A DNA stretch of 64,000 bases from Polyangiales bacterium (GTDB taxonomy: Bacteria > Myxococcota_A > Polyangia > Polyangiales > Houyiibacteriaceae). The notes under the pieces are model-generated. The model had not been told where the DNA came from and made no database searches. It worked only from the letters and a program-made list of their open reading frames with translations. Both the position numbers and the translations under genes were made by a program. Below, piece by piece: positions 1 to 64,000 of this stretch; position 1 is the first letter of the stretch, and each line of letters opens with the position of its first letter. The stretch is taken from positions 2,932,338 through 2,996,337 of the forward strand of contig OZ245758.1 of assembly GCA_965227405.1 (NCBI GenBank). The letters are read 5' to 3'.

Positions 1-152
1 AGCTGTGCGCCGATGCGTCGCACGTCGCGATCAACCTCAATTCCGAACACGGGCCATGTGCTACTTGCTCGTAGGTAGGCCGCGGTCTGCGGCGCAACCG
101 ATACGCTCAGTTGCTCAAAGCAGCGACGCAGAAAACGAGGCAAGCCGTGAGT

Positions 153-695
153 TTAGTACGCAACCCACAAGTACAGATTTTCGCGCGACTTTTGCTGCTC
201 TTTCAACTCGAGGAGTAGCTCAAACAACTCTCGACCCCGCTTCGTTGGGTGATTCTCACTGAGGTCTTCCAGCGCGCCGACGGAGAACGCCGGCGGAAAC
301 TTCATCAAGGCGCCGCTCTCGTCCTGCGGAAGCAAAATGGTTGGGAACGCTTTGTCGCCGATGTTCGGAAGGGGCTTGAAGTCCTTTCGCCGTTGACGCT
401 TCTTGTTCCACGTCGCGATCGCAGACAAGAGCGTGCCGTCCATCTTGCCGCCCGACACGTGCCGGTCGAGGTTCTCCACGAACTCATCCGGAAAGAACTT
501 CTCAGGGAACTCCTCAATATCAACGCGCTTGAACTTGGCGCTCTTGAAGGTCCAGCGCGTGCTGACTTCACGCTTACCGTTGATCGGGTTCAGAAACTCC
601 TTCTTCTGAAACGCTGCAGGCATCCAGGGTGGTGTTGGGAATACGCGCTTGATGAACTTGCTATCCGCAACAAAAGCCCAGGCCAACGAACCCAT
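153..695 (-). CDS. hypothetical protein (180 aa, Lys/Phe-rich, no recognisable domain)
   Basis: Complete ORF. Its K/F/E-rich composition is atypical of spurious high-GC frames. It overlaps the 5' part of the 577-aa plus-strand ORF, which I judge spurious there. Confidence 0.45.
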   Translation of the reverse strand: MGSLAWAFVADSKFIKRVFPTPPWMPAAFQKKEFLNPINGKREVSTRWTFKSAKFKRVDIEEFPEKFFPDEFVENLDRHVSGGKMDGTLLSAIATWNKKRQRRKDFKPLPNIGDKAFPTILLPQDESGALMKFPPAFSVGALEDLSENHPTKRGRELFELLLELKEQQKSRENLYLWVAY

Positions 696-815
696 AAAAT
701 CAGCTACGAGCCGCCCTTGCTCGGTCTCCCCAACCAGAATCGAACGACGTATAGGACGCGTACACCGTCCGGTTTGTGGCGTTGCGACAACGAATCACCC
801 GCCACATCAACCAGC

Positions 816-1982
816 ATGGACTCGCCTACCACGACGTTGAGCCACGATGAGCGCGTGTCGCTGATCGAGCTGTTCAAAGGCAGTGAGCCACAAGGCCGCC
901 GTGACGGGGTGGTGGTCGTGTGTGATCCCGAAGGCGAGTGGACCATCAACCAACGCGGTTGGATCGACGTGCCCATTATCGTTGCCAATCTCGTCGAGGG
1001 TGAAGTTGATGAAGCCACGGGCGGCGTGGTGCGACGACTCGTTCATCGTGAAGACCTGCTACCGGCGCAATCCGTTCGCACGGCGGCCTTCATCAAGGCG
1101 TGGCTGAAAACGTGGCGCCTCTACCTCGGGTGCCATACCGATCCTGTGGGTCAAGCGCCGGAACGGCACATTCGAAACTCCGCGACCATCGAGAACCCGG
1201 AGCTGGACAGCTTTGAGGGCTTTGCGAAAGCGATGTGGGAAGAACGGCAGGCGCATGACCACTTCGTGGACAGTCGGGCGTGGCGTCAGCCGGATCGTGG
1301 GCGCCGCTACCCAGACCTCGACAAGAAGGTGAGCTGCGTCGCTGCCGATCTAGCTTGGGAGCAAGAAGTCCGGGACGGCAAGCGCGACCTCGATGAGTAC
1401 GCGCAATGGCTGTTGGAGAACAAGGATCCCTGCGGCGAGATGCACCGCGTCTTTGCGGATACAGGTGAGCTTGCCCGACGTCGGCAAACTCGATTCATGG
1501 ACAAGCACCGTCGATACATGCGCGGACCGTTCACTTGCCGTCGGTGGAACGAGGTTGCGTTTGAGGGTGCCAACGGCTGGATTGAAGAGGCGACGTTTTG
1601 CTTTTCCTTCGATCCCGGCGGGCCGGAACTCGAAGCCGTGGTCTCGGCTGTGTATTCGCTACCACGCGCTCGGTTTCTGTCTCGGATGACCTGCCAAGGT
1701 TGGCGGGATCTCACCCGACGGTACGCTCCGAAGGACGAGAGTCCAGAGATCACCCTGCTTGCGAACATCTTTGGAAACAACGTGACGATTGAGCCCCCCG
1801 ACTCGTGGAGTGCGTACCTTCCGCCTCATCCTCACCTGCGCGAGCTGACGCTCTACGTGCACCCAGAGATGCTCCCCTTCGACGATGAGGAACGGCAGCG
1901 ACTGCACACGCTCTTTTCAAGTCTGGAGACGTTGAACGTTCACGAAGGTGTGGCTAACGCGCCGAACGAAACCTTCTTCTAG
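816..1982 (+). CDS. hypothetical protein (about 389 aa)
   Basis: The 3' two-thirds of ORF 249..1982 read like real protein from the internal ATG at 816 (MDSPTTTLSHDERVSLIELF...). Upstream of that the frame is Arg/Leu-rich and overlaps the minus-strand gene. It is divergent from 153..695. Confidence 0.45.
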   Translation: MDSPTTTLSHDERVSLIELFKGSEPQGRRDGVVVVCDPEGEWTINQRGWIDVPIIVANLVEGEVDEATGGVVRRLVHREDLLPAQSVRTAAFIKAWLKTWRLYLGCHTDPVGQAPERHIRNSATIENPELDSFEGFAKAMWEERQAHDHFVDSRAWRQPDRGRRYPDLDKKVSCVAADLAWEQEVRDGKRDLDEYAQWLLENKDPCGEMHRVFADTGELARRRQTRFMDKHRRYMRGPFTCRRWNEVAFEGANGWIEEATFCFSFDPGGPELEAVVSAVYSLPRARFLSRMTCQGWRDLTRRYAPKDESPEITLLANIFGNNVTIEPPDSWSAYLPPHPHLRELTLYVHPEMLPFDDEERQRLHTLFSSLETLNVHEGVANAPNETFF

Positions 1983-2467
1983 TGCGCCAAAGTCAACGCG
2001 TAGCAGTGCGTGAGCTTCGCGTCGCGTACCGGTCCGTCGTCGATGATGTGGTAGGCGTCCCAAATCGACTCACGTCGAGCACGCAGTAACGCTTCGCGAT
2101 CGATGCTCGGCACGTGGTCGGCAAAGTGTTCCAGCTCGTTGATCCACATCTTCTTGATCAAGGCGAGTGGCCACAGAGCTCCTGCCCACTCGTCGCCGTT
2201 GATATCTTCGGTGGCGTACACCGCACCGTGTTTGATGGAGAGCGCCGCGCGAATCGCCGGATCGAATGCGTCGTCAGGAACGGCGTAAAACCGAGGCTCC
2301 AACGCGTCATGATCGTGAAACACAACCACGGATACGGGAACACCCAGGTTCGAAACGGTCTCGCCGCGTGGCAGTTCGAGCTCGCCCAACCAATCCAGAA
2401 TCACCTCGTGTGATGTCGGATTCTTTGGCGGGATCGTCATCAACTCTCGCAGTGTTTCGGTATCCAT
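1979..2467 (-). CDS. hypothetical protein (162 aa)
   Basis: ORF 1979..2506. I chose the internal ATG at 2467 (MDTETLRELM...) to avoid a 34-nt overlap with the upstream lipoprotein gene. Its stop overlaps the stop of the 816..1982 gene in a shared CTAG. Confidence 0.45.
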   Translation of the reverse strand: MDTETLRELMTIPPKNPTSHEVILDWLGELELPRGETVSNLGVPVSVVVFHDHDALEPRFYAVPDDAFDPAIRAALSIKHGAVYATEDINGDEWAGALWPLALIKKMWINELEHFADHVPSIDREALLRARRESIWDAYHIIDDGPVRDAKLTHCYALTLAH

Positions 2468-2472
2468 ACGTC

Positions 2473-3375
2473 CTACAACGCAATCTGCCGCGCGGGTTGT
2501 CGGCAACGACGTTCTCCCTGATCACCGTCGATCACCACACCGCGCGACCAAAGCCCTTCGGAAAAGGGAGGCAAGTCTTCGCGGCGTTGCGCACGTTGCT
2601 CCAGCGCCGAACCCAACGAGAGCTCAAACCGAAAGAACCCCTCAGGCGCATCGTCGGTGGGTCCAGCGATTCCCACAATCGTGTTTGCCTCACGATGCAG
2701 CTCGCGAATACCCGCGCCACCAAGGTCCACCAACACGACTTTGTCGGCGTTGAGTCCCCGTGCGGCCAAGCGCAGCATCACTGCTCGACCATCGACGAGA
2801 GGAGCGCGCAATCCCAACCACTGTCGACCATTGCCATCGGTGACGGCACCTTCGATGTTCAACGCGCTCGGGTTTCCTTGCAGCACTGAACACACGCGTT
2901 CCGCGCCTTCGGGCGGAGGGTCGCCAAAGAGGTGATCGACACAGTGCGCCCCGAGGTCGCTATTGGACGCGTCCGACGCACTGACTTCTTCGAGTGCACC
3001 ATCTCGATAGCGAAGCCAACGCATGCGATGCCGCTTGGGCGACCGACTGCCGTTCTTGCGCGCACTGTGCGAACCGACGACGAGCAGTTCACCTTGCACG
3101 TTCGCGAGTGCTTCGATGTCCCGCGGTCGATTGCGCGCGGGCATGGCAATCGTCCCGGCTGGTACAAGTCGGGTGCCGGATTCGCGAAACAAGAAGAGCT
3201 GCTCGTGAACTTCGTTGTCCGCCACGATCCAAAGGCCTTGGTCCCATGGAGCACGAAGCGCCGCGGATGCCTCACAGAGTGGAAACTCGCCCAGAACGTC
3301 CGACGCGGCTTCGGATGCCTCTTGCGTGGTCGTTTGGCCACCACACGCGACCACAAGCAGCAGGATCCAACGCAC
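2473..3375 (-). CDS. putative lipoprotein (300 aa)
   Basis: N-terminus MRWILLLVVACGG carries a classical lipobox (signal peptidase II cleavage before Cys). The rest is a balanced soluble-domain composition. Confidence 0.6.
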   Translation of the reverse strand: MRWILLLVVACGGQTTTQEASEAASDVLGEFPLCEASAALRAPWDQGLWIVADNEVHEQLFLFRESGTRLVPAGTIAMPARNRPRDIEALANVQGELLVVGSHSARKNGSRSPKRHRMRWLRYRDGALEEVSASDASNSDLGAHCVDHLFGDPPPEGAERVCSVLQGNPSALNIEGAVTDGNGRQWLGLRAPLVDGRAVMLRLAARGLNADKVVLVDLGGAGIRELHREANTIVGIAGPTDDAPEGFFRFELSLGSALEQRAQRREDLPPFSEGLWSRGVVIDGDQGERRCRQPARQIAL

Positions 3376-3395
3376 GTCGTGACTATAGTGGCTCG

Positions 3396-4199
3396 GTGCG
3401 CATTGCGTGGGCGACCGATATCCATCTCAATTTTCTCGACGCAGAGCAGATCGATGCGTTTGGTGAGCAAGTTCGCGCATTGAACGCGGACTTCTTCGTG
3501 GTCAGTGGCGATATCGCCGAGGCACCTTCGGTCACCAAGCTCATCAAGGCGTGCGCGCAAGCGGCCCAACAACCGATGCACTTTGTGCTGGGCAACCACG
3601 ACTTCTACTCGGGTGCGGTGGATCCGGTTCGTGACGAAGCGCGCGGCATGGACCCGCAGCATGGTGTTTGGTTGCCCGGCGTGGATCCCGTTCGCGTTGA
3701 CGAGCGTACCGTGATGGTTGGCGTCGACGGTTGGGGTGATGCCCGTCTAGGCGACCCGTGGGGGACACGCATTCGACTCAACGACTTCATCGCGATTCAA
3801 GACCTGCTTTCGCCCGACTACGAAGAGCTCTTGCTGAAGCTACGTGCACGCGGAGATGCCGAGGCGACAACAGCGACTCGCGTGCTCGCCAACGCACTTG
3901 CAACCGACGCCAAGCAGATTGTGTTCGTCACGCATGTTCCACCGTTTCGTGGAGCGTGTTGGCACGAGGGCGCGATCTCGAACGACGACTGGTTGCCCTT
4001 CTTTACGTGTGACGCCGTCGGCAAAGTGTTGGAGCGCACCGCAAAACAAAACCCTGCACGAGACTTTCTCGTTCTGTGCGGTCACACGCATGGCGCGGGC
4101 ACGTTGGAAGTCAGCAACAACCTGCGCGTCTATACGGGTGGTGCCGAGTACGGAGCGCCGGAAGTACAGCTGGTCTCCAGCCAGGCACCCGTAATGTAG
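3396..4199 (+). CDS. calcineurin-like metallophosphoesterase
   Basis: Carries the motifs IAWATDIHLN...VVSGDIAE...FVLGNHD, which are the DxH, GD and GNH(D/E) signatures of the metallophosphatase family. I chose the GTG at 3396 as start; the longer ORF from 2994 would overlap the upstream lipoprotein gene. Confidence 0.65.
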   Translation: MRIAWATDIHLNFLDAEQIDAFGEQVRALNADFFVVSGDIAEAPSVTKLIKACAQAAQQPMHFVLGNHDFYSGAVDPVRDEARGMDPQHGVWLPGVDPVRVDERTVMVGVDGWGDARLGDPWGTRIRLNDFIAIQDLLSPDYEELLLKLRARGDAEATTATRVLANALATDAKQIVFVTHVPPFRGACWHEGAISNDDWLPFFTCDAVGKVLERTAKQNPARDFLVLCGHTHGAGTLEVSNNLRVYTGGAEYGAPEVQLVSSQAPVM

Positions 4200-4264
4200 G
4201 TCCGCCGCCGGCAAAATCGAGACTGGTTCTTGGGGGATCCCGACACACCTTCCTTCGCCTGCGA

Positions 4265-5137
4265 ATGGAGGTGTTCTTGGACGGAGTTCTCTTTTGTCGA
4301 CCGCGAACCGCACAACACGTTGCGGATTCGATCGACCTGGAAAAGCTGGCGCTCGACGAGCTCGGGATCGAGTACGCCGAAATCGCCATTGAGCCTGTGG
4401 TGCATGGTGACGCTGAAGCGGCGCTGATCGACGTCGACGAAACCGCCGGTCGCACCTGGCTCTACCGCGGTTGGATGCTGGACGAAGCGGAGTACGAAGG
4501 CCTCGAGTCCGCGCTGGGCGAGCGAGGCGAGTCGTTCGTCGTGAACACCGAAGAGATGGCAACGGCCGCGTACGTACCGAACTGGTACGAGGCGCTACAC
4601 AAGCACACTGCTCCCACGAGGTGGACCGAGGGCACCGACCCCATCGCGGCATGGGAGGCGTCGCGGAGCCTGCAGGGACCGTGGATCATCAAGGACTACC
4701 TCAAGTCCGCAAAAGAGCAGTGGCTGGATGCGTGCTTCATTCCCGCAGACGCCACGCAAGAGGAGTTCGTCGCGGTGTGCCACGGGTTGGTTGATGCGCG
4801 TGGTGATCGTTTCGAAGGGGGCTTCGTCGTTCGAAGTGTATTGCCCTTGGCGACGTTGCCGTACCGGATGCCTGAACGACCGGTTCACGACGAGCATCGT
4901 CTTTTTGTGTGGAATGGGGAAATCGTTGCGCATGCGCCCTACCACGACATCGACGCCGAACCTCCACCCGTGGATACGTTCGCGTACCTCAGCGCGATCG
5001 ACTCGCCCTTCTTCACTGCAGACGTCGCGCGTTTGACGGACGACACGTGGGCGTTGATTGAACTCAACGATGGCGGAATGTCGACGCTGCCCGAGCTCAT
5101 GGATCCGCGCGACCTCTACCGGAGCCTCGTTGCGTGA
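4265..5137 (+). CDS. ATP-grasp domain protein (uncharacterised family)
   Basis: About 291 aa from the internal ATG (MEVFLDGVLF...). The second half has an ATP-grasp-like pattern (WIIKDYLKSAKE..., GGFVVRSVLPL, ELNDGGMS). The call rests on fold and motif resemblance only. Confidence 0.5.
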   Translation: MEVFLDGVLFCRPRTAQHVADSIDLEKLALDELGIEYAEIAIEPVVHGDAEAALIDVDETAGRTWLYRGWMLDEAEYEGLESALGERGESFVVNTEEMATAAYVPNWYEALHKHTAPTRWTEGTDPIAAWEASRSLQGPWIIKDYLKSAKEQWLDACFIPADATQEEFVAVCHGLVDARGDRFEGGFVVRSVLPLATLPYRMPERPVHDEHRLFVWNGEIVAHAPYHDIDAEPPPVDTFAYLSAIDSPFFTADVARLTDDTWALIELNDGGMSTLPELMDPRDLYRSLVA

Positions 5138-5379
5138 TTCCAGCCGAGGCTCGAACCTGGTGGCACTCGCTTTCGGACGACGCGCGCCAAGAACTGGAGC
5201 GCTCTTGGCACCGACATGCCCTTTCGTTCGATTCCGAAGAGCGTGAGTTCCCGATCACGCTGGTCGAAGACGTCGAACCCGATCCGCCTGAAGACGTGTA
5301 CCTGGGTTTGCTGGAGTACATCATCAACCACGAGATGCGGTTCGTTCAGCCAAGGCGCTTTCACATAAGCGGCTGCTGA
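5134..5379 (+). CDS. small acidic hypothetical protein (81 aa)
   Basis: Its GTG start overlaps the stop of the ATP-grasp gene in GTGA, which suggests translational coupling. Acidic and Pro-rich. Confidence 0.4.
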   Translation: MIPAEARTWWHSLSDDARQELERSWHRHALSFDSEEREFPITLVEDVEPDPPEDVYLGLLEYIINHEMRFVQPRRFHISGC

Positions 5380-5390
5380 CCAAAGGCCAG

Positions 5391-5431
5391 TTGTGCACGC
5401 CCTGACTGCACTTCGTGATCGGTGTGCACAA
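5391..5431. promoter_or_regulatory. pair of TGTGCACA palindromes (33 bp centre to centre) upstream of the OMP gene
   Basis: Read directly. TTGTGCAC at 5391-5398 and GTGCACAA at 5424-5431, each a self-complementary 8-mer, about 80-115 bp upstream of the ATG at 5508. Confidence 0.3.
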
Positions 5432-5507
5432 CTGAGCGGAATTCCCCGTGGATCCAGGGTGGATCGAGTCGTGCTCTGTACTGACGCAACTTCACAAGGA
5501 GTGTGTC

Positions 5508-6062
5508 ATGAGAGTTCTTCCGGTGTTGGCGATGGTTTTGATGCTCGGTTCTGTAGCCGAGGCTCAATCACGGGTCGGCGCATACTTCGCAGCGGGTCTC
5601 GGAGGCCAAGGCACTGCAGAGCAGGGCGGGTTCGAGGGAGACTTCGATCTCGATCCGACGATTGGGGTCGGTCTGCGTTTCGAAGTCCCCGCAGGCGACC
5701 TTCTTCACATCAGCCCGTTTGCGGAGTTCGATGCGTACAAAGCCGACGGCGCCGACGGTCGCGACCTCGGCATCGATGCCGGCGTCATGCTGCGCATCGG
5801 ACCGACCTTGGATCTGGGCGGGATGAACCTCGAAGTGTACGGCGCGATTCCGGTCGGCTTCTCGGCCTACTTCCCAGACTCGAGCGACATCACGATGCTC
5901 GGTTTCAACGTCGGCGCACTTGCGGGCGCACAACTGCACGTCAACGAACGCGTGGCCGTCATGCTCGAAATGGGTTGGCAGATGCACCGCGTCTACGAGG
6001 ACGACGCGAACCTCAGCGCGAACCAAGCCAAGCTACAGCTCGGCGCGATGCTTCTTCTCTAA
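5508..6062 (+). CDS. outer-membrane beta-barrel domain protein
   Basis: An AAGGAG RBS sits 7 nt before the ATG at 5508. Signal peptide MRVLPVLAMVLMLGSVAEA. The body shows alternating hydrophobic strands with Gly/aromatic residues, typical of small OMP barrels. Confidence 0.5.
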   Translation: MRVLPVLAMVLMLGSVAEAQSRVGAYFAAGLGGQGTAEQGGFEGDFDLDPTIGVGLRFEVPAGDLLHISPFAEFDAYKADGADGRDLGIDAGVMLRIGPTLDLGGMNLEVYGAIPVGFSAYFPDSSDITMLGFNVGALAGAQLHVNERVAVMLEMGWQMHRVYEDDANLSANQAKLQLGAMLLL

Positions 6063-7255
6063 CCACTCATCAACCACACAACCACCCCGGCGATGACGAT
6101 GCCCACGACGAACGACACTCCCGCGACAACCCCGGTGCCCATCCTTGGTTTGTCCGGGAGTGGAACCTCCCCGCTCGTCGTGGGCATCGCGCCTCCTTCG
6201 GAGCCGCTAATCGACCACACGTCTTCGCTCGGTGGGGTTGGCTTCGGTACATCGACGTTGCGTGTCCAACGTTTGGTCATCTCGGCTGAGATATGCGGTG
6301 GTTTCGGGCGACGGACATCGCGTGTCGCGCCGTCATCGTCTTTCGGCGCCGTCCGCAGCGACGCCGTTTGCATCTCGTGTCCGGTGAAGTCGAACAAGAG
6401 TGTGGTGAGAGCGGCAACGGCTTCACGCGCGGGTGGCAGGACAGGGCGCAAACGCGAAGCAAACGCAGCTGCACTCGGCGGACGCAGTTGTCGGTCGGGC
6501 GCAAGCGCAGCCATCACGGTGGCTTCGAGTGCGAGAGGAATGTCTTCGGCGAACGCGGAGGGTGGTTGCAGTCCACCACGCTGCACCGCGCGAAGAAGTT
6601 TGGACTTTCCCAGGCCTTCAAAAGGACGACGCATGGTGAGCATCTGCCAGAGCACAAGTGCCAGCGAGTACACGTCGGTGCGTGCGTCGACCTCTTCGGC
6701 GCGCGCTTGTTCCGGCGCCATGTACCGGATCTTCCCTTTGATCACACCTGTGCGAGTGCGCTCCGCTCGACCTGTGGCTTTGGCGATGCCGAAGTCGGTC
6801 AGCTTCACGTCACCGGTCGGTCCGAGCAGCACGTTGTGCGGGCTGACATCGCGGTGGATGACGTCGCTTGCGTGGGCATGTTCCAAGCCCGCTGCAACCT
6901 CTGCGACGACCCACGCGGCGAGGCCGGGATCGATCCCCTTGCCTCGCGTCACCATGCGATCGAGCAGCACGTCCAGCGAGCACCCTGCGACGTACTCCAT
7001 CACCAAGAAGAAGGTGCCTTGTTCCTCCCCGAGCTCGAACGTACGGACGATGTTGGGATGCTGAAGTCGAATCGCCACCATCGCTTCGTCGACGAACGAG
7101 CGCATCTGTCGCCACTCGGCGTCCTCTTTCTTGATGACTTTGACCGCGCGCAGTTCGTTGGCTGCATCGCGTCCCAAAAAGACTCGACCCATGCCCCCTT
7201 TGCCGATGAGTTCGTCGAGCGTCCACTCGCCGAGCCTGTCTCCCATCGCCGTCAC
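6059..7255 (-). CDS. Hanks-type serine/threonine protein kinase, C-terminal TM anchor
   Basis: Carries the Gly-rich loop LGKGGMGRVF and the catalytic and activation-loop motifs AVKVIKK, HRDVSPHNVLL, DFGIA and APE, plus a C-terminal hydrophobic helix. Confidence 0.85.
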   Translation of the reverse strand: MTAMGDRLGEWTLDELIGKGGMGRVFLGRDAANELRAVKVIKKEDAEWRQMRSFVDEAMVAIRLQHPNIVRTFELGEEQGTFFLVMEYVAGCSLDVLLDRMVTRGKGIDPGLAAWVVAEVAAGLEHAHASDVIHRDVSPHNVLLGPTGDVKLTDFGIAKATGRAERTRTGVIKGKIRYMAPEQARAEEVDARTDVYSLALVLWQMLTMRRPFEGLGKSKLLRAVQRGGLQPPSAFAEDIPLALEATVMAALAPDRQLRPPSAAAFASRLRPVLPPAREAVAALTTLLFDFTGHEMQTASLRTAPKDDDGATRDVRRPKPPHISAEMTKRWTRNVDVPKPTPPSEDVWSISGSEGGAMPTTSGEVPLPDKPRMGTGVVAGVSFVVGIVIAGVVVWLMSG

Positions 7256-7297
7256 CTCGGCGAATCTATCACTGCCGGTTCTGGTACGATTCGTTTC

Positions 7298-7837
7298 GTG
7301 CGTTGGCTTGTTCTATTGCTTGTCGCGGGCTGCTACGGCCCGGTGGATACCGCGTGGACAGCCTCGTTCCAGAACCCGTCGGACAACAGCGACAACGTGT
7401 TCGTTTTCGTCGACGTGCGTGACGTCATCATCGATTGTCCTGGAGACCTCGACGACATTGTGCGCGGTCCGTATCAGATCCAACCGGCAGCACCGGCCGG
7501 AACGATCCCGGTACTCGATTCTGGCGACTACTGTTTCCACGCAACGGCGGTTGACGGCGATACGTGTGAGCGTGTGGCCGAGGGAACACTCTTGGTGGAA
7601 GTGCCTCGGGACGAGGTGCACGTCGTGATGGGCACAGCCAGTGGTGGTGGTTGTTCATCGGGTGAGACCTGCGAATCGGGTCGTTGCGTACGAACGGATG
7701 GAATGCCGGTATGTGCGCTCGGATCCGCATACGCGTACTGCGGCGAGGCAAATGTGTGTTGCCCTGGCGCAGACGAAGCAGCGGCCTGCGACCACTTCGA
7801 CAACGTGACCGTCGGTTGCATGCCGCCGCTCGAGTAG
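7298..7837 (+). CDS. Cys-rich secreted lipoprotein (179 aa)
   Basis: A GTG start gives MRWLVLLLVAGCYGP, a signal with lipobox. The mature part holds about 12 Cys. It is the first gene of a plus-strand run of tightly packed genes. Confidence 0.55.
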   Translation: MRWLVLLLVAGCYGPVDTAWTASFQNPSDNSDNVFVFVDVRDVIIDCPGDLDDIVRGPYQIQPAAPAGTIPVLDSGDYCFHATAVDGDTCERVAEGTLLVEVPRDEVHVVMGTASGGGCSSGETCESGRCVRTDGMPVCALGSAYAYCGEANVCCPGADEAAACDHFDNVTVGCMPPLE

Positions 7838-7876
7838 AGCGCTCAAGTTCACCTCACCCAATGGTAGGCTTCGGCC

Positions 7877-9178
7877 ATGTCCGATGACGAAACCGTCCGT
7901 CTAGCGGAGGAGCCGTCGGGGGAACTGGCCCTGGTCGTGATTTCGGGTGCTGCTCATGCACAGCATCCCTTGCGCGAAGGAGAACCTGTGACCATCGGAC
8001 GTTCGTCAGACAACGACGTAACTATCGACTCGCCCTCGTTGAGTCGGAAGCACGCCAAGCTACTGACTCAACCCACGCTGCGTGTCGTTGACCTGAGTAG
8101 TGCCAACGGCACCAAGATCGATGGTGAAGCCATCGATGCTGGTGTTGCCGTTCCGATTCCTGTCGGACGCGTGATGGAGCTCGGTGACGTTGGCATTGTG
8201 GTGTATCGCGTGCGCGATCTGGGCGAACCGGACCCCGCAGCGATCGGCGAAGGTCGCATCGTGGTCAACGAAGCGATGAAGGAGCTCTACGGGCTCGCCG
8301 CTCAAGTTGCGCCCAGCGAACTGTCCGTGCTGATCACGGGTGAGACGGGTGCCGGTAAGGAGTTGGTGGCGGAGTACCTGCACGCCAACAGCAAGCGAGC
8401 GAAGGGCCCTTTCCTGCGACTGAACTGTTCGGCGATCGCGGAGAACTTGGTTGAGAGCGAACTCTTTGGTCACGAAGAAGGCGCGTTCACAGGTGCGACC
8501 AAAGCCATGCCTGGTCTGCTGGAGTGCGCAGCGGGCGGCACGGTATTTCTCGACGAGATCGGTGACCTGCCTGGCGCTGCGCAAGCAAAGCTGCTTCGTG
8601 CGCTGGAGAGTCGCGAGGTGCGTCGCGTCGGTGGTCGATCCGTGCGGAAGATCGACGTGCGGTTCGTCGCAGCGACGCACCGTGACTTGAAGAAGGCGGC
8701 GTCGGCGGGTGAGTTCCGAGAGGATCTCTATTTTCGACTCAACGGCATCACCTTGGCGATTCCCCCGCTGCGTGAACGGCGCGACGAGATCGAAAGTTTG
8801 GCGAAAGCATTCATCCGTCGCTTTTCGGATCCGCCTCCCCCCGCGCTGAGCGACGAAGCGTTGTCGTTGTTGCGTACGTACGACTGGCCCGGAAACGTGC
8901 GTGAGCTTCGCAACGCGATGGAACGTGCCACCGTACTCGCAGGGGACGGGCCGATTGTGCCGAAACACTTTCCGGCCGAAGTGCGCGGTCAGGGTGGACC
9001 CCAAGATGGTTCGCTCAAGTCCGAGTTGGATGCAATTGAACGTCAGCGCATCGTGGATGCACTAGCGGCGTGCGACGGCAACCAAACCAAAGCGGCAGAA
9101 AAGCTAGGTATTGCTCGCCGCACGCTGATCAAACGTTTGGACCAATACGGCATCGAACGACCGAGGAAGAAGTCGTGA
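7877..9178 (+). CDS. sigma-54-dependent transcriptional activator with N-terminal FHA domain
   Basis: N-terminal FHA fold (GRSSDNDVTIDSPSLSRKHAKL...SANGTKIDG). Central AAA+ sigma-54 interaction domain (GETGAGKE Walker A, ESELFGHEEGAFTGA GAFTGA motif). C-terminal Fis-type HTH. Confidence 0.85.
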   Translation: MSDDETVRLAEEPSGELALVVISGAAHAQHPLREGEPVTIGRSSDNDVTIDSPSLSRKHAKLLTQPTLRVVDLSSANGTKIDGEAIDAGVAVPIPVGRVMELGDVGIVVYRVRDLGEPDPAAIGEGRIVVNEAMKELYGLAAQVAPSELSVLITGETGAGKELVAEYLHANSKRAKGPFLRLNCSAIAENLVESELFGHEEGAFTGATKAMPGLLECAAGGTVFLDEIGDLPGAAQAKLLRALESREVRRVGGRSVRKIDVRFVAATHRDLKKAASAGEFREDLYFRLNGITLAIPPLRERRDEIESLAKAFIRRFSDPPPPALSDEALSLLRTYDWPGNVRELRNAMERATVLAGDGPIVPKHFPAEVRGQGGPQDGSLKSELDAIERQRIVDALAACDGNQTKAAEKLGIARRTLIKRLDQYGIERPRKKS

Positions 9179-10002
9179 TGCGTTGGGGTTGGTTGGTGGT
9201 GGTGCTCACTTTGGTGGGAACCGAGGTGGCGAACGCGGATGCGATCGACGAGGCCGTGGAGCATCTGCAGATCGGGGAGCTCGACGAAGCGACGGCGAAG
9301 CTCAACTCCGTCGATGTGCAAGATCGCGAAACGATGGTGCGCCTATACGCCGCGCGCGCACGTCTAGCCCACGTCTCACGCGACATGGACGCGGTGAGGG
9401 CTGCACTGCGCGTTCTGGACGCATTGGATCCGAACTATCAGTTCGACCAAACGGTCCCGCGCGAACTCACGCAACTGCTGCAGGAACTCGACACTCCTCG
9501 GCTTTCGGTGTCCGTGGAAACGCGCGAGGTTGAAACCGGACTGAGCCTGCAGGTTCGAGTGGATGATTCGGTGAGTGCGAGTACTGGGACGCGACTCTTT
9601 GTGCGAGTGGGCGCCGATGTGTTGGAGACCGACGAACGATCGTTTGCGGTGCCGCTTGGTCCCGGACAACGAGTCGAGGTGTGGGCAGAACTCCGTGCGA
9701 ACAACGCAGTGTTGGAACGGTGGGGCAGTGCGGATGCACCGAACCCGATCGTTCGCGCGGGTTCGGTCAACGAAGTCGCTGAAGCGGCGCAACCCGCGCA
9801 GACGACAGAGACGGTCGGTCAGGCGCAAGCCGAGACTGCTGTGACGACTACGCCAAACGACAACACACGGCGTCGCAGGATCATCATCGGTGCGGCGATC
9901 GCGGGCATTGTCGCGTTGGCCGTGGGTGGAACGGTGGGAGGAATCGTGTTCGCGAAGAACAACCGCGACGCACGGCTCGGCCAGCCAATGTTGATAGACT
10001 GA
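9178..10002 (+). CDS. signal peptide / TPR-like / C-terminal TM protein (274 aa)
   Basis: The ATG overlaps the activator stop in TGATG. Has an N-terminal signal sequence, an alpha-helical TPR-like region and a C-terminal RRRRIIIGAAIAGIVALAVGG helix. Its architecture resembles 19821..20516 and 29919..30572. Confidence 0.5.
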   Translation: MRWGWLVVVLTLVGTEVANADAIDEAVEHLQIGELDEATAKLNSVDVQDRETMVRLYAARARLAHVSRDMDAVRAALRVLDALDPNYQFDQTVPRELTQLLQELDTPRLSVSVETREVETGLSLQVRVDDSVSASTGTRLFVRVGADVLETDERSFAVPLGPGQRVEVWAELRANNAVLERWGSADAPNPIVRAGSVNEVAEAAQPAQTTETVGQAQAETAVTTTPNDNTRRRRIIIGAAIAGIVALAVGGTVGGIVFAKNNRDARLGQPMLID

Positions 10003-10005
10003 GCC

Positions 10006-11499
10006 GTGCTGCCCGAACGCATCGGCCGCTATGAGATCTGCGCCGAGGTTGCCTCGGGAGGCATGGCGACGGTCTACCTGGCTCGTCTCGTCGGTCCGGC
10101 AGGGTTCGACAAACTCGTTGCGCTCAAATGCGTGCACGCGCATCTCGCGAAGGATCGCCAGTTCATCGAGATGTTCTTGGACGAGGCACGCTTGGTGTCG
10201 CGCATTCGACACCCGCGGGTGTGCAGCGTCTTCGACGTCGGCTTTGTCGACGGCCAGTACTACCTCGCGATGGACTTCCTGGAGGGCGTGTCTGTTGCGC
10301 AACTCTGCCAGCGCCTCACCGAAGGAGGACTTCCGGTTGCGCAGCGTTGTTTGCTCGCGTCGCGACTGACCGCGCAGGCCTCCGAAGGACTGCACGCTGC
10401 GCACGAATTGCTCGACGAGACTTCGCAGCCACTGCAGGTCGTGCACCGCGACGTGTCACCCCAAAACCTCTTCGTGACCTGGGATGGAAACCTTCAGGTC
10501 GTGGACTTTGGTGTGGCGCATGCGACTGGCCGCATGCATCAGACCTTGTCGAGTGCCCTCAAAGGCAAGCTCGCGTACATGAGCCCCGAGCAGCTCAACG
10601 ACGAGCACGTCGATCGTCGCACCGATGTGTGGGCGCTGGGTGTCGTGCTCTGGGAGACGCTGACGCTGCGGCGCTTGTTTCGAAAGCGCACCGAGCCGGG
10701 AACGATGCATGCTGTTCTCGAAGGTCCGATTCCGGCGCCTTCGAGTGTCTCCCCAGGCGTGCCGCCCGAACTGGACCGCGTAGTGTTGCGGGCGCTCGAG
10801 CGCGACGTCGACAAGCGTTACCCCACCGCGCGTGCACTCGCGAAAGATCTCAACCGCTTTGCCAGTTCATGGGGCGTACCCATGGGCGAGAGTGAGATCG
10901 CTGAACTGCTCGAAGAGTTGATGCCGATCGAGCGGCAGCACAGCCAGCAACTGGTGTCGGGTGTGCGCGACCGACCACGTGCCGATCTCACACCAGCGAG
11001 TCCGACGTTACCCGGCAAGCCGCGTTCGCCGGTGTTGATCGCGTTGCTTACCGGCATGCTCGGAGCCGGGTTGGTGTTCGGGGTGTGGATGCTGCAGTCC
11101 GGCAATGAAGCGTCCGAGCAGCCTGTGGCGACGTCATCTCCACCGACTGTCGACGCGGACTTGGATGCGAGTGCGTCGACTGCTGTCATCGATGCGTCGC
11201 CTGTAGATGAGGTCGATGCTGAGGCCGAAACTGAATCCGAACCCGAGACGCTCGAGACAACGGAGATGATGGTGGCCGCGATGCGTGGGCCACAACGAAT
11301 CGGCGAGCTCAGCGTGTTCACGCCAAACCGACCGCCTCTACACGTGAGGATTCGTGGACGTGACTACGGCGAAACTCCGGTCACCATGATTCGGCTTCGG
11401 GTCGGACGTCATCGTGTCGAGCTACTCGAAAATGGGCGCGTGGTGGAGAGACGCCAAGTCGACGTCACCTTGAGAGGCTCGCGTCTGATCGTTCGCTAA
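10006..11499 (+). CDS. Ser/Thr protein kinase with TM segment and C-terminal PEGA-like domain
   Basis: Kinase motifs GGMATVY, ALKCV, HRDVSPQNLFV, DFGVA and SPEQ. A TM helix (VLIALLTGMLGAGLVFGVWML). A C-terminal beta-rich RIRGRDYGETPVTMIRLRVGRHRVELLENG segment typical of PEGA domains. Confidence 0.85.
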   Translation: MLPERIGRYEICAEVASGGMATVYLARLVGPAGFDKLVALKCVHAHLAKDRQFIEMFLDEARLVSRIRHPRVCSVFDVGFVDGQYYLAMDFLEGVSVAQLCQRLTEGGLPVAQRCLLASRLTAQASEGLHAAHELLDETSQPLQVVHRDVSPQNLFVTWDGNLQVVDFGVAHATGRMHQTLSSALKGKLAYMSPEQLNDEHVDRRTDVWALGVVLWETLTLRRLFRKRTEPGTMHAVLEGPIPAPSSVSPGVPPELDRVVLRALERDVDKRYPTARALAKDLNRFASSWGVPMGESEIAELLEELMPIERQHSQQLVSGVRDRPRADLTPASPTLPGKPRSPVLIALLTGMLGAGLVFGVWMLQSGNEASEQPVATSSPPTVDADLDASASTAVIDASPVDEVDAEAETESEPETLETTEMMVAAMRGPQRIGELSVFTPNRPPLHVRIRGRDYGETPVTMIRLRVGRHRVELLENGRVVERRQVDVTLRGSRLIVR

Positions 11500-12266
11500 C
11501 GCATCGGGAGCTGCAGCATCGGAGTGATCTTCAGCTGACGGTTGATCGGCGAATGCTGCGTGCGTTGGAGCGTGCGCTGAACAGCGGGGCTCAACTGGAT
11601 CACGGGTGCCATATCTGGATGTGCACCGGGCTCGGGTGCATCGGTGGCCGCGATCTCGGTGCGCGCAGCTGCATCGCCCGCCGAACCGATGGGTACGGAG
11701 GTGTTGCCACGCTCATCGACCGCAAACACCTGAATCGCATCTGCGCCGCCCTCGAGCTCGATGGTGGTTGCATCGCTGATCTGCCCCGCGGGTTCGCCGT
11801 TGCGTTGAATTTCGTACCGCGCCACACCGACGTTGTCCGTCGCTTCAGGCCAACGAATGGTCACACGCGTTGCATCTTCGTTGGGTACCGCGATGACCTG
11901 GGCGCCGGCTTCAAAGCTCGGCGGGGTTCCATCCAACGTGGTGGCTTCTGCGTGAAGCGGCTCGCTCGGATTACCGGTCGCATCCTTGGCGATGATCGTG
12001 AACGAGTACGTTGTTGCGTCGGCAAGCCCTGCAACTTGGTGCTCGCGAACATCGGCACCCAATTCCGCGAGCGTGTCGCCGTCTTGTTCGATGAGGAAAC
12101 CCTCAAGCGCTTCGTTGTCACTCGCATCGCCCCACGAAAGCGTCAGCGAACTGGTTTCGACTGCACTGGTTTCGAGTTGGGCTTCGCCACTCCACGTCGG
12201 CGGTTCGGAGTCGGCACAGGCGAACAGAAGACTAAGGGCGAGCGCTTTGTCCATGCGCCGCAGCAT
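11496..12266 (-). CDS. lipoprotein with two fibronectin type III-like domains
   Basis: The real start is at MLRRMDKALALSLLFACADSE, a lipobox. The upstream 190 codons of the ORF are Arg-rich antisense of neighbouring genes. It has two Fn3-like modules (LTLSWGD...YSFTIIAKD and VTIRWPE...YEIQRNG). Confidence 0.6.
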   Translation of the reverse strand: MLRRMDKALALSLLFACADSEPPTWSGEAQLETSAVETSSLTLSWGDASDNEALEGFLIEQDGDTLAELGADVREHQVAGLADATTYSFTIIAKDATGNPSEPLHAEATTLDGTPPSFEAGAQVIAVPNEDATRVTIRWPEATDNVGVARYEIQRNGEPAGQISDATTIELEGGADAIQVFAVDERGNTSVPIGSAGDAAARTEIAATDAPEPGAHPDMAPVIQLSPAVQRTLQRTQHSPINRQLKITPMLQLPMR

Positions 12267-12286
12267 TGGCGACGGAGGAGCGATCA

Positions 12287-13075
12287 TCAAGTCGAGCGGG
12301 CTTTGCGGAGTACCTCCAATGCGGCGTCGTGCAGAACGCCGTTGGTAGCGACCAAACGACCCCTTCGTGGATCGGCAGGTTGTCCTTCGTAGTCGCTGAG
12401 TTGTCCGCCCGCTTCCTCGATGATCAATGCGCCTGCACACATGTCCCACGGGTTGAGTCGTTGCTCCCAGTAGATGTCGTAGGTGCCTTCTGCCACCAGA
12501 CAAAGATCGATCGCAGCTGAGCCGCATCGCCGAATCCCCCGCGTGCAGTTTAGAAATGCGGCGTGTTCGCGCAGGTTGTTGTCTGGGTTGGTCCACCGGT
12601 CGTAGGGAAAGCCTGTTGCACAGAGCGCATCGACCAACGCATTGCGTGTGCTGACCCGACACGGTTCGCCGTTGCGACGTGCGCCGTGTCCGCGTGCGGC
12701 TTCCCACGTCACGTCGAGAGCCGGTGCGATGACGATGCCGACTTGGCCCATGCCCTGCGCCCACAACGCCATCGACACGCAGAAGAAGGGATGGCCATGT
12801 GCGAAGTTCGTCGTGCCGTCGATCGGATCGACGTACCAAATTGGTCGCTCGCCGCTGGTTTGGTCTTCGCCTTCTTCGCCGACGATTTCGTGATCGGGAA
12901 ACGCTGCAGCCAGGCCTTCACGAATGCTCTTCTCGGCTGCCAAGTCGTACTTGGTCAGCAAGTCGATCGTGCCCTTCTTCTTGATCTCAGGATCGGCGCG
13001 GTATCCGCTTAGCGCGATCGCGGCGGCGTCTTGGGCCACCTTTCGCGCGGTGCTCAGAATCTCAGGAGTGTTCAC
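12287..13075 (-). CDS. inositol monophosphatase family protein
   Basis: Carries the motifs WYVDPIDGTTNF and WDMCAGALIIEEAGG, the IMPase metal-binding signatures. Confidence 0.8.
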   Translation of the reverse strand: MNTPEILSTARKVAQDAAAIALSGYRADPEIKKKGTIDLLTKYDLAAEKSIREGLAAAFPDHEIVGEEGEDQTSGERPIWYVDPIDGTTNFAHGHPFFCVSMALWAQGMGQVGIVIAPALDVTWEAARGHGARRNGEPCRVSTRNALVDALCATGFPYDRWTNPDNNLREHAAFLNCTRGIRRCGSAAIDLCLVAEGTYDIYWEQRLNPWDMCAGALIIEEAGGQLSDYEGQPADPRRGRLVATNGVLHDAALEVLRKARST

Positions 13076-13080
13076 GACGT

Positions 13081-14511
13081 TTATGAGGCGCGTAACGAAC
13101 GCTTGGTCAGTTCGACGATGATGCGGTCGTAGATATCACCGAAGTGACCGTTGCTCATCAACACCAACGCGTCGTTTGGGCGTGCAGCGTCGAGGATTCG
13201 CTGCACAACCTCATCGATCGAAGCGCACGCGTGGGCATCACGTCCGGTGTTGCGAATCGACTCAGCAATCGCGGCGGTATCCAAGCGTTCGTCGTCGCCG
13301 ATCTCCGGACGACCCACAGGTGCAAGAAGCGACACCGCAGCGGAGCGAAACGCGTCGGGATATTCCGCTTGGTGCAAACGTCGTGACGCTGTGGCGCTCC
13401 GTGGTTCGAACGCAGCGATCACGCGACCTTCGGGATGCCGCGCGGCAATACCCGCGAGTGTTTCGCGGACAGCCGTGGGGTGATGCGCAAAATCCTCGTA
13501 CACATGCACACCGTCAGCGACCGCGAGCAGTTCCTGACGTCGTCGGACTCCTGAAAAGGTTCCGATCGCGTTCATGGCAGTCGCAACGTCTGCATCGCCG
13601 CCTTCGGACGCCAGAGCAATCGCGGCGATGGCGTTTCGCGCGTTGTGCGCTCCGCTCATCGGGCTGGTCACACGACCTAGGAACGTGCCACCGCCGTACA
13701 AGTCGAAGGGTGTTGTGCGTGGGCCACCTTTGGCGAGTGCACCCATCCAGATCGGGCTGACCGATCCCGTGTCGTCGCTTTCCAACGCGTAGAACCGCAC
13801 GCGACATTTTGCTTCTTGAGCCAGTTCGCGAACGCGTGGGTCGCCGGCAAACGCCATCAGGATCCCGTCGTCGGGAATACGCGCGACCAACCCGCGGAAC
13901 GCGTCGAGGTACGAGTTCTCGTCCGGGTAGATGTCGATGTGGTCGTGCTCGATCGAAGTCAACACCACACCCCAGGGGTTGTAGCGCCAGAACTTGGGCT
14001 TCTTTTCAAAGAAGGCGGAGTCGTATTCGTCACCTTCCAAGACAAACGGGCTTTGCTCACCACCCAATCGGAACGACACGTCGAAGTTGCGAGGAATCCC
14101 ACCGACGAACATTCCGGGATCGAGACCGGCTTCGCGCATCACGTGTGCGAGCAAACTTGTTGTCGTGGTTTTGCCGTGCGTGCCTGCCACGACGAAGCCT
14201 TTGCGCTCCTTCAGAAAGAGCTCCTCCATGGTTTGGGGTAGCGACGCGTAGCGCATGCCCTGGTCGATCGCGGCACGGGCTTCCGGGTTGTCGCGTCGAC
14301 ACACGTTGCCGACAACCACAAGGTCGGGTGCCGGGTCGAGATTCGCTGCATCCCAGCCAGGCATGGTTTCGATGCCCCATGCTTTGAGTGCGGGCCCCAT
14401 CGGTGGATGAAACGCGCGGTCGCTTCCGGTCACGCGGTGTCCTGCGTTGGCGAGCAAACCTGCGAGTGCGCCCATGCCGGTGCCGCAGACGCCGATCAGA
14501 TGAACGTGCAC
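13081..14511 (-). CDS. mpl: UDP-N-acetylmuramate:L-alanyl-gamma-D-glutamyl-meso-diaminopimelate ligase (murein peptide ligase)
   Basis: N-terminus MHVHLIGVCGTGMGALAGLL, then GTHGKTTTT and NFDVSFRLGG, align with the Mpl/MurC Mur-ligase pattern. Length (476 aa) and the N-terminal motif favour Mpl. Confidence 0.75.
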   Translation of the reverse strand: MHVHLIGVCGTGMGALAGLLANAGHRVTGSDRAFHPPMGPALKAWGIETMPGWDAANLDPAPDLVVVGNVCRRDNPEARAAIDQGMRYASLPQTMEELFLKERKGFVVAGTHGKTTTTSLLAHVMREAGLDPGMFVGGIPRNFDVSFRLGGEQSPFVLEGDEYDSAFFEKKPKFWRYNPWGVVLTSIEHDHIDIYPDENSYLDAFRGLVARIPDDGILMAFAGDPRVRELAQEAKCRVRFYALESDDTGSVSPIWMGALAKGGPRTTPFDLYGGGTFLGRVTSPMSGAHNARNAIAAIALASEGGDADVATAMNAIGTFSGVRRRQELLAVADGVHVYEDFAHHPTAVRETLAGIAARHPEGRVIAAFEPRSATASRRLHQAEYPDAFRSAAVSLLAPVGRPEIGDDERLDTAAIAESIRNTGRDAHACASIDEVVQRILDAARPNDALVLMSNGHFGDIYDRIIVELTKRSLRAS

Positions 14512-14530
14512 GACGAACCTCCTTCGGGCT

Positions 14531-14950
14531 TCAACCGATGATCTTTTCGATCGTGTCTTCGGCGCGCGCTTGCACGATCGACTCGAGGATCTGACGAACC
14601 TTCGGGTGTTTGTCCAACACGCGCATCACGCGGTGCTTCGCAAACGCAACGGCGTCGACATCGCCAATCGCTGTGACTGTCGCCGTTCGGTTCTGTTCCG
14701 TGAGCACCGCGACTTCGCCGACGCACGCGTCCCGTCCCAGCTCAGCGAGTTGGACCTTGCCACCCGGTGTTTCCGTTTCGACGCGAACCTTGCCGCGCAT
14801 GATCAGGTACATCGTGTCGCCGGGATCGCCCTGCTTCATGACGATGTCGCCGTCGCCGTAGCTCATCACGTAGCCCGACTCGAGTACTTCACCGCGCGCC
14901 TCAGGGCTGAGCGACTTGAAGAGGTGGCTCTTTTCGATGATGTCGGCCAT
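14531..14950 (-). CDS. cyclic nucleotide-binding domain protein (140 aa)
   Basis: A cNMP-binding beta-roll with GDGDIVMKQGDPGDTMYLIMRGKVRV and the GE...AVL phosphate-binding cassette. I chose the internal start MADIIEKSHLFK. Confidence 0.7.
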   Translation of the reverse strand: MADIIEKSHLFKSLSPEARGEVLESGYVMSYGDGDIVMKQGDPGDTMYLIMRGKVRVETETPGGKVQLAELGRDACVGEVAVLTEQNRTATVTAIGDVDAVAFAKHRVMRVLDKHPKVRQILESIVQARAEDTIEKIIG

Positions 14951-15378
14951 CTCTTCCACCAACCCGGCTTGCTCGTCCGGTCGGAGCGAGCGTCCCCCAG
15001 GCGGGATGATGGAGGGGCGTGTCACTTGAACACCGTACAGCCAAGCAATTGAAGTGGGCAATCTTTGGGCGAAATCCGGCGATCTACGCCGATCTTGGCC
15101 GATCCCATGACATTTGTGCACAGTTGGTACACAGCTGTTGACAACTCCGTGAGGGCACCCATCATGGTTATGTGAGTGAGAAGCCTCAAAAGAGTCGCGA
15201 AAAGTCACTCACCGACAAGGTTCGCGACTCTGTCCGAGAGGCTCTCGAAGCGTTGAGCGAGTTGCTTGCTCCGCCTCCGCAGCTGGTTCCCGTGCGCAAT
15301 CCGCGTCGTCGACCAGTGCCTCGCCGTCGTCGTCGTTAATCTTTTGCGACACATAGACATGCCCACCGTCGTTCCGGC

Positions 15379-16128
15379 ATGAAATGGCCGCACGAGTTAG
15401 CAGTCTTCGATGAGTATCCCGTTGCGAAGCTTGTCTTGGGATGGGCTGTAAGTGCCACGCAAGTGCTTGAAAGTTGGGATGCGATCAACGTCGTCATCAA
15501 GGCCCGCACCGCCGATCTGGTGTGTCGTGAGTGCGACGAACTCTTGATTGCGCAGGTTGAGTGGTTGGCGTCGCAGGGGCGCGACTCCGCCATCGACGCG
15601 TGCATTGAATGTGACACTCCCTTCGATCTAGAAGTCGAAAGAACTCAACGCGGAGCCACACCCAAAGCGTCTCTCGCCGCACTTGCACTCCGCCTGGATG
15701 CCGTTGTTGGCTACGGCATGCCGCTTGCGCCGTTTGACTCCGTCGTAGCGTTTGGCGTTGACGTCGTTTACCACACGCCGGTTCGAAGAGAGGGCGGGCG
15801 AGTCTCGCACTTTCGTGAGTTGGCTGCGTTGGTGAAGAGTGTGTTGCCTGTTGGCCCCTTCGACACGAGCGTGACGCCAAGGCTGTTCCTGATCAGCCAG
15901 GGTTCCTTGGGGGAGAGTTTCCTCATCGCGGGTGAGCAAGTGGACGAAGAACCTGAGAGCGGGTTTGCTCGTCGAGCGAGTGATGGTTCGCAAAAGTGGT
16001 CCGGGCCGATCTACGCAGGTGAGCGGATTTTGCGCGCGGATTCGGCGCAATCGCCGATCCAGAGCATTGGATTGGACGAACTGACAACGGAAGCGCCCAT
16101 CCATCTCTTCTCATCCCATGTGAATTAG
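15379..16128 (+). CDS. hypothetical protein (249 aa)
   Basis: Its composition is more protein-like than the overlapping minus-strand frames. No recognisable domain. Confidence 0.35.
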   Translation: MKWPHELAVFDEYPVAKLVLGWAVSATQVLESWDAINVVIKARTADLVCRECDELLIAQVEWLASQGRDSAIDACIECDTPFDLEVERTQRGATPKASLAALALRLDAVVGYGMPLAPFDSVVAFGVDVVYHTPVRREGGRVSHFRELAALVKSVLPVGPFDTSVTPRLFLISQGSLGESFLIAGEQVDEEPESGFARRASDGSQKWSGPIYAGERILRADSAQSPIQSIGLDELTTEAPIHLFSSHVN

Positions 16129-16208
16129 CGACGGCTCGTTCCACGTAGCGTTGAGCGACCACACGCGACACGTCGCGCCTGCTGACTTCAACGGTCAGGC
16201 TCTTGTGC

Positions 16209-17471
16209 ATGAAGTGGCTTGTCTTGGCGACGCTCGTGCTCGTCGCGTGTGGGGATGACGATGCAACGATGGATGCCGGGACGGACTCCGGGATGCCCGA
16301 CACTGCAATGCCGGACACATCGATGCCGGACACCGCGATGCCGGATGTTCCGACGGATGCAGGTCCCGTTGCCTGTGATGTTCTGAGCGAGACCGTTCCG
16401 TTCTTGTTGGCGCCTGGCTTGCGACAAACACAACTGCACCCTGCGGCGGCGTTCGATGGCGAACGCATGTGGGTCAGCCTGACGGTTGACGAAGAAGAAG
16501 GCAGCGCGTTCGACATCGTTCTCTTGTCGTTGGACTGCGGTGGCAACGTGATCGGGGATCCGATCGCGGTGACGCAAGCCGTAGAGCCGAACGATATCGA
16601 CGGAGCCATTGCGTTGGGATCAGAGTCGCTCGTGCTTGCGTGGCAGCGCGACGAAGGCACCGGGACCATCACGACGTGGACGCGCACGTTCGAGCTCGAC
16701 GGAACCGCGCGCGACGACGAGCAGATGTACGCGAGCATGCGCGAAGGTGAAGTGCTCGACACGACCGTGTGGTTTCCGGAGCTCCAAGCACGAGATGGCG
16801 GGTTTTGGTTGAGCGGTTTGCGCGGGATCGAAGGCGTCGGCTTTCAGTTCTACGCGCAGCAGTTGGATCACGATGGTGCGGCGTTCGCCGGTGATGCGCT
16901 TGAGCCTGCGCCGAGCATGGCGGACCAAACGGGCGGTTCGCTGCTTGCTGTGGGGTCGGAACTGCACTTCACCTGGAGCGAGACCATCGACGACAACGAC
17001 CAGGCTGTGTACTTGGCACCTGGCGAAACCGACCCTGTGTTGTTGCAGGAAGGATTTGTTGCGAGCAACGCAGGACGACTGGTTGCGCATGGCGATTCGA
17101 TCGTAGCCGGGGTGCGTGTCGGGACTGCGAACGGGACTGCGCGACTGATGCAGGTGGGTTCGGTAGACAGCACCGACATCGCGACAGGTTCCGTGGGTGT
17201 ACCGTACGTGGAAGCCGGTGAGGGCGATCGCGGAGCCGTGTTGTGGACCGACGACCAGAGTGGATTCACTGCGGACGCGCTGTGGGTGGCCGCGTACACC
17301 GCCGGTGATCCACCCACGTTGGATACGCCGCGCGAGATCAATACGTTGGGAAGCGTGGGACTCCCGTACGCACCATCGGTGACGCACTTGAGCGGTGCGT
17401 TCTACCTAGTGACCTGGACCGAGCGAGAAGGCGAAGTCTGGCAAAGCTGGGGCCAAATCATCGAGCTGTAG
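16209..17471 (+). CDS. lipoprotein with N-terminal MPDT repeats
   Basis: Lipobox MKWLVLATLVLVACGDDD followed by AMPDTSMPDTAMPD tandem pentapeptide repeats, then a beta-rich domain of about 350 aa. Confidence 0.6.
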   Translation: MKWLVLATLVLVACGDDDATMDAGTDSGMPDTAMPDTSMPDTAMPDVPTDAGPVACDVLSETVPFLLAPGLRQTQLHPAAAFDGERMWVSLTVDEEEGSAFDIVLLSLDCGGNVIGDPIAVTQAVEPNDIDGAIALGSESLVLAWQRDEGTGTITTWTRTFELDGTARDDEQMYASMREGEVLDTTVWFPELQARDGGFWLSGLRGIEGVGFQFYAQQLDHDGAAFAGDALEPAPSMADQTGGSLLAVGSELHFTWSETIDDNDQAVYLAPGETDPVLLQEGFVASNAGRLVAHGDSIVAGVRVGTANGTARLMQVGSVDSTDIATGSVGVPYVEAGEGDRGAVLWTDDQSGFTADALWVAAYTAGDPPTLDTPREINTLGSVGLPYAPSVTHLSGAFYLVTWTEREGEVWQSWGQIIEL

Positions 17472-17485
17472 CGTTCCGTTCGCGT

Positions 17486-18208
17486 ATGAAGCTTTGGCTC
17501 GGACGATGTTTGTGCGGTGACGTTTCGTTCGAAGCGAACGGCAACGCGCACGAAGTCACGCACTGCTATTGCAGCATGTGTCGGCGTCATGGAGGCGCGG
17601 GCTCACAGACGTTTGTCCGGTTCGCAACGTCGACTCTTCGATGGACCGGAACGAGCCCGCAGGTGTTTCGTTCCTCGCCAGGAGCACAGCGCGGTTTCTG
17701 CGGGCGATGCGGAAGTCCTTTGTTTCTCGACTATGACGATCAAGTCGGTTCGGTTTGGGTGACCGCAGGGGTTCTGGACGCCGCCGATGATCTCAAGCCA
17801 AACCTGCACTGGTGTCCGTCGGACAAACTCCGTTGGGTCCCGCTCGATACAAAGGTTCCAAGTGCGGACCCACTGCCCGTCGCTTCCGTCAATGCAGAGC
17901 TGTACGAGGATGAGGGAGTCCGTTCGATCAACTTGAAGATCGGTACTGCGAGTTTCGAGATCAACGTGTTGATTCCGCCGTCGCAAGTCGCGCAGTTCGC
18001 AAAGGTGCGCGAGACGCGGTGGGAAGATGGATCGCTCCAGATCGGTACGTTGCTTGGCCTGCCGGTGCACTGGAGCAACGACAACGAGAGCGTGTCGGTT
18101 CTCGCAGGCCACGACGATCAGACCTGGGAGTTCGGAACGACGTTGCGACTCGAAGTGCTGGATCAGATCGCGTCGGCACTCGACACGCTAGCTCTGGGCA
18201 CTCGCTGA
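17486..18208 (+). CDS. GFA (glutathione-dependent formaldehyde-activating, CENP-V-like) family protein with C-terminal extension
   Basis: The zinc-binding Cys pattern CLCGDVSF...HCYCSMCRRHGGAG...FCGRCGSPLF is typical of the GFA/CENP-V domain. Confidence 0.6.
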   Translation: MKLWLGRCLCGDVSFEANGNAHEVTHCYCSMCRRHGGAGSQTFVRFATSTLRWTGTSPQVFRSSPGAQRGFCGRCGSPLFLDYDDQVGSVWVTAGVLDAADDLKPNLHWCPSDKLRWVPLDTKVPSADPLPVASVNAELYEDEGVRSINLKIGTASFEINVLIPPSQVAQFAKVRETRWEDGSLQIGTLLGLPVHWSNDNESVSVLAGHDDQTWEFGTTLRLEVLDQIASALDTLALGTR

Positions 18209-18262
18209 TCTGCAGTCTCAGCACGCTTGCGTCGCGGTGAACAACCTTGGTACGAGCGCACT

Positions 18263-18745
18263 ATGCGTTGGCTGGTGACTTTCGTTCTGTTGACGAGCTG
18301 TGTGCGGCAGCAGGCCAAGGACTCGATCTCGCTACGGCATGCTGCGGAGTACGGATGCACTGTGGGCGAAGTCGACCTCGTGGAAATCGATGGCCGACAT
18401 ACCTGGGCAGCAATGGGATGTGGGCAACGAGCGATTTACGTGTGTCAGCAGGACACCTGCTTGCGTAACAGCGAGCCCGAACCGATCGCGACCACGGCCG
18501 AACGACGCGCCGATGTTGTCGCAGAGTTGTCCGACCAAGCTGGTTCGCAGATGGTGGAGTGCTTGCGCGGTGCCGATCCCACCACGTTCATGTTGATCGT
18601 TGGAACGTCAGGACGAATTGAGGACTACACCGTCTCACCCGCAATTAGCCAACAGCAAGACACTTGTGTCCGCAGCCTGATGCAAAATGTGATGGTCGAT
18701 GAAGGAGTGAGCACGCGCGCGGAGTACGTTGTCGATCCTCGGTAG
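18263..18745 (+). CDS. putative lipoprotein (160 aa)
   Basis: MRWLVTFVLLTSC lipobox at the internal ATG. Eight Cys in the mature part. Confidence 0.5.
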   Translation: MRWLVTFVLLTSCVRQQAKDSISLRHAAEYGCTVGEVDLVEIDGRHTWAAMGCGQRAIYVCQQDTCLRNSEPEPIATTAERRADVVAELSDQAGSQMVECLRGADPTTFMLIVGTSGRIEDYTVSPAISQQQDTCVRSLMQNVMVDEGVSTRAEYVVDPR

Positions 18746-18955
18746 CGCTTGAAACTCAGCTCGACCCGTGTGCACGAAGCTGTTTGCCTCGCCGAACAAG
18801 AGATGCGCATTGCGAAACATAAACTGAATCGAAAATGAGTTCACTCGCTGTTGCGTAGGAGACCGGAAGGAAATGTCTCTGCAGGCTCCGAGCCTCCACG
18901 TCTCCCACTAAAATTCAGATCCAGCTCTGCCGGGTCCGCGAAGATGGTTCTGGGA

Positions 18956-19762
18956 CTAGCGCATCGTCGCTGCAGGGGTCTGCCGCCACGAAAACGTGAG
19001 CGGCACGACGACGGTCGTACTGACCCGCGCCGGAAATCGCCACCGACGCGTCGCTTCAAGCACACACACGGCCGTTTGCGTCGACTGTTCACTCGTCGAC
19101 TCAACTACGTTCCCTGCGCGGATCACGATCTTCACGTCGATGTCTTCCTGCGTCCGACGAGCGAAACACTCCTGAAGCTCACGACGTTGACGACGCACCA
19201 CTCGACGCACCGTGGACGCACGGGCTCCGCGAATCGTTCCAACCTCGACGTGGGTCGAGTGCGTTCCGTGAAGTCGTTCAAGTGTCCGACTGAATTGATT
19301 CGCCAACTCGCTCTGTCGGACTTGGTCGGGGTCGAACCCGAATTCGTTTGGCCCATTTGGTCCAAGCCGTTCGCCGCGAGGGCCTCGCAGTTCGCCCACG
19401 GTTTGGTGCTCAAGATTCGGAGGAGGTGAGGCTATGTGAACCTGCAGTCTTCCAGAACCTGAAGGCAGCTCGATGGAAGCAAGAACCTCGCGGATGCACT
19501 GGGTCTGCGTGCGTCGCGATACGTCCGGAACCGTTCGCTGCAACACGACGTCACTGACCCGTCCGTCCCGAAACACTGCGCGAAAGCGCCACGTAGCATC
19601 CAAGCTACCCACGCAGTCGCGAACACGAGTTCGGAGAGCAGGAATTCGCTGCCGCATCGATGGGGTGTCCAACGAACTCGACATCGAGATCGTGATATCG
19701 ATTGGTTGCTGAGCACGAGCACTGACACTCAGCAGAAGACCGAGTGTTGCGAGAGATCGCAT
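18956..19762 (-). CDS. secreted protein with two internally repeated Cys-containing domains
   Basis: Signal peptide MRSLATLGLLLSVSARAQQP. Two similar roughly 90-aa modules, each starting with a Cys (VRDCVGSLD... and LQECFARRT...) and ending in a V.LE/LASIELP-like strand. They resemble a TonB-C-like mixed alpha/beta fold. Confidence 0.45.
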   Translation of the reverse strand: MRSLATLGLLLSVSARAQQPIDITISMSSSLDTPSMRQRIPALRTRVRDCVGSLDATWRFRAVFRDGRVSDVVLQRTVPDVSRRTQTQCIREVLASIELPSGSGRLQVHIASPPPNLEHQTVGELRGPRGERLGPNGPNEFGFDPDQVRQSELANQFSRTLERLHGTHSTHVEVGTIRGARASTVRRVVRRQRRELQECFARRTQEDIDVKIVIRAGNVVESTSEQSTQTAVCVLEATRRWRFPARVSTTVVVPLTFSWRQTPAATMR

Positions 19763-19820
19763 CGCCGGTGAACGCAGCAGCACCAGAATTGGTACGCCAA
19801 GGAGAGGTGGCTACTTCCTC

Positions 19821-20516
19821 TCAGAAACGCACCCGCACTCCACTCGCATCCAACGCAACATCGTCATCGTCGTCACCGCCCACAAGCAACCAGATCACTC
19901 CCGTGACTGCCGTTGCCGCTGCAATCCCGATCATCACGTCCGTCGAGATCGTCAGCCGATCCAACCGGTTCAGATCATCGCGCCGATCCGGTCCGCAGTC
20001 GCCCATTGGACACGCGTCATCCAGGTCGCCTCGTTGGGATAGCGCAAGTCCTCCGGTGATCGCTGCAGCAATCGCACTCGCTCCACCCACCGCAATCAGT
20101 GTGATCGCTCCAATGTTCGCGCTGCTCTCCGGCTCAACTGGAACCGCGACCTGCACAGGATCTTCCTCCGGCTCGTCTGCAGCCGCAGCAGCAATCTGCT
20201 CTTCCAACACGCCAATCCGCGACTCGGTGTAGTCACGGTTCTGCGCGTCTGGCGTGGCTTCGAGGTAGTCCCGGTAGTAGCGCAGCGCGTCTTCGGCATG
20301 GCCAAGACGATCGTGCGCGGTCGCGATGTTGTAGAGCAGTTCACTTCGCGGCGCGAGTTCGTAGGCGCGCGCAAAGCGGTCGAGTGCAACAGCGAACTGC
20401 CCTCGAGAGAACGCGGCCGAGCCTTCTTCGAACGCCTCACGGGCTTCGGCAATTCGATCCTGCGCATGCGCCATCGACGCACTCAAACAACACACCAAGA
20501 GCACAACGCGCATCAC
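19821..20516 (-). CDS. signal peptide / TPR-like / C-terminal TM protein
   Basis: Signal peptide MMRVVLLVCCLSASMAHA. One clear TPR-like helix pair (FSRGQFAVALDRFARAYELAPRSELLYNIATAHDRLGHAEDALRYYRDYLE). An acidic linker. A C-terminal TM helix (VMIGIAAATAVTGVIWLLV). Its GTG start overlaps the stop of the upstream RCC1 gene in GTGA. Confidence 0.6.
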   Translation of the reverse strand: MMRVVLLVCCLSASMAHAQDRIAEAREAFEEGSAAFSRGQFAVALDRFARAYELAPRSELLYNIATAHDRLGHAEDALRYYRDYLEATPDAQNRDYTESRIGVLEEQIAAAAADEPEEDPVQVAVPVEPESSANIGAITLIAVGGASAIAAAITGGLALSQRGDLDDACPMGDCGPDRRDDLNRLDRLTISTDVMIGIAAATAVTGVIWLLVGGDDDDDVALDASGVRVRF

Positions 20517-23500
20517 AACCCCCTTACCAGTTCAGGAGTCGGCCGCCGAAGGGGTGCTCCGGTTCCGCATGCTCCGTTCCAACACGCACCCCAACACACA
20601 GCCGTTCGATCCGAACGAATCGCACACGTGGTTTGCGTATCGAACCCGCCGCTACCCATTTCGGCGGCGTCGTCGATGCCCAACACCTGCATCGGCGTCC
20701 GGGTGTCGTCCGTGGTGCCGTTGCCCAACTCGTAGTTCGTGTTGCGACCCCAGCACCACACGCTTCCATCTGCGCGCACAGCACATGAGTGCGCGCTGTA
20801 CGTGCCCACGCTCACCGCATCGGCCAACCCGGGAACGGCGGACGGCGCGGTCGGTCCAGCGGTTCCCGGGTTACCGACTTGGCCTGAGCCGTTGCTGCCC
20901 CAGCAGATAACCTGGCCCTGACCTGCGATCCCTCCCTCTTGAATCGCGCACGCGTGAACGTGACCTGCGCTGATCGCGATCGCGTTGTCCACACCCGGTA
21001 CATCCATCGGTGTTGTGGAGTCAGTCGGAGCATCGGCACCGAGTTGCAAGGAACTGTTCTCGCCCCAACAGCTCACTTGTCCTGTGCTCCGAAGCACACA
21101 CGCAAACGCAGATCCCACGGCGAGCTCTGTTGCGTTGTCGACCGACACGACGGCTTCACCCGGCGTCAGGTCCATACTCGGCGTTGCGCTGCCTCGTCCG
21201 AGTTGTCCGCTAGCGTTCGATCCCCAGCAGTAGATTTCGGTGCCTTGGCGTGCACAGCCGTGGTTGTCGCCGAGTCCAACGTCGTCTTCGCTGCCCGTAA
21301 GATCAACGAGAACGGGTGTCGACAACGTCCCGGTCGTGCCGTTGCCGAGTCGCCCCGAGTTGTTTCCGCCAAATCCGTACGCTTGTCCCAGTCCCACCAA
21401 CACGGTTGCGCGATTCACCGCATGGACACGCGTGGCACCGGTTCCAAGCGCTCCTGGTACTGCAGACGAGACCGTACGTACGCCGGTTCCTGTTTGGCCT
21501 TCGTCTGCGCGACCCCAGCAATACGCTGTCCCGTCTGCACCAGCACACGCGTGAATAAACCCGGCGCTGATCGAACTAACGTTGCTCAGCCCCATCACCG
21601 GAAGGTCGGGTTGTGTGCGGACGATGGTCGCTTCGCGTCCGAGTTGGCCGTGTTTGTTGTCGCCCCAACACCACAACCGTCCGTTGTCGATGGCACATGT
21701 GTGGAGAAAGAGCGCGAAGAGTTGCGCGCTACTCGGAACACCCACAGGTGCAACAGGTGTGGCCGTGGACGGCGTGAGCATGCCGTCGCCGAGTTCACCG
21801 AAACTGCGATTGCCCCAACAACGCGCGTTGCCGTCGACCGTTGCACACGTGTGTCCGCTTCCGGCGCTCAGTTGGGTCACATCGGAGATCGCGTCGATGC
21901 GCGTGGGCGAACGCATCCCGTCCAAAGGAACCAATCCCAGCTGGTTGAAGGTGTTCGCGCCCCAGCAATAGAGCACACCGGCCGTTGTTGCTGCGCACGT
22001 GTGACTGTTGCCTGCAGCGATCGTTGCCACATCGCTGAGTCCGACATCAACGGCGGAGAGTGCCGGGTCGATCGTCCCGTCTCCGACAGTGCCGTTTGTG
22101 TTGGTTCCCCAGCAACGCATGGTGCCGTCAACCAATCTTGCGCAGCCGCCTGACCCCGCGACGGCAATCTCCGCGACATCTACGTCCAACCCAGCGACAC
22201 GCGCAGGAGTGGCTTGCGTGAGGTTGCCGGTTGTTCCGATTCCGAGCTGTCCAAAGTCGTTGCGCCCCCAACACCACACCCGCTGCGCATCGTCGAGCGC
22301 GCACGTAATCCACTGCTTGGCTTCGATCTGCGTGAACGTGCGCGCGTTGAATGCTGCGTCGCCGACCGATTCGACAGGCACGTTTGAGATCGAGATGGGG
22401 TTCGCGAGCACACCATAGGTGCCGCTTCCCCAACACCAAATTTCACCGTCGACGTCGATGGCGCACGTGTGTTGAAACCCGACAGCGACGTCACGAACGA
22501 GTAACGGCATCGCGGTGTCCGGGTTGAGAACCAAGTTTGGGTTGGGTCGTGCAGTGTTGGTGCCGTCGCCCATCTCACCGCGCCAGTTGATGCCCCAACA
22601 CTCGAGTCGCCCAGATTCCCGAACGGCACACGTGTGGTCGACGTATCCATCGACGTTGATGATCGGATCGCAGAACCCGTCGAGGCAGGTGTCGGCGCAG
22701 ACCGCTCCGCATGCGCCGCAGTGGTCGGCCGTGTTCAGATCTTGCTCGCATCCGTCCATGGGGTCGTCGTTGCAATCCGCAAAACCTGGGTCGCAGGAGA
22801 CGATTTCGCAGCTGCCGGTGCAGGTCCACGTCGCGTTGCCGCCGGTACACGGCTGGTCGCACGCCCCACAGTGTTCGAGGCTGCTCGTCGTATCGGTTTC
22901 ACACCCTGCGTCGTCGGTGCAGTCACCAAACCCGGATTCGCACTCCAGTCCGCACATGCCGGCTTCGCACGTGGGTGTGGAACGCGGTGCAGTCGGACAC
23001 GCGTCGCAACCGCCGCAATGAAGTGGATCGGTCTGCGTATCGACGCAGCTTCCTTCACAGAGCTCCGCTGTGTCTGGACAGCTCTCAACACAGGTGAAGG
23101 GTTCGGTCCGCGCATCACACACCGGCGTGGCCGCGTCGCAAGTGTTGAAACAGTCGCCGCAGGTCGCGGGGCTGTCCAAGCGCGCTTCGCATCCGTCATC
23201 AAGGATGCCGTTGCAGTCGTTGAAGCCCATCTGACAGGTGTCGATCTGACAGTCGCCGCTTACACAACTCTCGCTCGCACTCGGAACATCACACCGGTCC
23301 ATGCACGCACCGCAGTGATCCAGAGAGGAGTCCGTGTCGGCTTCGCAGCCGGTATCAAATCGCGTGTCGCAATCGGCGAACGTGCCTTCGCACGAGACGA
23401 TCGCGCACACGCCGTCACTGCACTCGCCTTCGCCGTTGGCGACGACACATTCATCGTCGGTCATGCACTCGATGGGGATCGCGTCGGTCCCCGCGTCATC

Positions 23501-23581
23501 CACGACTCGAAAGTCGCCAGAACCTGCAACCAAGGTGCACCCCAGAAGGGGCACCAAACCGACCGAAACCCAAGCGCGCAC
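20513..23581 (-). CDS. secreted lipoprotein: N-terminal Cys-rich repeats plus C-terminal RCC1 (regulator of chromosome condensation) beta-propeller repeats
   Basis: About 1020 aa. The N-terminal third has repeated CxxCxD...DxxTDxxHCGxC units. The C-terminal two-thirds have at least 7 RCC1 repeats (HTCA....CWG.N..GQLG). I moved the start to the GTG at 23581, giving MRAWVSVGLVPLLGC, a lipoprotein signal. Confidence 0.8.
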   Translation of the reverse strand: MRAWVSVGLVPLLGCTLVAGSGDFRVVDDAGTDAIPIECMTDDECVVANGEGECSDGVCAIVSCEGTFADCDTRFDTGCEADTDSSLDHCGACMDRCDVPSASESCVSGDCQIDTCQMGFNDCNGILDDGCEARLDSPATCGDCFNTCDAATPVCDARTEPFTCVESCPDTAELCEGSCVDTQTDPLHCGGCDACPTAPRSTPTCEAGMCGLECESGFGDCTDDAGCETDTTSSLEHCGACDQPCTGGNATWTCTGSCEIVSCDPGFADCNDDPMDGCEQDLNTADHCGACGAVCADTCLDGFCDPIINVDGYVDHTCAVRESGRLECWGINWRGEMGDGTNTARPNPNLVLNPDTAMPLLVRDVAVGFQHTCAIDVDGEIWCWGSGTYGVLANPISISNVPVESVGDAAFNARTFTQIEAKQWITCALDDAQRVWCWGRNDFGQLGIGTTGNLTQATPARVAGLDVDVAEIAVAGSGGCARLVDGTMRCWGTNTNGTVGDGTIDPALSAVDVGLSDVATIAAGNSHTCAATTAGVLYCWGANTFNQLGLVPLDGMRSPTRIDAISDVTQLSAGSGHTCATVDGNARCWGNRSFGELGDGMLTPSTATPVAPVGVPSSAQLFALFLHTCAIDNGRLWCWGDNKHGQLGREATIVRTQPDLPVMGLSNVSSISAGFIHACAGADGTAYCWGRADEGQTGTGVRTVSSAVPGALGTGATRVHAVNRATVLVGLGQAYGFGGNNSGRLGNGTTGTLSTPVLVDLTGSEDDVGLGDNHGCARQGTEIYCWGSNASGQLGRGSATPSMDLTPGEAVVSVDNATELAVGSAFACVLRSTGQVSCWGENSSLQLGADAPTDSTTPMDVPGVDNAIAISAGHVHACAIQEGGIAGQGQVICWGSNGSGQVGNPGTAGPTAPSAVPGLADAVSVGTYSAHSCAVRADGSVWCWGRNTNYELGNGTTDDTRTPMQVLGIDDAAEMGSGGFDTQTTCAIRSDRTAVCWGACWNGACGTGAPLRRPTPELVRGL

Positions 23582-23623
23582 GATTTCGACGATAGGTGGG
23601 GGATCCGGCAATAACCGGTGGTT

Positions 23624-23662
23624 TCGATGTCGAATCGATGTCGAAACTGGGTCGACATCGAC
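23624..23662. promoter_or_regulatory. operator-like repeat cluster: tandem TCGATGTCGAA x2 plus inverted copy TCGACATCGA
   Basis: Read directly from the sequence. Two contiguous 11-bp direct repeats (23624-23645) and an inverted copy (23652-23662), 6 bp apart. They lie in the 91-bp divergent intergenic region between the RCC1 lipoprotein gene and the AAA/HTH regulator gene. Confidence 0.4.
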
Positions 23663-23672
23663 GTACCGTACG

Positions 23673-25694
23673 GTGGTGAAGGCCAGGGTCCACGAGCTGC
23701 ATCCCCCCGAGAGCTTGGGGGATCTCGTCGACCGCGAAGCCCAACAGCGCTTTGTTGGACGTGAGCAGGAACTCGCGACGCTTCAGGCGCACCTTCGCGA
23801 CGCGGAGACATCGCCACGGGTGGTCACGCTGGTGGGTGCTGCCGGGACCGGCAAGACAACCATCGCATCAAACCTGCGCGCGCAGTGCGAGCGCGAGGGA
23901 CGTCGAGTGCTGTGGGTGTCGGGCGAGGCGTCGTTGCCTGCGACGACACGAGCCACGTTGGCTGAGCAGGTTCCGCAGTTTGGACGAGGAACGACCGCCG
24001 ACTTGGTTGTTGTTGACGGCTTCGAACGGATCTCTGGCATTGCAGCGTGGTTCTTCCAAGAGCTCTTGCCGACTGCCGGCACGCGCCTCTTGGTGTTGAT
24101 CACCTCGCGTGAGCGACTTGGGGCGCGAATCCGCTCCAACATAGGGTTGCAGAAGTTGCTGCACGGTATGGAGCTCTCCGCGTTTGCGACGAACGAGGCG
24201 AAGCAACTACTCGATGCAGCCAACGTTCCCGAAGACGACCACGACACGATCATCCAGTTTACGGGCGGGCTCCCACTCGCGTTGGCGTTGGTGATCGAGA
24301 GCTACCAACTTGACGACGCGTATCGCTTCAACGTTACCGCGCCAGGCGAAGTGGTCGACGTGTTGATGCAAGAGCTACTGCGCGACGTGGACGACACGAG
24401 TTTGCGCGAGGCGATCGATGCGCTGTGCATCGTGCCCTACACCGACCAAGAGCTGCTGCAGCACATGCTGGGAGAGGAGCAGGGACTGGCGGCGTTTGCG
24501 GTGCTGCGGAAGCTGAGTTTTGTGCGTCAGGAAGACCAGCGTCTCAAACCGCACGATTGGGCACGTTCTGCGGCGTACAGTGACTTGTCGGCGCGACGTC
24601 CAAACGAACTGACGCGACTGGCTCAACGCGCGATTGCCCTGCTGGTTGACCGAGCGAGCACCGCGGAACCAGCACAGATGCGTGAACTGATTCTTCAGGC
24701 GTTGATGTCGCGGCGCGATCGCCCCGAGGTTCGTGCGCTGGGTCTGACGATCGTGGACGAGACCACGCTTCGTCGCGCCGAAGAAGTCGACGACCCCTTC
24801 ATCGAAGCTGCGATTGCGCAGTACGAATCCGAAGACGCGGTCGAAAGCTTTCGTCGCATGCGCCGCATGTACCCGGAAGGGTTCTTCGTGGTGTCTGACA
24901 TCGCCGGCAACGTGGTTGGGGTCATCGGCCATGTACCGGTGACCGATGATCCCGATCCCTTGATGCGTGTGACGTACGAGCTGGCCAAGGACCTGCCCGA
25001 GGAAGGGCACCATGGCGTGTCGGTCTTCCGTTGGTTCTTTGCGCTCGAGGGATATATGCAGCCCTCGCCTGCGATCGGTGCAGTGATGTTGAGTGGGCCG
25101 CTTGTGACGGCGAGCTCAACGCCGATCCCGCGCTACGCGTTCTTCATGGTTCCGCCGAGCTGGGGCGCGCAAGCACATCGAATGATGGTGACGCCGATCG
25201 TTCGAGAGCCAACTCAAGCTTTCGATCGTCCGTATGCGCCCTTTCTTCTGGACCTTGCTTCGTACGTGTCGGAGTGGACGCCGGCTGAGGTGATGAGTGC
25301 GTCGCTCAACACGATGGTGCAGCGCTTGCTCGAGCCGGTCGCAGGCTTGGATCGCGCGACGTTCGAAGCCGCAGTCAAAGACGCGATGGCAGCGCTGCAT
25401 CAACCCGCCGCACTCGAACGCACGGCTTTAGTTCGTGCGCGCTCCGTCTCTGAACCTCGCGATGCGGCAGCGATTGCCGCGTATCTTCGAAGCGGTGTGA
25501 ACGCGATGGCGGAGCGGCCACGGCAGTCGGATTGGGCGGATGTCCTGAACGCGACGTATGTTGAGCCGGCGGTGAAGCAACGCGCTGCAGCGACGGATCT
25601 CGGGATTCCGTTTGGGACGTACCGCTACCGGTTGAGGCGCGCACTCGCCACGTTGGCTGACGAGTTGTGGAGACTCGAGAGCAAAGCGCGCTAA
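23673..25694 (+). CDS. AAA+/STAND-type ATPase regulator with C-terminal sigma-70 region-4-like HTH
   Basis: P-loop FVGREQELATLQAHL...VVTLVGAAGTGKTTIA and a Walker B LVVVDGFE. The C-terminus LGIPFGTYRYRLRRALATLADEL resembles ECF sigma region 4.2 / LuxR-type HTH. The start is uncertain (GTG 23673); the upstream part of ORF 23334.. is antisense of the RCC1 gene. Confidence 0.55.
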   Translation: MVKARVHELHPPESLGDLVDREAQQRFVGREQELATLQAHLRDAETSPRVVTLVGAAGTGKTTIASNLRAQCEREGRRVLWVSGEASLPATTRATLAEQVPQFGRGTTADLVVVDGFERISGIAAWFFQELLPTAGTRLLVLITSRERLGARIRSNIGLQKLLHGMELSAFATNEAKQLLDAANVPEDDHDTIIQFTGGLPLALALVIESYQLDDAYRFNVTAPGEVVDVLMQELLRDVDDTSLREAIDALCIVPYTDQELLQHMLGEEQGLAAFAVLRKLSFVRQEDQRLKPHDWARSAAYSDLSARRPNELTRLAQRAIALLVDRASTAEPAQMRELILQALMSRRDRPEVRALGLTIVDETTLRRAEEVDDPFIEAAIAQYESEDAVESFRRMRRMYPEGFFVVSDIAGNVVGVIGHVPVTDDPDPLMRVTYELAKDLPEEGHHGVSVFRWFFALEGYMQPSPAIGAVMLSGPLVTASSTPIPRYAFFMVPPSWGAQAHRMMVTPIVREPTQAFDRPYAPFLLDLASYVSEWTPAEVMSASLNTMVQRLLEPVAGLDRATFEAAVKDAMAALHQPAALERTALVRARSVSEPRDAAAIAAYLRSGVNAMAERPRQSDWADVLNATYVEPAVKQRAAATDLGIPFGTYRYRLRRALATLADELWRLESKAR

Positions 25695-26459
25695 CGGTAC
25701 GGACCGTCGTTGAGCGGCGTCGTCGTAGATCCCTTCCACGTCTGCTTTGCGCTTCTTGCGTAAATGCTTGCGCGCGGTTTTGTAGAAGCTTCTGGGATTG
25801 CGCGTGAGTGCCTTCACGATGGCTTTGTCCGGCGTGTCCGCAAGCGTTGCGGCAAGTGCCAGCGCGTAAGAGAGATCCAACTCGGACAGTGCACCACGCC
25901 GCGAAAAGCCCCAGCCCGCCATGAGTCCATCGCTGGTCTGGTGAAACTGAAACGCTGTGTTCGCGAGAAACACTCCGAACCCAAGCAGGACAGCACCGAG
26001 ATCGACAAAGTACTCGCGGTCTTCTTCCTCACCCGGATACGGAGTTGCGGCTGACGTCACCATGTAGTGACTCATGCCGCGCGCGATCGTGGCGACAAGG
26101 TCAACCGGATCGTCGAGTTGAGCGGGGTCGTAGGGGATCGGAAACGGGTCGCCCTGAGCAATGGTTGTGCTCGATGTCTCGCTTGTGACAGGACCCGTCA
26201 ACGGGTGAGACATGCCCTTCAACACGTCGGCAACGTTGGGTGTCTGATGCAAGCTCATCACAAAGGGCCACTGCGTCAGACCGGTGTGTTTCATCGCAGT
26301 GTTGAGCAACGCGGATGCGCGAGCATGCGCATCCAACGACATGTCGACCGGAAAATCCTCCGGCGATGGGAAGAGCGTTCGACCCACGTTGGTGAAGTTC
26401 TCTAGCCACCAACGTGTCGCATCGAAAATCCAATCGATCGTTTCGTCGTCTGGCTTCAC
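25428..26459 (-). CDS. hypothetical protein (343 aa), Arg-rich C-terminal tail
   Basis: The N-terminal 250 aa look protein-like. The last roughly 90 codons are Arg-rich and overlap the 3' end of the convergent regulator gene by 267 nt, so either a genuine long overlap, a disordered tail, or a frame error is possible. Confidence 0.4.
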   Translation of the reverse strand: MKPDDETIDWIFDATRWWLENFTNVGRTLFPSPEDFPVDMSLDAHARASALLNTAMKHTGLTQWPFVMSLHQTPNVADVLKGMSHPLTGPVTSETSSTTIAQGDPFPIPYDPAQLDDPVDLVATIARGMSHYMVTSAATPYPGEEEDREYFVDLGAVLLGFGVFLANTAFQFHQTSDGLMAGWGFSRRGALSELDLSYALALAATLADTPDKAIVKALTRNPRSFYKTARKHLRKKRKADVEGIYDDAAQRRSVPLARFALESPQLVSQRGECAPQPVAVRPKRNPEIRRCSALLHRRLNIRRVQDIRPIRLPWPLRHRVHTASKIRGNRCRIARFRDGARTN

Positions 26460-26494
26460 ACAAGACAGCTAGCACGCTGCGGTAGTCTGCGGCC

Positions 26495-27724
26495 ATGACA
26501 CGGTTTGCACTCTTGGTGTTGGTCGCTTGCGGAGGTTCTCAGTCGCCAAGTTCGACGCCGGCAAGCACTCCGCAGCCTTCGTGCTCCGATCCCGCGATCG
26601 AGCTTTCGTTTGCATGGCCTGAAGACTTGATGGCGCGCGTTTACTCGGTCGAACGAACCGCGAGTCAGAACTCGGATGGCTCGCGTCCGATGGAAGGAGC
26701 TTCGGAAGCAGACTACGCGCTGCGGATTGAGCGGGACGCGAGTGCAACGCGTGTTCGGTTCGAGGCTGGCGACCGCGAGCGTCTTCGCAGCAACGGTCTT
26801 ATTCCGACGATCGGCGAAGCGCGCACGGTGGTGCACCTTGATGCTCGTGGAAAAGTCACTCGTGTCGATGGGGCTGCCTCGATGCGCGATCAACTCGCCG
26901 CGATGGTGCAGCGGCAACAGCTTACGCAAGAGCAGGCGGACGGGATTGTGCGGCCACTTGGCGACGCGGAACAACTCGTCAACGCGAGCGCGGCGTGGGG
27001 AAACCTGGTGTCCACGTGGCATCAACGTCGTTTTCAGTGCGGAGAAACGCAGACCGCGCGCATCACGACATCGGCGTTTTTCGCGGCGCCGATGCAAGAG
27101 GTCGATATGGATGTATCGCTGCAGTACGTGGGTGCAGTCGACTGCCCATCCACGCGTGAGGAAGGGGTTCGGTGTGTACATCTTCGATTGGAAGGAGAGA
27201 CCGAACCACAGTCGCTTCGCGCTGCGCGAGCGCGTCACTATCAGGGTGGAACCGAACCGCGACAGGCAAGGGTGCGTCGCGCTGTGGATCTGATTGTTGA
27301 GCCTGAAGGGCTGATTCCGCACGAAGTCACCATTGAAGAACTCTCCGAACTGGGTTGGCGTGGTGACATGGGCATCGGTCGCGAGATCTACGATGCAAGC
27401 CAGTACCGGTTTCGATATGGGCCGCAAACAACCCGCATCTTGATGAGCACCGATGGTGCCGGATTTGCGGTGATCGACGAGAGTGGTCGACCTGCACAAC
27501 GACCCGATACTCCCGAATGTCGTGCGTTGACCGCGTGCTGCAGTGCGGCGGGCACCGCAGAGCATCCGGGCGCGATCAACCTGATGTGCGCCATTTCGAT
27601 GACCCCTGCGCAAAGCGAGGGAGAAGAGAACCCATTGCCGCCCTGTGTCGCGGAACTCACCGCGGTGCACGGCGCGCTCGTCGCACAAGGCGCAACCATT
27701 CCCGAAGGGTGTTCGGTTCCCTAG
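26495..27724 (+). CDS. putative lipoprotein (409 aa)
   Basis: MTRFALLVLVACGGSQSP lipobox. Globular composition, several Cys near the C-terminus. The overlapping 538-aa minus-strand ORF is Arg-rich antisense. Confidence 0.55.
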   Translation: MTRFALLVLVACGGSQSPSSTPASTPQPSCSDPAIELSFAWPEDLMARVYSVERTASQNSDGSRPMEGASEADYALRIERDASATRVRFEAGDRERLRSNGLIPTIGEARTVVHLDARGKVTRVDGAASMRDQLAAMVQRQQLTQEQADGIVRPLGDAEQLVNASAAWGNLVSTWHQRRFQCGETQTARITTSAFFAAPMQEVDMDVSLQYVGAVDCPSTREEGVRCVHLRLEGETEPQSLRAARARHYQGGTEPRQARVRRAVDLIVEPEGLIPHEVTIEELSELGWRGDMGIGREIYDASQYRFRYGPQTTRILMSTDGAGFAVIDESGRPAQRPDTPECRALTACCSAAGTAEHPGAINLMCAISMTPAQSEGEENPLPPCVAELTAVHGALVAQGATIPEGCSVP

Positions 27725-27729
27725 ATGGC

Positions 27730-29889
27730 CTAGGCGCGTGCCACCGTGACGGGCACTCCGTTGATCGCCGCCGTGCCCGTCAGTCGATCGAAGTACTCGC
27801 CATCGGTCAGGTCGTTCAGGCTCACCCCGGCGTGCTGCTCTGCGACTCGCAGTCGCGTGCCCTTGCCGTGATGTCCAAACCCGTGGGGAAGACTGACCAC
27901 GCCTTGCATCACTTCGTCGGTGACTTCTGCGCTCACCTCCACCGAACCCACCCGTGAGGTGATCCGCACTTTGTCGCCCTGTTGGATGTCGCGTTCTTCG
28001 GCATCGTCGGGATGGATCATCAACGTGCAGCGATCGCGACCCTTCATGAGCATGGGTACGTTGTGCATCCATGAGTTGTTGGAACGAATATGCCGTCGCC
28101 CAATCAGCCGAAGCGTTTCTTCGACGGACTCACGGTCTTCCAAGCGCTGCAGGTCGTCGACGAAGACCTCAGGCGCGAGCTGAATCTTGGGGTGCTCCTT
28201 GGGAAGCTTCTCCGGCATCGAAGGCATCATCGGACCGAGGTCCAAACCGTGCGGATACTCCTGTACCACCTTGAGCGTCAGTTTGCCGGGCTGACCACCA
28301 AAGGGCTTCCAACCGGCGAAGCCCTTACCGTACGGACCCGCGCGTAAACCAAGGTCGAGCAAACGACGCGGTCCTGCAGCTTCGAGTGCACGCGCCTGCA
28401 ACGCGCCTTGGCTGAGTGGTCCGTGCCGAAGGGATTCGATGCGGCGCATCAGCCCGAGCAAGATCTCCCAATCGTGTTTTGCACCCGCGGGTTTCGGAAA
28501 CACGGCCTTGGAGAACTTGGTGGTGTTGCGAACGGCCACCGCGTGAAAGATCAAATCGTAGTGATCGCGCTCGAGTGGACTGACCGGAGGCAAGATGATG
28601 TGAGCGTGCTTGGTCGTCTCGTTCAGGAACGGGTCGATGCACACCATGAACTCGAGTTCGGGCAACGCGCGATCCAGAGCGGCTCCGTCGGGCGTCGACA
28701 ACACCGGGTTGCCCGCCATGGTCACCAGTCCGCGAATCTGACCTTCGCCCGGTGTACTGATCTCTTCGGCAATGCAGCTCGCCGGTAGTTCGCCACCAAA
28801 CTCGGGCAGCCCACGGACGCGACTCGTCCAGCGACCGAAACTTCCTCGACCCAAACCGAAACCACCACCTGCACCGATGACGTCGACCGCCGGTGTCGGA
28901 AACATCACTCCACCGGGACGATCAAAGTGACCGGTGATCAGGTTCAGGACGTGAATCAACCACGCCACCAGGCCACCAAACTCTTGGGTGCAGGCACCCA
29001 CGCGTCCATAGACGGCTGCACGCGGTGTGTCGGCAAGCTCACGGGCAATACGCCGAATGGTGTCGGCTTCCACGCCGCTGATCGTCGCTGCTCGTTCTGG
29101 CGTAAAGCTCTTGGTCGCGGCAACCAACTCGTCGAGGCCTTCGCAGTAGGGCGCCAGTCGACCCAGGTCGAGCTTCTCGTGGGCCGCGATAGTTTGCACC
29201 ATCGCCAACAAGACGAACGCGTCTGTCCCGGGACGAACAAACACATGCTCGTCCGCCACGCGCGCGGTTTCCGTGCGACGCGGGTCCATGACGACCACGC
29301 GACCGCGCTCACTGATCTCGCGTAGACGTCGTCGGATGTCCGGAGCGGTCATGATGCTGCCGTTACTGGCCAGCGGGTTTGCGCCCAACATGAAGAAGAA
29401 GTCGGTGCGATCGAGATCTGGAATCGGGAAGAAGAGTTGATGCCCGAACATCTGGTAGCTCGCGAACATATGCGGAAGTTGATCGACCGACGTCGCGCTA
29501 AACCGGTTCTTCGTCCGCAAGACTCGCAACAACATCGGACCGAAGAGCATCGAGCCGAGGTTGTGGGCGTTCGGGTTGCCCAGATACAGACCCACCGCAT
29601 CGCGACCGTGCGCGGTTTGGATCTGATGAAGACGCTCGCATGACTCGTCGAGAGCTTCGTCCCAGCCAATGGGTTCCCAGTTCGAACCGTTGCGACGCAT
29701 CGGATGACGCAAACGATCCGGGTCTTCGTACAGACTCTTAAGACCCACAGCTTTGGGACACACGTGCCCGCGACTCAGCGGATCGTGTTCATCACCGCGG
29801 ATGTCTTGAACCTCGCCTCGGTCGGTCTCGATCCGCAGTCCACACATGGCTTCACAGAGTGGACAGGTGGTGAAATGGGTCTCAGGCAT
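27730..29889 (-). CDS. molybdopterin (bis-MGD) oxidoreductase family protein
   Basis: N-terminal 4Fe-4S Mo/W-bisMGD motif TCPLCEAMCGL...GHVCPKA. Length 719 aa and C-terminal MopB-like segments. Confidence 0.8.
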   Translation of the reverse strand: MPETHFTTCPLCEAMCGLRIETDRGEVQDIRGDEHDPLSRGHVCPKAVGLKSLYEDPDRLRHPMRRNGSNWEPIGWDEALDESCERLHQIQTAHGRDAVGLYLGNPNAHNLGSMLFGPMLLRVLRTKNRFSATSVDQLPHMFASYQMFGHQLFFPIPDLDRTDFFFMLGANPLASNGSIMTAPDIRRRLREISERGRVVVMDPRRTETARVADEHVFVRPGTDAFVLLAMVQTIAAHEKLDLGRLAPYCEGLDELVAATKSFTPERAATISGVEADTIRRIARELADTPRAAVYGRVGACTQEFGGLVAWLIHVLNLITGHFDRPGGVMFPTPAVDVIGAGGGFGLGRGSFGRWTSRVRGLPEFGGELPASCIAEEISTPGEGQIRGLVTMAGNPVLSTPDGAALDRALPELEFMVCIDPFLNETTKHAHIILPPVSPLERDHYDLIFHAVAVRNTTKFSKAVFPKPAGAKHDWEILLGLMRRIESLRHGPLSQGALQARALEAAGPRRLLDLGLRAGPYGKGFAGWKPFGGQPGKLTLKVVQEYPHGLDLGPMMPSMPEKLPKEHPKIQLAPEVFVDDLQRLEDRESVEETLRLIGRRHIRSNNSWMHNVPMLMKGRDRCTLMIHPDDAEERDIQQGDKVRITSRVGSVEVSAEVTDEVMQGVVSLPHGFGHHGKGTRLRVAEQHAGVSLNDLTDGEYFDRLTGTAAINGVPVTVARA

Positions 29890-29918
29890 GGGCGCAGAAT
29901 GCCGAAATCACCGAGAAA

Positions 29919-30572
29919 GTGCACGATGCACAGATCCAGGGATACACTGGAAGGGTGAGATCCTTGCTTGTGCTGGCAATGGCGCTCTCGCTGGGGGGAA
30001 CGGCGATGGCGCAGGAGGCTGTTCCGCAGCCGACCGACGACGGCGTTCCAGGTGCCGACGAGATTGGACGCGCAGAGTTTCTGCGTGGACGACGCGCCTA
30101 CGATTCGGGTGACTACGAAACTGCGCTCGACGCGTTTCAACGGGCGCTCGAGCTAACGTCACGACCTGCTCTTTACTACAACGTGGGTCTAGCACTTGAC
30201 CGTTTGCGTCGCGACGCTGACGCGCTTGCTGCGTACGAGCGCTACTTGGAGTTGGTCGAGGAATCCAACGAGCGACCGACAGTCGAAGCGCGCGTTCTAG
30301 CGTTGCGACGTGCACTCGAAGAGGACCAAGAGCGCTCCGCAGCGGCGGTTGCTGCGGCAGAGGCGGAACGCGAGCGCGCACTCCAAGAGGAGCGGGACCG
30401 TTTAATGGGCGCGAACCGAGCGAAACGTCGTCGCACAGGGCTCATCGTGGGGATCAGTTCAGCTGTTGTCGTGGGTGCTGTCGTGGCTGTGGTGATTATT
30501 GCGACCCGCGGAGGCAACAACCTAGAGCAGGGGGACTTCGGTCCCGCCAGCAGGGCTTTGGTGAGTTGGTGA
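29919..30572 (+). CDS. signal peptide / TPR-like / C-terminal TM protein
   Basis: Signal peptide (VRSLLVLAMALSLGGTAMAQEA). TPR-like YDSGDYETALDAFQRALELTSRPALYYNVGLALDRLRRDADALAAYERYLE, which is a paralogue pattern of 19821..20516. Coiled-coil/acidic linker. C-terminal TM GLIVGISSAVVVGAVVAVVII. Its stop overlaps the next gene's ATG in TGATG. Confidence 0.6.
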   Translation: MHDAQIQGYTGRVRSLLVLAMALSLGGTAMAQEAVPQPTDDGVPGADEIGRAEFLRGRRAYDSGDYETALDAFQRALELTSRPALYYNVGLALDRLRRDADALAAYERYLELVEESNERPTVEARVLALRRALEEDQERSAAAVAAAEAERERALQEERDRLMGANRAKRRRTGLIVGISSAVVVGAVVAVVIIATRGGNNLEQGDFGPASRALVSW

Positions 30573-33316
30573 TGCGAATCCGTGTGTTGAGTGTGCTCTT
30601 GGTTGCGGCGTTGGGATGCGGTGACGATCCCACCCAAATCATCGTGGAGATCTACGGAGCGGACGAAATCGTTCGCGACGTCACAGGTGTGCGTATTCGT
30701 GTTGAAGGCCGTGGCCGTGACGATGGCGACTTCAGCGACCCGCCGATCTACGTCACGGACAACGCTGTTCCTGCAGGCGCGTCGAACTTCCCGCTGACCC
30801 ACGTCATCGCGCCTTTGGACGGCGATGCGAACCGAATCTACCGCGTGACCGCACAAGGTTTGGTTTCGGACGCCACGGGCATCAGCGTGATTTCAGAAGC
30901 GCGAGCAATCTCCGGATTCATCAGGGGTGAAACCCGTGTGTTGAGGCTCTACTTGCCCGGGGGTCCGTGCCGGGATCGAACCTGTCCGGTCACACAGACC
31001 TGCGTGCAGGGTTCATGTGTCGACATCGTGGAGATCCCACCCGAACTTCTGCCTGGTCGAAATGGTGATCCCTTTGATGCCGGCGTGATGGACGTTGGTT
31101 TGGATACGATGGGCGACACGTGTGAGGGCGAAGGCGAGCCATGTGATCCCGAAGCGCTCTGCGAGACGGGCGTGACCATGTGTTCGGATGGCGAACCCGT
31201 TTGTGTGGGGACCGGTGAGGCACGTAGCGCAGGCACAGTGTGTCGCGCCGGCGACGGGGTGTGCGACGCCGAAGAGACCTGCGATGGCGAAAGCCTGGAG
31301 TGTCCTGTGGATGCACCTGTCGCGGATCTGACTCCATGTGGAGATGCCGGCGAGATCTGCGTTGGCGGTGTGTGCGATCTGTGCGACCCCAGTGCGCCCT
31401 GTTCGACAGGGAACGCCTGTGAGCGCGGTACACTGGTGTGCGAAGGCGAGCCAACCTGTGAGCCCAATGGTCCTGCAGACCCAGGCACGGTCTGTCGCCC
31501 TGCCGCCGGACTTTGTGATGCAGAGGAGTTCTGTGATGGAACGAGCCTCGCGTGCCCCGACGATGAGCTGAAAGTCGACGGTGCGATTTGCCGTGAAGCA
31601 GAGGGGCTCTGTGATGTGGCCGACGTCTGCGATGGGATGACCGTGAACTGTCCTGACGAGCTCGCGGATGCCACTGTGGAGTGCAACGCCTCGCAAGGCG
31701 TGTGCGATCCAGCAGAGATGTGTGACGGCGCGTCGAAGACGTGTCCCGCAGATGTGCTTTTGGGCAGCGACGATGTGTGTCGCCCCGGTACATCGGAGTG
31801 TGATGTTGATGAGACGTGCGACGGCATCAACGGCGCATGCCCAGAGGATGCGTTTGTCGACTTCGGTGGTTCGTGCGGGGCGGACGGCATGAACATTTGC
31901 GACGGGAGCGGCCGTTGCATTCCTCCCACGTGCGGAACTGAATGCAACACCGGACGCGCCTGCGAAGTCGGAATCGTGGACTGTCCAGAAGGCGAAGCGC
32001 CGCAATGCATTCCGGACCGGGTTCTAGGCGCTGGGACTCCCTGTCGTGCTTCCGCAGGAGTGTGCGACGTCGCAGAAACCTGCGACGGAGTGAACGGTGC
32101 GTGTCCCCCGGATTTGTTCGAGCCGGCTACGACCGTTTGTAACGCTGCGGTGGGTGCTTGCGATGTCGCGGAAACATGCACCGGGTCGGGACCAACTTGC
32201 CCGACCGATGCGGTGCAACCGTCAACGCATACCTGTCGACCAGCTGCAGGTGGGTGTGACGTTGCAGAGACTTGTAACGGCATGGACAAAGGGTGTCCTG
32301 CAGATGACCTGGCGACAGGAATCTGCCGACCTCCGCGTGGACCCTGCGACGTCGCTGAGGCATGCGATGGCGTGTCTGTCGACTGTCCAGACGATGTGTT
32401 GCGTGAAGACGGAGCCATTTGTCGTGCAGCCGGTGGTCTTTGTGACATCGAAGAGGTCTGCGACGGAGCCAATCCAACCTGCCCCACCAACGAGTTCGAC
32501 TCGGGCTCACTTTGCCGCGGTGCCGTCGACGACTGCGATGTCGACGAGTTCTGCTCGGGAAGCGCAGCGACCTGTCCCACCGATCAGTTTGAGCCTGCAG
32601 GGTTCGTCTGCCTCGAGTCGAGCGGGTTCGACTGTGAAGCCGATGCGGTGTGCAGTGGCACGGACCCCTTCTGTCCCGTTGGCGATGCAACGTGCTTCGA
32701 TCTCGTGATCAGCGAGGTGCTTCCTGAGGACACGATCACCAGTGGCCGGCAGGGCTTCGTCGAGATCTACAACACCAGCGATGACCCTTTGCTTTTGGAA
32801 GAGTGCGTTCTTCTCAACAGCGCAGGAGGCGTGACTCCTCTCGACAGCGGTGGGGTCGAAGGAGACGGCGGCATCCCGCCCCACGGGTTCTTCTTGGTGA
32901 GTTACGGCACTGCGGCGGCGACCGCGGACATCAATACGAACCAACCACACCCCGGCAACTTCGGTGGTGAGGTTGTCCTCGATTGTGAAACTTTCGCAAT
33001 CGATGCCTGTGCGTGGGCCCCCGGTGTGGGTATGGACGGTGGGATGTCGCTGGATGGTGGTGACACGATGGATGCCGGTGGCATCGGTGACGTTCTCGAA
33101 GGGCCGCCCGCAACGAACCCACCACGTGGTTTCTCGCTCGAACGGAAAGCATGCTTCGACTCAGATGAAGCGAGCATGCGTGGCGCCGGACGCGACGCGA
33201 CCTCCGGTAACTCCGAAGACACCGACGTCAACGAGGACGACTTCCTCAATCGGATGTCACCGCAGCCGCAGTCCTCGTCGAGTCCGCCTGAGACGCCAGC
33301 GATCTGTCCGTTCTAG
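30572..33316 (+). CDS. lipoprotein with about 16 Myxococcus-type cysteine-rich repeats and C-terminal lamin-tail domain (LTD)
   Basis: MRIRVLSVLLVAALGCGDD lipobox. Repeats of C(R/N)xxxGxCDxxExCDGxxxxCPxD match the myxobacterial disulfide-repeat family. The C-terminus VISEVLPE...GFVEIYNTSDDPLLLEECVLLN matches the LTD signature. Confidence 0.8.
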   Translation: MRIRVLSVLLVAALGCGDDPTQIIVEIYGADEIVRDVTGVRIRVEGRGRDDGDFSDPPIYVTDNAVPAGASNFPLTHVIAPLDGDANRIYRVTAQGLVSDATGISVISEARAISGFIRGETRVLRLYLPGGPCRDRTCPVTQTCVQGSCVDIVEIPPELLPGRNGDPFDAGVMDVGLDTMGDTCEGEGEPCDPEALCETGVTMCSDGEPVCVGTGEARSAGTVCRAGDGVCDAEETCDGESLECPVDAPVADLTPCGDAGEICVGGVCDLCDPSAPCSTGNACERGTLVCEGEPTCEPNGPADPGTVCRPAAGLCDAEEFCDGTSLACPDDELKVDGAICREAEGLCDVADVCDGMTVNCPDELADATVECNASQGVCDPAEMCDGASKTCPADVLLGSDDVCRPGTSECDVDETCDGINGACPEDAFVDFGGSCGADGMNICDGSGRCIPPTCGTECNTGRACEVGIVDCPEGEAPQCIPDRVLGAGTPCRASAGVCDVAETCDGVNGACPPDLFEPATTVCNAAVGACDVAETCTGSGPTCPTDAVQPSTHTCRPAAGGCDVAETCNGMDKGCPADDLATGICRPPRGPCDVAEACDGVSVDCPDDVLREDGAICRAAGGLCDIEEVCDGANPTCPTNEFDSGSLCRGAVDDCDVDEFCSGSAATCPTDQFEPAGFVCLESSGFDCEADAVCSGTDPFCPVGDATCFDLVISEVLPEDTITSGRQGFVEIYNTSDDPLLLEECVLLNSAGGVTPLDSGGVEGDGGIPPHGFFLVSYGTAAATADINTNQPHPGNFGGEVVLDCETFAIDACAWAPGVGMDGGMSLDGGDTMDAGGIGDVLEGPPATNPPRGFSLERKACFDSDEASMRGAGRDATSGNSEDTDVNEDDFLNRMSPQPQSSSSPPETPAICPF

Positions 33317-35916
33317 CCCTTCTTGGCAAAGGTGAAGTCGCCGTCTTTGACGTCGACTTCGATCACATCTCCCGCGCCGTAGCCGCCTTGCAACATGACC
33401 TGCGCCATCGGGTCTTGGAGGTTCTTCAGGATCACGCGCTTGAGCGGACGTGCGCCGAACGCGGGCTCGTAGCCCATATCGACGATAAGATCCTTCGCGG
33501 CGTCGGTCACTTCGAGTTCGATCCGGCGGTGGGCGAGAAGCTTGCCCAGGCCACGAAGCTGGATGTTGGTGATGCCGAGCAAGTCGCCCTTCTCCAGCGG
33601 GTCAAAGATCACCACGTCGTCGATACGGTTGAGGAACTCCGGTCGAAACTTCTTGTGGAGTTCGGCTTCGACTTTCTCTTTGAGTTCTTCGTTCGTGCCT
33701 TCGTGATCCAAGATGAGATGGCTACCCACGTTGCTGGTCATAATGATGACCGTGTCTTGGAAGTGCGCCGGACGTCCGCGTGAGTCGGTCAGACGACCAT
33801 CGTCGAGCACCTGCAACGTGATGTTGAACACGTCGGGGTGCGCCTTCTCCATCTCGTCGAAGAGCACCACGCTATAGGGCCGTTGGCGGACGGCCTCGGT
33901 CAGGAAACCACCCGCGTCGCTGTCCTTGTAGCCGGGAGGTGCACCCAACAGGCGCGCCACCATGTGCTTCTCCATAAACTCGGACATGTCCAAGCGCGTC
34001 AGCGAGGCCTCGTCGTCGAACAGGAACTCGGCGAGCGCCTTGGCGAGCTCGGTCTTTCCAACACCGGTCGGACCAAGGAAGAGGAAGCTTCCGATCGGAC
34101 GACGTGGGTCGCGTAGACCCACGCGACCGCGACGAACGGCTTTGGAGATGGCGGTCACGGCGTGATCTTGTCCGACCACACGCTTTTTCAGCATGTCCTC
34201 CATCTTGAGAAGCTTGGTGGTCTCCTCTTCCATCATCTTGGCGACGGGAACCCCGGTCCAAAGCGCGACGACATCGGCGACATCTTGCGGCGTGACGGTG
34301 TCGCGCAGCATCGAGTTGGACTCGTCGACTTCCTCCATGCCTTCACTCGCTTCGGCCAGTTGCTTTTCGAGCAACGGGATCGTGCCGAATCGAAGTTCAC
34401 CAGCGCGCGCGTGATCACCACTGCCGCGAACCTGTTCAAGCTCGCGATTGGCAGCCGCGAGTTCTTCCTTGAGGCGACGAACTTCGCCCACACCGTTGAG
34501 CTCACGCTCCCAGCGGGTCTGAAGCTTCTCAATCCGTGGACGTAGATCGGCAGCTTCTGCCTCGAGCTTCTCCAAGGTCGCTACGGACTCCGCGTCGTGG
34601 TCATCCTGAAGACTGCGAATCTGGATCTCCAACGCTTCGACACGTCGCTTCAGACGATCCAACTCGTGCGGTTCGCTTTCCATCTCGACGCGAACACGTG
34701 CAGCGGCTTCGTCGATCAAATCGACTGCGCTCTTGGGCAGCTGCACCCCCGGCACGTAGCGACGTGCAAACGTGGCTGCAGCGACCAACGCGGGATCGCC
34801 GATGCGCACACCATGGTCGATCTCAAAACGACCCACGACTCCGCGCAAGACACCGATGGCTTCTTCGAGGGTCGGCGGTTCGACCGCGATGCCGACAAAG
34901 CGACGTGCGAGATTGCTGTCGTCGTCGAAGGCTTTGCGGACGGCATCGGGCGTCGCCACAGCGATGGCGCGAAGTTCGCCGCGTCCGAGTGCCGCTGCAA
35001 TGAGTTCACCGGCTCCTGCGGCTTTCCCGCTCAGCGCACCGATGTCCGGGATAAATAGGATGATCTCGCCAGCGCTGTCCCGGATGGTCTCGAGGATCGC
35101 ACGCGTTCGTTCTTCGAGTTGTCCACGCAGCGAAGCGCCCGCGACCAGGCTTCCCATTTCGAGCGCCACGATGCGCTTGCCCTTGAGCATGGAAGGCACG
35201 TCACCCACCGAAATGCGCTGTGCAAGTGCTTGGACGATCGCGGTCTTGCCGATACCCGGCTCACCGACGAGCAGCGGGTTGTTCTCACGACGGCGCGCAA
35301 GCACCTGAAGCATGCGTCGGATCTCAGCAGCCCGACCCACAGTGGGATCGAACTTTCCTTGTGCGGCGAGTCGCGTGTAGTCGCGACCGAAAGCCTCGAT
35401 GGGATCACCGAAGTCGTCTTTGCCAGAGCTGCTACGTCGACGCGACGATCCGGACGAGGACTGTTCTTCGCCGATCTTGGCTCCGCCAAATGTTGCACGA
35501 AGAATGGGGGCGCTCAGTCCGACCGCTTTGAACACGTCCTTGATGCGTCCATCGGTTTCTTGAGCACACGCGAGCATCAGGTGGTCGGTACTGACCGGAA
35601 CACCACCCTGGCGGGCGGCTTCACCTTCTGCGCGACCCAGAAGATCGAGCATCCGCGGCGAGAGGTATGACTTGCCGTCTTTCACCGACTTGATCTTTCG
35701 AAGCACCATCTCGGTTTCGACCAACACGTCGGTGGGGTCGATACCGGCGCGTTCCAATGCACCTTCGACCGAGCTCTCGCGCTCCACGAGTTCGTACAGG
35801 AGGTGCAGCGGTTCGACCTCGGAGTGGTTGCGGTCGTCGGCGAGAGTTTGGGCTGCGGAAATCGCGTTCTTGGCGTCTTTTGTATACGCCTCGAGTCGAA
35901 GGGTCAGCGTGCTCAT
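33313..35916 (-). CDS. clpB: ATP-dependent chaperone ClpB
   Basis: 867 aa. N-domain, two AAA modules (GEPGIGKTAIV Walker A; GPTGVGKTELAKALA), the long middle coiled-coil, and a C-terminal GARPLKRVI... segment. Unambiguous Clp/Hsp100 architecture. Confidence 0.95.
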   Translation of the reverse strand: MSTLTLRLEAYTKDAKNAISAAQTLADDRNHSEVEPLHLLYELVERESSVEGALERAGIDPTDVLVETEMVLRKIKSVKDGKSYLSPRMLDLLGRAEGEAARQGGVPVSTDHLMLACAQETDGRIKDVFKAVGLSAPILRATFGGAKIGEEQSSSGSSRRRSSSGKDDFGDPIEAFGRDYTRLAAQGKFDPTVGRAAEIRRMLQVLARRRENNPLLVGEPGIGKTAIVQALAQRISVGDVPSMLKGKRIVALEMGSLVAGASLRGQLEERTRAILETIRDSAGEIILFIPDIGALSGKAAGAGELIAAALGRGELRAIAVATPDAVRKAFDDDSNLARRFVGIAVEPPTLEEAIGVLRGVVGRFEIDHGVRIGDPALVAAATFARRYVPGVQLPKSAVDLIDEAAARVRVEMESEPHELDRLKRRVEALEIQIRSLQDDHDAESVATLEKLEAEAADLRPRIEKLQTRWERELNGVGEVRRLKEELAAANRELEQVRGSGDHARAGELRFGTIPLLEKQLAEASEGMEEVDESNSMLRDTVTPQDVADVVALWTGVPVAKMMEEETTKLLKMEDMLKKRVVGQDHAVTAISKAVRRGRVGLRDPRRPIGSFLFLGPTGVGKTELAKALAEFLFDDEASLTRLDMSEFMEKHMVARLLGAPPGYKDSDAGGFLTEAVRQRPYSVVLFDEMEKAHPDVFNITLQVLDDGRLTDSRGRPAHFQDTVIIMTSNVGSHLILDHEGTNEELKEKVEAELHKKFRPEFLNRIDDVVIFDPLEKGDLLGITNIQLRGLGKLLAHRRIELEVTDAAKDLIVDMGYEPAFGARPLKRVILKNLQDPMAQVMLQGGYGAGDVIEVDVKDGDFTFAKKG

Positions 35917-35984
35917 GGGAGCGGAACCCTATAATAATGATCGCCAGCGCGGCTAGTGCTCGCTTCAGGCCGGCTGGTGCTCGT
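35917..35984. promoter_or_regulatory. clpB upstream region: AT-rich TATAATAATGAT box plus direct repeat CTnGTGCTCGnTT x2 (24 bp apart)
   Basis: Read directly. A perfect TATAAT (plus-strand orientation) lies 14 bp from the clpB start codon. Two 11/13-identical direct repeats at about 35949 and 35973. This is the only AT-rich patch in a GC-rich context, a candidate heat-shock regulatory site. Confidence 0.3.
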
Positions 35985-37430
35985 TTAGGCGCCTACCGTC
36001 GCTCGAATCGTGGGTGAGCGCATCTTCCACAGAAACCCATCAAAGTAGAAATGCACCATGGACTGATACACGGTCCAAAAGCCGATCAGCTCGTAGGTGG
36101 TGACATCGAAGATCGAAGGCATGGGCTGTTCGGGAGAGAGCCAGCGCCCGTAGTACTTCATGTACGTGAACACGAGACCGAGTGCGATTGCGGTCAGCAC
36201 GTACACCGTGAAAGGCCATCGGAGAAAACGCTCGATGAAGGGTTTGTGCTGAAGTGGCTCGCGATAGCGGCGTCGTTGAAACGCCCACACAAAGACCATG
36301 TACTCCACAGCGTGACTGAGTGCGTACGCCAAGTATGCCTTGAGCGGATGCACGACCAGGAAACTCGCTGCCAGTAGCGTGGTGCCTGCAGCCATGACCA
36401 AGCGCGGTGTGTTCTTCAATCCATGGGAGCGGTTCTCCCAGTAGAGAAAGAGCGCCACGCTTCCAACCACGAGCATGATCGCGGGAAGCATTCCGTAGCG
36501 TGCGGTGGCTTCGATGGCGTCGAAGAGTGGCGCGAGAATGTCGCGACCGCGCGAGAAGAGTCGGTTGACCTCCGAGCGATAGGTTGTGCCCAGGTAGAAC
36601 AAGTACAGGGGCAACCACGCGAAAATCAGCAGACGATCGACGTAGCCTGGTACGCGTTCTTTGGCGCCCGCTTTCGCGGAGTACATGCGGAGGATTCCGT
36701 ACTTCTGCATGTACACGTGCCAGATGTTCCAAATCCCTGCGAACACAGCTGCAAAGTTGAGCAGAGGACGCGGGCGCACGGTGGCCACGACGTCGCCCAA
36801 CGCGAACGGAATCGCGCCCGTGATGAGCGCGATGGCGGGAAGCACCCAACCTTTCGCACTGCGATGATCGGCGCCGAGACTGAACGTCGCCGCAACCAAG
36901 GCCGCCCACCACGCCCACGAACCGTTGAGTTCGAGAGCCGTTGCAGCCCCCCAACCAGCTCCTGCCGCAAGAGCCGCCAACACTGCGGTGCGCAACCAGA
37001 CGCGCTTGCCCGGTCGAGTTTCCGATCGGTCTTTCCGCATGACCTGAACCAAGAGCACAACGCCGGCAGCTATCGCTGCGAGTGCTTCCAGGGGTATAAA
37101 CACGTCGGCGCGTGCGATGATCGGACTGAGGATGAAGAGCCCAAACATCACGAGCGGAAAGATCGTGAAGCGCAGTGGGAAGTTCCGGAAGATCTGCCGA
37201 TCCATGTACACGTACGGAAATCCGTAGTGACGATGCACGTCGGTAAACGCGAGCACGATCAAGTAGCCGTAGATGTAGTCGTGGCGCTGGGAGTCACCGA
37301 GAAACGCCACCACGGCCAAGAAGGGCAGCCAGCTAAACGCGTACGCGATGGTGTCTACCCACGGCGCAACGTGCCAGTGCTGCACCTTCGCGTCAGGCGG
37401 GGGCACACCCAGTCGCGCAGACAAGCTCAT
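35985..37430 (-). CDS. polytopic integral membrane protein (at least 10 TM helices), function unknown
   Basis: Hydrophobic helices throughout (FLAVVAFLG, IFPLVMFGLFIL, AALAAGAGWGAATAL...). I chose the internal start MSLSARLG..., because the first 39 codons of the ORF are not protein-like. Confidence 0.5.
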   Translation of the reverse strand: MSLSARLGVPPPDAKVQHWHVAPWVDTIAYAFSWLPFLAVVAFLGDSQRHDYIYGYLIVLAFTDVHRHYGFPYVYMDRQIFRNFPLRFTIFPLVMFGLFILSPIIARADVFIPLEALAAIAAGVVLLVQVMRKDRSETRPGKRVWLRTAVLAALAAGAGWGAATALELNGSWAWWAALVAATFSLGADHRSAKGWVLPAIALITGAIPFALGDVVATVRPRPLLNFAAVFAGIWNIWHVYMQKYGILRMYSAKAGAKERVPGYVDRLLIFAWLPLYLFYLGTTYRSEVNRLFSRGRDILAPLFDAIEATARYGMLPAIMLVVGSVALFLYWENRSHGLKNTPRLVMAAGTTLLAASFLVVHPLKAYLAYALSHAVEYMVFVWAFQRRRYREPLQHKPFIERFLRWPFTVYVLTAIALGLVFTYMKYYGRWLSPEQPMPSIFDVTTYELIGFWTVYQSMVHFYFDGFLWKMRSPTIRATVGA

Positions 37431-37487
37431 GCCAGGCTGTTTCCCTCGGCGATCATGGTGCCTCTTGGATTCGTCTTGCGGAGAAGC

Positions 37488-37832
37488 ATGGCTTGCGGAA
37501 TCGTAGTGGGGATGGCGAGCCGTGCCCTGGAAGAGCGTTTGGAGCAACTCCGGGTGAGTTACCGCGCGCGCCTTGGCGAGAAGCTCGATGCACTCGATGC
37601 AACGTTACGGCGCGCCTTGCAAGACGCCACGCCCTCGGCGACCGAAGAACTGTGGGCCGTTGCGCACAACCTGGCCGGAACCGCGGGTTCCTACGGGTTC
37701 AAGGACTTGGCCCAAGCGGTGCGTGAGATGGAAAGCATGCTCGCACCGTTCCGCGGCACCGAACCTCTTCCGAAGTCGGTGGGCGAAGGCTTGGTGCTCT
37801 TGATGGCGGACGCTCGCCGTCTTGCGGACTAA
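37488..37832 (+). CDS. stand-alone Hpt (histidine phosphotransfer) domain protein
   Basis: AHNLAGTAGSYGFKDL carries the conserved phospho-accepting His in an HxxKG-like context. About 114 aa, four-helix composition. A GGAG RBS precedes the ATG at 37488. Confidence 0.55.
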   Translation: MACGIVVGMASRALEERLEQLRVSYRARLGEKLDALDATLRRALQDATPSATEELWAVAHNLAGTAGSYGFKDLAQAVREMESMLAPFRGTEPLPKSVGEGLVLLMADARRLAD

Positions 37833-37838
37833 ATCAGA

Positions 37839-38156
37839 TCAGCCTACGGCTTTGACGTAGCGCATGCGCAGATCGTAGAGGATCTGCGAGAGCAGTCGGT
37901 CCTCTTCGCCGGTCAAGTTGCCCTTGGTCTTCTCGTCCAGCATGGCGATCAGATCGATCGTCTGTTTCGCCATCGGAAGATTTTTGGGTGGCGGTGCTTG
38001 TCCACCGAACACTTCAGGCGGTGCCTCGCCCATGTGCACGAGCGCGGCGCTACTCAGCGAAAGGATGAACGTGTTGAAGTCGACCGGCGGTTCCGGTTCC
38101 TGACTCACCCGGCCTTCAGCTTCGTCCGCAGCGCGCTCGGCGTCTTTGGGATCCAC
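37839..38156 (-). CDS. DUF1844-like small protein (105 aa)
   Basis: The FNTFILSLSSAALVHMGE motif is typical of DUF1844. Its GTG start overlaps the upstream gene's TAG. Confidence 0.45.
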   Translation of the reverse strand: MDPKDAERAADEAEGRVSQEPEPPVDFNTFILSLSSAALVHMGEAPPEVFGGQAPPPKNLPMAKQTIDLIAMLDEKTKGNLTGEEDRLLSQILYDLRMRYVKAVG

Positions 38157-38581
38157 TACTCGCCGCCCTTGGTGGCGGCCCAGCTACGAATCTCGGTGCG
38201 GAACCACTCGTCCGCAGACTCGGTCCACTGAAACTTCTCACGAAGCATCTTGATCGTGGCCTTCTCGAAGTCGGTGTACGTGTCGCCGTCCTTGACCTTG
38301 GCCAGGAGCATCTCAGCGTCGGCTTGCGAGATGCGTCCGTCGCCGCGACCTGCAATCGCCTCTTCTGCCGCAGCGATGATGCCTGCGTCGTACGTCTTGC
38401 CGTCGATCTGGGTGAGCGGATCGGACTCCACCTCTTCCTCGACCGGAACCAAGTCCATCTTCGGCGTCAGGTCTTTCAGATCTTCGAGGTGCTGTTCGTA
38501 CTGCTCCTTCGTGATCAAGCCCTTGGTGATGTTGCGCTCGACGATGCGCTTGTCGATCTTCATTTCGTCGATCTTGGCCAT
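38156..38581 (-). CDS. hypothetical protein (141 aa, Lys/Glu-rich)
   Basis: An AGGAGC RBS precedes the ATG at 38581 (MAKIDEMKIDKR...). The longer ORF N-terminus is not protein-like. Confidence 0.5.
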   Translation of the reverse strand: MAKIDEMKIDKRIVERNITKGLITKEQYEQHLEDLKDLTPKMDLVPVEEEVESDPLTQIDGKTYDAGIIAAAEEAIAGRGDGRISQADAEMLLAKVKDGDTYTDFEKATIKMLREKFQWTESADEWFRTEIRSWAATKGGE

Positions 38582-38682
38582 GGAAAGCTCCTGCGGGGTG
38601 AGGGCCGGCAGCATAGGGCAGGCCTTGAGCCTGTCAAACCCGATGGCTTGCTCCCCAGGCGACGTGCAGGCGACCCTCGGGC

Positions 38683-40182
38683 GTGCCCTCACCGCCTCCG
38701 CCGCCTGAGCTCGTTCGTGAGCTGGAAGTTCTGGTTCATGCGCAACACCCACTTCTCGCGGTGGAAACCGTCGAAGAGATGCGCGCTCAGACCATCTTCG
38801 CTTACGTGGCGGACCGCGTTGGGCTGCCGATGTTTGTGTGGAACCCCACGACCGGCCTGGCCATGCAGGGACCCGATGGCGGTCGACCCGTGGGTACGGA
38901 GAAGCCCACGCAGTGCTTGGCGTTCATCGAGCAGGCGAACCTCGAGGCTATCTTCTTCCTGCCTGGCTTCGACGACTTCGAGGATTCTGCGATCCACGCA
39001 CGAGTCAAAGAGATCTATCGCAAGTACTTCAAACATCGTGGACAGGTTGTGGTCACCGGTCCCTCGGTGGTTCTTCCTCCCGATCTCGAGCCGCTCTTTA
39101 CACCGATCGACATGCCCTTGCCTTCGCGTGATGCGTACCACCGGTTCGTGTCGGAACTGCTCAACGAGATCTCTCAACGTCGGCCGATTCAGGTCGACCT
39201 CACGAACGCGGACGTCGCCGAGTTGCTGCGTGCGCTGCACGGATTGAGCTTCTTCGAAGTGCAGAAGATCATCACGCGCGCGGTGATCGAAGATGGCCGG
39301 CTGGATACCGCCGATCTCAAAACCGTGCTCGCTGCGAAACAACGCATCGTCGAGCGCTCACGTTTGCTGGAGTACTTCCCGCACGCGGAACGGATGACCG
39401 ACATCGCGGGCTTGGGAACGCTCAAAGCGTGGCTTCGAAAGCGGCACAGCGCGTTTGCCGATCCGCAACGCGCTAAGGATTTTGGGTTGAGTCCACCCAA
39501 AGGACTGCTGCTGCTGGGTGTCCAGGGGTGCGGCAAAAGCGCGACGGCGAAAGCGATCGCTGCGGAGTGGCGCTTGCCGTTGATTCGCTTGGATCCTGGC
39601 AATCTCTACGAGAAGTTCTTTGGTGAGAGCGAGCGGAATCTACGCAAAGCGATCAAGGTCGCAGAGTCGCTTGCGCCATGCGTCCTTTGGATCGACGAGA
39701 TCGAAAAGGCGTTTGGTCGCGGCGACAACGATGGTGGAACGTCACAGCGCATCTTCGGAACCTTCTTGTCGTGGCTGCAGGAGAAGAAGGAGAGCGTGTT
39801 TGTGATTGCGACGGCGAACGACATCTCGTCGCTCCCGCCCGAGTTGCTCCGCAAGGGGCGTTTTGACGAGATCTTCTTTGTCGACCTACCCACGCGCGAT
39901 ACGCGTCGCAGCATCTTCGAGGTGCATTTGAAGCGTCGAAACCGCGATCCGAGTGGGTTTGATCTGGACACTTTGGCCGACACCACCGACGGGTTCAGCG
40001 GTGCGGAGATCGAACAGGTGGTGGTGTCCGCGTTGTACTCCGCGTTTGGTGCAGATACGGATATCGACACGGACTCGCTTCAGCAAGAAGTCGTCGCGAC
40101 ACGACCGCTGAGCGTCACGATGGCGGAGAAAGTACAGCAGCTTCGTTCGTGGGCCCACGAACGCGCAGTGCCCGCGGAGTAG
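38683..40182 (+). CDS. AAA-family ATPase, Ycf46-like
   Basis: C-terminal classical AAA module (GVQGCGKSATAKAIA, LWIDEIEKAF, sensor/arginine-finger region). An N-terminal domain of about 240 aa beginning ELVRELEVLVHAQHPLLAVETVEE, as in the Ycf46 family. Confidence 0.7.
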   Translation: MPSPPPPPELVRELEVLVHAQHPLLAVETVEEMRAQTIFAYVADRVGLPMFVWNPTTGLAMQGPDGGRPVGTEKPTQCLAFIEQANLEAIFFLPGFDDFEDSAIHARVKEIYRKYFKHRGQVVVTGPSVVLPPDLEPLFTPIDMPLPSRDAYHRFVSELLNEISQRRPIQVDLTNADVAELLRALHGLSFFEVQKIITRAVIEDGRLDTADLKTVLAAKQRIVERSRLLEYFPHAERMTDIAGLGTLKAWLRKRHSAFADPQRAKDFGLSPPKGLLLLGVQGCGKSATAKAIAAEWRLPLIRLDPGNLYEKFFGESERNLRKAIKVAESLAPCVLWIDEIEKAFGRGDNDGGTSQRIFGTFLSWLQEKKESVFVIATANDISSLPPELLRKGRFDEIFFVDLPTRDTRRSIFEVHLKRRNRDPSGFDLDTLADTTDGFSGAEIEQVVVSALYSAFGADTDIDTDSLQQEVVATRPLSVTMAEKVQQLRSWAHERAVPAE

Positions 40183-40209
40183 CCGTCAGGCGAAGTACAA
40201 GTGTGGTAG

Positions 40210-40635
40210 CTAAGGACAGGCGCGGTTGCAGGCGAAGACGCCGCCGCCGCAGTCTCGCGTGTCTCCGCACGCCGCCATGTTGCACTCGCCCGTCCCGTCG
40301 CAGCGCAGAACGCACTCGCCGGCGCCGCACGCGAGTTGGCAGTTGGCGTCTCCGGAACACGCGAGCTCGCAGCTAGCGTTGCGTCGGCAGCGCACGTTGG
40401 TCTGAGTCTGATCGGTGGCGGTGATCGCGCATGCCGAGCCAGCAACACACTCCGTGACACAACGATCGCCCTGACACTCGTAGTTGCACGTGCAGCCCGC
40501 TGCACACTGACAATCACCCACACAGATTGCCGTGCAGAAACAGCCGTCAGGACAATCCTCGGTCAGGTCGGGATCGACGACGACGAAGCAACCCGCGCCG
40601 AAGAGCAAAACGAAACCGAAGACAAGACGAAGCAC
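40210..40635 (-). CDS. small Cys-rich lipoprotein (141 aa, about 30 Cys)
   Basis: MLRLVFGFVLLFGAGCF lipobox, then a dense CxxxC / CxC pattern. Immediately downstream of, and co-oriented with, the Omp85 gene (4-bp gap). Confidence 0.55.
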   Translation of the reverse strand: MLRLVFGFVLLFGAGCFVVVDPDLTEDCPDGCFCTAICVGDCQCAAGCTCNYECQGDRCVTECVAGSACAITATDQTQTNVRCRRNASCELACSGDANCQLACGAGECVLRCDGTGECNMAACGDTRDCGGGVFACNRACP

Positions 40636-40638
40636 GAT

Positions 40639-43600
40639 TCAGAATAGCCCGATGCTGAAGTGGAACGATCCGAAGGTTTCCTCGCCGAGATAGTCTCGCG
40701 GTGCGAGCAGGAACCCAAGGTCGAACGCGATGGGACCGACCGGTGTGCCGAAGCGTAAACCGAACCCGGCGGTGGGGCGAAGGTCCAAAGGGTTGAGTGG
40801 TGGTTCAATCCACAAGTTACCGAGATCGACAAAGAGCCCGCCGTTCAGATCACCCACAATCGGGAACCGCAGCTCACCGCGCAGCACCATGAAGGTATCG
40901 CCACCCTGCACAATACCGCTGCTGTCGAAGAGTTCGGGGTTGTCCTGAATTTCGTCGGCGAGATCTTGCGGCACCATCGCGTCTTGCAGGTAGCCACGCA
41001 CAGTACCCACACCACCGACGAAGAACGAGCGGTTGGGATACGTTTCGGAGTTGTCTTCGAGATGGATCACGCGACCGAGTTTGAGTTGCGTGGCAAACAC
41101 GAAGCGTTCGCGTCGATCGAGCGGTACATATCCGCTCGCCGTGAGCTGCACGCGCATGTGGTGACTGAAGAAGCGCTGGAGCTCGCCGGCGCGTTCGATC
41201 TCTTCAGCGGTTAATGTGCGTGCCCATTCGGCACTCGCCGATACAAAGAACCCCCGTTTGGGAACGAAGGGGTTGTCGCGTCGGTCCAAGCTGACAAACG
41301 CACGTCCCGCGACAAGCGTGGTCTCGCCCTCGGGAACGCGTAGCAAGTTGCGGAGTCGAATGTTGCCGGCAACCTGTTGAAGGATCTCTTCGTAGCTCTC
41401 ATCGCCAAGCACTTCGACGTCGTTGTTCTCAACGTCGGCACTGAACTGGGTGGACACGCTGCGATGAGGACGCCACCCAAACGTCAGGTCGACCGAGTTC
41501 TTGGTGAAACCGAAGTTACGTTCGTTCTCGCGCTGGTGAATGCCGGCCAGTGAAGTACGCACATTCGGCAACCCGATGAAGGGGATGTCGAACGTCAGGG
41601 CAACCCGGCGCTCAAGTCGGTCCTGAAGGCTCAGGCTTTCGAAACGATCTTGGAGAACATTGTCGGGATCGTTGAAGAAGATGAACTGGTAGCCGATTTG
41701 ACCAGAGAGTCGGAACCCGATCGCAGTCCCACCCAGGTTTCGATACCCGTACTCCAGACCGAAACGCGCACCCTGCGCAGTGGACACACCGGCGCGAAAA
41801 TCCAGGTACTGGTTGTCCTGCTCGACGATGCTGACGGTGAGTGGTTTGACGCGCTCGGGGAGATCCGGGTTCTGCGGCGCCACGCTCACGCTTGTGAACA
41901 CGCCCAGGTTGAGCAGCGCATCCTGAGCACTGCGCAGCGCAGCGGGCCGCAACAGGTCGCCTTCGCCGATGGTGAGTACTCGACGGATCAGGCGTTCGTT
42001 CGTGGTGTCGTTACCTTCGATCGTGATGTCACCAACGTGAACTTCGAAGCGTTCGCTGACTTGCATCAACACTTCGGCGCGGGTTCGATCGCCGCTGAAC
42101 CGAACCTGCGTATCGACGCTCGCGTAGTAGTACCCGCGATCTTGATACGCCTCGACGATGCGGCTCTTGGCTTGTTCCAGCGCGAAGTAACTAAACGGTT
42201 GGTCGCGCTCGAGTGCGGCCGCTTCCAACACCTCTTGGGTTGTCAGTGCTTCATGGCCACGAAGTTGAACTCCGTGCAGCAGGGCACGCGGACCTTCAGA
42301 AACCGGAACCACGACGATGGCGCGATGGCGCCCGACGGTTTCCAAGCGTGCCGGACCGACGCGTGCATCGAGAAACCCTTCAGCTTCGTACAACCCCTGC
42401 ACGTGTTCGATCGCGCGCTCGTAGGCACTCGGATACCAAATCTGAAGTGGGTTGGTGTCGGGCGGGCGTGGTGTTTCGCGGTCGTGGTCTTGGTTGCGCG
42501 CAAAGATGCGGTTGGCGGTATCCGTATCGACCGGGTCGAGGATCGAGTTGGCTGCGATCGCTTCGTCGAGAAACGAACCCATCTGGCTTTCGAGAAAGCT
42601 CTGGTCGAAGTGGCGTGCACCGGGAAACGCACGTGCAACAACGCGAAGTTGATGGCCCGCGCGGATTTCGACCACCAGCTCTGCGCGATCGCGATGGCGG
42701 CGATTGGGAACGATGTGCAGCCGCACTCGCGCGTCGTTGAACCCTCGTCGTTGATAGAGATCGACGATGCGATCTTGGATGGCGCGAATGCGTCCGCGTG
42801 AGAGGCGTTCGTCGAAGACATCCATCTCGTCGAACACCCGGCTGCGGTCCAAGGGATCGGGCGTGACGATTCGCAGCGTGTAGCGTGGACCCACGTGACT
42901 GGGCAGTGCGATCAACACACCGGCGGGTCGTCGAAGGATCTCCACCGGGCCCACGCGTGCTTCGAGCCAACCCGCTTCGCGCAGTCGCCCTTCGGCTTTG
43001 CGCACTGCTTCGTCGACTTCACGCTGGTCGTAGATATCGCCGCTTGAGAGACCCATGGCACGGCGCACGCCACTTCCTGGGGGTGGTGCGTCCCCGTCAA
43101 AGCGAATCCCCAGAACGCGCGTCGGTTCGTTCTCGCGGACCCGAACGATCATGACCTTGCGGGCGGGATCGTCGGTGTCGCGGAGTTCCAAGTCGGCGCT
43201 CATCGCTTCGTAGCCGCGTTCGGCGTACACGCTCTTGAGTTGAGCGGCGAGCGTGCCCAAGTCGGCGCGCTCGATTTCCGTGCCTTCGTGGAGCTGGAGT
43301 TCGCGAAGGATCTCGTCGTCGTCCAATACGTCATTGCCAACGACGTCCACGCGATTGAGCAGTAGCCTAGGAATCAACCGCGCCGTGAGCCGAACGTCCT
43401 CGCCCACTGGCGTTGCATCGAGCTGCACATCAGCCCAGCGACCTGTCCCGATGAGTTGTTGAATGGTGTTGCGTAGCAGGCGCCGACTCAGACGTGCGTT
43501 GATCGGGATGCCAATGTCGCGAGGCCGCGTGGTTCGCGCTGCGGTGCCTGCAACCACCACTTCCACGATGCGTCGCCCGTAGAGTTGGGGACTCTGTGCA

Positions 43601-43668
43601 GACCCTCCGGAGGCCAGCACGAGCGTCGACCCGATGAGGAAGACGAGAATCGACGCGCGGAAGGCCAT
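40639..43668 (-). CDS. Omp85/BamA-family outer-membrane protein (POTRA repeats plus 16-strand barrel)
   Basis: Signal peptide. An N-terminal region of about 600 aa with repeated POTRA-like beta-alpha-alpha-beta-beta units. A C-terminal barrel with alternating hydrophobic strands ending in the beta-signal FSIGLF. Confidence 0.8.
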   Translation of the reverse strand: MAFRASILVFLIGSTLVLASGGSAQSPQLYGRRIVEVVVAGTAARTTRPRDIGIPINARLSRRLLRNTIQQLIGTGRWADVQLDATPVGEDVRLTARLIPRLLLNRVDVVGNDVLDDDEILRELQLHEGTEIERADLGTLAAQLKSVYAERGYEAMSADLELRDTDDPARKVMIVRVRENEPTRVLGIRFDGDAPPPGSGVRRAMGLSSGDIYDQREVDEAVRKAEGRLREAGWLEARVGPVEILRRPAGVLIALPSHVGPRYTLRIVTPDPLDRSRVFDEMDVFDERLSRGRIRAIQDRIVDLYQRRGFNDARVRLHIVPNRRHRDRAELVVEIRAGHQLRVVARAFPGARHFDQSFLESQMGSFLDEAIAANSILDPVDTDTANRIFARNQDHDRETPRPPDTNPLQIWYPSAYERAIEHVQGLYEAEGFLDARVGPARLETVGRHRAIVVVPVSEGPRALLHGVQLRGHEALTTQEVLEAAALERDQPFSYFALEQAKSRIVEAYQDRGYYYASVDTQVRFSGDRTRAEVLMQVSERFEVHVGDITIEGNDTTNERLIRRVLTIGEGDLLRPAALRSAQDALLNLGVFTSVSVAPQNPDLPERVKPLTVSIVEQDNQYLDFRAGVSTAQGARFGLEYGYRNLGGTAIGFRLSGQIGYQFIFFNDPDNVLQDRFESLSLQDRLERRVALTFDIPFIGLPNVRTSLAGIHQRENERNFGFTKNSVDLTFGWRPHRSVSTQFSADVENNDVEVLGDESYEEILQQVAGNIRLRNLLRVPEGETTLVAGRAFVSLDRRDNPFVPKRGFFVSASAEWARTLTAEEIERAGELQRFFSHHMRVQLTASGYVPLDRRERFVFATQLKLGRVIHLEDNSETYPNRSFFVGGVGTVRGYLQDAMVPQDLADEIQDNPELFDSSGIVQGGDTFMVLRGELRFPIVGDLNGGLFVDLGNLWIEPPLNPLDLRPTAGFGLRFGTPVGPIAFDLGFLLAPRDYLGEETFGSFHFSIGLF

Positions 43669-43697
43669 TCAGACCTGGTTTATCCGAAGAGCGACAG

Positions 43698-44339
43698 CTA
43701 GCGGTAGCTTTCGATCACATCCAGGACGATGGGGCTCGACCAGTCGAAGGCGCCGTCGTAGCGGACACGCACAACCCCGTCGCGATCGATGATCCACGTC
43801 TCAGGGTACAGCTCGGTGCCAAACATGCCCTCGGTGACCGACTTGTCCGGGTCGAAGAGGTGCAGGAGCTTGGGATCGGCCGGGAGCACAGTGTTGACCG
43901 CTTCCCATCCAGCGTCCGTGGAGATGGCGACAACCTCGACGTCGTCCCAACGTTCGGAGAGCTCGGCGAGAATCTCGAGCGAGGGCATCTCTTCCAGACA
44001 GGGCGGACACGTGATGCTCCAGAAGTTCATCAGCACGACTTTCCCGCGCTGATCCGAGAGCTTCCATTCGCGTCCGTTGCGATCGACAACCGTGAAGTCC
44101 GGTGCGAGTCGTTCGCGACCCATGTAGTGCGGGAAGCCGCCCGCGCTGTCGGTCAGTTCGTCGTAGCGTGCTTCACCGAGCATGGCGCGAAGCGGGCCTT
44201 CTTCGGCACGCCGCTGTCCATCGAACACGGCGTTGCCCATCGCCCACAACAAGGGAAGCCCGATGACGGCAGCAGCGAGCGCAGCGTAGGTCTCGCCGCG
44301 GCGAGCATCGTCGGACTTGCTTTTGGTCGAAGTACTCAT
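43698..44339 (-). CDS. TlpA/ResA-like thiol:disulfide oxidoreductase (thioredoxin fold), membrane-anchored
   Basis: N-terminal TM (YAALAAAVIGLPLLW) and the WSITCPPCLEEMP CxxC active site. Its ATG overlaps the upstream gene's stop in ATGA. Confidence 0.8.
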   Translation of the reverse strand: MSTSTKSKSDDARRGETYAALAAAVIGLPLLWAMGNAVFDGQRRAEEGPLRAMLGEARYDELTDSAGGFPHYMGRERLAPDFTVVDRNGREWKLSDQRGKVVLMNFWSITCPPCLEEMPSLEILAELSERWDDVEVVAISTDAGWEAVNTVLPADPKLLHLFDPDKSVTEGMFGTELYPETWIIDRDGVVRVRYDGAFDWSSPIVLDVIESYR

Positions 44340-44848
44340 GAATCGACGTGACCTTGTGCGGGGGTCCAGGTGGACATCGGATCCTCCAGCACTGGAGGGC
44401 GTACCTTACTCGTTTTGATCCGAAAGAAGGGACCTTCTTCGTCTTCTTCCATGAGGGTCGCGAGTTGGTGCATGGCGTTGCGCTCAAAGCGTGCGGGAAC
44501 TCTCCCTCCGCGCACATCGCACCAGAGCGCGTCGTGGGGATCCAGGCGCAGTGATGATTCGTCGAGCGCTTCTTCCCGACCTCCCGAAAGACTCAGCCAG
44601 GGAGTTTCGCCCTCGAATCGAACTGCACGCACCACGTAGGGCGGACCTTCGATGTGCACGAACGCCCAGTTGATCTCGTTGCTCAAACAGAAGCGACCAT
44701 CCGGTGCGCGATCGATCCAAGCGTCGAGTCGTTGCACCAAACGCGGATGCGTAATGGCTTCTTCGCCATCGAACCAATGACCTTTGCGATCGCGTCGAAT
44801 CTTGGTTTCGCGGGTGAAACCGCGTTTGAGCATCTCCGCCGGATCCAT
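44336..44848 (-). CDS. hypothetical protein (about 170 aa; possibly DUF1285-like)
   Basis: I chose the internal ATG at 44848 (MDPAEMLKRGF...). Only 2 nt separate it from the upstream BNR gene's stop. The family assignment is tentative. Confidence 0.4.
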   Translation of the reverse strand: MDPAEMLKRGFTRETKIRRDRKGHWFDGEEAITHPRLVQRLDAWIDRAPDGRFCLSNEINWAFVHIEGPPYVVRAVRFEGETPWLSLSGGREEALDESSLRLDPHDALWCDVRGGRVPARFERNAMHQLATLMEEDEEGPFFRIKTSKVRPPVLEDPMSTWTPAQGHVDS

Positions 44849-44850
44849 GA

Positions 44851-45726
44851 CTAGTCGAGGTCCTCCCAATCGGAACTCGATGTCGAAGCGCCTGCGCCTT
44901 CGAAGCGATAGATCTTGCCGCCCTGACACCCGACCAAGAGTCCGTCGTCGATGGCCAACACACTCCAAAAGTGATCTTTGACCTTCACGTCGATCAGTTC
45001 CCAGTCGCGTCCGTTCTCCGAGAACATGACGACTCCGCCAGCGCCCACCACGACAAGACCTCCTTCGATGACCGCCATGTCTTCGAGATCCGCACCGGTC
45101 GGCGTGCGCACGCGCGTCCAGTTCGTTCCCGTGTCGTCGGAGGTGAACACTTGGCCGCCATCACCGATCAGGACCAATGAGCCCTCTGGCGTTTGAGCCA
45201 AACCGGTGAGCGGTGCTTCGCGATCAACCTGCACTTCGACGAAACGCTCTCCATCGAGCACGTACATTCCGTCGCCGTAGAAAAACAATCGGCCGCCGAC
45301 GTCGTCGCACTTGAGCATGCGTGCACTGCGATGCACGCGATCCCAGGTTTGCCCTTCGTCGTCGGAACGCACCACGCCCGAATCGCACACCGCCCACAGT
45401 GCGCCGTTCGCATCGAGCACGCGATAGAGACAATGATTGACCGCAGAGTCTGCGATCTCCCAGGTGTCACCGCGGTCGCGCGTGATCGCGATCGTGCCGT
45501 ACTCGCCCACCACGATGACGTCGTCTTCTGCTCGTGCGACCAAACCACGAAGTCCCGAGGTCTTGGGGGTGCTTGTCGCCTCGAAGCTCCGACCGTCGGA
45601 AGAGCGCAGAAACGTGGTCCGGTGGTAGGTGCCACCCGATGCGAAAAACCACCCGTCAGCTTCATCGATTTCAGCAATGAAACCTTGGCCGGAGCCCCCG
45701 GAATGGACGACGTGTGCGCGATACAT
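44851..45726 (-). CDS. BNR/Asp-box repeat beta-propeller protein (Ycf48/HCF136-like)
   Basis: At least four SxDxGxTW Asp-box motifs (TRDRGDTWEI, SDDEGQTWDRV, TSDDTGTNWTRV, SENGRDWELI) spaced about 40-60 aa apart. Confidence 0.65.
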   Translation of the reverse strand: MYRAHVVHSGGSGQGFIAEIDEADGWFFASGGTYHRTTFLRSSDGRSFEATSTPKTSGLRGLVARAEDDVIVVGEYGTIAITRDRGDTWEIADSAVNHCLYRVLDANGALWAVCDSGVVRSDDEGQTWDRVHRSARMLKCDDVGGRLFFYGDGMYVLDGERFVEVQVDREAPLTGLAQTPEGSLVLIGDGGQVFTSDDTGTNWTRVRTPTGADLEDMAVIEGGLVVVGAGGVVMFSENGRDWELIDVKVKDHFWSVLAIDDGLLVGCQGGKIYRFEGAGASTSSSDWEDLD

Positions 45727-45823
45727 GGACCGAAACTACCCCTGGAACTGATCGTTTGGGGCGGGTGTTGCGTCTCAGCAAGCGCAGATCGGTGTGAGAA
45801 CTGACCAAAAACCCCCGAAAAGA

Positions 45824-45869
45824 GCCGGAAAAGACCAGGCGTGATACGTTCCTCTTTCCGGCTTTTGCC
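45824..45869. promoter_or_regulatory. hairpin (GCCGGAAAAGA / TCTTTCCGGC, 18-nt loop) followed by a TTTT tract in the tamB 5' leader and divergent promoter region
   Basis: Read directly. 10/11-bp complementary arms at 45824-45834 and 45853-45862, TTTTGCC after, and the stem ends 24 nt upstream of the TTG start of the TamB-like gene. The reverse strand also shows a U-rich flank. Confidence 0.3.
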
Positions 45870-45886
45870 CGCCCTGGAGTGCCCTT

Positions 45887-48800
45887 TTGACCGTTGATTC
45901 GACGTCGATTCCCGATGCGTCCGCGCCGGACGAAGGGACCGATCGGATCGAAGAGCCCGAGAAGCCCAAATCTCGGCGCAAACGGGCACGTGTGGGTCGC
46001 ATTCTGCGTCTCACCACCTACCTGGTGCTGATCACGCTTTTCGTCGGCATGGCGATCACGCAGGCCGACTGGGGCGAACGGAAGATCAGCGAGATGGCGG
46101 TCGAGGCGCTTCGCAATGAGCTGGGTCTCGAAGCGACGTTGGGCGATGTCGAAGTTCGCTACGCGTTCTTTCCTCCAGAGGTGTTCGTCCACGTGACGGA
46201 CATTGATCTGGACCACCCCGAGTACGGCGACTTCGCAGAAGCGGGCGCTCTGGTGATTCGACCTTCGCTCTTGGCGTTCCTGTCTGGACAAGTCGACTTG
46301 CAGCGCATCGAACTCGCCGCGCCGACACTCCATTTACAGATTGAAGACGGGCGTATCGTAAACCTTCCGACGCTTCCCGAAACGCAGGGTGGAACCACCG
46401 AGCTTCCGTTTTCGCGCATTGCAATTCGCGAAGCCGAAGTGGATGTCGATGCAGGCGAACTGGGGCAAGGCGCACTGCGCGATCTCTCGCTCACGATCGA
46501 AGCCGATGGCAGCGAGATGGATATCGAACTCGACTGCGAAGAGGGCTGGGTTGAGCACTTGGGCGGTCGCGACACGCTTCAGCGTTTGTTGTTCGAAGGC
46601 GAGATCGACTTGGATGAAGAAGTCGCCGACATCGAACGCGCGGCTCTTCGCACACCCTACTTCCGAACGATCGTGCGCGATGCCGTGGTGTCGTTCGACT
46701 TGGAGCGCGGCTATGCAGGTAACTTCTTCGCGCGTTTGGATCTGGCTCAAATCGAGCGTTTGCCTATCGAGGTAGGGATTCCGCTTTCGGGTGTGGTCGA
46801 AGTGGAAGCCGATGTGCGCGGGCAAGGCGCCAAGCCCGAAGGCGAAGGCCAAGTCCGACTGCTCGACGTTCGCATCGACGACAAGTGGGGCCTCGGCGAT
46901 GAGATGGCGCTTGAGGTGGCGGCGGACACCGAGCGTGTGGAGATCCGCGAAGGCAGCGTCGCGCATCTACGTCACACTGGCCACGTCGACTTGCTCGCAT
47001 CGGTTCAACTGGATGCGGAACGTGGCTATCCGCTCGAGCTTGGTGCGGACATCCACAGCCTGAACCTTGGCGCGTTGATGGACCAACTCGGGGTGACACG
47101 AAACTCGATCATCAACTGGCCCATGAGCGGCCGCGGCGAGCTGCGCGGAACGCTCTCACCCTTGGCGATCGAAGGACCGCTCAACATTCGAAGCGAAGGG
47201 TTCCTGGTAACGATCGACCCTTGGCACCAGCGTAACGGTCGTCGCTTGATGGGCGTGGAGCGCGGCACGATTCGCGGCACGTGGCGGTTTGATGAAGAGG
47301 CAGCGAAGTTCCTCAACATGCACGTCGATACGGGCCGTTCGCAAGTTGATGTGCCTCTGGTTCACTTGGGTTTTGACAACCGCGTACGCGTCGAAGGCAG
47401 CAGCACGAACATCAATCTGGCTGACATCTCGCCCTTCACCACGTTTGAGATGGCGGGCGTGGGTTCGGCGAACGTCGTCCTCACCGGAACGTTCTGGGAT
47501 CCGGAAGTTCGCGGCAGTACGAAGATGCGCGACTTCGCGTTCGACACCTTTCCCATGGGTGACGTCGAAACCGACTACTTCATGCGCAATGACTACCTTG
47601 CGGTGGTCTTCCCCAACGTACGGGCCGAAAAGAACACCAGTCGCTACCGCATCGACGATTTGGTGTTGGACTTCAAGGACGAACGCATCGAAGTCACCGG
47701 GCATCTGCGCGCGAGTCGGATGACGCTGGAGGACGTCTATCACGTCTTTCACTACGAGAACGACGAACGCTTTGGAGCGGTTCAAGGTGTTGCGCGTGGC
47801 CACATGACGCTGCGCTACACGTTTGATTGGCCGCGTGACGGACCCAACGGAACGTTCGAAACCAACATGGACTTCGACATCCTGGGTGCGACGGTTACCG
47901 ATATCGAGTTCCAAAGCGGGCAGTTCGCCGGGCGATTGCTTTGGCGGGACTACACGCAGGGTCTCGATGGCGCCGAGCTAACGATCGATCATCTCGAACT
48001 GCGCAAGGGCGACGGCACGTTGGCAGTCGCGGGTGCGATTCGACCCGATCGTGCCGGCACACCCACGCAGCTGCATCTGACTGTGAGTGCCGATCAGTTG
48101 GCGATCGCCGAGACCGAAGGCATCAACGAGAGCCTCCCTGAGCTTCAAGGGATCTATTCGGTGTTGGGAGAGATTCGAGGCACACCTTCGGTGCCACGTG
48201 CGCATCTCGACCTGAGCTTTACGGGCCTGCGTTGGGACAACACGTTCTTGGGCGATGCGCGTGCGTACGTCCGGCTCACCGATCGAAGCGACCCCTGGGT
48301 GCGCGAAGCGGCGCAGTGGGATGAAGTGCCCGAGGACGAACCTTGTGCGCATGCCCGCTACGGTTTGGCGCGTGGACGTTGGCGTCCGGATCCTCCGATT
48401 CGAACCGCGGATGGCATGGCACCGGCACTGGAAACGCCGATGGCCTATCTCGTGTGTGGAGAGGGCATGGGCGGTGAGCTCGCGGTCGACATGGCGATGG
48501 GTTGGACGGACGTGTATCCGCTCCGTGGCGTGATCGACTTCAAGCGAATGGAGCTCGATCCGATTCTTCGCCAAGCGGTCCCGGACCGCGATCTCGGTGG
48601 AAACGTCAGTGGCCGAATTGCGCTGACGGCGGGCGACATGTTGCGCGATGGTTCGCTCGGCGGTTGGGTTCGCCTGAACCGGCTTCGTCTCGCAGCACGC
48701 GATGCCGTGGCCGATCGTCGCTTCCGGATTCGGAACGACGGGCCGATCGACATTCGACTTGAGCGTGGAGGCTTTACGGTCAACCGCGCTCGGCTCGCGG

Positions 48801-50209
48801 GTCCGGGCACGCTCTTGGCGGTGAGTGGCGGCGGTGACCAACGCGGCCAGCTTGGGATGCGCGTGGATGGAACCGTGGATCTTCGCGCGCTGGAAACGCT
48901 GTCGACGGAAGTCGCGCACAGCAGTGGCGAGTTGGCGGTGCGCGTGGACATCAACGGCACGGCGAGCGATCCGACCATTCACGGAGACGCAGAGATTGCG
49001 GGTGGGCGCGTATTGTTGGCGCAGATGCCCTACGTGGAGATCGAAGACCTTTCGGGACGCATCGATTTCAACCGACGACGCGCCGAGTTTGAGAACTTCC
49101 AAGCGCGCATTGCAGGTGGTGCGTTCCGGATGAACGGAGCGTCGACGATTCGTGGTGGTGAACTGCGCAACTATCGTTTCGATATGCGTTTGCGCGACGC
49201 GTTGTTGCGACCTGAGGAGGGTGTGCGTTTGGGGCTCGACGGTGACGCGCAGTTCACGTGGGAAGCCGGACAGCGACTTCCTCGCCTCGAGGGGGAACTG
49301 CGTATCGCGCGTGGTCGCTACAACCGCCCGATCCAACTTTCACCCACGCTCGGGCAGCTGTACCGCCCACAACGCGCCGAGGTCGAGCGCTACGACCCCG
49401 ATGCGGACAACATCGAGGTCGACCTACGCATTGTCGATCGCGGGTCGTTCAGGATTCGAAACAACCTGTTGGATTTGGATCTGCGAATCGACGACTCGGA
49501 TCGTCCCTTCCGGGTGGTGGGAACCGACCAACGCTACGGTGTGCTTGGACGCCTGGAAGTCGATCGAGGAACCGTTCGCTTCCGAAATACGAACTTGGAT
49601 GTCACGCGCGGCGAGATTCGGTTCAACGACGAAACACGCTTGGATGCGAGCTTCGATGTGTTGGCCGAGACCGAGGTGCGGCGTCAGCAAACCAGTGCGG
49701 ATCTGACGGCACCGGCGTGGCGTGTTTCAGTGCGTGCGCACGGCAACATGGATGCGTTTCGCTTGGATGCGAGCAGTCAGCCGCAGCTTTCGCAAGAGGA
49801 CCTGATGCTCCTGCTCACGGTTGGAATGACCTCGGCCGAAGCGGCGCAGCTCGAAGCGGGTGATGTGGGTGGAACGGCGCTCGAAGCGTTGAGCGCGTTG
49901 GCCGGCGTGAACGAAGAAGTGACCAACGCCGTGCAGGTGATCGACGAGTTCGCGATCACCACGCGCTACTCACCCGTGACGGGTCGTCCAGAGCCGATGG
50001 TGACGGTGGGTAAGCGGATTACAGACCGCGTGCGACTGAGCGCGGCGACGGGGCTGACCGGTTCGGAGCGAACGTTCCAAACGGGCGTGGAGTGGCAGGT
50101 CGGCGACCAGACGAGCTTCCAGGTGCTGTACGACAACATCAACCGAGAGAGCGCGTCGTCATTCGGTAACGTTGGTTTGGACTTTCACTGGCGGTTGGAG
50201 TTCGAGTAG
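45887..50209 (+). CDS. TamB-like translocation and assembly module protein (AsmA-like, C-terminal DUF490)
   Basis: 1440 aa. N-terminal TM anchor (LTTYLVLITLFVGMAIT) and long beta-rich repetitive body. C-terminal ...VGKRITDRVRLSAATGLTGSERTFQTGVEWQVGDQTSFQVLYDN... is typical of the TamB C-terminus. Confidence 0.8.
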   Translation: MTVDSTSIPDASAPDEGTDRIEEPEKPKSRRKRARVGRILRLTTYLVLITLFVGMAITQADWGERKISEMAVEALRNELGLEATLGDVEVRYAFFPPEVFVHVTDIDLDHPEYGDFAEAGALVIRPSLLAFLSGQVDLQRIELAAPTLHLQIEDGRIVNLPTLPETQGGTTELPFSRIAIREAEVDVDAGELGQGALRDLSLTIEADGSEMDIELDCEEGWVEHLGGRDTLQRLLFEGEIDLDEEVADIERAALRTPYFRTIVRDAVVSFDLERGYAGNFFARLDLAQIERLPIEVGIPLSGVVEVEADVRGQGAKPEGEGQVRLLDVRIDDKWGLGDEMALEVAADTERVEIREGSVAHLRHTGHVDLLASVQLDAERGYPLELGADIHSLNLGALMDQLGVTRNSIINWPMSGRGELRGTLSPLAIEGPLNIRSEGFLVTIDPWHQRNGRRLMGVERGTIRGTWRFDEEAAKFLNMHVDTGRSQVDVPLVHLGFDNRVRVEGSSTNINLADISPFTTFEMAGVGSANVVLTGTFWDPEVRGSTKMRDFAFDTFPMGDVETDYFMRNDYLAVVFPNVRAEKNTSRYRIDDLVLDFKDERIEVTGHLRASRMTLEDVYHVFHYENDERFGAVQGVARGHMTLRYTFDWPRDGPNGTFETNMDFDILGATVTDIEFQSGQFAGRLLWRDYTQGLDGAELTIDHLELRKGDGTLAVAGAIRPDRAGTPTQLHLTVSADQLAIAETEGINESLPELQGIYSVLGEIRGTPSVPRAHLDLSFTGLRWDNTFLGDARAYVRLTDRSDPWVREAAQWDEVPEDEPCAHARYGLARGRWRPDPPIRTADGMAPALETPMAYLVCGEGMGGELAVDMAMGWTDVYPLRGVIDFKRMELDPILRQAVPDRDLGGNVSGRIALTAGDMLRDGSLGGWVRLNRLRLAARDAVADRRFRIRNDGPIDIRLERGGFTVNRARLAGPGTLLAVSGGGDQRGQLGMRVDGTVDLRALETLSTEVAHSSGELAVRVDINGTASDPTIHGDAEIAGGRVLLAQMPYVEIEDLSGRIDFNRRRAEFENFQARIAGGAFRMNGASTIRGGELRNYRFDMRLRDALLRPEEGVRLGLDGDAQFTWEAGQRLPRLEGELRIARGRYNRPIQLSPTLGQLYRPQRAEVERYDPDADNIEVDLRIVDRGSFRIRNNLLDLDLRIDDSDRPFRVVGTDQRYGVLGRLEVDRGTVRFRNTNLDVTRGEIRFNDETRLDASFDVLAETEVRRQQTSADLTAPAWRVSVRAHGNMDAFRLDASSQPQLSQEDLMLLLTVGMTSAEAAQLEAGDVGGTALEALSALAGVNEEVTNAVQVIDEFAITTRYSPVTGRPEPMVTVGKRITDRVRLSAATGLTGSERTFQTGVEWQVGDQTSFQVLYDNINRESASSFGNVGLDFHWRLEFE

Positions 50210-50213
50210 GCGG

Positions 50214-50240
50214 CTGCTTGGTGCTTGGTGCTTGGTATGC
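50214..50240. repeat. short tandem repeat (GGTGCTT)2-3 followed downstream (50296-50304) by a T9 run
   Basis: Read directly in the 127-bp convergent gap between tamB and exbD. The A/T homopolymer is unusual in about 70% GC DNA and is flanked by GGGAGACC / GGTCCC partial complementarity, so it may act as a bidirectional terminator. Confidence 0.25.
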
Positions 50241-50335
50241 CGGGAGACCATTTAATTTTCTGGAAGATCTGAAGACGTGTAAGAGGGCCAAGGGGAGACC
50301 GAGTTTTTTTTTGGTCCCACTCAATGACGCTGGCG

Positions 50336-50749
50336 TTACTCGTGGATCTCGATCGCTAGCTTCCGCACGTGTTGTTTTCGTAGTTCGTCCATCAGTTGCA
50401 CGACTCGTGCGTGAACGACTTCTTCGTCGGCTCGAATCACTGCCGATGTTGCGCCGGACGAACGGACTCGATCGCTGAGTTCTTCGAGCGTGATCGTCTC
50501 CTCGTCCAAGTGCAGCGTTCCGTTTGCCAGCACGTGTAGACGCAAGGGTTCGACACTGCCGGTCGGCTCTCCCGACGAGGGTACTTGGACAGGAATCTGA
50601 GCGAGTGCTGCGGTCGCCGCGACCATCAGAACGACAAGCAGGACCAACACGACATCCACCAGAGGGGTGACGTTGATCCGCTGGATCAACTCGTCGTCGT
50701 CATCGAACGTGCGCACTCCCTCATCGGACCCTGAAAGCCCACGCATCAC
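50336..50749 (-). CDS. exbD: ExbD/TolR-family biopolymer transport protein
   Basis: A single TM preceded by INVTPLVDVVLVLLVVLMV and a periplasmic domain ending VRADEEVVHARVVQLMDEL, the canonical ExbD/TolR pattern. Confidence 0.8.
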   Translation of the reverse strand: MMRGLSGSDEGVRTFDDDDELIQRINVTPLVDVVLVLLVVLMVAATAALAQIPVQVPSSGEPTGSVEPLRLHVLANGTLHLDEETITLEELSDRVRSSGATSAVIRADEEVVHARVVQLMDELRKQHVRKLAIEIHE

Positions 50750-50835
50750 AATCCGAGGAACCCCGCGTTTTCAACCATGCTGAGCGTGACCTTACCCACG
50801 CGTTGAGCGTTCATTCAGTCGGCTTAAACGACAAC

Positions 50836-50857
50836 ACGCCGCGTCAGTTGACGCGGC
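50836..50857. promoter_or_regulatory. perfect 10-bp inverted repeat CGCCGCGTCA-GT-TGACGCGGCG
   Basis: Read directly. It lies in the 172-bp gap between the small Cys-containing protein gene and exbD on the minus strand. Possible GC hairpin (9-bp stem, AGTT loop) or a protein-binding palindrome. Confidence 0.3.
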
Positions 50858-50921
50858 GCGTGATGCGACATCGCTTCGCAGCGTGACAGCTAGGCGCGCA
50901 ACGGACTACGCGCCTGCACGC

Positions 50922-51131
50922 TCATGCGAGGCGACACTCCCAACAGTCGACTTCCATTTCCAATCGCGCGTTGAGCGCGTCGCGCGAGAAGACTCCCGAC
51001 GCTTCCAGGCTGTCGTCGTCGAGTTCTTTTGACCACGGCGGCGGACAGGACTCAGGTGTGAGGGCCTGCAGACCTTCAAAGATATTGGAATCGGCGTCGT
51101 CCACGATTTGCACTGCGTACTTCATGTTCAC
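50922..51131 (-). CDS. small hypothetical protein (69 aa) with CPPPW...CWEC motif
   Basis: A GGGGGAG RBS sits 6 nt upstream of the ATG. The sequence is protein-like (MNMKYAVQIVDDADSNIFEGL). Three Cys and one His are spaced like a small zinc-binding knuckle. Confidence 0.45.
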   Translation of the reverse strand: MNMKYAVQIVDDADSNIFEGLQALTPESCPPPWSKELDDDSLEASGVFSRDALNARLEMEVDCWECRLA

Positions 51132-51187
51132 TCCCCCCTAAGGGACAGCTGCAACACAAAGCAGGAACCGATCCACGACGCGTCGCG

Positions 51188-51631
51188 TTACTTCGAGCGC
51201 ACAACCAGTACAGGGCACGTCGCGAGCCGCACCACACGCTCAGCCACACTTCCGAGCAGGACTCGACGAAACCCAGTTCGCCCATGTGAGCCCACAATGA
51301 TCATGTCGGCTTCGCTCTTCTCTGCAGCTTCGGCCAACGCCTCTCCGGGTGAGTCGTGTCGCACCACGCTGACCTCCACATCACAGTCGGCGAGGTGTTC
51401 GTTCTTGGTGTTCTCCAAGTCGGAACGAGTGCTTTCTTCGACTTCGTCGGCAGCCTGTTCCAAGAGTTTGGTGGGTCCGCGCGAACGCGTGAAAGGTGCG
51501 ACATCCAACACATGCACCAACAACACCTTGGCACCTAGCGAAGCGTAGAACTTCGCGTTTTGAAGCGCGGGAACGCTCGCAGGAGAGAAATCCGTGGCGA
51601 CGACCACGAGCTTGGGCGGCAAGTTGGCCAT
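51188..51631 (-). CDS. universal stress protein (UspA family)
   Basis: KLVVVATDFSPAS...VLLVHVLD...IIVGSHGRTGFRRVLLGSVAERVVRLATCPVLVV is the Usp ATP-binding fold, with the G-2x-G-9x-G(S/T) motif present. Confidence 0.8.
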   Translation of the reverse strand: MANLPPKLVVVATDFSPASVPALQNAKFYASLGAKVLLVHVLDVAPFTRSRGPTKLLEQAADEVEESTRSDLENTKNEHLADCDVEVSVVRHDSPGEALAEAAEKSEADMIIVGSHGRTGFRRVLLGSVAERVVRLATCPVLVVRSK

Positions 51632-51672
51632 GAAGTTCCTTACCACAACGCGCCTGCTATCCTCGCCACGTA

Positions 51673-53244
51673 ATGGCTGACCCCCTTCCGCGTCGCTTTG
51701 GCAAGTACGTCTTGCAGCGTCGTCTCGGAGTGGGGGGTATGGCCGAGACCTTCGTTGCTCGTCGCGACGACTCGGTGGAGCAACTGGTGTGCGTCAAACG
51801 CGTGCTGCCGGCGTTCAACACCGACAAAGACTTCATCAAGCAGTTTGTTCGCGAGGCACGCGTCGCCGCCAAGCTCCGTCACAGCAACATCGTCGGCATC
51901 CTGGATTTTGGAGAAGTCGAGAGCGAGCACTACATGGCGCTCGAACTTGTCGACGGCGTGGACATGCGTGGCTTGCTGCACATGGAGCCCGACCAGCAAC
52001 TAGATCCCGAACTTGCGGTACTGATCGCGATCCAGATCGCGTACGCGTTGGAGCACGCGCATGCTTCCGAAGGAGGAATCGTTCATCGCGACGTGACGCC
52101 CTCGAACATTCTTCTCTCCACGCATGGGGAGGTGAAGCTTGCCGACTTTGGTGTCGCCAAAGCGCTGACCGGTACAAGCGTCGCCACCGCGACTGGCTTC
52201 ATCAAAGGCAAGGTCCCCTACATGGCGCCCGAGCAGATGCGTGGCGCTGACATCGATGGGCGCGTCGATCTCTTCTCGCTTGGTGTGACGCTCTTCGAAG
52301 CGTTGAGTGGGCGGCGACCCTTCGTCGGTAAACACGACGTCGAAGTGATGATGAAAGTGCTCGAAAGCGATCGTCCAGCATTGAAAGACGTCGCACTCGC
52401 GTTGCCTGAAGGATTGGCGGACGTTGTTGAGAAACTCTTGGCCGCGAAACCGGAGGAGCGCTTTGCCGAAGCCGGTGAACTCGTGGATGCGCTTGCGCCC
52501 TTTGTGGGCAACGAAGAACAAGCACGAGATCGCCTCGCAGCGAAGGTTGTGGCGGCGTACGGCGCCGACACCGGCGAAGAGCTGGCCACACAAGACACAG
52601 AACTCGCTCTGCAACTACCGCAGCAGGTGGCGGATCCGGAGGTTCCCAAAACGGCTCCCGATACGGCGCCGGTCGAGATGGTCACCGCTGCGAGTGAACC
52701 TCTGTCGCGTCGACGAACGCCTTGGATTGCAGCGGGCGCGGTGGTTGTTGCACTCGTCGCTGGTGTGGGCGCGTTTGCCTTGCAAAGCGATGATCCCGTC
52801 GAGCCACCCTTGGTGAACACCGACGCTGTCGATGTGAACCCCGAAATGAGTTCCGAAATGAGTTCCGAGATGAGTGCGCCCACCATGGAGACGTTGCCCG
52901 TGGGTCAGCTTCCGCCGGAAGAACTGCCGACGGAGATGACCAGCACGATGACGACCATGACGGAGTCGACGATGACTGAGTCCATGACCGAGTCGACGCG
53001 AGTGGAATCGGAGATGGAGTCGGAGATGGAGTCCATGCGCCGCGGCACGGGCATGGTTCGGATTCGGATTAGCCCGTGGGGCTACATCTGGCACCGCGGA
53101 ATGCGTCAGCGTGCGCCGAGGACGTACACATTGCCCGTCGGACGGCATCGCTTTGGCATCGGACAAGAGTCGGTGGTGCAAAACCGCACGGTTCAGATCG
53201 AAGCCAACAAGACCCAACAAATTCTAGTCAACCTCGACGAATGA
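51673..53244 (+). CDS. Ser/Thr protein kinase with TM segment, Ser/Glu/Met low-complexity repeats and C-terminal PEGA-like domain
   Basis: Kinase motifs GVGGMAETF, VKRV, HRDVTPSNILL, DFGVA and APEQ. A TM helix (WIAAGAVVVALVAGVGAFAL). MSSEMSSEMS and ESEMESEMES tracts. C-terminal GMVRIRISPWGYIWHRG...TYTLPVGRHRF PEGA-like beta domain. Confidence 0.85.
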   Translation: MADPLPRRFGKYVLQRRLGVGGMAETFVARRDDSVEQLVCVKRVLPAFNTDKDFIKQFVREARVAAKLRHSNIVGILDFGEVESEHYMALELVDGVDMRGLLHMEPDQQLDPELAVLIAIQIAYALEHAHASEGGIVHRDVTPSNILLSTHGEVKLADFGVAKALTGTSVATATGFIKGKVPYMAPEQMRGADIDGRVDLFSLGVTLFEALSGRRPFVGKHDVEVMMKVLESDRPALKDVALALPEGLADVVEKLLAAKPEERFAEAGELVDALAPFVGNEEQARDRLAAKVVAAYGADTGEELATQDTELALQLPQQVADPEVPKTAPDTAPVEMVTAASEPLSRRRTPWIAAGAVVVALVAGVGAFALQSDDPVEPPLVNTDAVDVNPEMSSEMSSEMSAPTMETLPVGQLPPEELPTEMTSTMTTMTESTMTESMTESTRVESEMESEMESMRRGTGMVRIRISPWGYIWHRGMRQRAPRTYTLPVGRHRFGIGQESVVQNRTVQIEANKTQQILVNLDE

Positions 53245-54233
53245 AGGCGGAATCTTCCGACGCGATTGCGGGTTGCCTGCGCATGAGGGGCGTCGCGATG
53301 GCTGTCGTTCTCGTCGTCTCCTCGACCGCACACGCTGTCGATCCGAACGAGAACACCGAGGTCGAAATCGACCCGGGCACGGCTGTGCCTCCGCCCCCTG
53401 CACCGCCCGAACCGCAACGCGAGGTCGACCTTCTTCCCCGGCTGACCTTGGCTGAAACGGTAGGTTGGATCTTAGTTCCTGAGCCGGAGCCGAGTGACCC
53501 CGAAGAACTCGCCGAGCGAGAACTTGATCGACGTCTCGCCGCTCACGTGATGCGCAACTCGATGGAGCACATCGGGGCGGACGGTTGGTACCACGCGATG
53601 GGGGCGCAGATTCGCGACGAGCTGCGCATCGACTCCAACGAGATGATTCAGGACGAACGTCGCGGCATGAACACGCTGCAGCGTCTCGTTGCGGAGCTGG
53701 GTCGCTACGCGAACGGTCCTTCGGCACCGCAAGGAGGTCCTGCGGCGCCGACCCCCGAAATGCTCAACCCCCACGATCCGAACGAGCAGTGGCACAGCAA
53801 CTACCAAGACCACGTGAACCTGCGGAACGCACCGGTGAACTGGTACCGCGTCGAGGTCCGGATCACTCAAGCACCCGACGGTGACTTGCTTGCGGTATGG
53901 ATCACTCGTTCGTCGGGCAATCGCGTCGTCGATCGTGTCGCACTCAATGCTGTGCGCCAGGGATCCACGCGTGTTCCGCCGCCGCCTCCCGAGATCCTGG
54001 GCCAACGTCGCGCGATTGTGAGCGAATGGGCCATCGAAATCGGCGATGTGGCCACCATGTGGGGTCAGGCCGGGTGTGTGATGGGTGGTGTGCGGGGACA
54101 GAGCTGCACGAACGGGACAGGTCGAGGCATTATCCGCACGCGTATGCAGTTGCTCCGCGTGATCGACCACACCCATCCGACGTTCGAAGAACGTCGTGCG
54201 AGACGAAACCGTCGCGCTCGCAATCGCCGATGA
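53241..54233 (+). CDS. secreted/anchored protein with Pro-rich linker and TonB-C-like domain
   Basis: Its ATG overlaps the kinase stop in ATGA. Signal/anchor helix (VAMAVVLVVSSTAHA). A PPPPAPPEP linker. YRVEVRITQAPDGDLLAVWITRSSGNRVVDRVALNAVRQ resembles the TonB C-terminal fold signature. Confidence 0.45.
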   Translation: MKAESSDAIAGCLRMRGVAMAVVLVVSSTAHAVDPNENTEVEIDPGTAVPPPPAPPEPQREVDLLPRLTLAETVGWILVPEPEPSDPEELAERELDRRLAAHVMRNSMEHIGADGWYHAMGAQIRDELRIDSNEMIQDERRGMNTLQRLVAELGRYANGPSAPQGGPAAPTPEMLNPHDPNEQWHSNYQDHVNLRNAPVNWYRVEVRITQAPDGDLLAVWITRSSGNRVVDRVALNAVRQGSTRVPPPPPEILGQRRAIVSEWAIEIGDVATMWGQAGCVMGGVRGQSCTNGTGRGIIRTRMQLLRVIDHTHPTFEERRARRNRRARNRR

Positions 54234-55096
54234 ACGTTCATCTGATCGACGGAACCTACGAACTCTTTCGTATGTTCTTTGGTGCACCCAGTGCGCAATC
54301 GCCTGCGGGGCAAGAAGTGGGTGCGGTTCGCGCGCTGCTTCGATCGTTTGCGGCGATGCTGCGCGACCCGGATGTCACACACGTGGGCGTGGCGTTCGAT
54401 CACGTGATCGAGTCGTTCCGAAACGATCTATTCGACGGGTACAAAACCGGAGAAGGCCTTGAGCCGGTTCTCTACGAGCAGTTTCCGTTAGCCGAACGCG
54501 CGACTCGTGCACTGGGCATTGTGGTGTGGCCCATGGTTCGGTTTGAAGCGGATGATGGTCTCGCTGCGGCGGCGCACAAGTTCGGGCAAGATCCACGCGT
54601 CGATCGGGTGTTGATCTGTTCGCCGGACAAAGATCTTTCGCAGTGTGTGGTGGACGATCGAATCGTGTGTTTCGATCGCCGCAAGAAAGAGATGCGCACC
54701 GCCGACGGTGTGCGTGAGAAGTTTGGCGTGTCGCCCAAGTCGATCCCTGATTACCTCGGTTTGGTCGGTGACACCGCCGACGGCATTCCGGGAATCCCAC
54801 GTTGGGGTGCGAAGGGTGCTGCGACGGTGCTTGCGCGGTACGAACACATCACGGAGATCCCTCGGAGTGCCGACGAGTGGGATGTGAAAGTGCGCGGTGC
54901 GAAGTCGTTGTCGGACAACCTAGAAGCTCAACGCGAAGACGCGATGCTTTATCGAAAGCTTGCGGTGCTTCGCACGGATGTGCCGATCCACGAGAGCCTG
55001 GACGATCTCCGTTGGACCGGCGCCGATCGCGACAACCTGGAAGCGTTGTGTGATGAGCTCGGTGATCGTGGCGTGCTGAATCGCCTTCCGACGTAA
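54230..55096 (+). CDS. 5'-3' exonuclease (FEN/Pol I N-terminal-like, ExoIX/YgdG family)
   Basis: N-terminus MNVHLIDGTYELFRMFF and an H3TH motif LGLVGDTADGIPGIPRWGAKGAATVL. Its ATG overlaps the upstream stop in ATGA. Confidence 0.75.
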   Translation: MNVHLIDGTYELFRMFFGAPSAQSPAGQEVGAVRALLRSFAAMLRDPDVTHVGVAFDHVIESFRNDLFDGYKTGEGLEPVLYEQFPLAERATRALGIVVWPMVRFEADDGLAAAAHKFGQDPRVDRVLICSPDKDLSQCVVDDRIVCFDRRKKEMRTADGVREKFGVSPKSIPDYLGLVGDTADGIPGIPRWGAKGAATVLARYEHITEIPRSADEWDVKVRGAKSLSDNLEAQREDAMLYRKLAVLRTDVPIHESLDDLRWTGADRDNLEALCDELGDRGVLNRLPT

Positions 55097-55178
55097 CGTC
55101 GGATGAAATCTCACCGGTCGTTCGCCTTCCGGTGGATACGCTTGACTATCTTGGTACCAAGGTACACAGTGACCAGGC

Positions 55179-55424
55179 ATGGCGAAGCGAGTCGAACGCG
55201 TCCAAACGGGCGTGCGTATGGAAAAGCGCATCTTGAAAGTGCTCAAGGCGATGGCCGAAGTCCACGACATCACGCTCGGGGATCTGCTCGAAGGGATCGT
55301 GCTCCACGCGTTTGAAGGCAAGACGCCGTTTTCGAAGAGCTCTCTGAAGAAGATCGCGCAACTCAAAGAGGTGTACGGGCTCGACTTGAAAGCGCGGGAC
55401 TCGCATCGGTTGGAGGAAACGTGA
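55179..55424 (+). CDS. small hypothetical protein (81 aa), possibly ribbon-helix-helix-like
   Basis: The central MEKRILKVLKAMAEVHDITLGDLLEGIV looks like a beta-strand plus two helices (RHH/CopG-like). Its stop overlaps the next gene's GTG in GTGA. Confidence 0.35.
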   Translation: MAKRVERVQTGVRMEKRILKVLKAMAEVHDITLGDLLEGIVLHAFEGKTPFSKSSLKKIAQLKEVYGLDLKARDSHRLEET

Positions 55425-55786
55425 ACGACGAGTTGTTTCTGATGCAGTTCGAAGCCGGCACGTTGACCGAGTTGGATCACCGCAGTCACGTGCGACTGGC
55501 GTGGATCTACCTGGGTCGTCTTCCGGCAGAAGTGTCGTTGCTACGTCTCTGCGTAGGACTGCGGGCGTTTGCAGAACGCGTCGGGCATCCCGGCAAGTAC
55601 CACGCGACGATCACCTGGGCGTACCACTCGCTGATCGCGGAACGTCGTCGCGACGGCGAGACGTTTGACGAGTTTCAAGCTCGCTGTCCGGAACTCTTCG
55701 ATGGTTCGGCCCTGACCGCGCACTATCCCAGCGCGCTACTGCACAGCGAGCGCGCGCGGTCGATGTTCGTGCTGCCCCAGCCATGA
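55421..55786 (+). CDS. hypothetical protein (121 aa)
   Basis: Translationally coupled to the preceding small gene. No recognisable domain. Confidence 0.35.
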   Translation: MNDELFLMQFEAGTLTELDHRSHVRLAWIYLGRLPAEVSLLRLCVGLRAFAERVGHPGKYHATITWAYHSLIAERRRDGETFDEFQARCPELFDGSALTAHYPSALLHSERARSMFVLPQP

Positions 55787-55877
55787 CATCGCTTGTGTCA
55801 TCAGACGTGCCACGGTGTGCCCATCAGCGAATTGCCTGACGTTTCTGGGTGGCGAGGCCCTTGCAATACGCTTTTGC

Positions 55878-56285
55878 ATGCCCGTCTTGATTGCTTTACT
55901 CGCGGCTCTCGTCCTTTTTGCTTCCAATGCGGAAGCACAGGAAACCGGAGCCAACCTTCGCCTCGATACCAATACTCAGCTTCAGACTGAGTTGGACTAC
56001 AGCACGATGCCGAAGACGCGCGGCCCTCTGGCTATGTGGATCCTAGGTAGTGCGAGCACAGTCGGTTTCACCGCTGCATTTGCCACGTTCGCGTTGAGTG
56101 ACTGCATTGCGGACGCAGTGTGCGATGACGACGCCAAAATCAACGGTACCCTTGCGGGTACACTCATCTCCGCAAGCGTCGCCATCACCGGGATGATCTG
56201 GTGGATCGTCCGCAAGATCCAACGCAGACGGTGGTTGCGTGGACACGAACGTGCCCTCGCGCCACCGCTTACGTTCCGTTGGTGA
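55878..56285 (+). CDS. small membrane protein (signal peptide plus at least 2 TM)
   Basis: MPVLIALLAALVLFASNAEAQ signal, then two hydrophobic helices and a basic C-terminus. Confidence 0.4.
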   Translation: MPVLIALLAALVLFASNAEAQETGANLRLDTNTQLQTELDYSTMPKTRGPLAMWILGSASTVGFTAAFATFALSDCIADAVCDDDAKINGTLAGTLISASVAITGMIWWIVRKIQRRRWLRGHERALAPPLTFRW

Positions 56286-58148
56286 TCAGGGATCAGGCAG
56301 CACGCACTGCGTACCGCCACCGCCGAACGAACACAGGTACGGAAGTGCGCAACCTGCTTCCGCAGCTCCCCCACAACAGGACTCGCCCAGTCCGCCGCAG
56401 CTGACACAGGTTCCGCCGCCGCACACCGCAAAGGGTGCGCTGCAACCGATTCCATCGCCGCAGCAGGGACCGCCGATGATTCCGCAGGCGCCGCCTTCGC
56501 AGCCACCATCCACGCACATCCCGGTGTCTTCGGTGCACTCGTCGCCGTTGCCGGCACACACTCCGTCCACGCAGCAGCCACCGGCGTTGCACGCCTGGCC
56601 TTCACAGCATGCTTCGCCCGCATCACCACATGCTTCGCAGGTACCCGCTCCACCACCGAAGGGTGAGCCGATGCAGGTTGTGCCCGGAGCTGAACAGAAA
56701 CGCCCGGCTCCCGGAATGCCCTGACAGCAATCCTCATCTTCGCTGCCGCAGCTGAAGTCGGCCGTGGTGCAGCTGCCGTCGACGCAGGTCAGCGTGACGT
56801 CACCGTTCATGCCACATGCCGAGTCGTCGGACACGCAGGTACCCCCGACACAGCAGCCACCCGCGTCGCACGCGTTGCCATCGCAACATGCTTCGCCGTC
56901 ACCGCCGCAGTCGACGCTGGTTCCGTCGGAGCAAACTTCACCGCCGCTGGTCATGTAGCCGGAGGGAATGCAGAGATCACCGTCACAGCAACCACCGCCT
57001 TCGCAGACGTCGCCTGCACAGCAACCCAAGAACGGGAATCCGCACGCGTCGCAGGTGCCCGCGTCGGTGCAGGCTCCAAGACCGCAGTCTTCGCCAACCG
57101 CGACACACTCGTTTTCGGTCGGATCACAGCAACCCGAATCGCAGGCCGAACCCGGGCAGCAGGCTTCGCCTTCGCCACCGCACGATTCGCAGGTTCCGCC
57201 CCCGCCGCCAGCACACGCCAGCCCGCTATCGCAGAGTCGACCCGGGCAGCACGCTTCGTCTTCTTCACCGCACTCGACGCAGTCTCCGCCGCGACACGCG
57301 AGGTCTGCCGCACACTCGGCGGGTCCTCCGCCAAATCCCCCGCCGCAGCAGCTTTCGCCCAGAGCGCCACACTCTTGGCAAGTTCCGCCCGAGCACTCGG
57401 TTGCGGTTGCCGTGCACACGAAGCCACCGCAGCAGTCTTCGCCGAGACCTCCGCAGTCACCGCACGAACCATCCATGCACGTTCCGCCGATGGTCGGACA
57501 CGTCGATCCTGAACCGGTGCAGGTGCCGCCCAAGCAGCAGCCACCCGCTTCACAGAAGTCCAAGTCGCAACACGACTCACCAGGACCACCACACGTCACG
57601 CACGTTCCGCCGTTGCAGGTCGCGCCGGAGTCGCAGGCACCACCCGGACAACACTCTTCACCCGCGCCGCCGCAGTCGATGCAGGTGTCGCCGTCGCATG
57701 CGCCTTCCGCGCACGTTCCGTCCGGACAACACGCGTCGCCCAACATTCCGCACGCCGGCGGTTCGGCGCACGTACCGTCGACGCAGATGCCTTCGTCGCA
57801 GGTGTCGCCCTCGCAACACGCTGCCCCAGAGGTTCCGCATTCCACGCAGAAGCCGGTGTCGTCGCACACGCTGAACATGTCGCACTCATCACCGCAGCAC
57901 GGGGCACCGGTGAAACCACAACCTGTCACGTCCGGACTGGCATCGAACATGGGTGGTGCATCCGGAAAATCGGAGTCGGGAACGGGTGCATCCGGCGTGT
58001 CGCCGTCGACCGCGCCATCGACTCCGCCATCGTCGAGGTCGGCGTCACCCAGAACAGTTTTCGATTTGCCGCAACCTACGGTTACCGCCAACGCGAGACA
58101 CAACACCACTGCACGCATCACTGCTCCTATCCCAACAACACCAGACAC
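56286..58148 (-). CDS. secreted lipoprotein made of about 15 tandem degenerate Cys/Gly-rich repeats
   Basis: MRAVVLCLALAVTVGCG lipobox, an Asp-rich linker, then units of roughly 35 aa of the form GTCxxCGGxGExCCxGxxCDxGxxC. It is 22% Cys and 25% Gly. The three long plus-strand ORFs across it are P/Q/S/H-rich mirror frames. Confidence 0.65.
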   Translation of the reverse strand: MSGVVGIGAVMRAVVLCLALAVTVGCGKSKTVLGDADLDDGGVDGAVDGDTPDAPVPDSDFPDAPPMFDASPDVTGCGFTGAPCCGDECDMFSVCDDTGFCVECGTSGAACCEGDTCDEGICVDGTCAEPPACGMLGDACCPDGTCAEGACDGDTCIDCGGAGEECCPGGACDSGATCNGGTCVTCGGPGESCCDLDFCEAGGCCLGGTCTGSGSTCPTIGGTCMDGSCGDCGGLGEDCCGGFVCTATATECSGGTCQECGALGESCCGGGFGGGPAECAADLACRGGDCVECGEEDEACCPGRLCDSGLACAGGGGGTCESCGGEGEACCPGSACDSGCCDPTENECVAVGEDCGLGACTDAGTCDACGFPFLGCCAGDVCEGGGCCDGDLCIPSGYMTSGGEVCSDGTSVDCGGDGEACCDGNACDAGGCCVGGTCVSDDSACGMNGDVTLTCVDGSCTTADFSCGSEDEDCCQGIPGAGRFCSAPGTTCIGSPFGGGAGTCEACGDAGEACCEGQACNAGGCCVDGVCAGNGDECTEDTGMCVDGGCEGGACGIIGGPCCGDGIGCSAPFAVCGGGTCVSCGGLGESCCGGAAEAGCALPYLCSFGGGGTQCVLPDP

Positions 58149-58208
58149 TACCGTGCCGGAGCTTGGATGGTTGGACCGTGAGAGGACGCAGGTACGAGCT
58201 GATAGGCG

Positions 58209-58769
58209 CTAGCCGGTCGGGCAACTCTCGTCGATTCGCCCGTCGCAGTCGTCGTCGCGTCCGTTGCAGCTTTCCGCTGCAGACGGAGAAACTGCAGGAT
58301 CCGAGTCGTCGCAGTCCTCGCCGCAGTGGTCGCCGTTGCAGCACGCGGCGTCTGGAAAGCCATCGTCGTCGAGGTCGCGCGAACCAAACGTAGTGGGGTC
58401 GCAGTCTTCGTCGATACCACTGGGATCACAAACTTCGGTCGCCGTCGGTGAGCGAGTCGGGTCGGCGTCGTCGCAATCGGTTCCACCACATCGACGTGCA
58501 CGTGCGCCGTCACCGTCGTCGTCGGCTTCGCACGTCATCACACACTCGTCGCCGAGTTCGTCGCATACCGACGCGTCGCACGGACGTGGACCCTCGATGC
58601 ATCCGAGCAAACTCGCGCCCGGTGCACGCGGACTGCAGCGTTCGGGACCGTTGCAAAAGTCGCCGTCGTCACAGTCGAGATCGGAGGTGCACATCAAACC
58701 TCCGTCGTCCATGAACGCGTAGCTGTCGTCGTCGCCGCAGGCTACGAGCAGTACTGCGCAGCACGCCAA
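58209..58769 (-). CDS. lipoprotein with MopE-like Asp/Cys-rich putative metal-binding repeats
   Basis: A ...LACCAVLLVACGDDD lipobox, then repeated DCDDxDPxxSPxAxExCNGxDDDCDG motifs. The start is uncertain: the nearest in-frame ATG is 58943, which would overlap the GMC gene by 200 nt, so I chose the TTG at 58769, a short signal with no n-region. My manual indexing of line 58741 disagreed by 1 nt with the ORF track; coordinates follow the track. Confidence 0.45.
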   Translation of the reverse strand: MACCAVLLVACGDDDSYAFMDDGGLMCTSDLDCDDGDFCNGPERCSPRAPGASLLGCIEGPRPCDASVCDELGDECVMTCEADDDGDGARARRCGGTDCDDADPTRSPTATEVCDPSGIDEDCDPTTFGSRDLDDDGFPDAACCNGDHCGEDCDDSDPAVSPSAAESCNGRDDDCDGRIDESCPTG

Positions 58770-60295
58770 CCAATAAGCATGCTGGGTGCGTTGAGTGCGG
58801 CGACCGGCGTCACGGGCATCACCGACGCGTCCGCGATGCGCAATCCTTCGAGCCCCTGCACGCGGAGTTTCGAATCGGTCACCGTGCCCATCGCGCAGGT
58901 ACCTGCGTAGTGATAGGTGGTCATGACGTTCTTGCGGGCCCATCGCTCGAGATTCCGGTTTAAACGACCGGGGAGCAGCTCGCCATTCCCGAAACCTCGA
59001 AGAGGGTCATTTTTCGAGACTTCGCGGGCGAGTTGGACTCCGCGCAAGAGGGTTTCGAGGTCGCGTGGGTCGGCGAAATAACCGGGATCAATCCGCGGTG
59101 TGACGGTGGGATCGGTGGTTTCGATCCAGAGACGTCCCCGGCTTCGCGGCTTTCCGAGGATGACCACGATGCCCCACATCTTCCGGACGAACTGCTGAAG
59201 CGCACCATTCCTAAACGCTGTACGCACGCCGGTTTCGAGGGCTCCCTTGCCTTTGTCGTAAAGGTGTTCGGGCAGCACGATTCCGGGCAAGAGACGCATC
59301 AAGCCTTCGCGAAAGCTGGAACGAGCCGGGTAGAACACGTAGCAGGTGTCGGGTTGTCCTGGAGCGAGGCTCGGGTCGTTGCCCACGCGATGGAAGCCGT
59401 AGAGCTGCGGGTAGTTGCAGTCGACATCGCGCTTGCCGCGAAAGAACAACTGCACGTTGGGATGATCGTGCAGGTTGCGACCGACCTCGGGTTGATCGAG
59501 CACAACCTCGATGCCGAGCTTGCGCAGGGCATCTGCTTCACCGACTCCGGATCGCAGCAGGATCGCAGGGGTCGCCAGTGAACCCGCGCACAAGATCACT
59601 TCTTTCTTCGCGCGTGCCGCGTGTGGCTTTCCATCGACACGAAAGCTGACGCCAATGGCTTGGTCACCATCAAAGATCACGCGGTCCGCAATCGCACCGG
59701 TTTGGACGGTGAGCGACTCGCGATGCAACACCGGTTGGAGAAACGCAGCAAACGACGAACGGCGTTGGTCGCCTTCGTAGTTCATCCACTCGTATCCAAG
59801 AACACCTTGGAGGTCGCCGTTGTTCAGGTTCTCGCTGCGCCGAAAGCCCGATCGCTCGGCAGCGGTGATGCAGCGTTCGGTCCAATCGGTAGGAGGTCGC
59901 TTGTGTGGATGAAGAACAGACTCGACCGCATCGAAGTCCGGTGCGACGTCATCCCAGCGCCAACCTTCGGGCCACTGGTCGAAGTCTTCTTTGGCGCCGC
60001 GCGTGTACACCATCGCGTTGACGGAACCGCTTCCACCCAGGCCGCGACCCGATCCCATAAACAAGCGTCGTGTGCCCCAACGGCTGTCGGTCACGCTGAA
60101 TCGCTCGTGCATCAACTCCGGGTTGATGAACGCGTCCTTGTACTTGCTGGCGATCAGCGTTTCCGGATGCGCCTCGGCGTGCGGGCCTGCTTCGAGGAGC
60201 AAGACCTCATGGTTTTCGGAGAGTTCCGCGGCGACGATGCAACCCGCGGAACCTCCACCCACGACGATGTAGTCGTAGCTACGACGTGCGGTCAT
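58742..60295 (-). CDS. GMC-family FAD-dependent oxidoreductase (choline dehydrogenase-like)
   Basis: N-terminal YDYIVVGGGSAGCIVAAELSE Rossmann motif, GMC signature regions, 517 aa. Its ATG overlaps the aldehyde dehydrogenase gene's stop in ATGA. Confidence 0.85.
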   Translation of the reverse strand: MTARRSYDYIVVGGGSAGCIVAAELSENHEVLLLEAGPHAEAHPETLIASKYKDAFINPELMHERFSVTDSRWGTRRLFMGSGRGLGGSGSVNAMVYTRGAKEDFDQWPEGWRWDDVAPDFDAVESVLHPHKRPPTDWTERCITAAERSGFRRSENLNNGDLQGVLGYEWMNYEGDQRRSSFAAFLQPVLHRESLTVQTGAIADRVIFDGDQAIGVSFRVDGKPHAARAKKEVILCAGSLATPAILLRSGVGEADALRKLGIEVVLDQPEVGRNLHDHPNVQLFFRGKRDVDCNYPQLYGFHRVGNDPSLAPGQPDTCYVFYPARSSFREGLMRLLPGIVLPEHLYDKGKGALETGVRTAFRNGALQQFVRKMWGIVVILGKPRSRGRLWIETTDPTVTPRIDPGYFADPRDLETLLRGVQLAREVSKNDPLRGFGNGELLPGRLNRNLERWARKNVMTTYHYAGTCAMGTVTDSKLRVQGLEGLRIADASVMPVTPVAALNAPSMLIGWRAAQYCS

Positions 60296-61878
60296 TTCTG
60301 CAGCTTGGCGCGCAGTGTTTGAGCCAGGTCGCTCAGACCCGCGATGCGACCCTTGAGTCCCACGCCATAAAGCGTGCGTACCACCCCACGAACCAACTCG
60401 TAGTCGTGGTCTTTAACCGGGAACACCTTTGCCGGTGCGTGCAGTGCGATGCGGTCCTCGAGCACGGCCTTCTGGTTGGTGCAGGCGCGCAAGCCGTCAC
60501 GACCGTTGAGACGACCAAACCCACTACCGCCAACTCCGCCGAAAGGTAGGTCCTGCGCCATGTAGGTCAGGCCGTAGTCGTTGATCGACGCGGAGCCACT
60601 GACGATCTGGTCGGCAATCTTGCGGGCGCGCTTCGCGTCCTTGGAGAGCACCGTGGCGCTGAGGCCGTACTGCGTGCTGTTGGCGACGTCGATCGCATCT
60701 TGGTCGTCGCGAACTTTGCAGATGCACATGACCGGACCGAACGTCTCTTCCTGCATGATCAGCATGTCGGGTGTGACGTCGACCAAGATCGTGGGCTCGA
60801 AGAAGTTGCCTGGACGGTCGAGCGGCTTACCGCCGACGATCGCTTTCGCACCCTTGCTGACCGCGTCGTCGACCAAGTGCTTGACGATGTCGAGCTGCAT
60901 CGGCGTCACCAACGCACCGATCTCGACCTGCTCCGCGTTCGAGTCGCCTTGGCGCATCTCGCGCACCAACTCGGTCACGCGTGCGACGAATCGGTTGTAA
61001 ATGCCGGCCATCACAAGCGTGCGCTCTGCAGCAAGGCAGTTCTGACCCGCAGCGATGTACGACCCGTTGAGCGCGGCGTACGCAGCTTGTTCGAGGTCCG
61101 CGTCGTCGCACACGACCATCGCGTCTTTGCCGCCGAGTTCGAGGATCACCGGAGTGATCGTCTTGGCGCTTTCGGCGATGACCTTCTTTCCGTTGGCCAT
61201 CGAACCCGTGAACACCACCAAGTCGACACCGCCGCTGACCACTGCAGCACCTGCTTGGGCGTAGCCGTGAACCAGCTGCACCAAGTCGTGCGGGAGACCG
61301 TGCGCATCCAATGCTTCGTGAAAGATCTTTTCGAACCGTTGTGCCGACCACGCAACGTGTTCGCTGACTTTAACCACGCAGGCGTTGCCGGCGAACAGCG
61401 CATGGATTGTCGGACCGAGAATGTTCTGAAGCGGGTAGTTCCACGGACAGATGACCCCGATCACGCCGAGTGGGCGAAACTCGATCGTCGCTTTCTTGTG
61501 CAGGAACAAGCCGCTGGAAACGCGCTCGGGGCGAAGATGCTTTTCGCCGTGGCGGATCGTCCAGCGCAGCTTTTCGCTGACCGGCCAGATCTCGCCCATG
61601 ATCGCGTTCTCACGCGTCTTGCCGGCGTCGCGGACAATCACGTCGCAGAGTTCATCGGCGTGACGAAGCACGTGTTTGAGGATGTGCTTGAGCACCGAGC
61701 GACGGATGGCGAACGAGGTTTGAGCCCATTGTTCTTGTGCGTCGCGAGCACGCGCGATCATCAAGCGCACTTCGTCGGGCGTGTGTGCTTTGACCTCGCC
61801 GAGCGGTTTGCCACTCGCCGGTTCGACACACGGAATCACGGAACCAGCCGTGGACTCGATCGGGCTTACCTCAGGCAT
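60292..61878 (-). CDS. NAD(P)-dependent aldehyde dehydrogenase
   Basis: ALDH signatures FTGSMANGKKV, ELGGKDAMVVCDDADLE and the catalytic Cys in AAGQNCLAAERTLV. 528 aa. Confidence 0.85.
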   Translation of the reverse strand: MPEVSPIESTAGSVIPCVEPASGKPLGEVKAHTPDEVRLMIARARDAQEQWAQTSFAIRRSVLKHILKHVLRHADELCDVIVRDAGKTRENAIMGEIWPVSEKLRWTIRHGEKHLRPERVSSGLFLHKKATIEFRPLGVIGVICPWNYPLQNILGPTIHALFAGNACVVKVSEHVAWSAQRFEKIFHEALDAHGLPHDLVQLVHGYAQAGAAVVSGGVDLVVFTGSMANGKKVIAESAKTITPVILELGGKDAMVVCDDADLEQAAYAALNGSYIAAGQNCLAAERTLVMAGIYNRFVARVTELVREMRQGDSNAEQVEIGALVTPMQLDIVKHLVDDAVSKGAKAIVGGKPLDRPGNFFEPTILVDVTPDMLIMQEETFGPVMCICKVRDDQDAIDVANSTQYGLSATVLSKDAKRARKIADQIVSGSASINDYGLTYMAQDLPFGGVGGSGFGRLNGRDGLRACTNQKAVLEDRIALHAPAKVFPVKDHDYELVRGVVRTLYGVGLKGRIAGLSDLAQTLRAKLQK

Positions 61879-62014
61879 CGGCGGAGCCTACGCGTCCTTT
61901 TTCGTCGAGCCAGGCGACAACGCACGCCCCCAAAACCCCAACGATTTTCGTCAGTAAACTCTGGAAAGCTTTCGAGGCTGGGTAAACCAGTTTACCTGTC
62001 CCCAGGGTTTACTC

Positions 62015-62665
62015 GTGCGCGCGCTCTTCCTCGGCAACAGCTACACGTTCTACAACGACGTTCCAGGACAAGTTCATCAGCTCGCCGCGGAATCGGGCGT
62101 GAACATCGAAGTCGACCAGGTGGTTGAAGGCGGCGCGGACTGGTCGCTCCACGCAGGTCGCCTCGGTGGACTGGAACGTATTCGTAGCTCGCAATGGGAC
62201 GTGGTCGTTCTTCAAGGACGAAGTACCGACCCGCTTCTCAAGTCACGCCGGTTTCACAAGTACGGAGCGATCCTTGGCAAGGCGGCGCAAGACTGCGGTG
62301 CTCGCGTGCTCCTCTATCAAACCTGGCCGTGGGCGAGTGACCACCCAAGCTACGCACACCGTTGGTCCAAACGATCCCCTCAAGCATGGTTGGACGCGGT
62401 TCGAAGTGAGTACGCCAAGCTCGCGCGGACACTAAGCGTTGAAGTTGCGCCCGCTGGCGATGCGTGGTCGATGGCTCTGAACCGACTCGACCTCGAACTT
62501 TACGACGAGGATCGACACCACGCGTCAGCGCTGGGGAGTCACCTGAGTGCGTGTGTACTGGTTCGAACGATCACGCGTTGTGACCCTCGCCGACTCGCGT
62601 GGTGTCCCGACGATGTAGATGCGGGCGACTCGTCCAAACTCAAAGCCATCGCGGCTGAGGTTTAG
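62015..62665 (+). CDS. SGNH/GDSL-like hydrolase domain protein
   Basis: The N-terminal LFLGNSYT block resembles the SGNH Ser-containing block I. Its size and the downstream DxxH-like region are weakly supportive. Confidence 0.4.
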   Translation: MRALFLGNSYTFYNDVPGQVHQLAAESGVNIEVDQVVEGGADWSLHAGRLGGLERIRSSQWDVVVLQGRSTDPLLKSRRFHKYGAILGKAAQDCGARVLLYQTWPWASDHPSYAHRWSKRSPQAWLDAVRSEYAKLARTLSVEVAPAGDAWSMALNRLDLELYDEDRHHASALGSHLSACVLVRTITRCDPRRLAWCPDDVDAGDSSKLKAIAAEV

Positions 62666-63558
62666 CGGTAGGGAACGACGAGTTCGAACAATCCCCATCG
62701 ATGGTTCTTCGGATGGACTTCGGGATTGGTTTCAAACATCCGCGTTTGTCGAACGTGCGTGTACCGCATCCACGCGCGACGTCCGCCGACCATGAACCCC
62801 CAACGCAGCGTGCCCACGGCAGGTCGCCGCGAAATGTCCGGTGGTGACTCCGCTTTTCGCGCGTCGACAACCAGGTCGTAGGCCACGGCGCGCGCGGACC
62901 CACCGACAAAGAACGCCATGCACGGCCATCGCTCGCATCCTCGTGTGGTGAGCAAGGGGTCAATCGCACTGGTTTCAAATCCGTGCGCGACCATCGCCAT
63001 CAACGTCAGTTCAGCCCGAACGGCCAGGTTGCCCAGGTCTGCACGCACTTGCGAGATCGCGCCAAGTTCCAACCCGTCCAGGCTCCACGCACGATGAAAC
63101 ACCCACGAACCCGAAACGTAACCGGCGGCTTGGTTCGGAAGTTGGTTTCCCCAACCCCGCGGTTGTCGAACACCAAGCAGAGTGTGAATCGCTTCTTGGG
63201 TCGGTCCTGCTCCCGCAGCGGGACCAATCACGCCAAGACGACCCCGCACCTGAACTTGGTGGTGATCCCATGCGAGCAGTCCTGCAACGTCGAGGTACAT
63301 GTAACCGGCAAAACTCAGGTCGCGTTCGGGCGGCTCGACAAACTGAATGTTGCGAGGTGTCCACATCGCTTGACCCCAACGCAACTGCAGATGCGCGTCT
63401 CGAACGGGAACCGTCGCGAAGAGCTCGTGCCGATGCGAGTACCAGCGATCGATGTTGGCAAACGAATCGTTGTCGATGCGCGCACCGACGACTTGCGCAG
63501 CTGCGGTCGGCTGAACCACGAACCAAACGAGGGCGGTTGCAGTCAGTGCACGTCGCAT
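62662..63558 (-). CDS. outer-membrane protein, possibly LpxR-family lipid A deacylase-like (DUF2219)
   Basis: I chose the internal ATG giving the signal peptide MRRALTATALVWFVVQPTAAAQ. DNDSF...DRWYSHRHELF near the N-terminus and the beta-rich remainder loosely resemble the LpxR family. The family call is tentative. Confidence 0.35.
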   Translation of the reverse strand: MRRALTATALVWFVVQPTAAAQVVGARIDNDSFANIDRWYSHRHELFATVPVRDAHLQLRWGQAMWTPRNIQFVEPPERDLSFAGYMYLDVAGLLAWDHHQVQVRGRLGVIGPAAGAGPTQEAIHTLLGVRQPRGWGNQLPNQAAGYVSGSWVFHRAWSLDGLELGAISQVRADLGNLAVRAELTLMAMVAHGFETSAIDPLLTTRGCERWPCMAFFVGGSARAVAYDLVVDARKAESPPDISRRPAVGTLRWGFMVGGRRAWMRYTHVRQTRMFETNPEVHPKNHRWGLFELVVPYR

Positions 63559-63613
63559 GGTTGTGCTTCCATGTGGACGAGGAGAGGCTACCAGCCCAAC
63601 AGGAGTTGCAGTC

Positions 63614-64000
63614 ATGGCTGTGAAGCGAGCGTTGATCCGGGAAGTGCGAGCCGCGCTTAAGTCTGTGGCTGTCAAAGCAGACGCAGCGCCGATGCAGGCG
63701 TACATGAAGTCGGAGATGCCCTACTACGGCGTCAAGAAGCCTGCGCGAGTCGCTGCGTTGAAACCTGTCTTCGAAGCGCGACCGATCACCGAGTGGGAAG
63801 ACCTTCGCGACACCACACTCGAACTTTGGCGCAAAGCGAAGTTTCGCGAAGAGCGCTATGCCGCGTTGGATCTGACGCGTCGTCGACAACACAAAGGGCA
63901 TCTCACGATGCGCGCGATGCCGATGTACGAAGAGATGATTGTGAGTGGCGCGTGGTGGGATTACGTCGACGAGATTGCGGCGCATCGAGTGGGCGCGATT
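63614..64000 (+). CDS. DNA alkylation repair protein (AlkD/HEAT-like family), 3'-truncated by window end
   Basis: An AGGAG RBS at 63601, 8 nt before the ATG. The open frame runs to the window edge. RALIREVRAALKSV...MQAYMKSEMPYYGVKKP...LELWRKAKFREERYAALDL...WWDYVD matches the DNA_alkylation (PF08713-type) pattern. It is absent from the ORF track because no stop codon falls in the window. Confidence 0.6.
   Translation, partial: MAVKRALIREVRAALKSVAVKADAAPMQAYMKSEMPYYGVKKPARVAALKPVFEARPITEWEDLRDTTLELWRKAKFREERYAALDLTRRRQHKGHLTMRAMPMYEEMIVSGAWWDYVDEIAAHRVGAI

Follow-up and report, generated by a model that had tools for sequence, protein, structure and literature searches.

A recurring two-gene module of Myxococcota couples a small TPR protein with a predicted membrane anchor to a lipoprotein

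The 64,000-nucleotide stretch of Polyangiales DNA analysed here (the window) holds two copies of a two-gene module widespread in Myxococcota, in which the gene of a small protein with tetratricopeptide repeats (TPR) and a predicted membrane anchor overlaps that of a large predicted lipoprotein; the two small proteins belong to one family, and the pairing is kept across many genomes and metagenomes. That the small TPR protein serves the adjoining lipoprotein as a dedicated partner, in a recurring cassette, is strongly supported. We found no description of such a pair in the literature, Pfam, NCBIfam or the PDB, in agreement with an earlier note on this DNA, whose author knew of no comparable system. 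The recurrence of the pair in about nine out of ten relatives, together with this lack of a description, points to a small protein devoted to handling or tethering particular lipoproteins.

Two cassettes in one window

The four ORFs, two small and two large, from which the earlier note had built its cassettes are present where it had placed them (table 1). The genes of cassette 1 meet in GTGATG, with AAGGGGG just upstream; we read a 1-nt stop/start overlap (TGATG), and the GTGA overlap described previously is possible as an alternative. The 1-nt TGATG overlap reported for cassette 2 stands as it was. The window has a GC content of 61%; a scan for promoters and terminators was uninformative.

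Table 1. Features of the two cassettes and of other genes of the window discussed in the text.
Feature	Position	Strand	Remarks
Possible third gene of operon 1	18956..19783	-	37 nt downstream of A; signal-peptide protein
Small protein A	19821..20513	-	230 aa from ATG 20513; GTG 20516 also possible
C-terminal helical hairpin of A	19875..20120	-	two hydrophobic helices, polar tip (AF2 model)
TPR domain of A	20190..20459	-	two repeats and capping helix, pLDDT 98 (AF2 model)
Large lipoprotein of cassette 1	20513..23581	-	signal peptide, lipobox LLGC, N-terminal tag, Cys-rich region, RCC1 propeller
Lipidated Cys and post-lipobox tag	23489..23539	-	predicted; CTLVAGSGDFRVVDDAG; conserved in A-type partners
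Small protein B	29919..30572	+	217 aa from GTG 29919; likelier starts 29955 or 29970
Large lipoprotein of cassette 2	30572..33316	+	lipobox ALGC; 914 aa, 80 Cys
N-terminal domain of cassette 2 lipoprotein	30617..30985	+	about 120 aa, starts at the lipidated Cys (CGDDPTQIIVEIYGADE...); common to B-type partners
Cys-rich lipoprotein	40210-40635		no TPR partner
Cys-rich lipoprotein	56286-58148		no TPR partner
Cys-rich lipoprotein	58209-58769		no TPR partner

Protein A lacks a lipobox; its signal peptide (aa 1-17), with a cleavage site of the signal-peptidase I type (AHA-Q), is followed by the TPR part (aa 19-108; TPR_2, 33.2 bits, Pfam cut-off 27) and an A/E/P linker (aa 109-131). The remainder comprises two helices (aa 132-158 and 193-213), separated by a loop with the motif CPMGDC (aa 159-192), and an acidic tail with VRVRF as its last residues. 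Consensus TPRs were matched by Foldseek to the AF2 model of A at an rmsd of 1.2-1.4 Å, a similarity that covers the generic TPR part only, and the top-ranking structures are TPR modules that bind peptides (SGT, Hop, Tom71 and FKBP38). The hairpin module has no match in Pfam or the PDB, and an exact look-up of the whole sequence returned no identical record.

In protein B, the signal peptide is followed by TPR (aa 49-113; TPR_2 36.6 bits, TPR_16 32.8 bits with a cut-off of 32.7, TPR_1 31.7 bits with a cut-off of 27.8; Pfam), a stalk formed by a single 58-residue helix (aa 119-176), a lone hydrophobic helix (aa 173-196) and a tail whose last residues are ...GDFGPASRALVSW. Its AF2 model consists of two repeats with a capping helix (pLDDT 98) plus the 58-residue helix. 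The positively charged residues KRRR precede the hydrophobic helix, on what is presumed to be the periplasmic side, so the topology is not secure. In the architecture that the earlier note had ascribed to both small proteins, the single transmembrane helix applies to B and has to be replaced by a two-helix hairpin in A.

Both large proteins are classed as lipoproteins by the lipobox pattern [LVI][ASTVI][GAS]C alone. The product of the cassette 1 gene, for which GTG at 23581 is a plausible start (yielding MRAWVSVGLVPLLGC) and TTG at 23611 an alternative, carries, behind its tag, about 300 aa of Cys-rich sequence and then RCC1 propeller repeats with 13 CWG motifs. Its previous labelling as an RCC1 protein was correct (Pfam: WD40_RLD, 414 bits, cut-off 150; RCC1, 247 bits over nine stretches); residues 93-220 resemble the MXAN_6577-like family NF041328 of NCBIfam at 57.6 bits, below the cut-off of 100. 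The cassette 2 lipoprotein opens with MRIRVLSVLLVAALGC, a lipobox signal peptide by its pattern, and continues with a conserved N-terminal domain, about ten disintegrin-like Cys repeats (PF00200, 176.7 bits over ten stretches, which shows the Cys pattern only, without ADAM-type context) and a weak lamin-tail-like region (PF00932, 20.2 bits against a cut-off of 34.3). Of its earlier label the Cys repeats remain, as disintegrin-like ones, and 'Myxo-Cys-repeat' does not, as the ORF (30566-33316) matches no NCBIfam family at E ≤ 0.01, the Myxococcus cysteine-rich repeat model included.

An AgmX/PglI C-terminal-like domain is indicated, at 37.3 bits against a cut-off of 40, in the product of the gene downstream of A; this gene is not kept beside the homologues and is therefore probably not part of the module. 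A third protein (9178-10002), to which the earlier note had ascribed the same architecture and a place two genes after another Cys-rich lipoprotein, proved unrelated: BLASTP gave E values of at least 0.19, phmmer only the self match and hhalign a probability of 1.5%, no TPR match exceeds the threshold, and the gene is flanked by those of a sigma-54 activator and a kinase, with no lipoprotein gene beside it.

The small-protein family and its coupled genes

A and B, previously called clear paralogues, are indeed so (41% identity over 76 aa, E = 1e-13); the similarity is confined to the TPR part, and each is the sole match of the other in the six-frame translation of the window. They fall into one large unnamed family (5104 clusters at E ≤ 1e-30), the module being seen mostly in Polyangia within Myxococcota. 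Family members have a signal peptide, two TPR repeats with LLYNIA..DRL, a stalk, C-terminal membrane helices and a tail ending in Phe (the final residue in 45 of 64 sampled members). A possesses all these features; B, with a single helix and Trp as the last residue of its tail, represents a shortened subtype. The linker of A-type members is A/E/P-rich (17-79 aa, median 38 aa), that of B-type members one long helix. The inter-helix loop, about 34 aa long and without a known output domain, carries two Cys (often CPxGxC) that are conserved in many members and absent from many others; B-type members have no such loop. A homologous TPR unit, a C-terminal helical hairpin and a tail ending in G-x-F also occur in TPR-PEGA and multi-TPR proteins of Myxococcota (P0019, P0014, P0063 and P0071), which differ from A and B, with their two TPR, by a PEGA domain or many TPR units, and for which we likewise found no described function.

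A coupled lipoprotein gene lies on the same strand in 50 of 56 evaluable members, at a spacing of -11 to +17 nt, mostly -1 or -4 (binomial P ≤ 2e-33 even against a baseline of 16%), which is more than chance would give. Selection of the members relied solely on similarity at the protein level or on a DNA pattern encoding LLYNIA...DRL; the degenerate pattern also gave some 20 chance matches in other phyla, which were removed with the family HMM, and neighbouring genes were called heuristically by directed ORF and lipobox rules. A lipobox is present in all 46 partners with an intact N-terminus, and a second, independent metagenome sample yielded a coupled lipoprotein in 11 of 11 cases. One locus (L002) has the gene order reversed relative to the window, with the overlap kept and the same STAND NTPase gene alongside, and another (L003) holds three tandem cassettes; coupling to a lipoprotein, here one with CSLLVDD... 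and Peripla_BP_6, extends to a divergent subfamily of low GC. Solo members number five of the 56, and the PEGA-type P0019 and the P0060-like P0207 (two contexts fetched) likewise stand without a lipoprotein partner. Genes of Ser/Thr kinases or of a STAND NTPase often lie nearby, the kinases mainly next to solo, non-paired relatives.

N-termini of the partner lipoproteins

The bodies of the partners fall into at least 15 unrelated families (BLAST clusters) with a Cys content of 0.9-11.5%, and being 'Cys-rich' is therefore not their defining property; the disulfide-rich cargo envisaged in the earlier note is not borne out, three very Cys-rich lipoproteins of the window itself having no TPR partner (table 1). 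The constant part is the N-terminus. In partners of A-type (two-helix) proteins, the 16 residues after the lipidated Cys are conserved despite the unrelated bodies, with a tag of 12-16 residues following the pattern C-[STF]-[LVI]-[VAI]-x3-4-[DH]-[LF]-x2-[LV]. A leave-one-out PSSM score above 5 was obtained for 25 of 33 partners versus one of 39 other lipoproteins of the same loci, and we propose the post-lipobox peptide of cassette 1 as a candidate recognition peptide common to A-type partners. B-type partners share instead the N-terminal domain of about 120 aa, whatever follows it. Partners of this class accompany all seven one-helix members versus none of 38 two-helix members (Fisher 2e-8), and also three of three further one-helix members from metagenomes. 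An interpretation of this domain as a PEGA domain acting in trans was rejected (hhalign probability 0.5%, no Pfam match).

The +2 residue of the partners is never Lys. In Myxococcus xanthus, Lys at +2 and Ala at +7, near the lipid anchor, are determinants of lipoprotein sorting (PMC3222651), and the partners are thus probably not kept in the inner membrane. These positions and the Bacteroidota signal (PMC5080379) resemble the tag in being short, class-specific conserved peptides right after the lipidated Cys, but they comprise one to five residues and their reader is taken to be general machinery, whereas the tag has 12-16 residues and a co-encoded candidate reader.

Possible roles of the TPR protein

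The reading that we favour, at a probability of roughly 0.4, is that of an inner-membrane-anchored periplasmic TPR protein serving as a cargo-specific holding or sorting adaptor, which would bind the N-terminus of its co-translated lipoprotein. The product of gene 1 would be exported by Sec, with its two-TPR domain on a stalk and with one or two hydrophobic helices fixing its C-terminus in the inner membrane, and gene 2, translationally coupled to gene 1, would provide a lipoprotein with an adhesin- or receptor-like binding body. The TPR domain would bind the tag adjoining the lipid anchor in A-type cassettes and the 120-aa domain starting at the Cys in B-type cassettes, and the adaptor would decide how and where its own lipoprotein is passed on after lipidation. 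We show the overlap, the family, the conserved pairing, the lipoprotein nature of the partners, the tag with its specificity, the co-variation of anchor and N-terminus and the predicted architecture; topology, direct binding and functional outcome are what we infer. Against an adaptor speaks that an inner-membrane protein has no obvious means of carrying cargo over the outer membrane, and that no third conserved component was found.

A tether accords with the long stalk no less well than does a factor at the inner-membrane surface, and the one-to-one coupling would sooner suggest a stoichiometric complex than a chaperone that acts catalytically. The TPR stalk might thus reach the outer membrane and hold the mature lipoprotein N-terminus in a permanent trans-periplasmic complex that tethers or positions an adhesin- or receptor-like protein, by the logic of LpoA/LpoB-PBP or Pal-TolA with the direction reversed. 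The place of the tag directly below the lipid anchor, at the membrane surface, would suit such a complex, as would the 1:1 stoichiometry suggested by one translationally coupled TPR paralogue per lipoprotein, and the partners' +2 residue (PMC3222651); yet the stalks may be too short for a periplasm of at least 25 nm, the 58-residue helix spanning an estimated 8.5 nm or so, and no conserved peptidoglycan-binding or motor component is encoded nearby. We regard this arrangement as possible, though rather unlikely. Co-expression without contact, the post-lipobox peptide being a general signal for shared machinery and the TPR protein acting elsewhere in the pathway, appears improbable: N-terminal signals of that kind do exist, in the Bacteroidota export signal (PMC5080379) and FibA +7 Ala (PMC3222651), and one tag-bearing lipoprotein (876 aa, locus L069) has no TPR gene within the fetched DNA, but the tag is otherwise almost confined to TPR-coupled lipoproteins, anchor type and partner N-terminus co-vary perfectly, and a TPR paralogue for each cassette would be needless in a general pathway.

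Envelope sensing after the logic of RcsF-IgaA or NlpE-CpxA, with the lipoprotein as sensor of surface or envelope state and the TPR-hairpin protein relaying inward through its polar tip, could draw on the two-Cys loop and on the adjoining kinase or STAND NTPase genes; it is made very unlikely by the small size of that loop and its lack of a known output domain, by the many members without the Cys pair, the loopless B-type and the tendency of kinases to neighbour solo relatives. That no functional link exists at all, a chance gene pair having been duplicated in a lineage rich in both TPR proteins and lipoproteins (about 8% of the long ORFs in the fetched loci encode lipoproteins), is hardly credible given the unrelated partner families and the divergent subfamily over which the pairing extends, its survival of a swap in gene order and the mostly 1- or 4-nt overlaps at the significance stated above.

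Known systems offer partial parallels. Slam, the outer-membrane protein of the type 11 secretion system, combines a periplasmic TPR domain with the 14-stranded DUF560 barrel that defines it, and is described in Proteobacteria; 52% of Slam genes lie beside a lipobox gene, and cargo was found via this neighbourhood (PMC5449769). The corresponding figures for the present family are 50 of 56 and 11 of 11. The likeness lies in a cargo-specific periplasmic-TPR protein encoded beside its cargo lipoprotein; the feature common to the cargo is reported to be an eight-stranded beta-barrel domain in that system (PMC8406197) and is here the extreme N-terminus. A and B lack a DUF560 match, and their C-termini are predicted to be alpha-helical. 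YfgM, an inner-membrane TPR chaperone acting with PpiD at the Sec translocon and anchored by an N-terminal helix (PMC9643414), is likewise a small inner-membrane protein with periplasmic TPR that acts on newly exported proteins, but it is a general factor, its TPR lies near the membrane and it is not known to pair with lipoprotein genes. A cleavable signal peptide, a stalk and an anchor at the C-terminus set A and B apart, and both lack a TPR_21 match. A is not BamD/YfiO (TIGR03302, 21.3 bits against a cut-off of 81.4; no lipobox), nor is B a class II type III secretion chaperone of the SycD/LcrH kind (TIGR02552, 15.8 bits against a cut-off of 104.8; signal peptide present). CpoB/YbgF, a name given by NCBI to the homologue P0024, is soluble in the periplasm, has a coiled coil at its N-terminus and TPR at its C-terminus, and is encoded in the tol-pal operon; A and B have the reversed domain order, a membrane anchor, no tol-pal genes nearby and no YbgF model among their NCBIfam matches. 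In the LpoA/LpoB-PBP1A/1B, RcsF-IgaA and NlpE-CpxA systems, an outer-membrane lipoprotein meets an inner-membrane partner across the periplasm via long linkers. These bear no sequence relationship to A and B, the inner-membrane partners have clear output domains, as enzymes or signalling proteins, and we know of no translationally coupled cassettes among their genes.

Beyond the Lol paradigm of E. coli, the sorting of lipoproteins is an open question, above all where myxobacterial lipoproteins of the surface and matrix are concerned; gliding adhesins, kin-recognition cargo and matrix proteases are among these. Here the module offers thousands of clusters of candidate cargo-specific readers together with a defined peptide tag. 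We tentatively envisage, as a somewhat doubtful extension, a tag-directed route in Myxococcota in which one TPR 'reader' per cargo would set retention, outer-membrane hand-over or surface exposure; from the adaptor reading it is predicted that a tag swap or deletion of the reader would shift the cargo. Should a tether be the true state of affairs, the module would be a new kind of link between inner and outer membrane. A role of this sort would give a first functional context to the many myxobacterial annotations that read 'tetratricopeptide repeat protein' or 'hypothetical lipoprotein'.

Two cassettes and the family of their small proteins

The four ORFs claimed in the earlier note at two loci were all found as described there. 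The large protein of cassette 1 carries RCC1 propellers (Pfam, WD40_RLD 414 bits), its sole NCBIfam match being MXAN_6577-like and below threshold, and that of cassette 2 has ten disintegrin-like Cys repeats (Pfam, 176.7 bits), a sub-threshold Pfam lamin-tail match and no NCBIfam match at all. The small TPR proteins of the two cassettes, A and B, are indeed alignable as the paralogues they had been taken for (41% identity across 76 residues, E=1e-13), and in a six-frame translation of the window each is the only match of the other. The same architecture had been proposed for a third protein, which aligns with neither A nor B (hhalign probability 1.5%) and was left out of the family on these grounds, so the three-locus observation holds for two loci and fails for the third. 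The third protein, which has a signal peptide and a membrane helix, is flanked by a sigma-54 activator and a kinase; the kinase/FHA module containing it is a system separate from the TPR-lipoprotein cassette. A small Cys-rich lipoprotein (lipobox VAGC) is encoded upstream of it.

Features of the window discussed in the text
Feature	Position	Strand	Remarks
Large protein, cassette 1	GTG start 23581	minus	1022 aa, opens MRAWVSVGLVPLLGC...; TGA stop inside GTGATG
Small protein A, cassette 1	19821-20513; start ATG 20513 or GTG 20516	minus	AAGGGGG immediately upstream
Small protein B, cassette 2	29919-30572; TGA stop inside TGATG	plus	precedes the 914-aa protein
Large protein, cassette 2	ATG start 30572, the ATG of TGATG	plus	914 aa, opens MRIRVLSVLLVAALGC...
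TonB-C-like protein	18956-19783	minus	37 nt downstream of A
STAND NTPase	23334-25694	plus	divergently adjoins cassette 1
Kinase / FHA-sigma54 activator / kinase module	6059-11499		contains the third protein
Third protein	9178-10002		
Small Cys-rich lipoprotein	7298-7837		
Cys-rich protein	56286-58148	minus	17.7% Cys, no Pfam match
Cys-rich protein	58209-58769	minus	12.4% Cys, MopE metal-binding motifs
Cys-rich protein	40210-40635	minus	17.7% Cys, no Pfam match

Two further genes lie beside cassette 1. The one following A, which may be co-transcribed with it, codes for a protein that has a signal peptide and matches the AgmX/PglI C-terminal (TonB-C-like) domain at 37.3 bits against a cut-off of 40; this gene is not conserved next to homologues. 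The other encodes a STAND NTPase (AAA_16, nSTAND_NTPase5), and the same neighbour occurs in the fetched locus L002 (1321-3303), despite the swapped order of the cassette genes.

Database searches recovered 52 relatives of A and nine of B, and an alignment of 26 of these displays a single architecture. A signal peptide comes first, then a pair of TPR repeats whose core (...AYxLSxRPxLLYNIAxxxDRL...) is strongly conserved and includes an invariant Asn in LLYN. A variable linker rich in A, E and P (17-79 aa, median 38) leads to two hydrophobic helices separated by a loop of ~34 aa in which CPxGxC is frequent, and the protein closes with an acidic run and a short tail, whose last residue is Phe in 45 of the 64 members sampled. 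B represents a shortened subtype with a single hydrophobic helix and the tail ...GDFGPAxxALVSW. Profile searching across 1.84 billion cluster representatives returned 5104 proteins at E<=1e-30; among the best 150 matches, more than 100 are full-length (230-300 aa), the rest being long multi-TPR proteins. Two of the long proteins (P0063, 902 aa; P0071, 647 aa) end with the same C-terminal module, as do TPR-PEGA relatives (P0019 and other PEGA forms), and this hairpin-plus-Phe module apparently serves to anchor periplasmic TPR arrays in general. One relative (P0206, 437 aa) additionally has PG_binding_1, and a 230-aa member (P0213) shares a 90% cluster with the relative P0001.

For the small protein, structure modelling predicts a TPR of the peptide-binding type that is carried on a stalk, with a hydrophobic anchor at the C-terminus. 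The AF2 model of A, built with the family alignment, has a mean pLDDT of 84 (98 in the TPR part); its helices 131-166 and 174-211 are predicted to make a hairpin that turns at CPMGDC, followed by a low-confidence C-terminal beta hairpin. In the model of B, the TPR (pLDDT 98) is succeeded by a single 58-residue helix, the membrane helix being of low confidence. Foldseek matches were confined to the TPR part, the best being consensus TPRs and the peptide-binding TPR modules of SGT, Hop, Tom71 and FKBP38; the C-terminal module had no match in PDB or Pfam.

Coupling of the small proteins with lipoproteins

The homologues recur as gene pairs. In P0003 an RCC1 protein gene precedes the TPR gene with a 4-nt overlap, and in P0002 the TPR gene comes before that of a 1051-aa RCC1 lipoprotein, also with a 4-nt overlap; the order is thus swapped relative to the window, yet the pair adjoins the same STAND NTPase. 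P0008 is paired with a 737-aa lipoprotein, and P0055, P0056 and P0059 with disintegrin-like lipoproteins of ~880 aa; here, in the locus L007, an additional cassette lies next door. Local duplication of the whole unit is shown by the locus of P0005 (L003 1303-9990, GCA_041156605.1), where three cassettes stand in tandem. Their TPR proteins measure 277, 263 and 303 aa, and the lipoproteins, one per cassette and all low in Cys, are 464, 503 and 506 aa long.

For a sample blind to neighbours, one genome per species was scanned with a degenerate DNA pattern encoding LLYNIA...DRL. This yielded 67 stretches. The family HMM identified ~47 of them as true members, almost all from Myxococcota MAGs (Sandaracinaceae, Polyangiales, Nannocystaceae) and several per MAG; the remainder are expected chance matches in other phyla. 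Neighbouring genes were assigned by directed ORF and lipobox rules. With the protein-derived loci and the window taken in, a same-strand partner lies at -11 to +17 nt, mostly at -1 or -4, in 50 of 56 evaluable members, and in one further member the neighbour lies at +43 nt. As a rule the partner lies downstream; an upstream position is found mainly in the RCC1 type. For 46 partners the contig includes the N-terminus, and every one of these has a lipobox; the other four run off contig ends. Of the long ORFs in this DNA, ~8% encode lipoproteins, and even at a 16% baseline the binomial tail for 50/56 is 2e-33. A second, independent sample of metagenome contigs gave a coupled lipoprotein in 11 of 11 evaluable members, and in the divergent low-GC subfamily of P0021 the coupled gene again encodes a lipoprotein (CSLLVDD..., Peripla_BP_6 body). 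The unit is thus a translationally coupled, widely conserved, duplicating gene pair, and the pairing surmised in the earlier note is real and far more general than was seen there.

Five members are solo, as are distant relatives of the PEGA type (P0019, followed by an arginyl-tRNA synthetase gene) and of the P0060/P0207 type, which adjoin Pkinase-PEGA genes. P0207, AKF09783.1 of the cultured species Sandaracinus amylolyticus (L084 6001-6768), has no adjacent lipoprotein gene, and nothing in the present data supports its UniRef name 'Thiol-disulfide isomerase'.

The N-terminus of the partner lipoproteins

The proposal that the cargo is Cys-rich did not survive, nor did its third locus. Partner Cys content spans 0.9 to 11.5%, so Cys-richness is not what unites them; in addition, the window encodes three secreted proteins or lipoproteins that are very Cys-rich and have neither a TPR partner nor the N-terminal peptide described below. 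BLAST clustering after removal of the first 70 residues divides the partner bodies into at least 15 unrelated clusters. The largest comprises 21 proteins of ~360 aa (the one scanned has a PPC-type domain), others contain nine RCC1-type and five window-B-type proteins, and there are singletons with EGF or unknown domains.

What the partners do share is the extreme N-terminus. In 34 partners of A-type (two-helix) members, a peptide alignable without gaps directly follows the lipidated Cys, with the consensus C-[STF]-[LVI]-[VAI]-x3-4-[DH]-[LF]-x2-[LV] (CTLVAGSGDFRVVDDAG in the window), and is succeeded by a D/G/P-rich low-complexity linker. A 16-residue PSSM of this tag scored >5 in 25 of 33 partners (leave-one-out); of 39 non-partner lipoproteins drawn from these loci and from the window, one scored as high. 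A further four partners of the A type begin with a small Cys knot (C..PEG.F.C.S..CP). All B-type partners open with a conserved ~120-aa domain starting at the Cys (CGxDxTQIxVEI...), behind which the bodies differ widely. This domain occurs in 7/7 partners of one-helix members and 0/38 of two-helix members (Fisher 2e-8), with three of three further cases in the metagenome sample; which N-terminal tag or domain a partner has thus varies together with the kind of small protein. An 876-aa lipoprotein bearing the tag (CSILKNRDDFTLRDAD) was encountered in the locus L069 (minus strand, reverse-complement 5167-7737) with no TPR gene within the 263 nt remaining to the locus end; either the tag is an orphan here or the edge of the fetched DNA cuts through a cassette.

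Candidate role of the cassette

The closest logic among known systems is that of Slam/T11SS, in which a TPR-bearing protein is encoded beside its lipoprotein cargo (PMC5449769); A and B, however, lack the defining DUF560 barrel, and the anchor is helical. YfgM is a periplasmic TPR chaperone of the inner membrane (PMC9643414), but it is anchored oppositely and has neither the stalk nor the cargo pairing. BamD, YbgF and LcrH were rejected as identities, their models scoring far under the cut-offs. Literature searches turned up no account of the gene pair, of its tag or of the module at the C-terminus; viewed as a conserved unit of genes that comes with a candidate recognition tag, the cassette is new as far as could be established.

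From sequence and models we infer that the TPR would be periplasmic, as the signal peptide suggests, with the small protein anchored in the inner membrane, and that the TPR would bind the co-translated lipoprotein at the tag or domain beside the lipid anchor. The main rival to the adaptor role favoured below is a permanent trans-periplasmic tether, for which the stalk and the 1:1 coupling of the genes speak; we regard it as somewhat unlikely. A scheme in which TPR and lipoprotein do not touch and the tag serves as a general sorting signal appears improbable, an envelope-sensing pair more so, and chance association of the genes most improbable of all.

A cargo-specific holding or sorting adaptor is the most likely role, at a tentative probability of roughly 40%. 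It is favoured because lipid-proximal N-terminal positions carry lipoprotein sorting information and because the cargo bodies look extracellular or adhesive. In M. xanthus, Lys at +2 marks inner-membrane lipoproteins and Ala at +7 sends FibA to the matrix (PMC3222651); at +2 the partners have S, F, T, A, G or other residues, and in no case Lys. The small proteins may serve these bacteria as dedicated adaptors, each holding or sorting the lipoprotein encoded beside it.

Follow-up and report, generated by a model that had tools for sequence, protein, structure and literature searches.

The locus

The locus occupies positions 40210 to 50209 of the window, by which we mean the whole 64-kb stretch of DNA that was analysed. 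A gene for a TamB-like protein lies on the plus strand, and the remaining genes run divergently from it on the minus strand:

45887..50209, plus strand: tamB, encoding a 1440-aa TamB/AsmA-like protein (PF04357, hydropathy, synteny)
45727..45886, no strand: tamB/bnr intergenic region, 160 nt, divergent
44851..45726, minus strand: BNR/Ycf48-like gene (bnr), 291 aa, partial PSII_BNR match
44336..44848, minus strand: DUF1285-like gene, 170 aa (profile, AF2, Foldseek)
43698..44339, minus strand: TlpA-like gene (tlpA), 213 aa, AhpC-TSA/Redoxin, W-x3-C-x-P-C motif
40639..43668, minus strand: omp85, 1009 aa, POTRA and Omp85 Pfam domains, AF2
40210..40635, minus strand: Cys-rich lipoprotein gene, 141 aa, GTG start, lipobox-like FGAGC

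All six open reading frames that an earlier note had placed here are present at these coordinates, and in all six the GC1/GC2/GC3 pattern is of the coding type. The junctions were read directly from the sequence. The TAG of bnr is followed after 2 nt by the ATG of the 170-aa gene, which is joined to tlpA by an ATGA overlap; the TAG of tlpA is followed after 29 nt by the ATG of omp85, and the TGA of omp85 after 3 nt by the GTG of the Cys-rich gene. The 2-nt gap, the overlap and the 160-bp intergenic region are as previously given, and the two gaps given as 30 bp and 4 bp are to be corrected to 29 nt and 3 nt. A scan of positions 39900-46100 for promoters and terminators gave nothing above the shuffled expectation. 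In the 160-nt tamB/bnr intergenic region we were not able to find a sigma-70-like promoter or a convincing terminator.

Related loci were collected by an alignment-based scan of genome contigs, which gave 80 loci (a query with a single protein gave none). Two of the genes in the window have a very narrow distribution among relatives. The BNR-like protein passes the cut-off of PF14870 (PSII_BNR, 31.9 bits, cut-off 27), and does so for residues 22-101 only; its matches to BNR, Sortilin and DUF6242 are below the cut-offs. A match to BamI_Bacteroidota was discarded as meaningless (18 bits, cut-off 370). By hydropathy the protein has neither a signal peptide nor an N-terminal hydrophobic segment, so it is probably cytoplasmic. 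Its only orthologue among 89 loci is found in L001 (69% identity), and on this sequence comparison we take the gene to have been inserted between tamB and the DUF1285-like gene in this lineage only.

The Cys-rich lipoprotein contains 25 Cys by our count, and not about 30 as first estimated. It is absent from all other loci except L001, a relative with 83% identity, where the orthologue is 67% identical and keeps 25/25 Cys. Substitutions between the two genes fall on the three codon positions in the numbers 31/25/68, that is, they are biased towards the third position. Because of the orthologue, the conserved Cys and this bias, we consider the Cys-rich gene to be real. In both the window and L001 it starts 3-4 nt past the omp85 stop. 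The protein has no Pfam or NCBIfam match; its C-terminal ending, ...DCGGGV.ACNRACP, is a module common to 44 representative clusters, which places the protein in a small, uncharacterised family. A search for a Cys-rich ORF beside omp85 across all loci gave nothing consistent; in high-GC DNA there is too much noise for such a search.

Cys-rich exported proteins are frequent in the window. Since such proteins are common and this particular gene is limited to the window and its closest relative, the suggestion that the lipoprotein is a dedicated substrate of the system is left unsupported.

Omp85 and its linkage to tamB

The Omp85 protein has a signal peptide and no Cys. Pfam searches return POTRA (E=1e-46) and Omp85 (E=3e-31) matches, the barrel domain PF01103 covering residues 683-1008 (E=2.7e-31). 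In the AF2 model (overall pLDDT 86, with the units at ~90) there are seven beta-alpha-alpha-beta-beta units, predicted as POTRA domains at residues ~31-100, 101-180, 183-259, 261-338, 341-455 (with an insert), 462-540 and 543-617, followed by a 16-strand barrel at residues 620-1009. The VRGY loop-6 motif is found at residue 890, and its R891 does not vary among 56 homologues.

The number of POTRA domains is five in the proteobacterial BamA archetype and is reported to vary between three and seven across phyla. The domain count, which the earlier note had proposed as a way to tell BamA (five) from TamA (three), gives seven by AF2, not three. Among the NCBIfam families, BamA (TIGR03303) is the best-scoring one by far, although its 252.8 bits remain under the equivalog cut-off of 297.15; the TamA equivalog NF047950 reaches 95.3 bits at a cut-off of 625. 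In a Foldseek search with the model, ranks 1-48 are all BamA, and E. coli TamA (4c00) comes 49th. The domain number, the NF047950 score and the fold ranking together rule out an assignment as TamA. From its sequence and predicted structure we conclude that this Omp85 is BamA-like rather than TamA-like. One TamA-type trait is present, namely the genetic linkage to tamB, which is the divergent neighbour in the window and is linked at 26/37 related loci.

The TamB protein carries a C-terminal TamB/DUF490 domain (PF04357, E=2.1e-37) at residues 1070-1435, which covers model positions 2-379 of 381. Hydropathy shows a hydrophobic segment from about residue 39 onwards (KD 2.06), a candidate N-terminal membrane anchor; the N-terminus also gives a weak DUF748/AsmA-like Pfam match. 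The score with the TamB equivalog is 37.6 bits (cut-off 825), and phmmer found no match to TamB among solved structures.

The linkage was assessed in 37 related clade-A loci whose upstream sequence extends for 8 kb or more, proximity being defined as within 10 kb. At 26 of these informative loci tamB adjoins omp85, in co-directional (often overlapping), divergent or convergent layouts. The linkage is also present in a Myxococcota lineage of 26% identity, and predicted TamB(DUF490)-POTRA-Omp85 fusion ORFs exist. Operons of tamB and bamA are known from organisms in which TamA is absent (Heinz et al. 2015, PMC4494059; Iqbal et al. 2016, PMC5582053). The tamB-omp85 core of the locus is an already known arrangement and ordinary for myxobacterial outer-membrane assembly. 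The proposal of a TAM-like module accordingly holds as far as an outer-membrane assembly module of TamB and an Omp85 is meant, and fails for a TamA-like Omp85, given the seven POTRA domains and BamA as the best match.

A tentative alternative, which we consider possible but not the favoured reading, is that this Omp85 is a specialised BamA paralogue, analogous to TamA and serving TamB, with another gene of the 9.07-Mb genome, outside this locus, supplying the housekeeping BamA. Up to three groups of BamA paralogues with differing POTRA numbers have been described in Myxobacteria (Heinz and Lithgow 2014, PMC4104836), the BamA score stays below the equivalog cut-off, and NCBI names the relatives of this protein just "BamA/TamA family" or "POTRA domain-containing". 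The genomic context points the same way: the canonical surroundings of bamA are rseP-bamA-skp-lpxD, and no skp/lpxD/fabZ context is found within the 64-kb window. A heuristic gene call at related loci without tamB gave no skp/lpxD-type context, but such a call is too rough to carry weight. On the other hand, each genome represented in the 80 species-level loci carries one copy of the family, with the one exception of a near-identical duplicate in Polyangium jinanense, and this speaks against a division of labour between paralogues. A second Omp85 was not found in the window, and a homologue search at E<=1e-3, limited to word-sharing matches and of low sensitivity, listed none on the 9,074,070-bp source contig. 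In addition, Omp85 of Myxococcus xanthus, Mxan5763, has seven POTRA domains (Arnold et al. 2010, PMC2878562; PMC6604945), and it is this seven-POTRA protein that is treated as the M. xanthus BamA (PMC6604945).

The DUF1285-like and TlpA-like genes

The 170-aa protein was initially described as unknown. It is not an orphan: both profile and fold place it as a divergent member of DUF1285. The single sequence has no Pfam match at E<=0.01, and few of its homologues carry a precomputed PF06938 match. A profile of 39 homologues, in turn, matches PDB 2re3 with E=8.8e-5, and a Foldseek search with the AF2 model (pLDDT 89.8) finds 2re3 at E=3.4e-9 (TM 0.62) and 2ra9 at E=9.7e-7. We therefore regard it, by profile and predicted structure, as a divergent DUF1285-fold protein. 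Two Cys, C54 and C110, are near-invariant, and the first of them aligns to a Tyr of 2re3. Hydropathy shows no N-terminal hydrophobic segment, and for this reason the protein is probably cytoplasmic.

The TlpA-like protein matches AhpC-TSA/Redoxin in Pfam (E=2e-16). It scores below the equivalog cut-offs of ResA (60 against 170 bits), TlpA (55 against 230) and DsbE (40 against 123); its nearest solved relatives are 3kcm (E=6e-22), ResA and TlpA. The active site, WSITCPPC, lies at about residues 108-114, and the W-x3-C-x-P-C motif is found in 21/21 orthologues. A hydrophobic segment at residues 21-39, with K/R residues before it, is a candidate membrane anchor or signal sequence. From these features we infer a periplasmic location and a role as a reductase.

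The DUF1285-like and TlpA-like genes, which we call the cassette, lie side by side in the same orientation in 20/21 loci, and the TlpA-like gene always comes with the DUF1285-like one. Among the 37 informative loci, tamB is present in 26, the DUF1285/TlpA pair in 18 and both within 10 kb in 17; in other words, the cassette is found at 17/26 loci with tamB and at 1/11 without it. It is usually divergent from tamB and not next to omp85, and the estimated gap between cassette and tamB is at most ~150 nt in 9/14 divergent loci. The cassette follows tamB down to ~41% Omp85 identity and across three gene arrangements, and at 41-50% Omp85 identity it is retained while most other flanking genes differ. 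The association, often seen in the class Polyangia, is optional: at 9/26 loci tamB-omp85 is found without the cassette within 10 kb, the cassette occurs without tamB/omp85 in an abundant marine lineage (L087), and at one locus (L086) the DUF1285-like gene stands by itself. A search for a motif common to the intergenic regions from which cassette and tamB diverge, run on 15 loci, gave only GC-rich k-mers, in at most 6/15.

Only in the window and its closest relatives does the cassette lie directly upstream of omp85. The "Omp85-centred operon" of the earlier note is thus a derived layout, the cassette elsewhere following tamB and not omp85. The presence of a TlpA-type CxxC protein near an Omp85 turns out to be no one-off, such a protein being a recurrent neighbour of the TamB-Omp85 module in relatives. 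When the synteny of tlpA, omp85 and the Cys-lipoprotein gene is compared across relatives, as had been recommended, tlpA recurs near tamB and the Cys-lipoprotein is confined to L001. A neighbourhood beyond chance can be upheld for the tamB, omp85, DUF1285-like and TlpA-like genes and must be given up for the BNR-like and Cys-rich ones.

We consider it less likely than not that the cassette has nothing to do with TamB and Omp85. On this reading it might instead serve the maturation of cytochrome c or of copper centres, or the response to oxidative stress, and its place beside tamB would be inherited synteny that carries no selective significance. The independent occurrence in the marine lineage agrees with this explanation, as do ccmA/ccmB-like genes ~5 kb from the cassette at another locus (L088) and the oxidative-stress signalling proposed in the DUF1285 structure paper (PMC2954208). 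A gene for an unrelated AAA ATPase, too, recurs nearby (7/37 loci), so that some of the synteny in the clade is simple inheritance. Furthermore, the rearrangements that preserve the four genes are all local inversions, which would account for every layout seen and would keep the genes in proximity without any selection. Against it stand the difference between loci with and without tamB, the retention of the cassette where most other flanking genes have changed, and the very short divergent intergenic regions that have been kept.

We consider it improbable that the locus encodes a dedicated redox-assisted assembly pathway, the idea of the earlier note in a more elaborate form. Here, the TlpA-like reductase would act inside the TamB-Omp85 pathway and either keep C820 and C857 of TamB reduced or correctly paired, or reduce and isomerise Cys-rich lipoproteins and outer-membrane proteins in transit, with the DUF1285-like protein as a cytoplasmic regulator. 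Besides the tracking of tamB by the cassette through three arrangements, one can cite for it the invariant CxPC site, the many Cys-rich exported proteins in the genome, the position of the Cys-rich gene immediately after omp85, and the conservation of the TamB Cys pair, which is predicted to be periplasmic (33/34 aligned orthologues keep C820 and 34/36 keep C857). However, this pair is equally conserved at loci without the cassette and may therefore be an ordinary structural disulfide. Omp85 itself has no Cys to act upon, the cassette is found away from tamB and is missing at one third of tamB-omp85 loci, and the Cys-rich lipoprotein is confined to two close relatives. Neither ccm/res/sco/cox genes nor a CcdA/DsbD electron donor are encoded in the 64-kb window. 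In the literature searched we found no report of a DUF1285-like/TlpA-like pair beside tamB and no precedent for such a redox enzyme. More improbable still is a thiol-gated outer-membrane biogenesis in Polyangia, in which the cassette would be a redox control module of TamB-BamA, the CxPC reductase acting on TamB C820/C857 or on Cys-rich lipoproteins handed to BamA and the Cys pair of the DUF1285-like protein sensing or relaying the redox state.

A TamB-Omp85 pair with a neighbouring cassette

The locus is probably best explained as a Myxococcota TamB-Omp85 biogenesis pair, with a cassette of the Polyangia beside tamB and a rearrangement in the lineage of the window. In Myxococcota, the partner of TamB would be a long, seven-POTRA BamA-type Omp85 instead of a three-POTRA TamA. 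By analogy with the characterised TAM and BamA-TamB systems, TamB would be anchored in the inner membrane and span the periplasm, its DUF490 end docking on the POTRA arm of Omp85 in what we infer to be a physical interaction. The Omp85 barrel would insert beta-barrel proteins, and by the same analogy the transfer of lipid to the outer membrane is probably a further function of the complex. The cassette would contribute a cytoplasmic DUF1285-like protein and a translationally coupled, periplasmic TlpA/ResA-like CxPC thiol reductase. Cassette and tamB usually diverge from a short shared intergenic region. They may be co-regulated in envelope biogenesis or in redox maintenance, and the cassette may be functionally coupled to TamB/Omp85. 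The cassette would have come to lie directly upstream of omp85 through just one inversion of the [tlpA-DUF1285-tamB] block; the BNR-like and Cys-rich lipoprotein genes would have been added more recently, giving the locus its operon-like appearance.

The locus adds one more lineage to the view of BamA as the ancestral partner of TamB. As far as the literature searched shows, the recurrent DUF1285-like and TlpA-like pair beside tamB in one class is undescribed. If its link to tamB is functional, it would be the first concrete pathway context for DUF1285 and would suggest that the TamB/AsmA-type envelope bridge is under redox control, and the Cys pair of TamB would offer a target open to direct testing. 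If it is not, we are looking at an ordinary envelope-biogenesis neighbourhood.

Compared with known systems, the pair most resembles the BamA-TamB operons such as BB0795/BB0794 of Borrelia burgdorferi, in which likewise a BamA-type Omp85, and not TamA, is linked to tamB (PMC4494059, PMC5582053). It differs from them in having seven POTRA domains and not five, in that tamB and omp85 are divergent in the window and do not form one operon, and in the additional cassette as a neighbour. With Mxan5763 it shares the phylum, the seven POTRA domains and the BamA subfamily, a likeness drawn from description and not from sequence. E. coli TAM (TamA/TamB) has the same combination of an N-terminal TamB anchor, putative in the protein of the window, and a C-terminal DUF490 domain, paired with a POTRA barrel of the Omp85 family; TamA, however, has three POTRA domains where the window protein has seven.

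As for the cassette, the TlpA-like protein shares the thioredoxin fold, the W-x3-C-x-x-C motif and the putative N-terminal anchor with the anchored thioredoxins TlpA, ResA and CcmG (DsbE). Unlike them, it remains far below all the equivalog cut-offs and has no ccm/res/sco/cox neighbours, its partner being the DUF1285-like gene. The DUF1285-like protein, finally, shows the same predicted two-domain fold as the classical members of PF06938 (SPO0140, 2re3; Sbal_2486, 2ra9; PMC2954208), with a match at the profile level. In contrast to these, the protein of the window falls below the Pfam model and its subfamily has two near-invariant Cys, and whereas Nudix hydrolases are reported as neighbours there (PMC2954208), the neighbour here is a TlpA-like gene.

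Gene layout and the Omp85-TamB core

All six genes proposed in the earlier note were recovered in the ORF list at the coordinates it gave, and all show the GC1>GC2<GC3 composition of real genes, in DNA of roughly 60% GC.

Genes of the locus, from the ORF list
40210-40635, minus strand, Cys-rich lipoprotein ORF (cys)
40639-43668, minus strand, Omp85
43698-44339, minus strand, TlpA-like protein
44336-44848, minus strand, 170-aa ORF, starting at an internal ATG inside a longer TTG-started ORF
44851-45726, minus strand, BNR-like protein (bnr)
45887-50209, plus strand, TamB-like protein

Reading the spacings from the sequence, we find the proposed 2 nt between the stop of bnr and the start of the 170-aa gene, the ATGA overlap that joins this gene and tlpA, and the 160 nt between bnr and the divergent tamB; the tlpA-omp85 gap is 29 nt instead of 30, and the GTG that starts the Cys-rich gene follows the stop of omp85 after 3 nt instead of 4.

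Directly 3' of tamB there is a lone ExbD/TolR-family gene (50336-50749, minus strand), found at the same position in the closest related locus, L001; a distant locus (L089) has a complete tolQ-tolR-tolA-tolB set about 5-8 kb from tamB-omp85. Two further outer-membrane genes of the window are not linked to the locus: one codes for a homologue of the LpxR-family lipid A deacylases (62662-63705, minus strand, E=8e-44), the other for a small protein of the OMP_b-brl type (5448-6062, plus strand).

Omp85 matches the Pfam POTRA (E=1e-46) and Omp85 (E=3e-31) domains and contains the loop-6 VRGY motif. Its top NCBIfam model is BamA (TIGR03303) with 252.8 bits, slightly under the 297-bit cut-off, and the TamA model reaches 95 bits against a cut-off of 625. 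An AlphaFold2 model (56 homologues as input, mean pLDDT 86) has seven successive beta-alpha-alpha-beta-beta POTRA units, the fifth with a low-confidence insert, followed by a 16-strand barrel; in a Foldseek search with it, ranks 1-48 are all BamA structures and E. coli TamA is rank 49. Counting POTRA domains had been suggested as a way to tell BamA (five) from TamA (three), and since we counted seven, this test fits neither.

The relatives of this Omp85 are without exception Myxococcota, mainly Polyangia (MAGs labelled Sandaracinaceae and Polyangiaceae). A neighbour-joining tree of 81 sequences has two clades: clade A, which includes the window (41-85% identity), and clade B of Polyangiaceae (31-33% identity). 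Only Polyangium jinanense has two loci in one genome (L083 and L084, near-identical copies of a long Omp85 locus on two scaffolds, with an upstream tamB detected in one copy only), a pair explained either by recent duplication of the segment or by redundancy in the assembly.

We lean, not decisively, toward the main, vertically inherited copy: over 80 species-level loci the gene occurs in single copy, its best match by family and by fold is BamA, and it shares its seven-POTRA architecture with the M. xanthus protein regarded as BamA. Against this stand the BamA score under the equivalog cut-off, a skp/lpxD context not found within the window, and a search for same-genome paralogues that was a single, word-limited one. 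Since Heinz and Lithgow (PMC4104836) describe in myxobacteria as many as three groups of BamA paralogues that differ in POTRA number, it is a real possibility that the genome encodes a second BamA elsewhere. Main copy or paralogue, it is the Omp85 genetically tied to TamB.

TamB has a C-terminal TamB/DUF490 domain (Pfam, E=2e-37) and a hydrophobic anchor at its N-terminus. In the lineage of P0065, a homologue from distant Myxococcota (26% identity), tamB and omp85 follow each other and overlap, and two predicted polypeptides from JGI metagenomes, P0062 (1477 aa) and P0077 (1748 aa), contain TamB (DUF490), POTRA and the Omp85 barrel in that order, being either genuine fusions or merged gene calls. 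The overlap and the two fusion ORFs support the view that TamB and Omp85 may form a functional unit across the phylum.

The TlpA-like/DUF1285-like cassette

The TlpA-like protein has a Redoxin/AhpC-TSA fold, a hydrophobic N-terminal segment and a WSITCPPC site. Among solved structures it is closest to 3kcm, a thioredoxin-family protein from Geobacter (E=6e-22), and to ResA, TlpA and CcmG; it reached the cut-off of no equivalog model. The 170-aa protein, as a single sequence, has no Pfam match, but a profile built from 39 homologues hits 2re3, a structure of DUF1285 (E=8.8e-5), and its AlphaFold2 model (pLDDT 89.8) shares the fold of two DUF1285 structures (Foldseek, 2re3 E=3e-9, 2ra9 E=1e-6). 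Its N-terminus is not hydrophobic, and it has two near-invariant Cys. The two genes lie side by side in the same orientation in 20 of 21 loci, in which the CxPC site of the TlpA-like protein is invariant.

We scored neighbours within 10 kb in the 37 clade A loci whose sequence extends 8 kb or more upstream of omp85. tamB is found in 26/37, the cassette in 18/37, both in 17/37, and the AAA ATPase that is the convergent neighbour in the window, our control for synteny inertia, in 7/37 (a 499-aa AAA+ protein, 38683-40182, plus strand, 27 nt between its stop and that of the Cys-rich gene). The cassette thus occurs in 17/26 loci with tamB versus 1/11 without; it stands alone in L087, of an abundant marine lineage, L086 has the DUF1285-like gene by itself, and nine tamB-omp85 loci are without it. 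It follows tamB, but not obligatorily. In another locus (L088), the cassette has ccmA/ccmB-like ABC genes (4056-5416) about 5 kb upstream, the sole sign of a setting in cytochrome c maturation.

In the most frequent layout, [tlpA<-DUF1285<-] is divergent from [->tamB->omp85], with tamB and omp85 often overlapping or a few nt apart and an estimated cassette-tamB gap of at most about 150 nt in 9/14 divergent loci. The window layout (tamB<- / ->bnr->DUF1285->tlpA->omp85->cys) is seen elsewhere only in L001, an 83%-identical relative. One inversion of the [tlpA-DUF1285-tamB] block turns the commonest layout into it, and a further small inversion gives that of L003 and L006 (tamB<-tlpA<-DUF1285<- / ->omp85); in L015, L016 and L028, omp85 and tamB are convergent. 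Judged by gene order, the window operon is probably a recent rearrangement, and the putative reductase is one half of a conserved gene pair that, in its ancestral order, was the partner of tamB rather than of omp85.

The Cys-rich and BNR-like genes

The lipoprotein has 25 Cys, not about 30 as first counted. Its ORF is absent from the public annotation of L001, the closest public relative. It is nonetheless a real gene: the orthologue there is 67% identical, keeps 25/25 Cys and differs by 31/25/68 substitutions at codon positions 1/2/3. We found no known domain in it, and no Pfam model for the module of its small family, which comprises 44 representative clusters (P0168-P0211, 73-467 aa) with a common C-terminal Cys-rich module ending in ...DCGGGV.ACNRACP and, in most of ten members inspected, lipoprotein-type signal peptides. 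The BNR-like protein has weak and partial Ycf48/BNR matches and is without a signal peptide. Only L001 shares these two genes among the related loci, and they are probably recent, lineage-specific gains.

The source genome appears to encode many exported proteins that are rich in Cys. The window holds others, a predicted lipoprotein of 916 aa (30566-33316, plus strand) that contains 80 Cys and matches seven Disintegrin domains (PF00200, E=1.5e-52) and, weakly, a lamin-tail domain, and two ORFs with 26 and 28 Cys and coding-type composition, without a Pfam domain (6293-7837 and 20939-22153, both plus strand); a Cys-rich neighbour of omp85 is therefore unremarkable. In the disintegrin protein a myxobacterium carries an adhesion module of the eukaryotic type, and a gene with the same domains lies at the matching position of L001.

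A proposed dedicated redox system and the known BamA-TamB module

The proposed Omp85 with its own reductase and Cys-rich substrate is only partly borne out: the reductase is a recurrent neighbour, but by gene order of tamB in the first place, and the recently gained Cys-rich gene lends no support to a dedicated substrate. Loose co-regulation of the cassette with TamB/Omp85, or a common envelope role, is plausible on gene-order grounds. That the cassette acts directly in the TamB-Omp85 pathway we consider unlikely. TamB does have a predicted periplasmic Cys pair 37 residues apart, C820/C857, possibly a structural disulfide or a redox site, which is kept in 33/34 and 34/36 orthologues in both Omp85 clades (a third, C217, is not conserved), and the DUF1285-like subfamily has a conserved Cys pair of its own. 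On the other hand, the TamB pair is conserved with or without an adjacent cassette, Omp85 has no Cys, and no CcdA/DsbD-type electron donor is encoded within the 64-kb window; furthermore, local inversions hold genes together without selection, and the AAA neighbour is evidence of synteny inertia in the clade.

In the literature searched we found nothing joining a TlpA-type protein or DUF1285 to bamA/tamB. What would be new here is a lineage-specific, facultative DUF1285-like/TlpA-like neighbour cassette, the unusual part of the locus and founded on synteny alone. The core is ordinary: the BamA-TamB association is already known (Heinz et al. 2015, PMC4494059; Borrelia, PMC5582053), and the locus has it in its myxobacterial seven-POTRA form, the same state that has been reported in Myxococcus xanthus for its Omp85 Mxan5763 (PMC2878562; PMC6604945).
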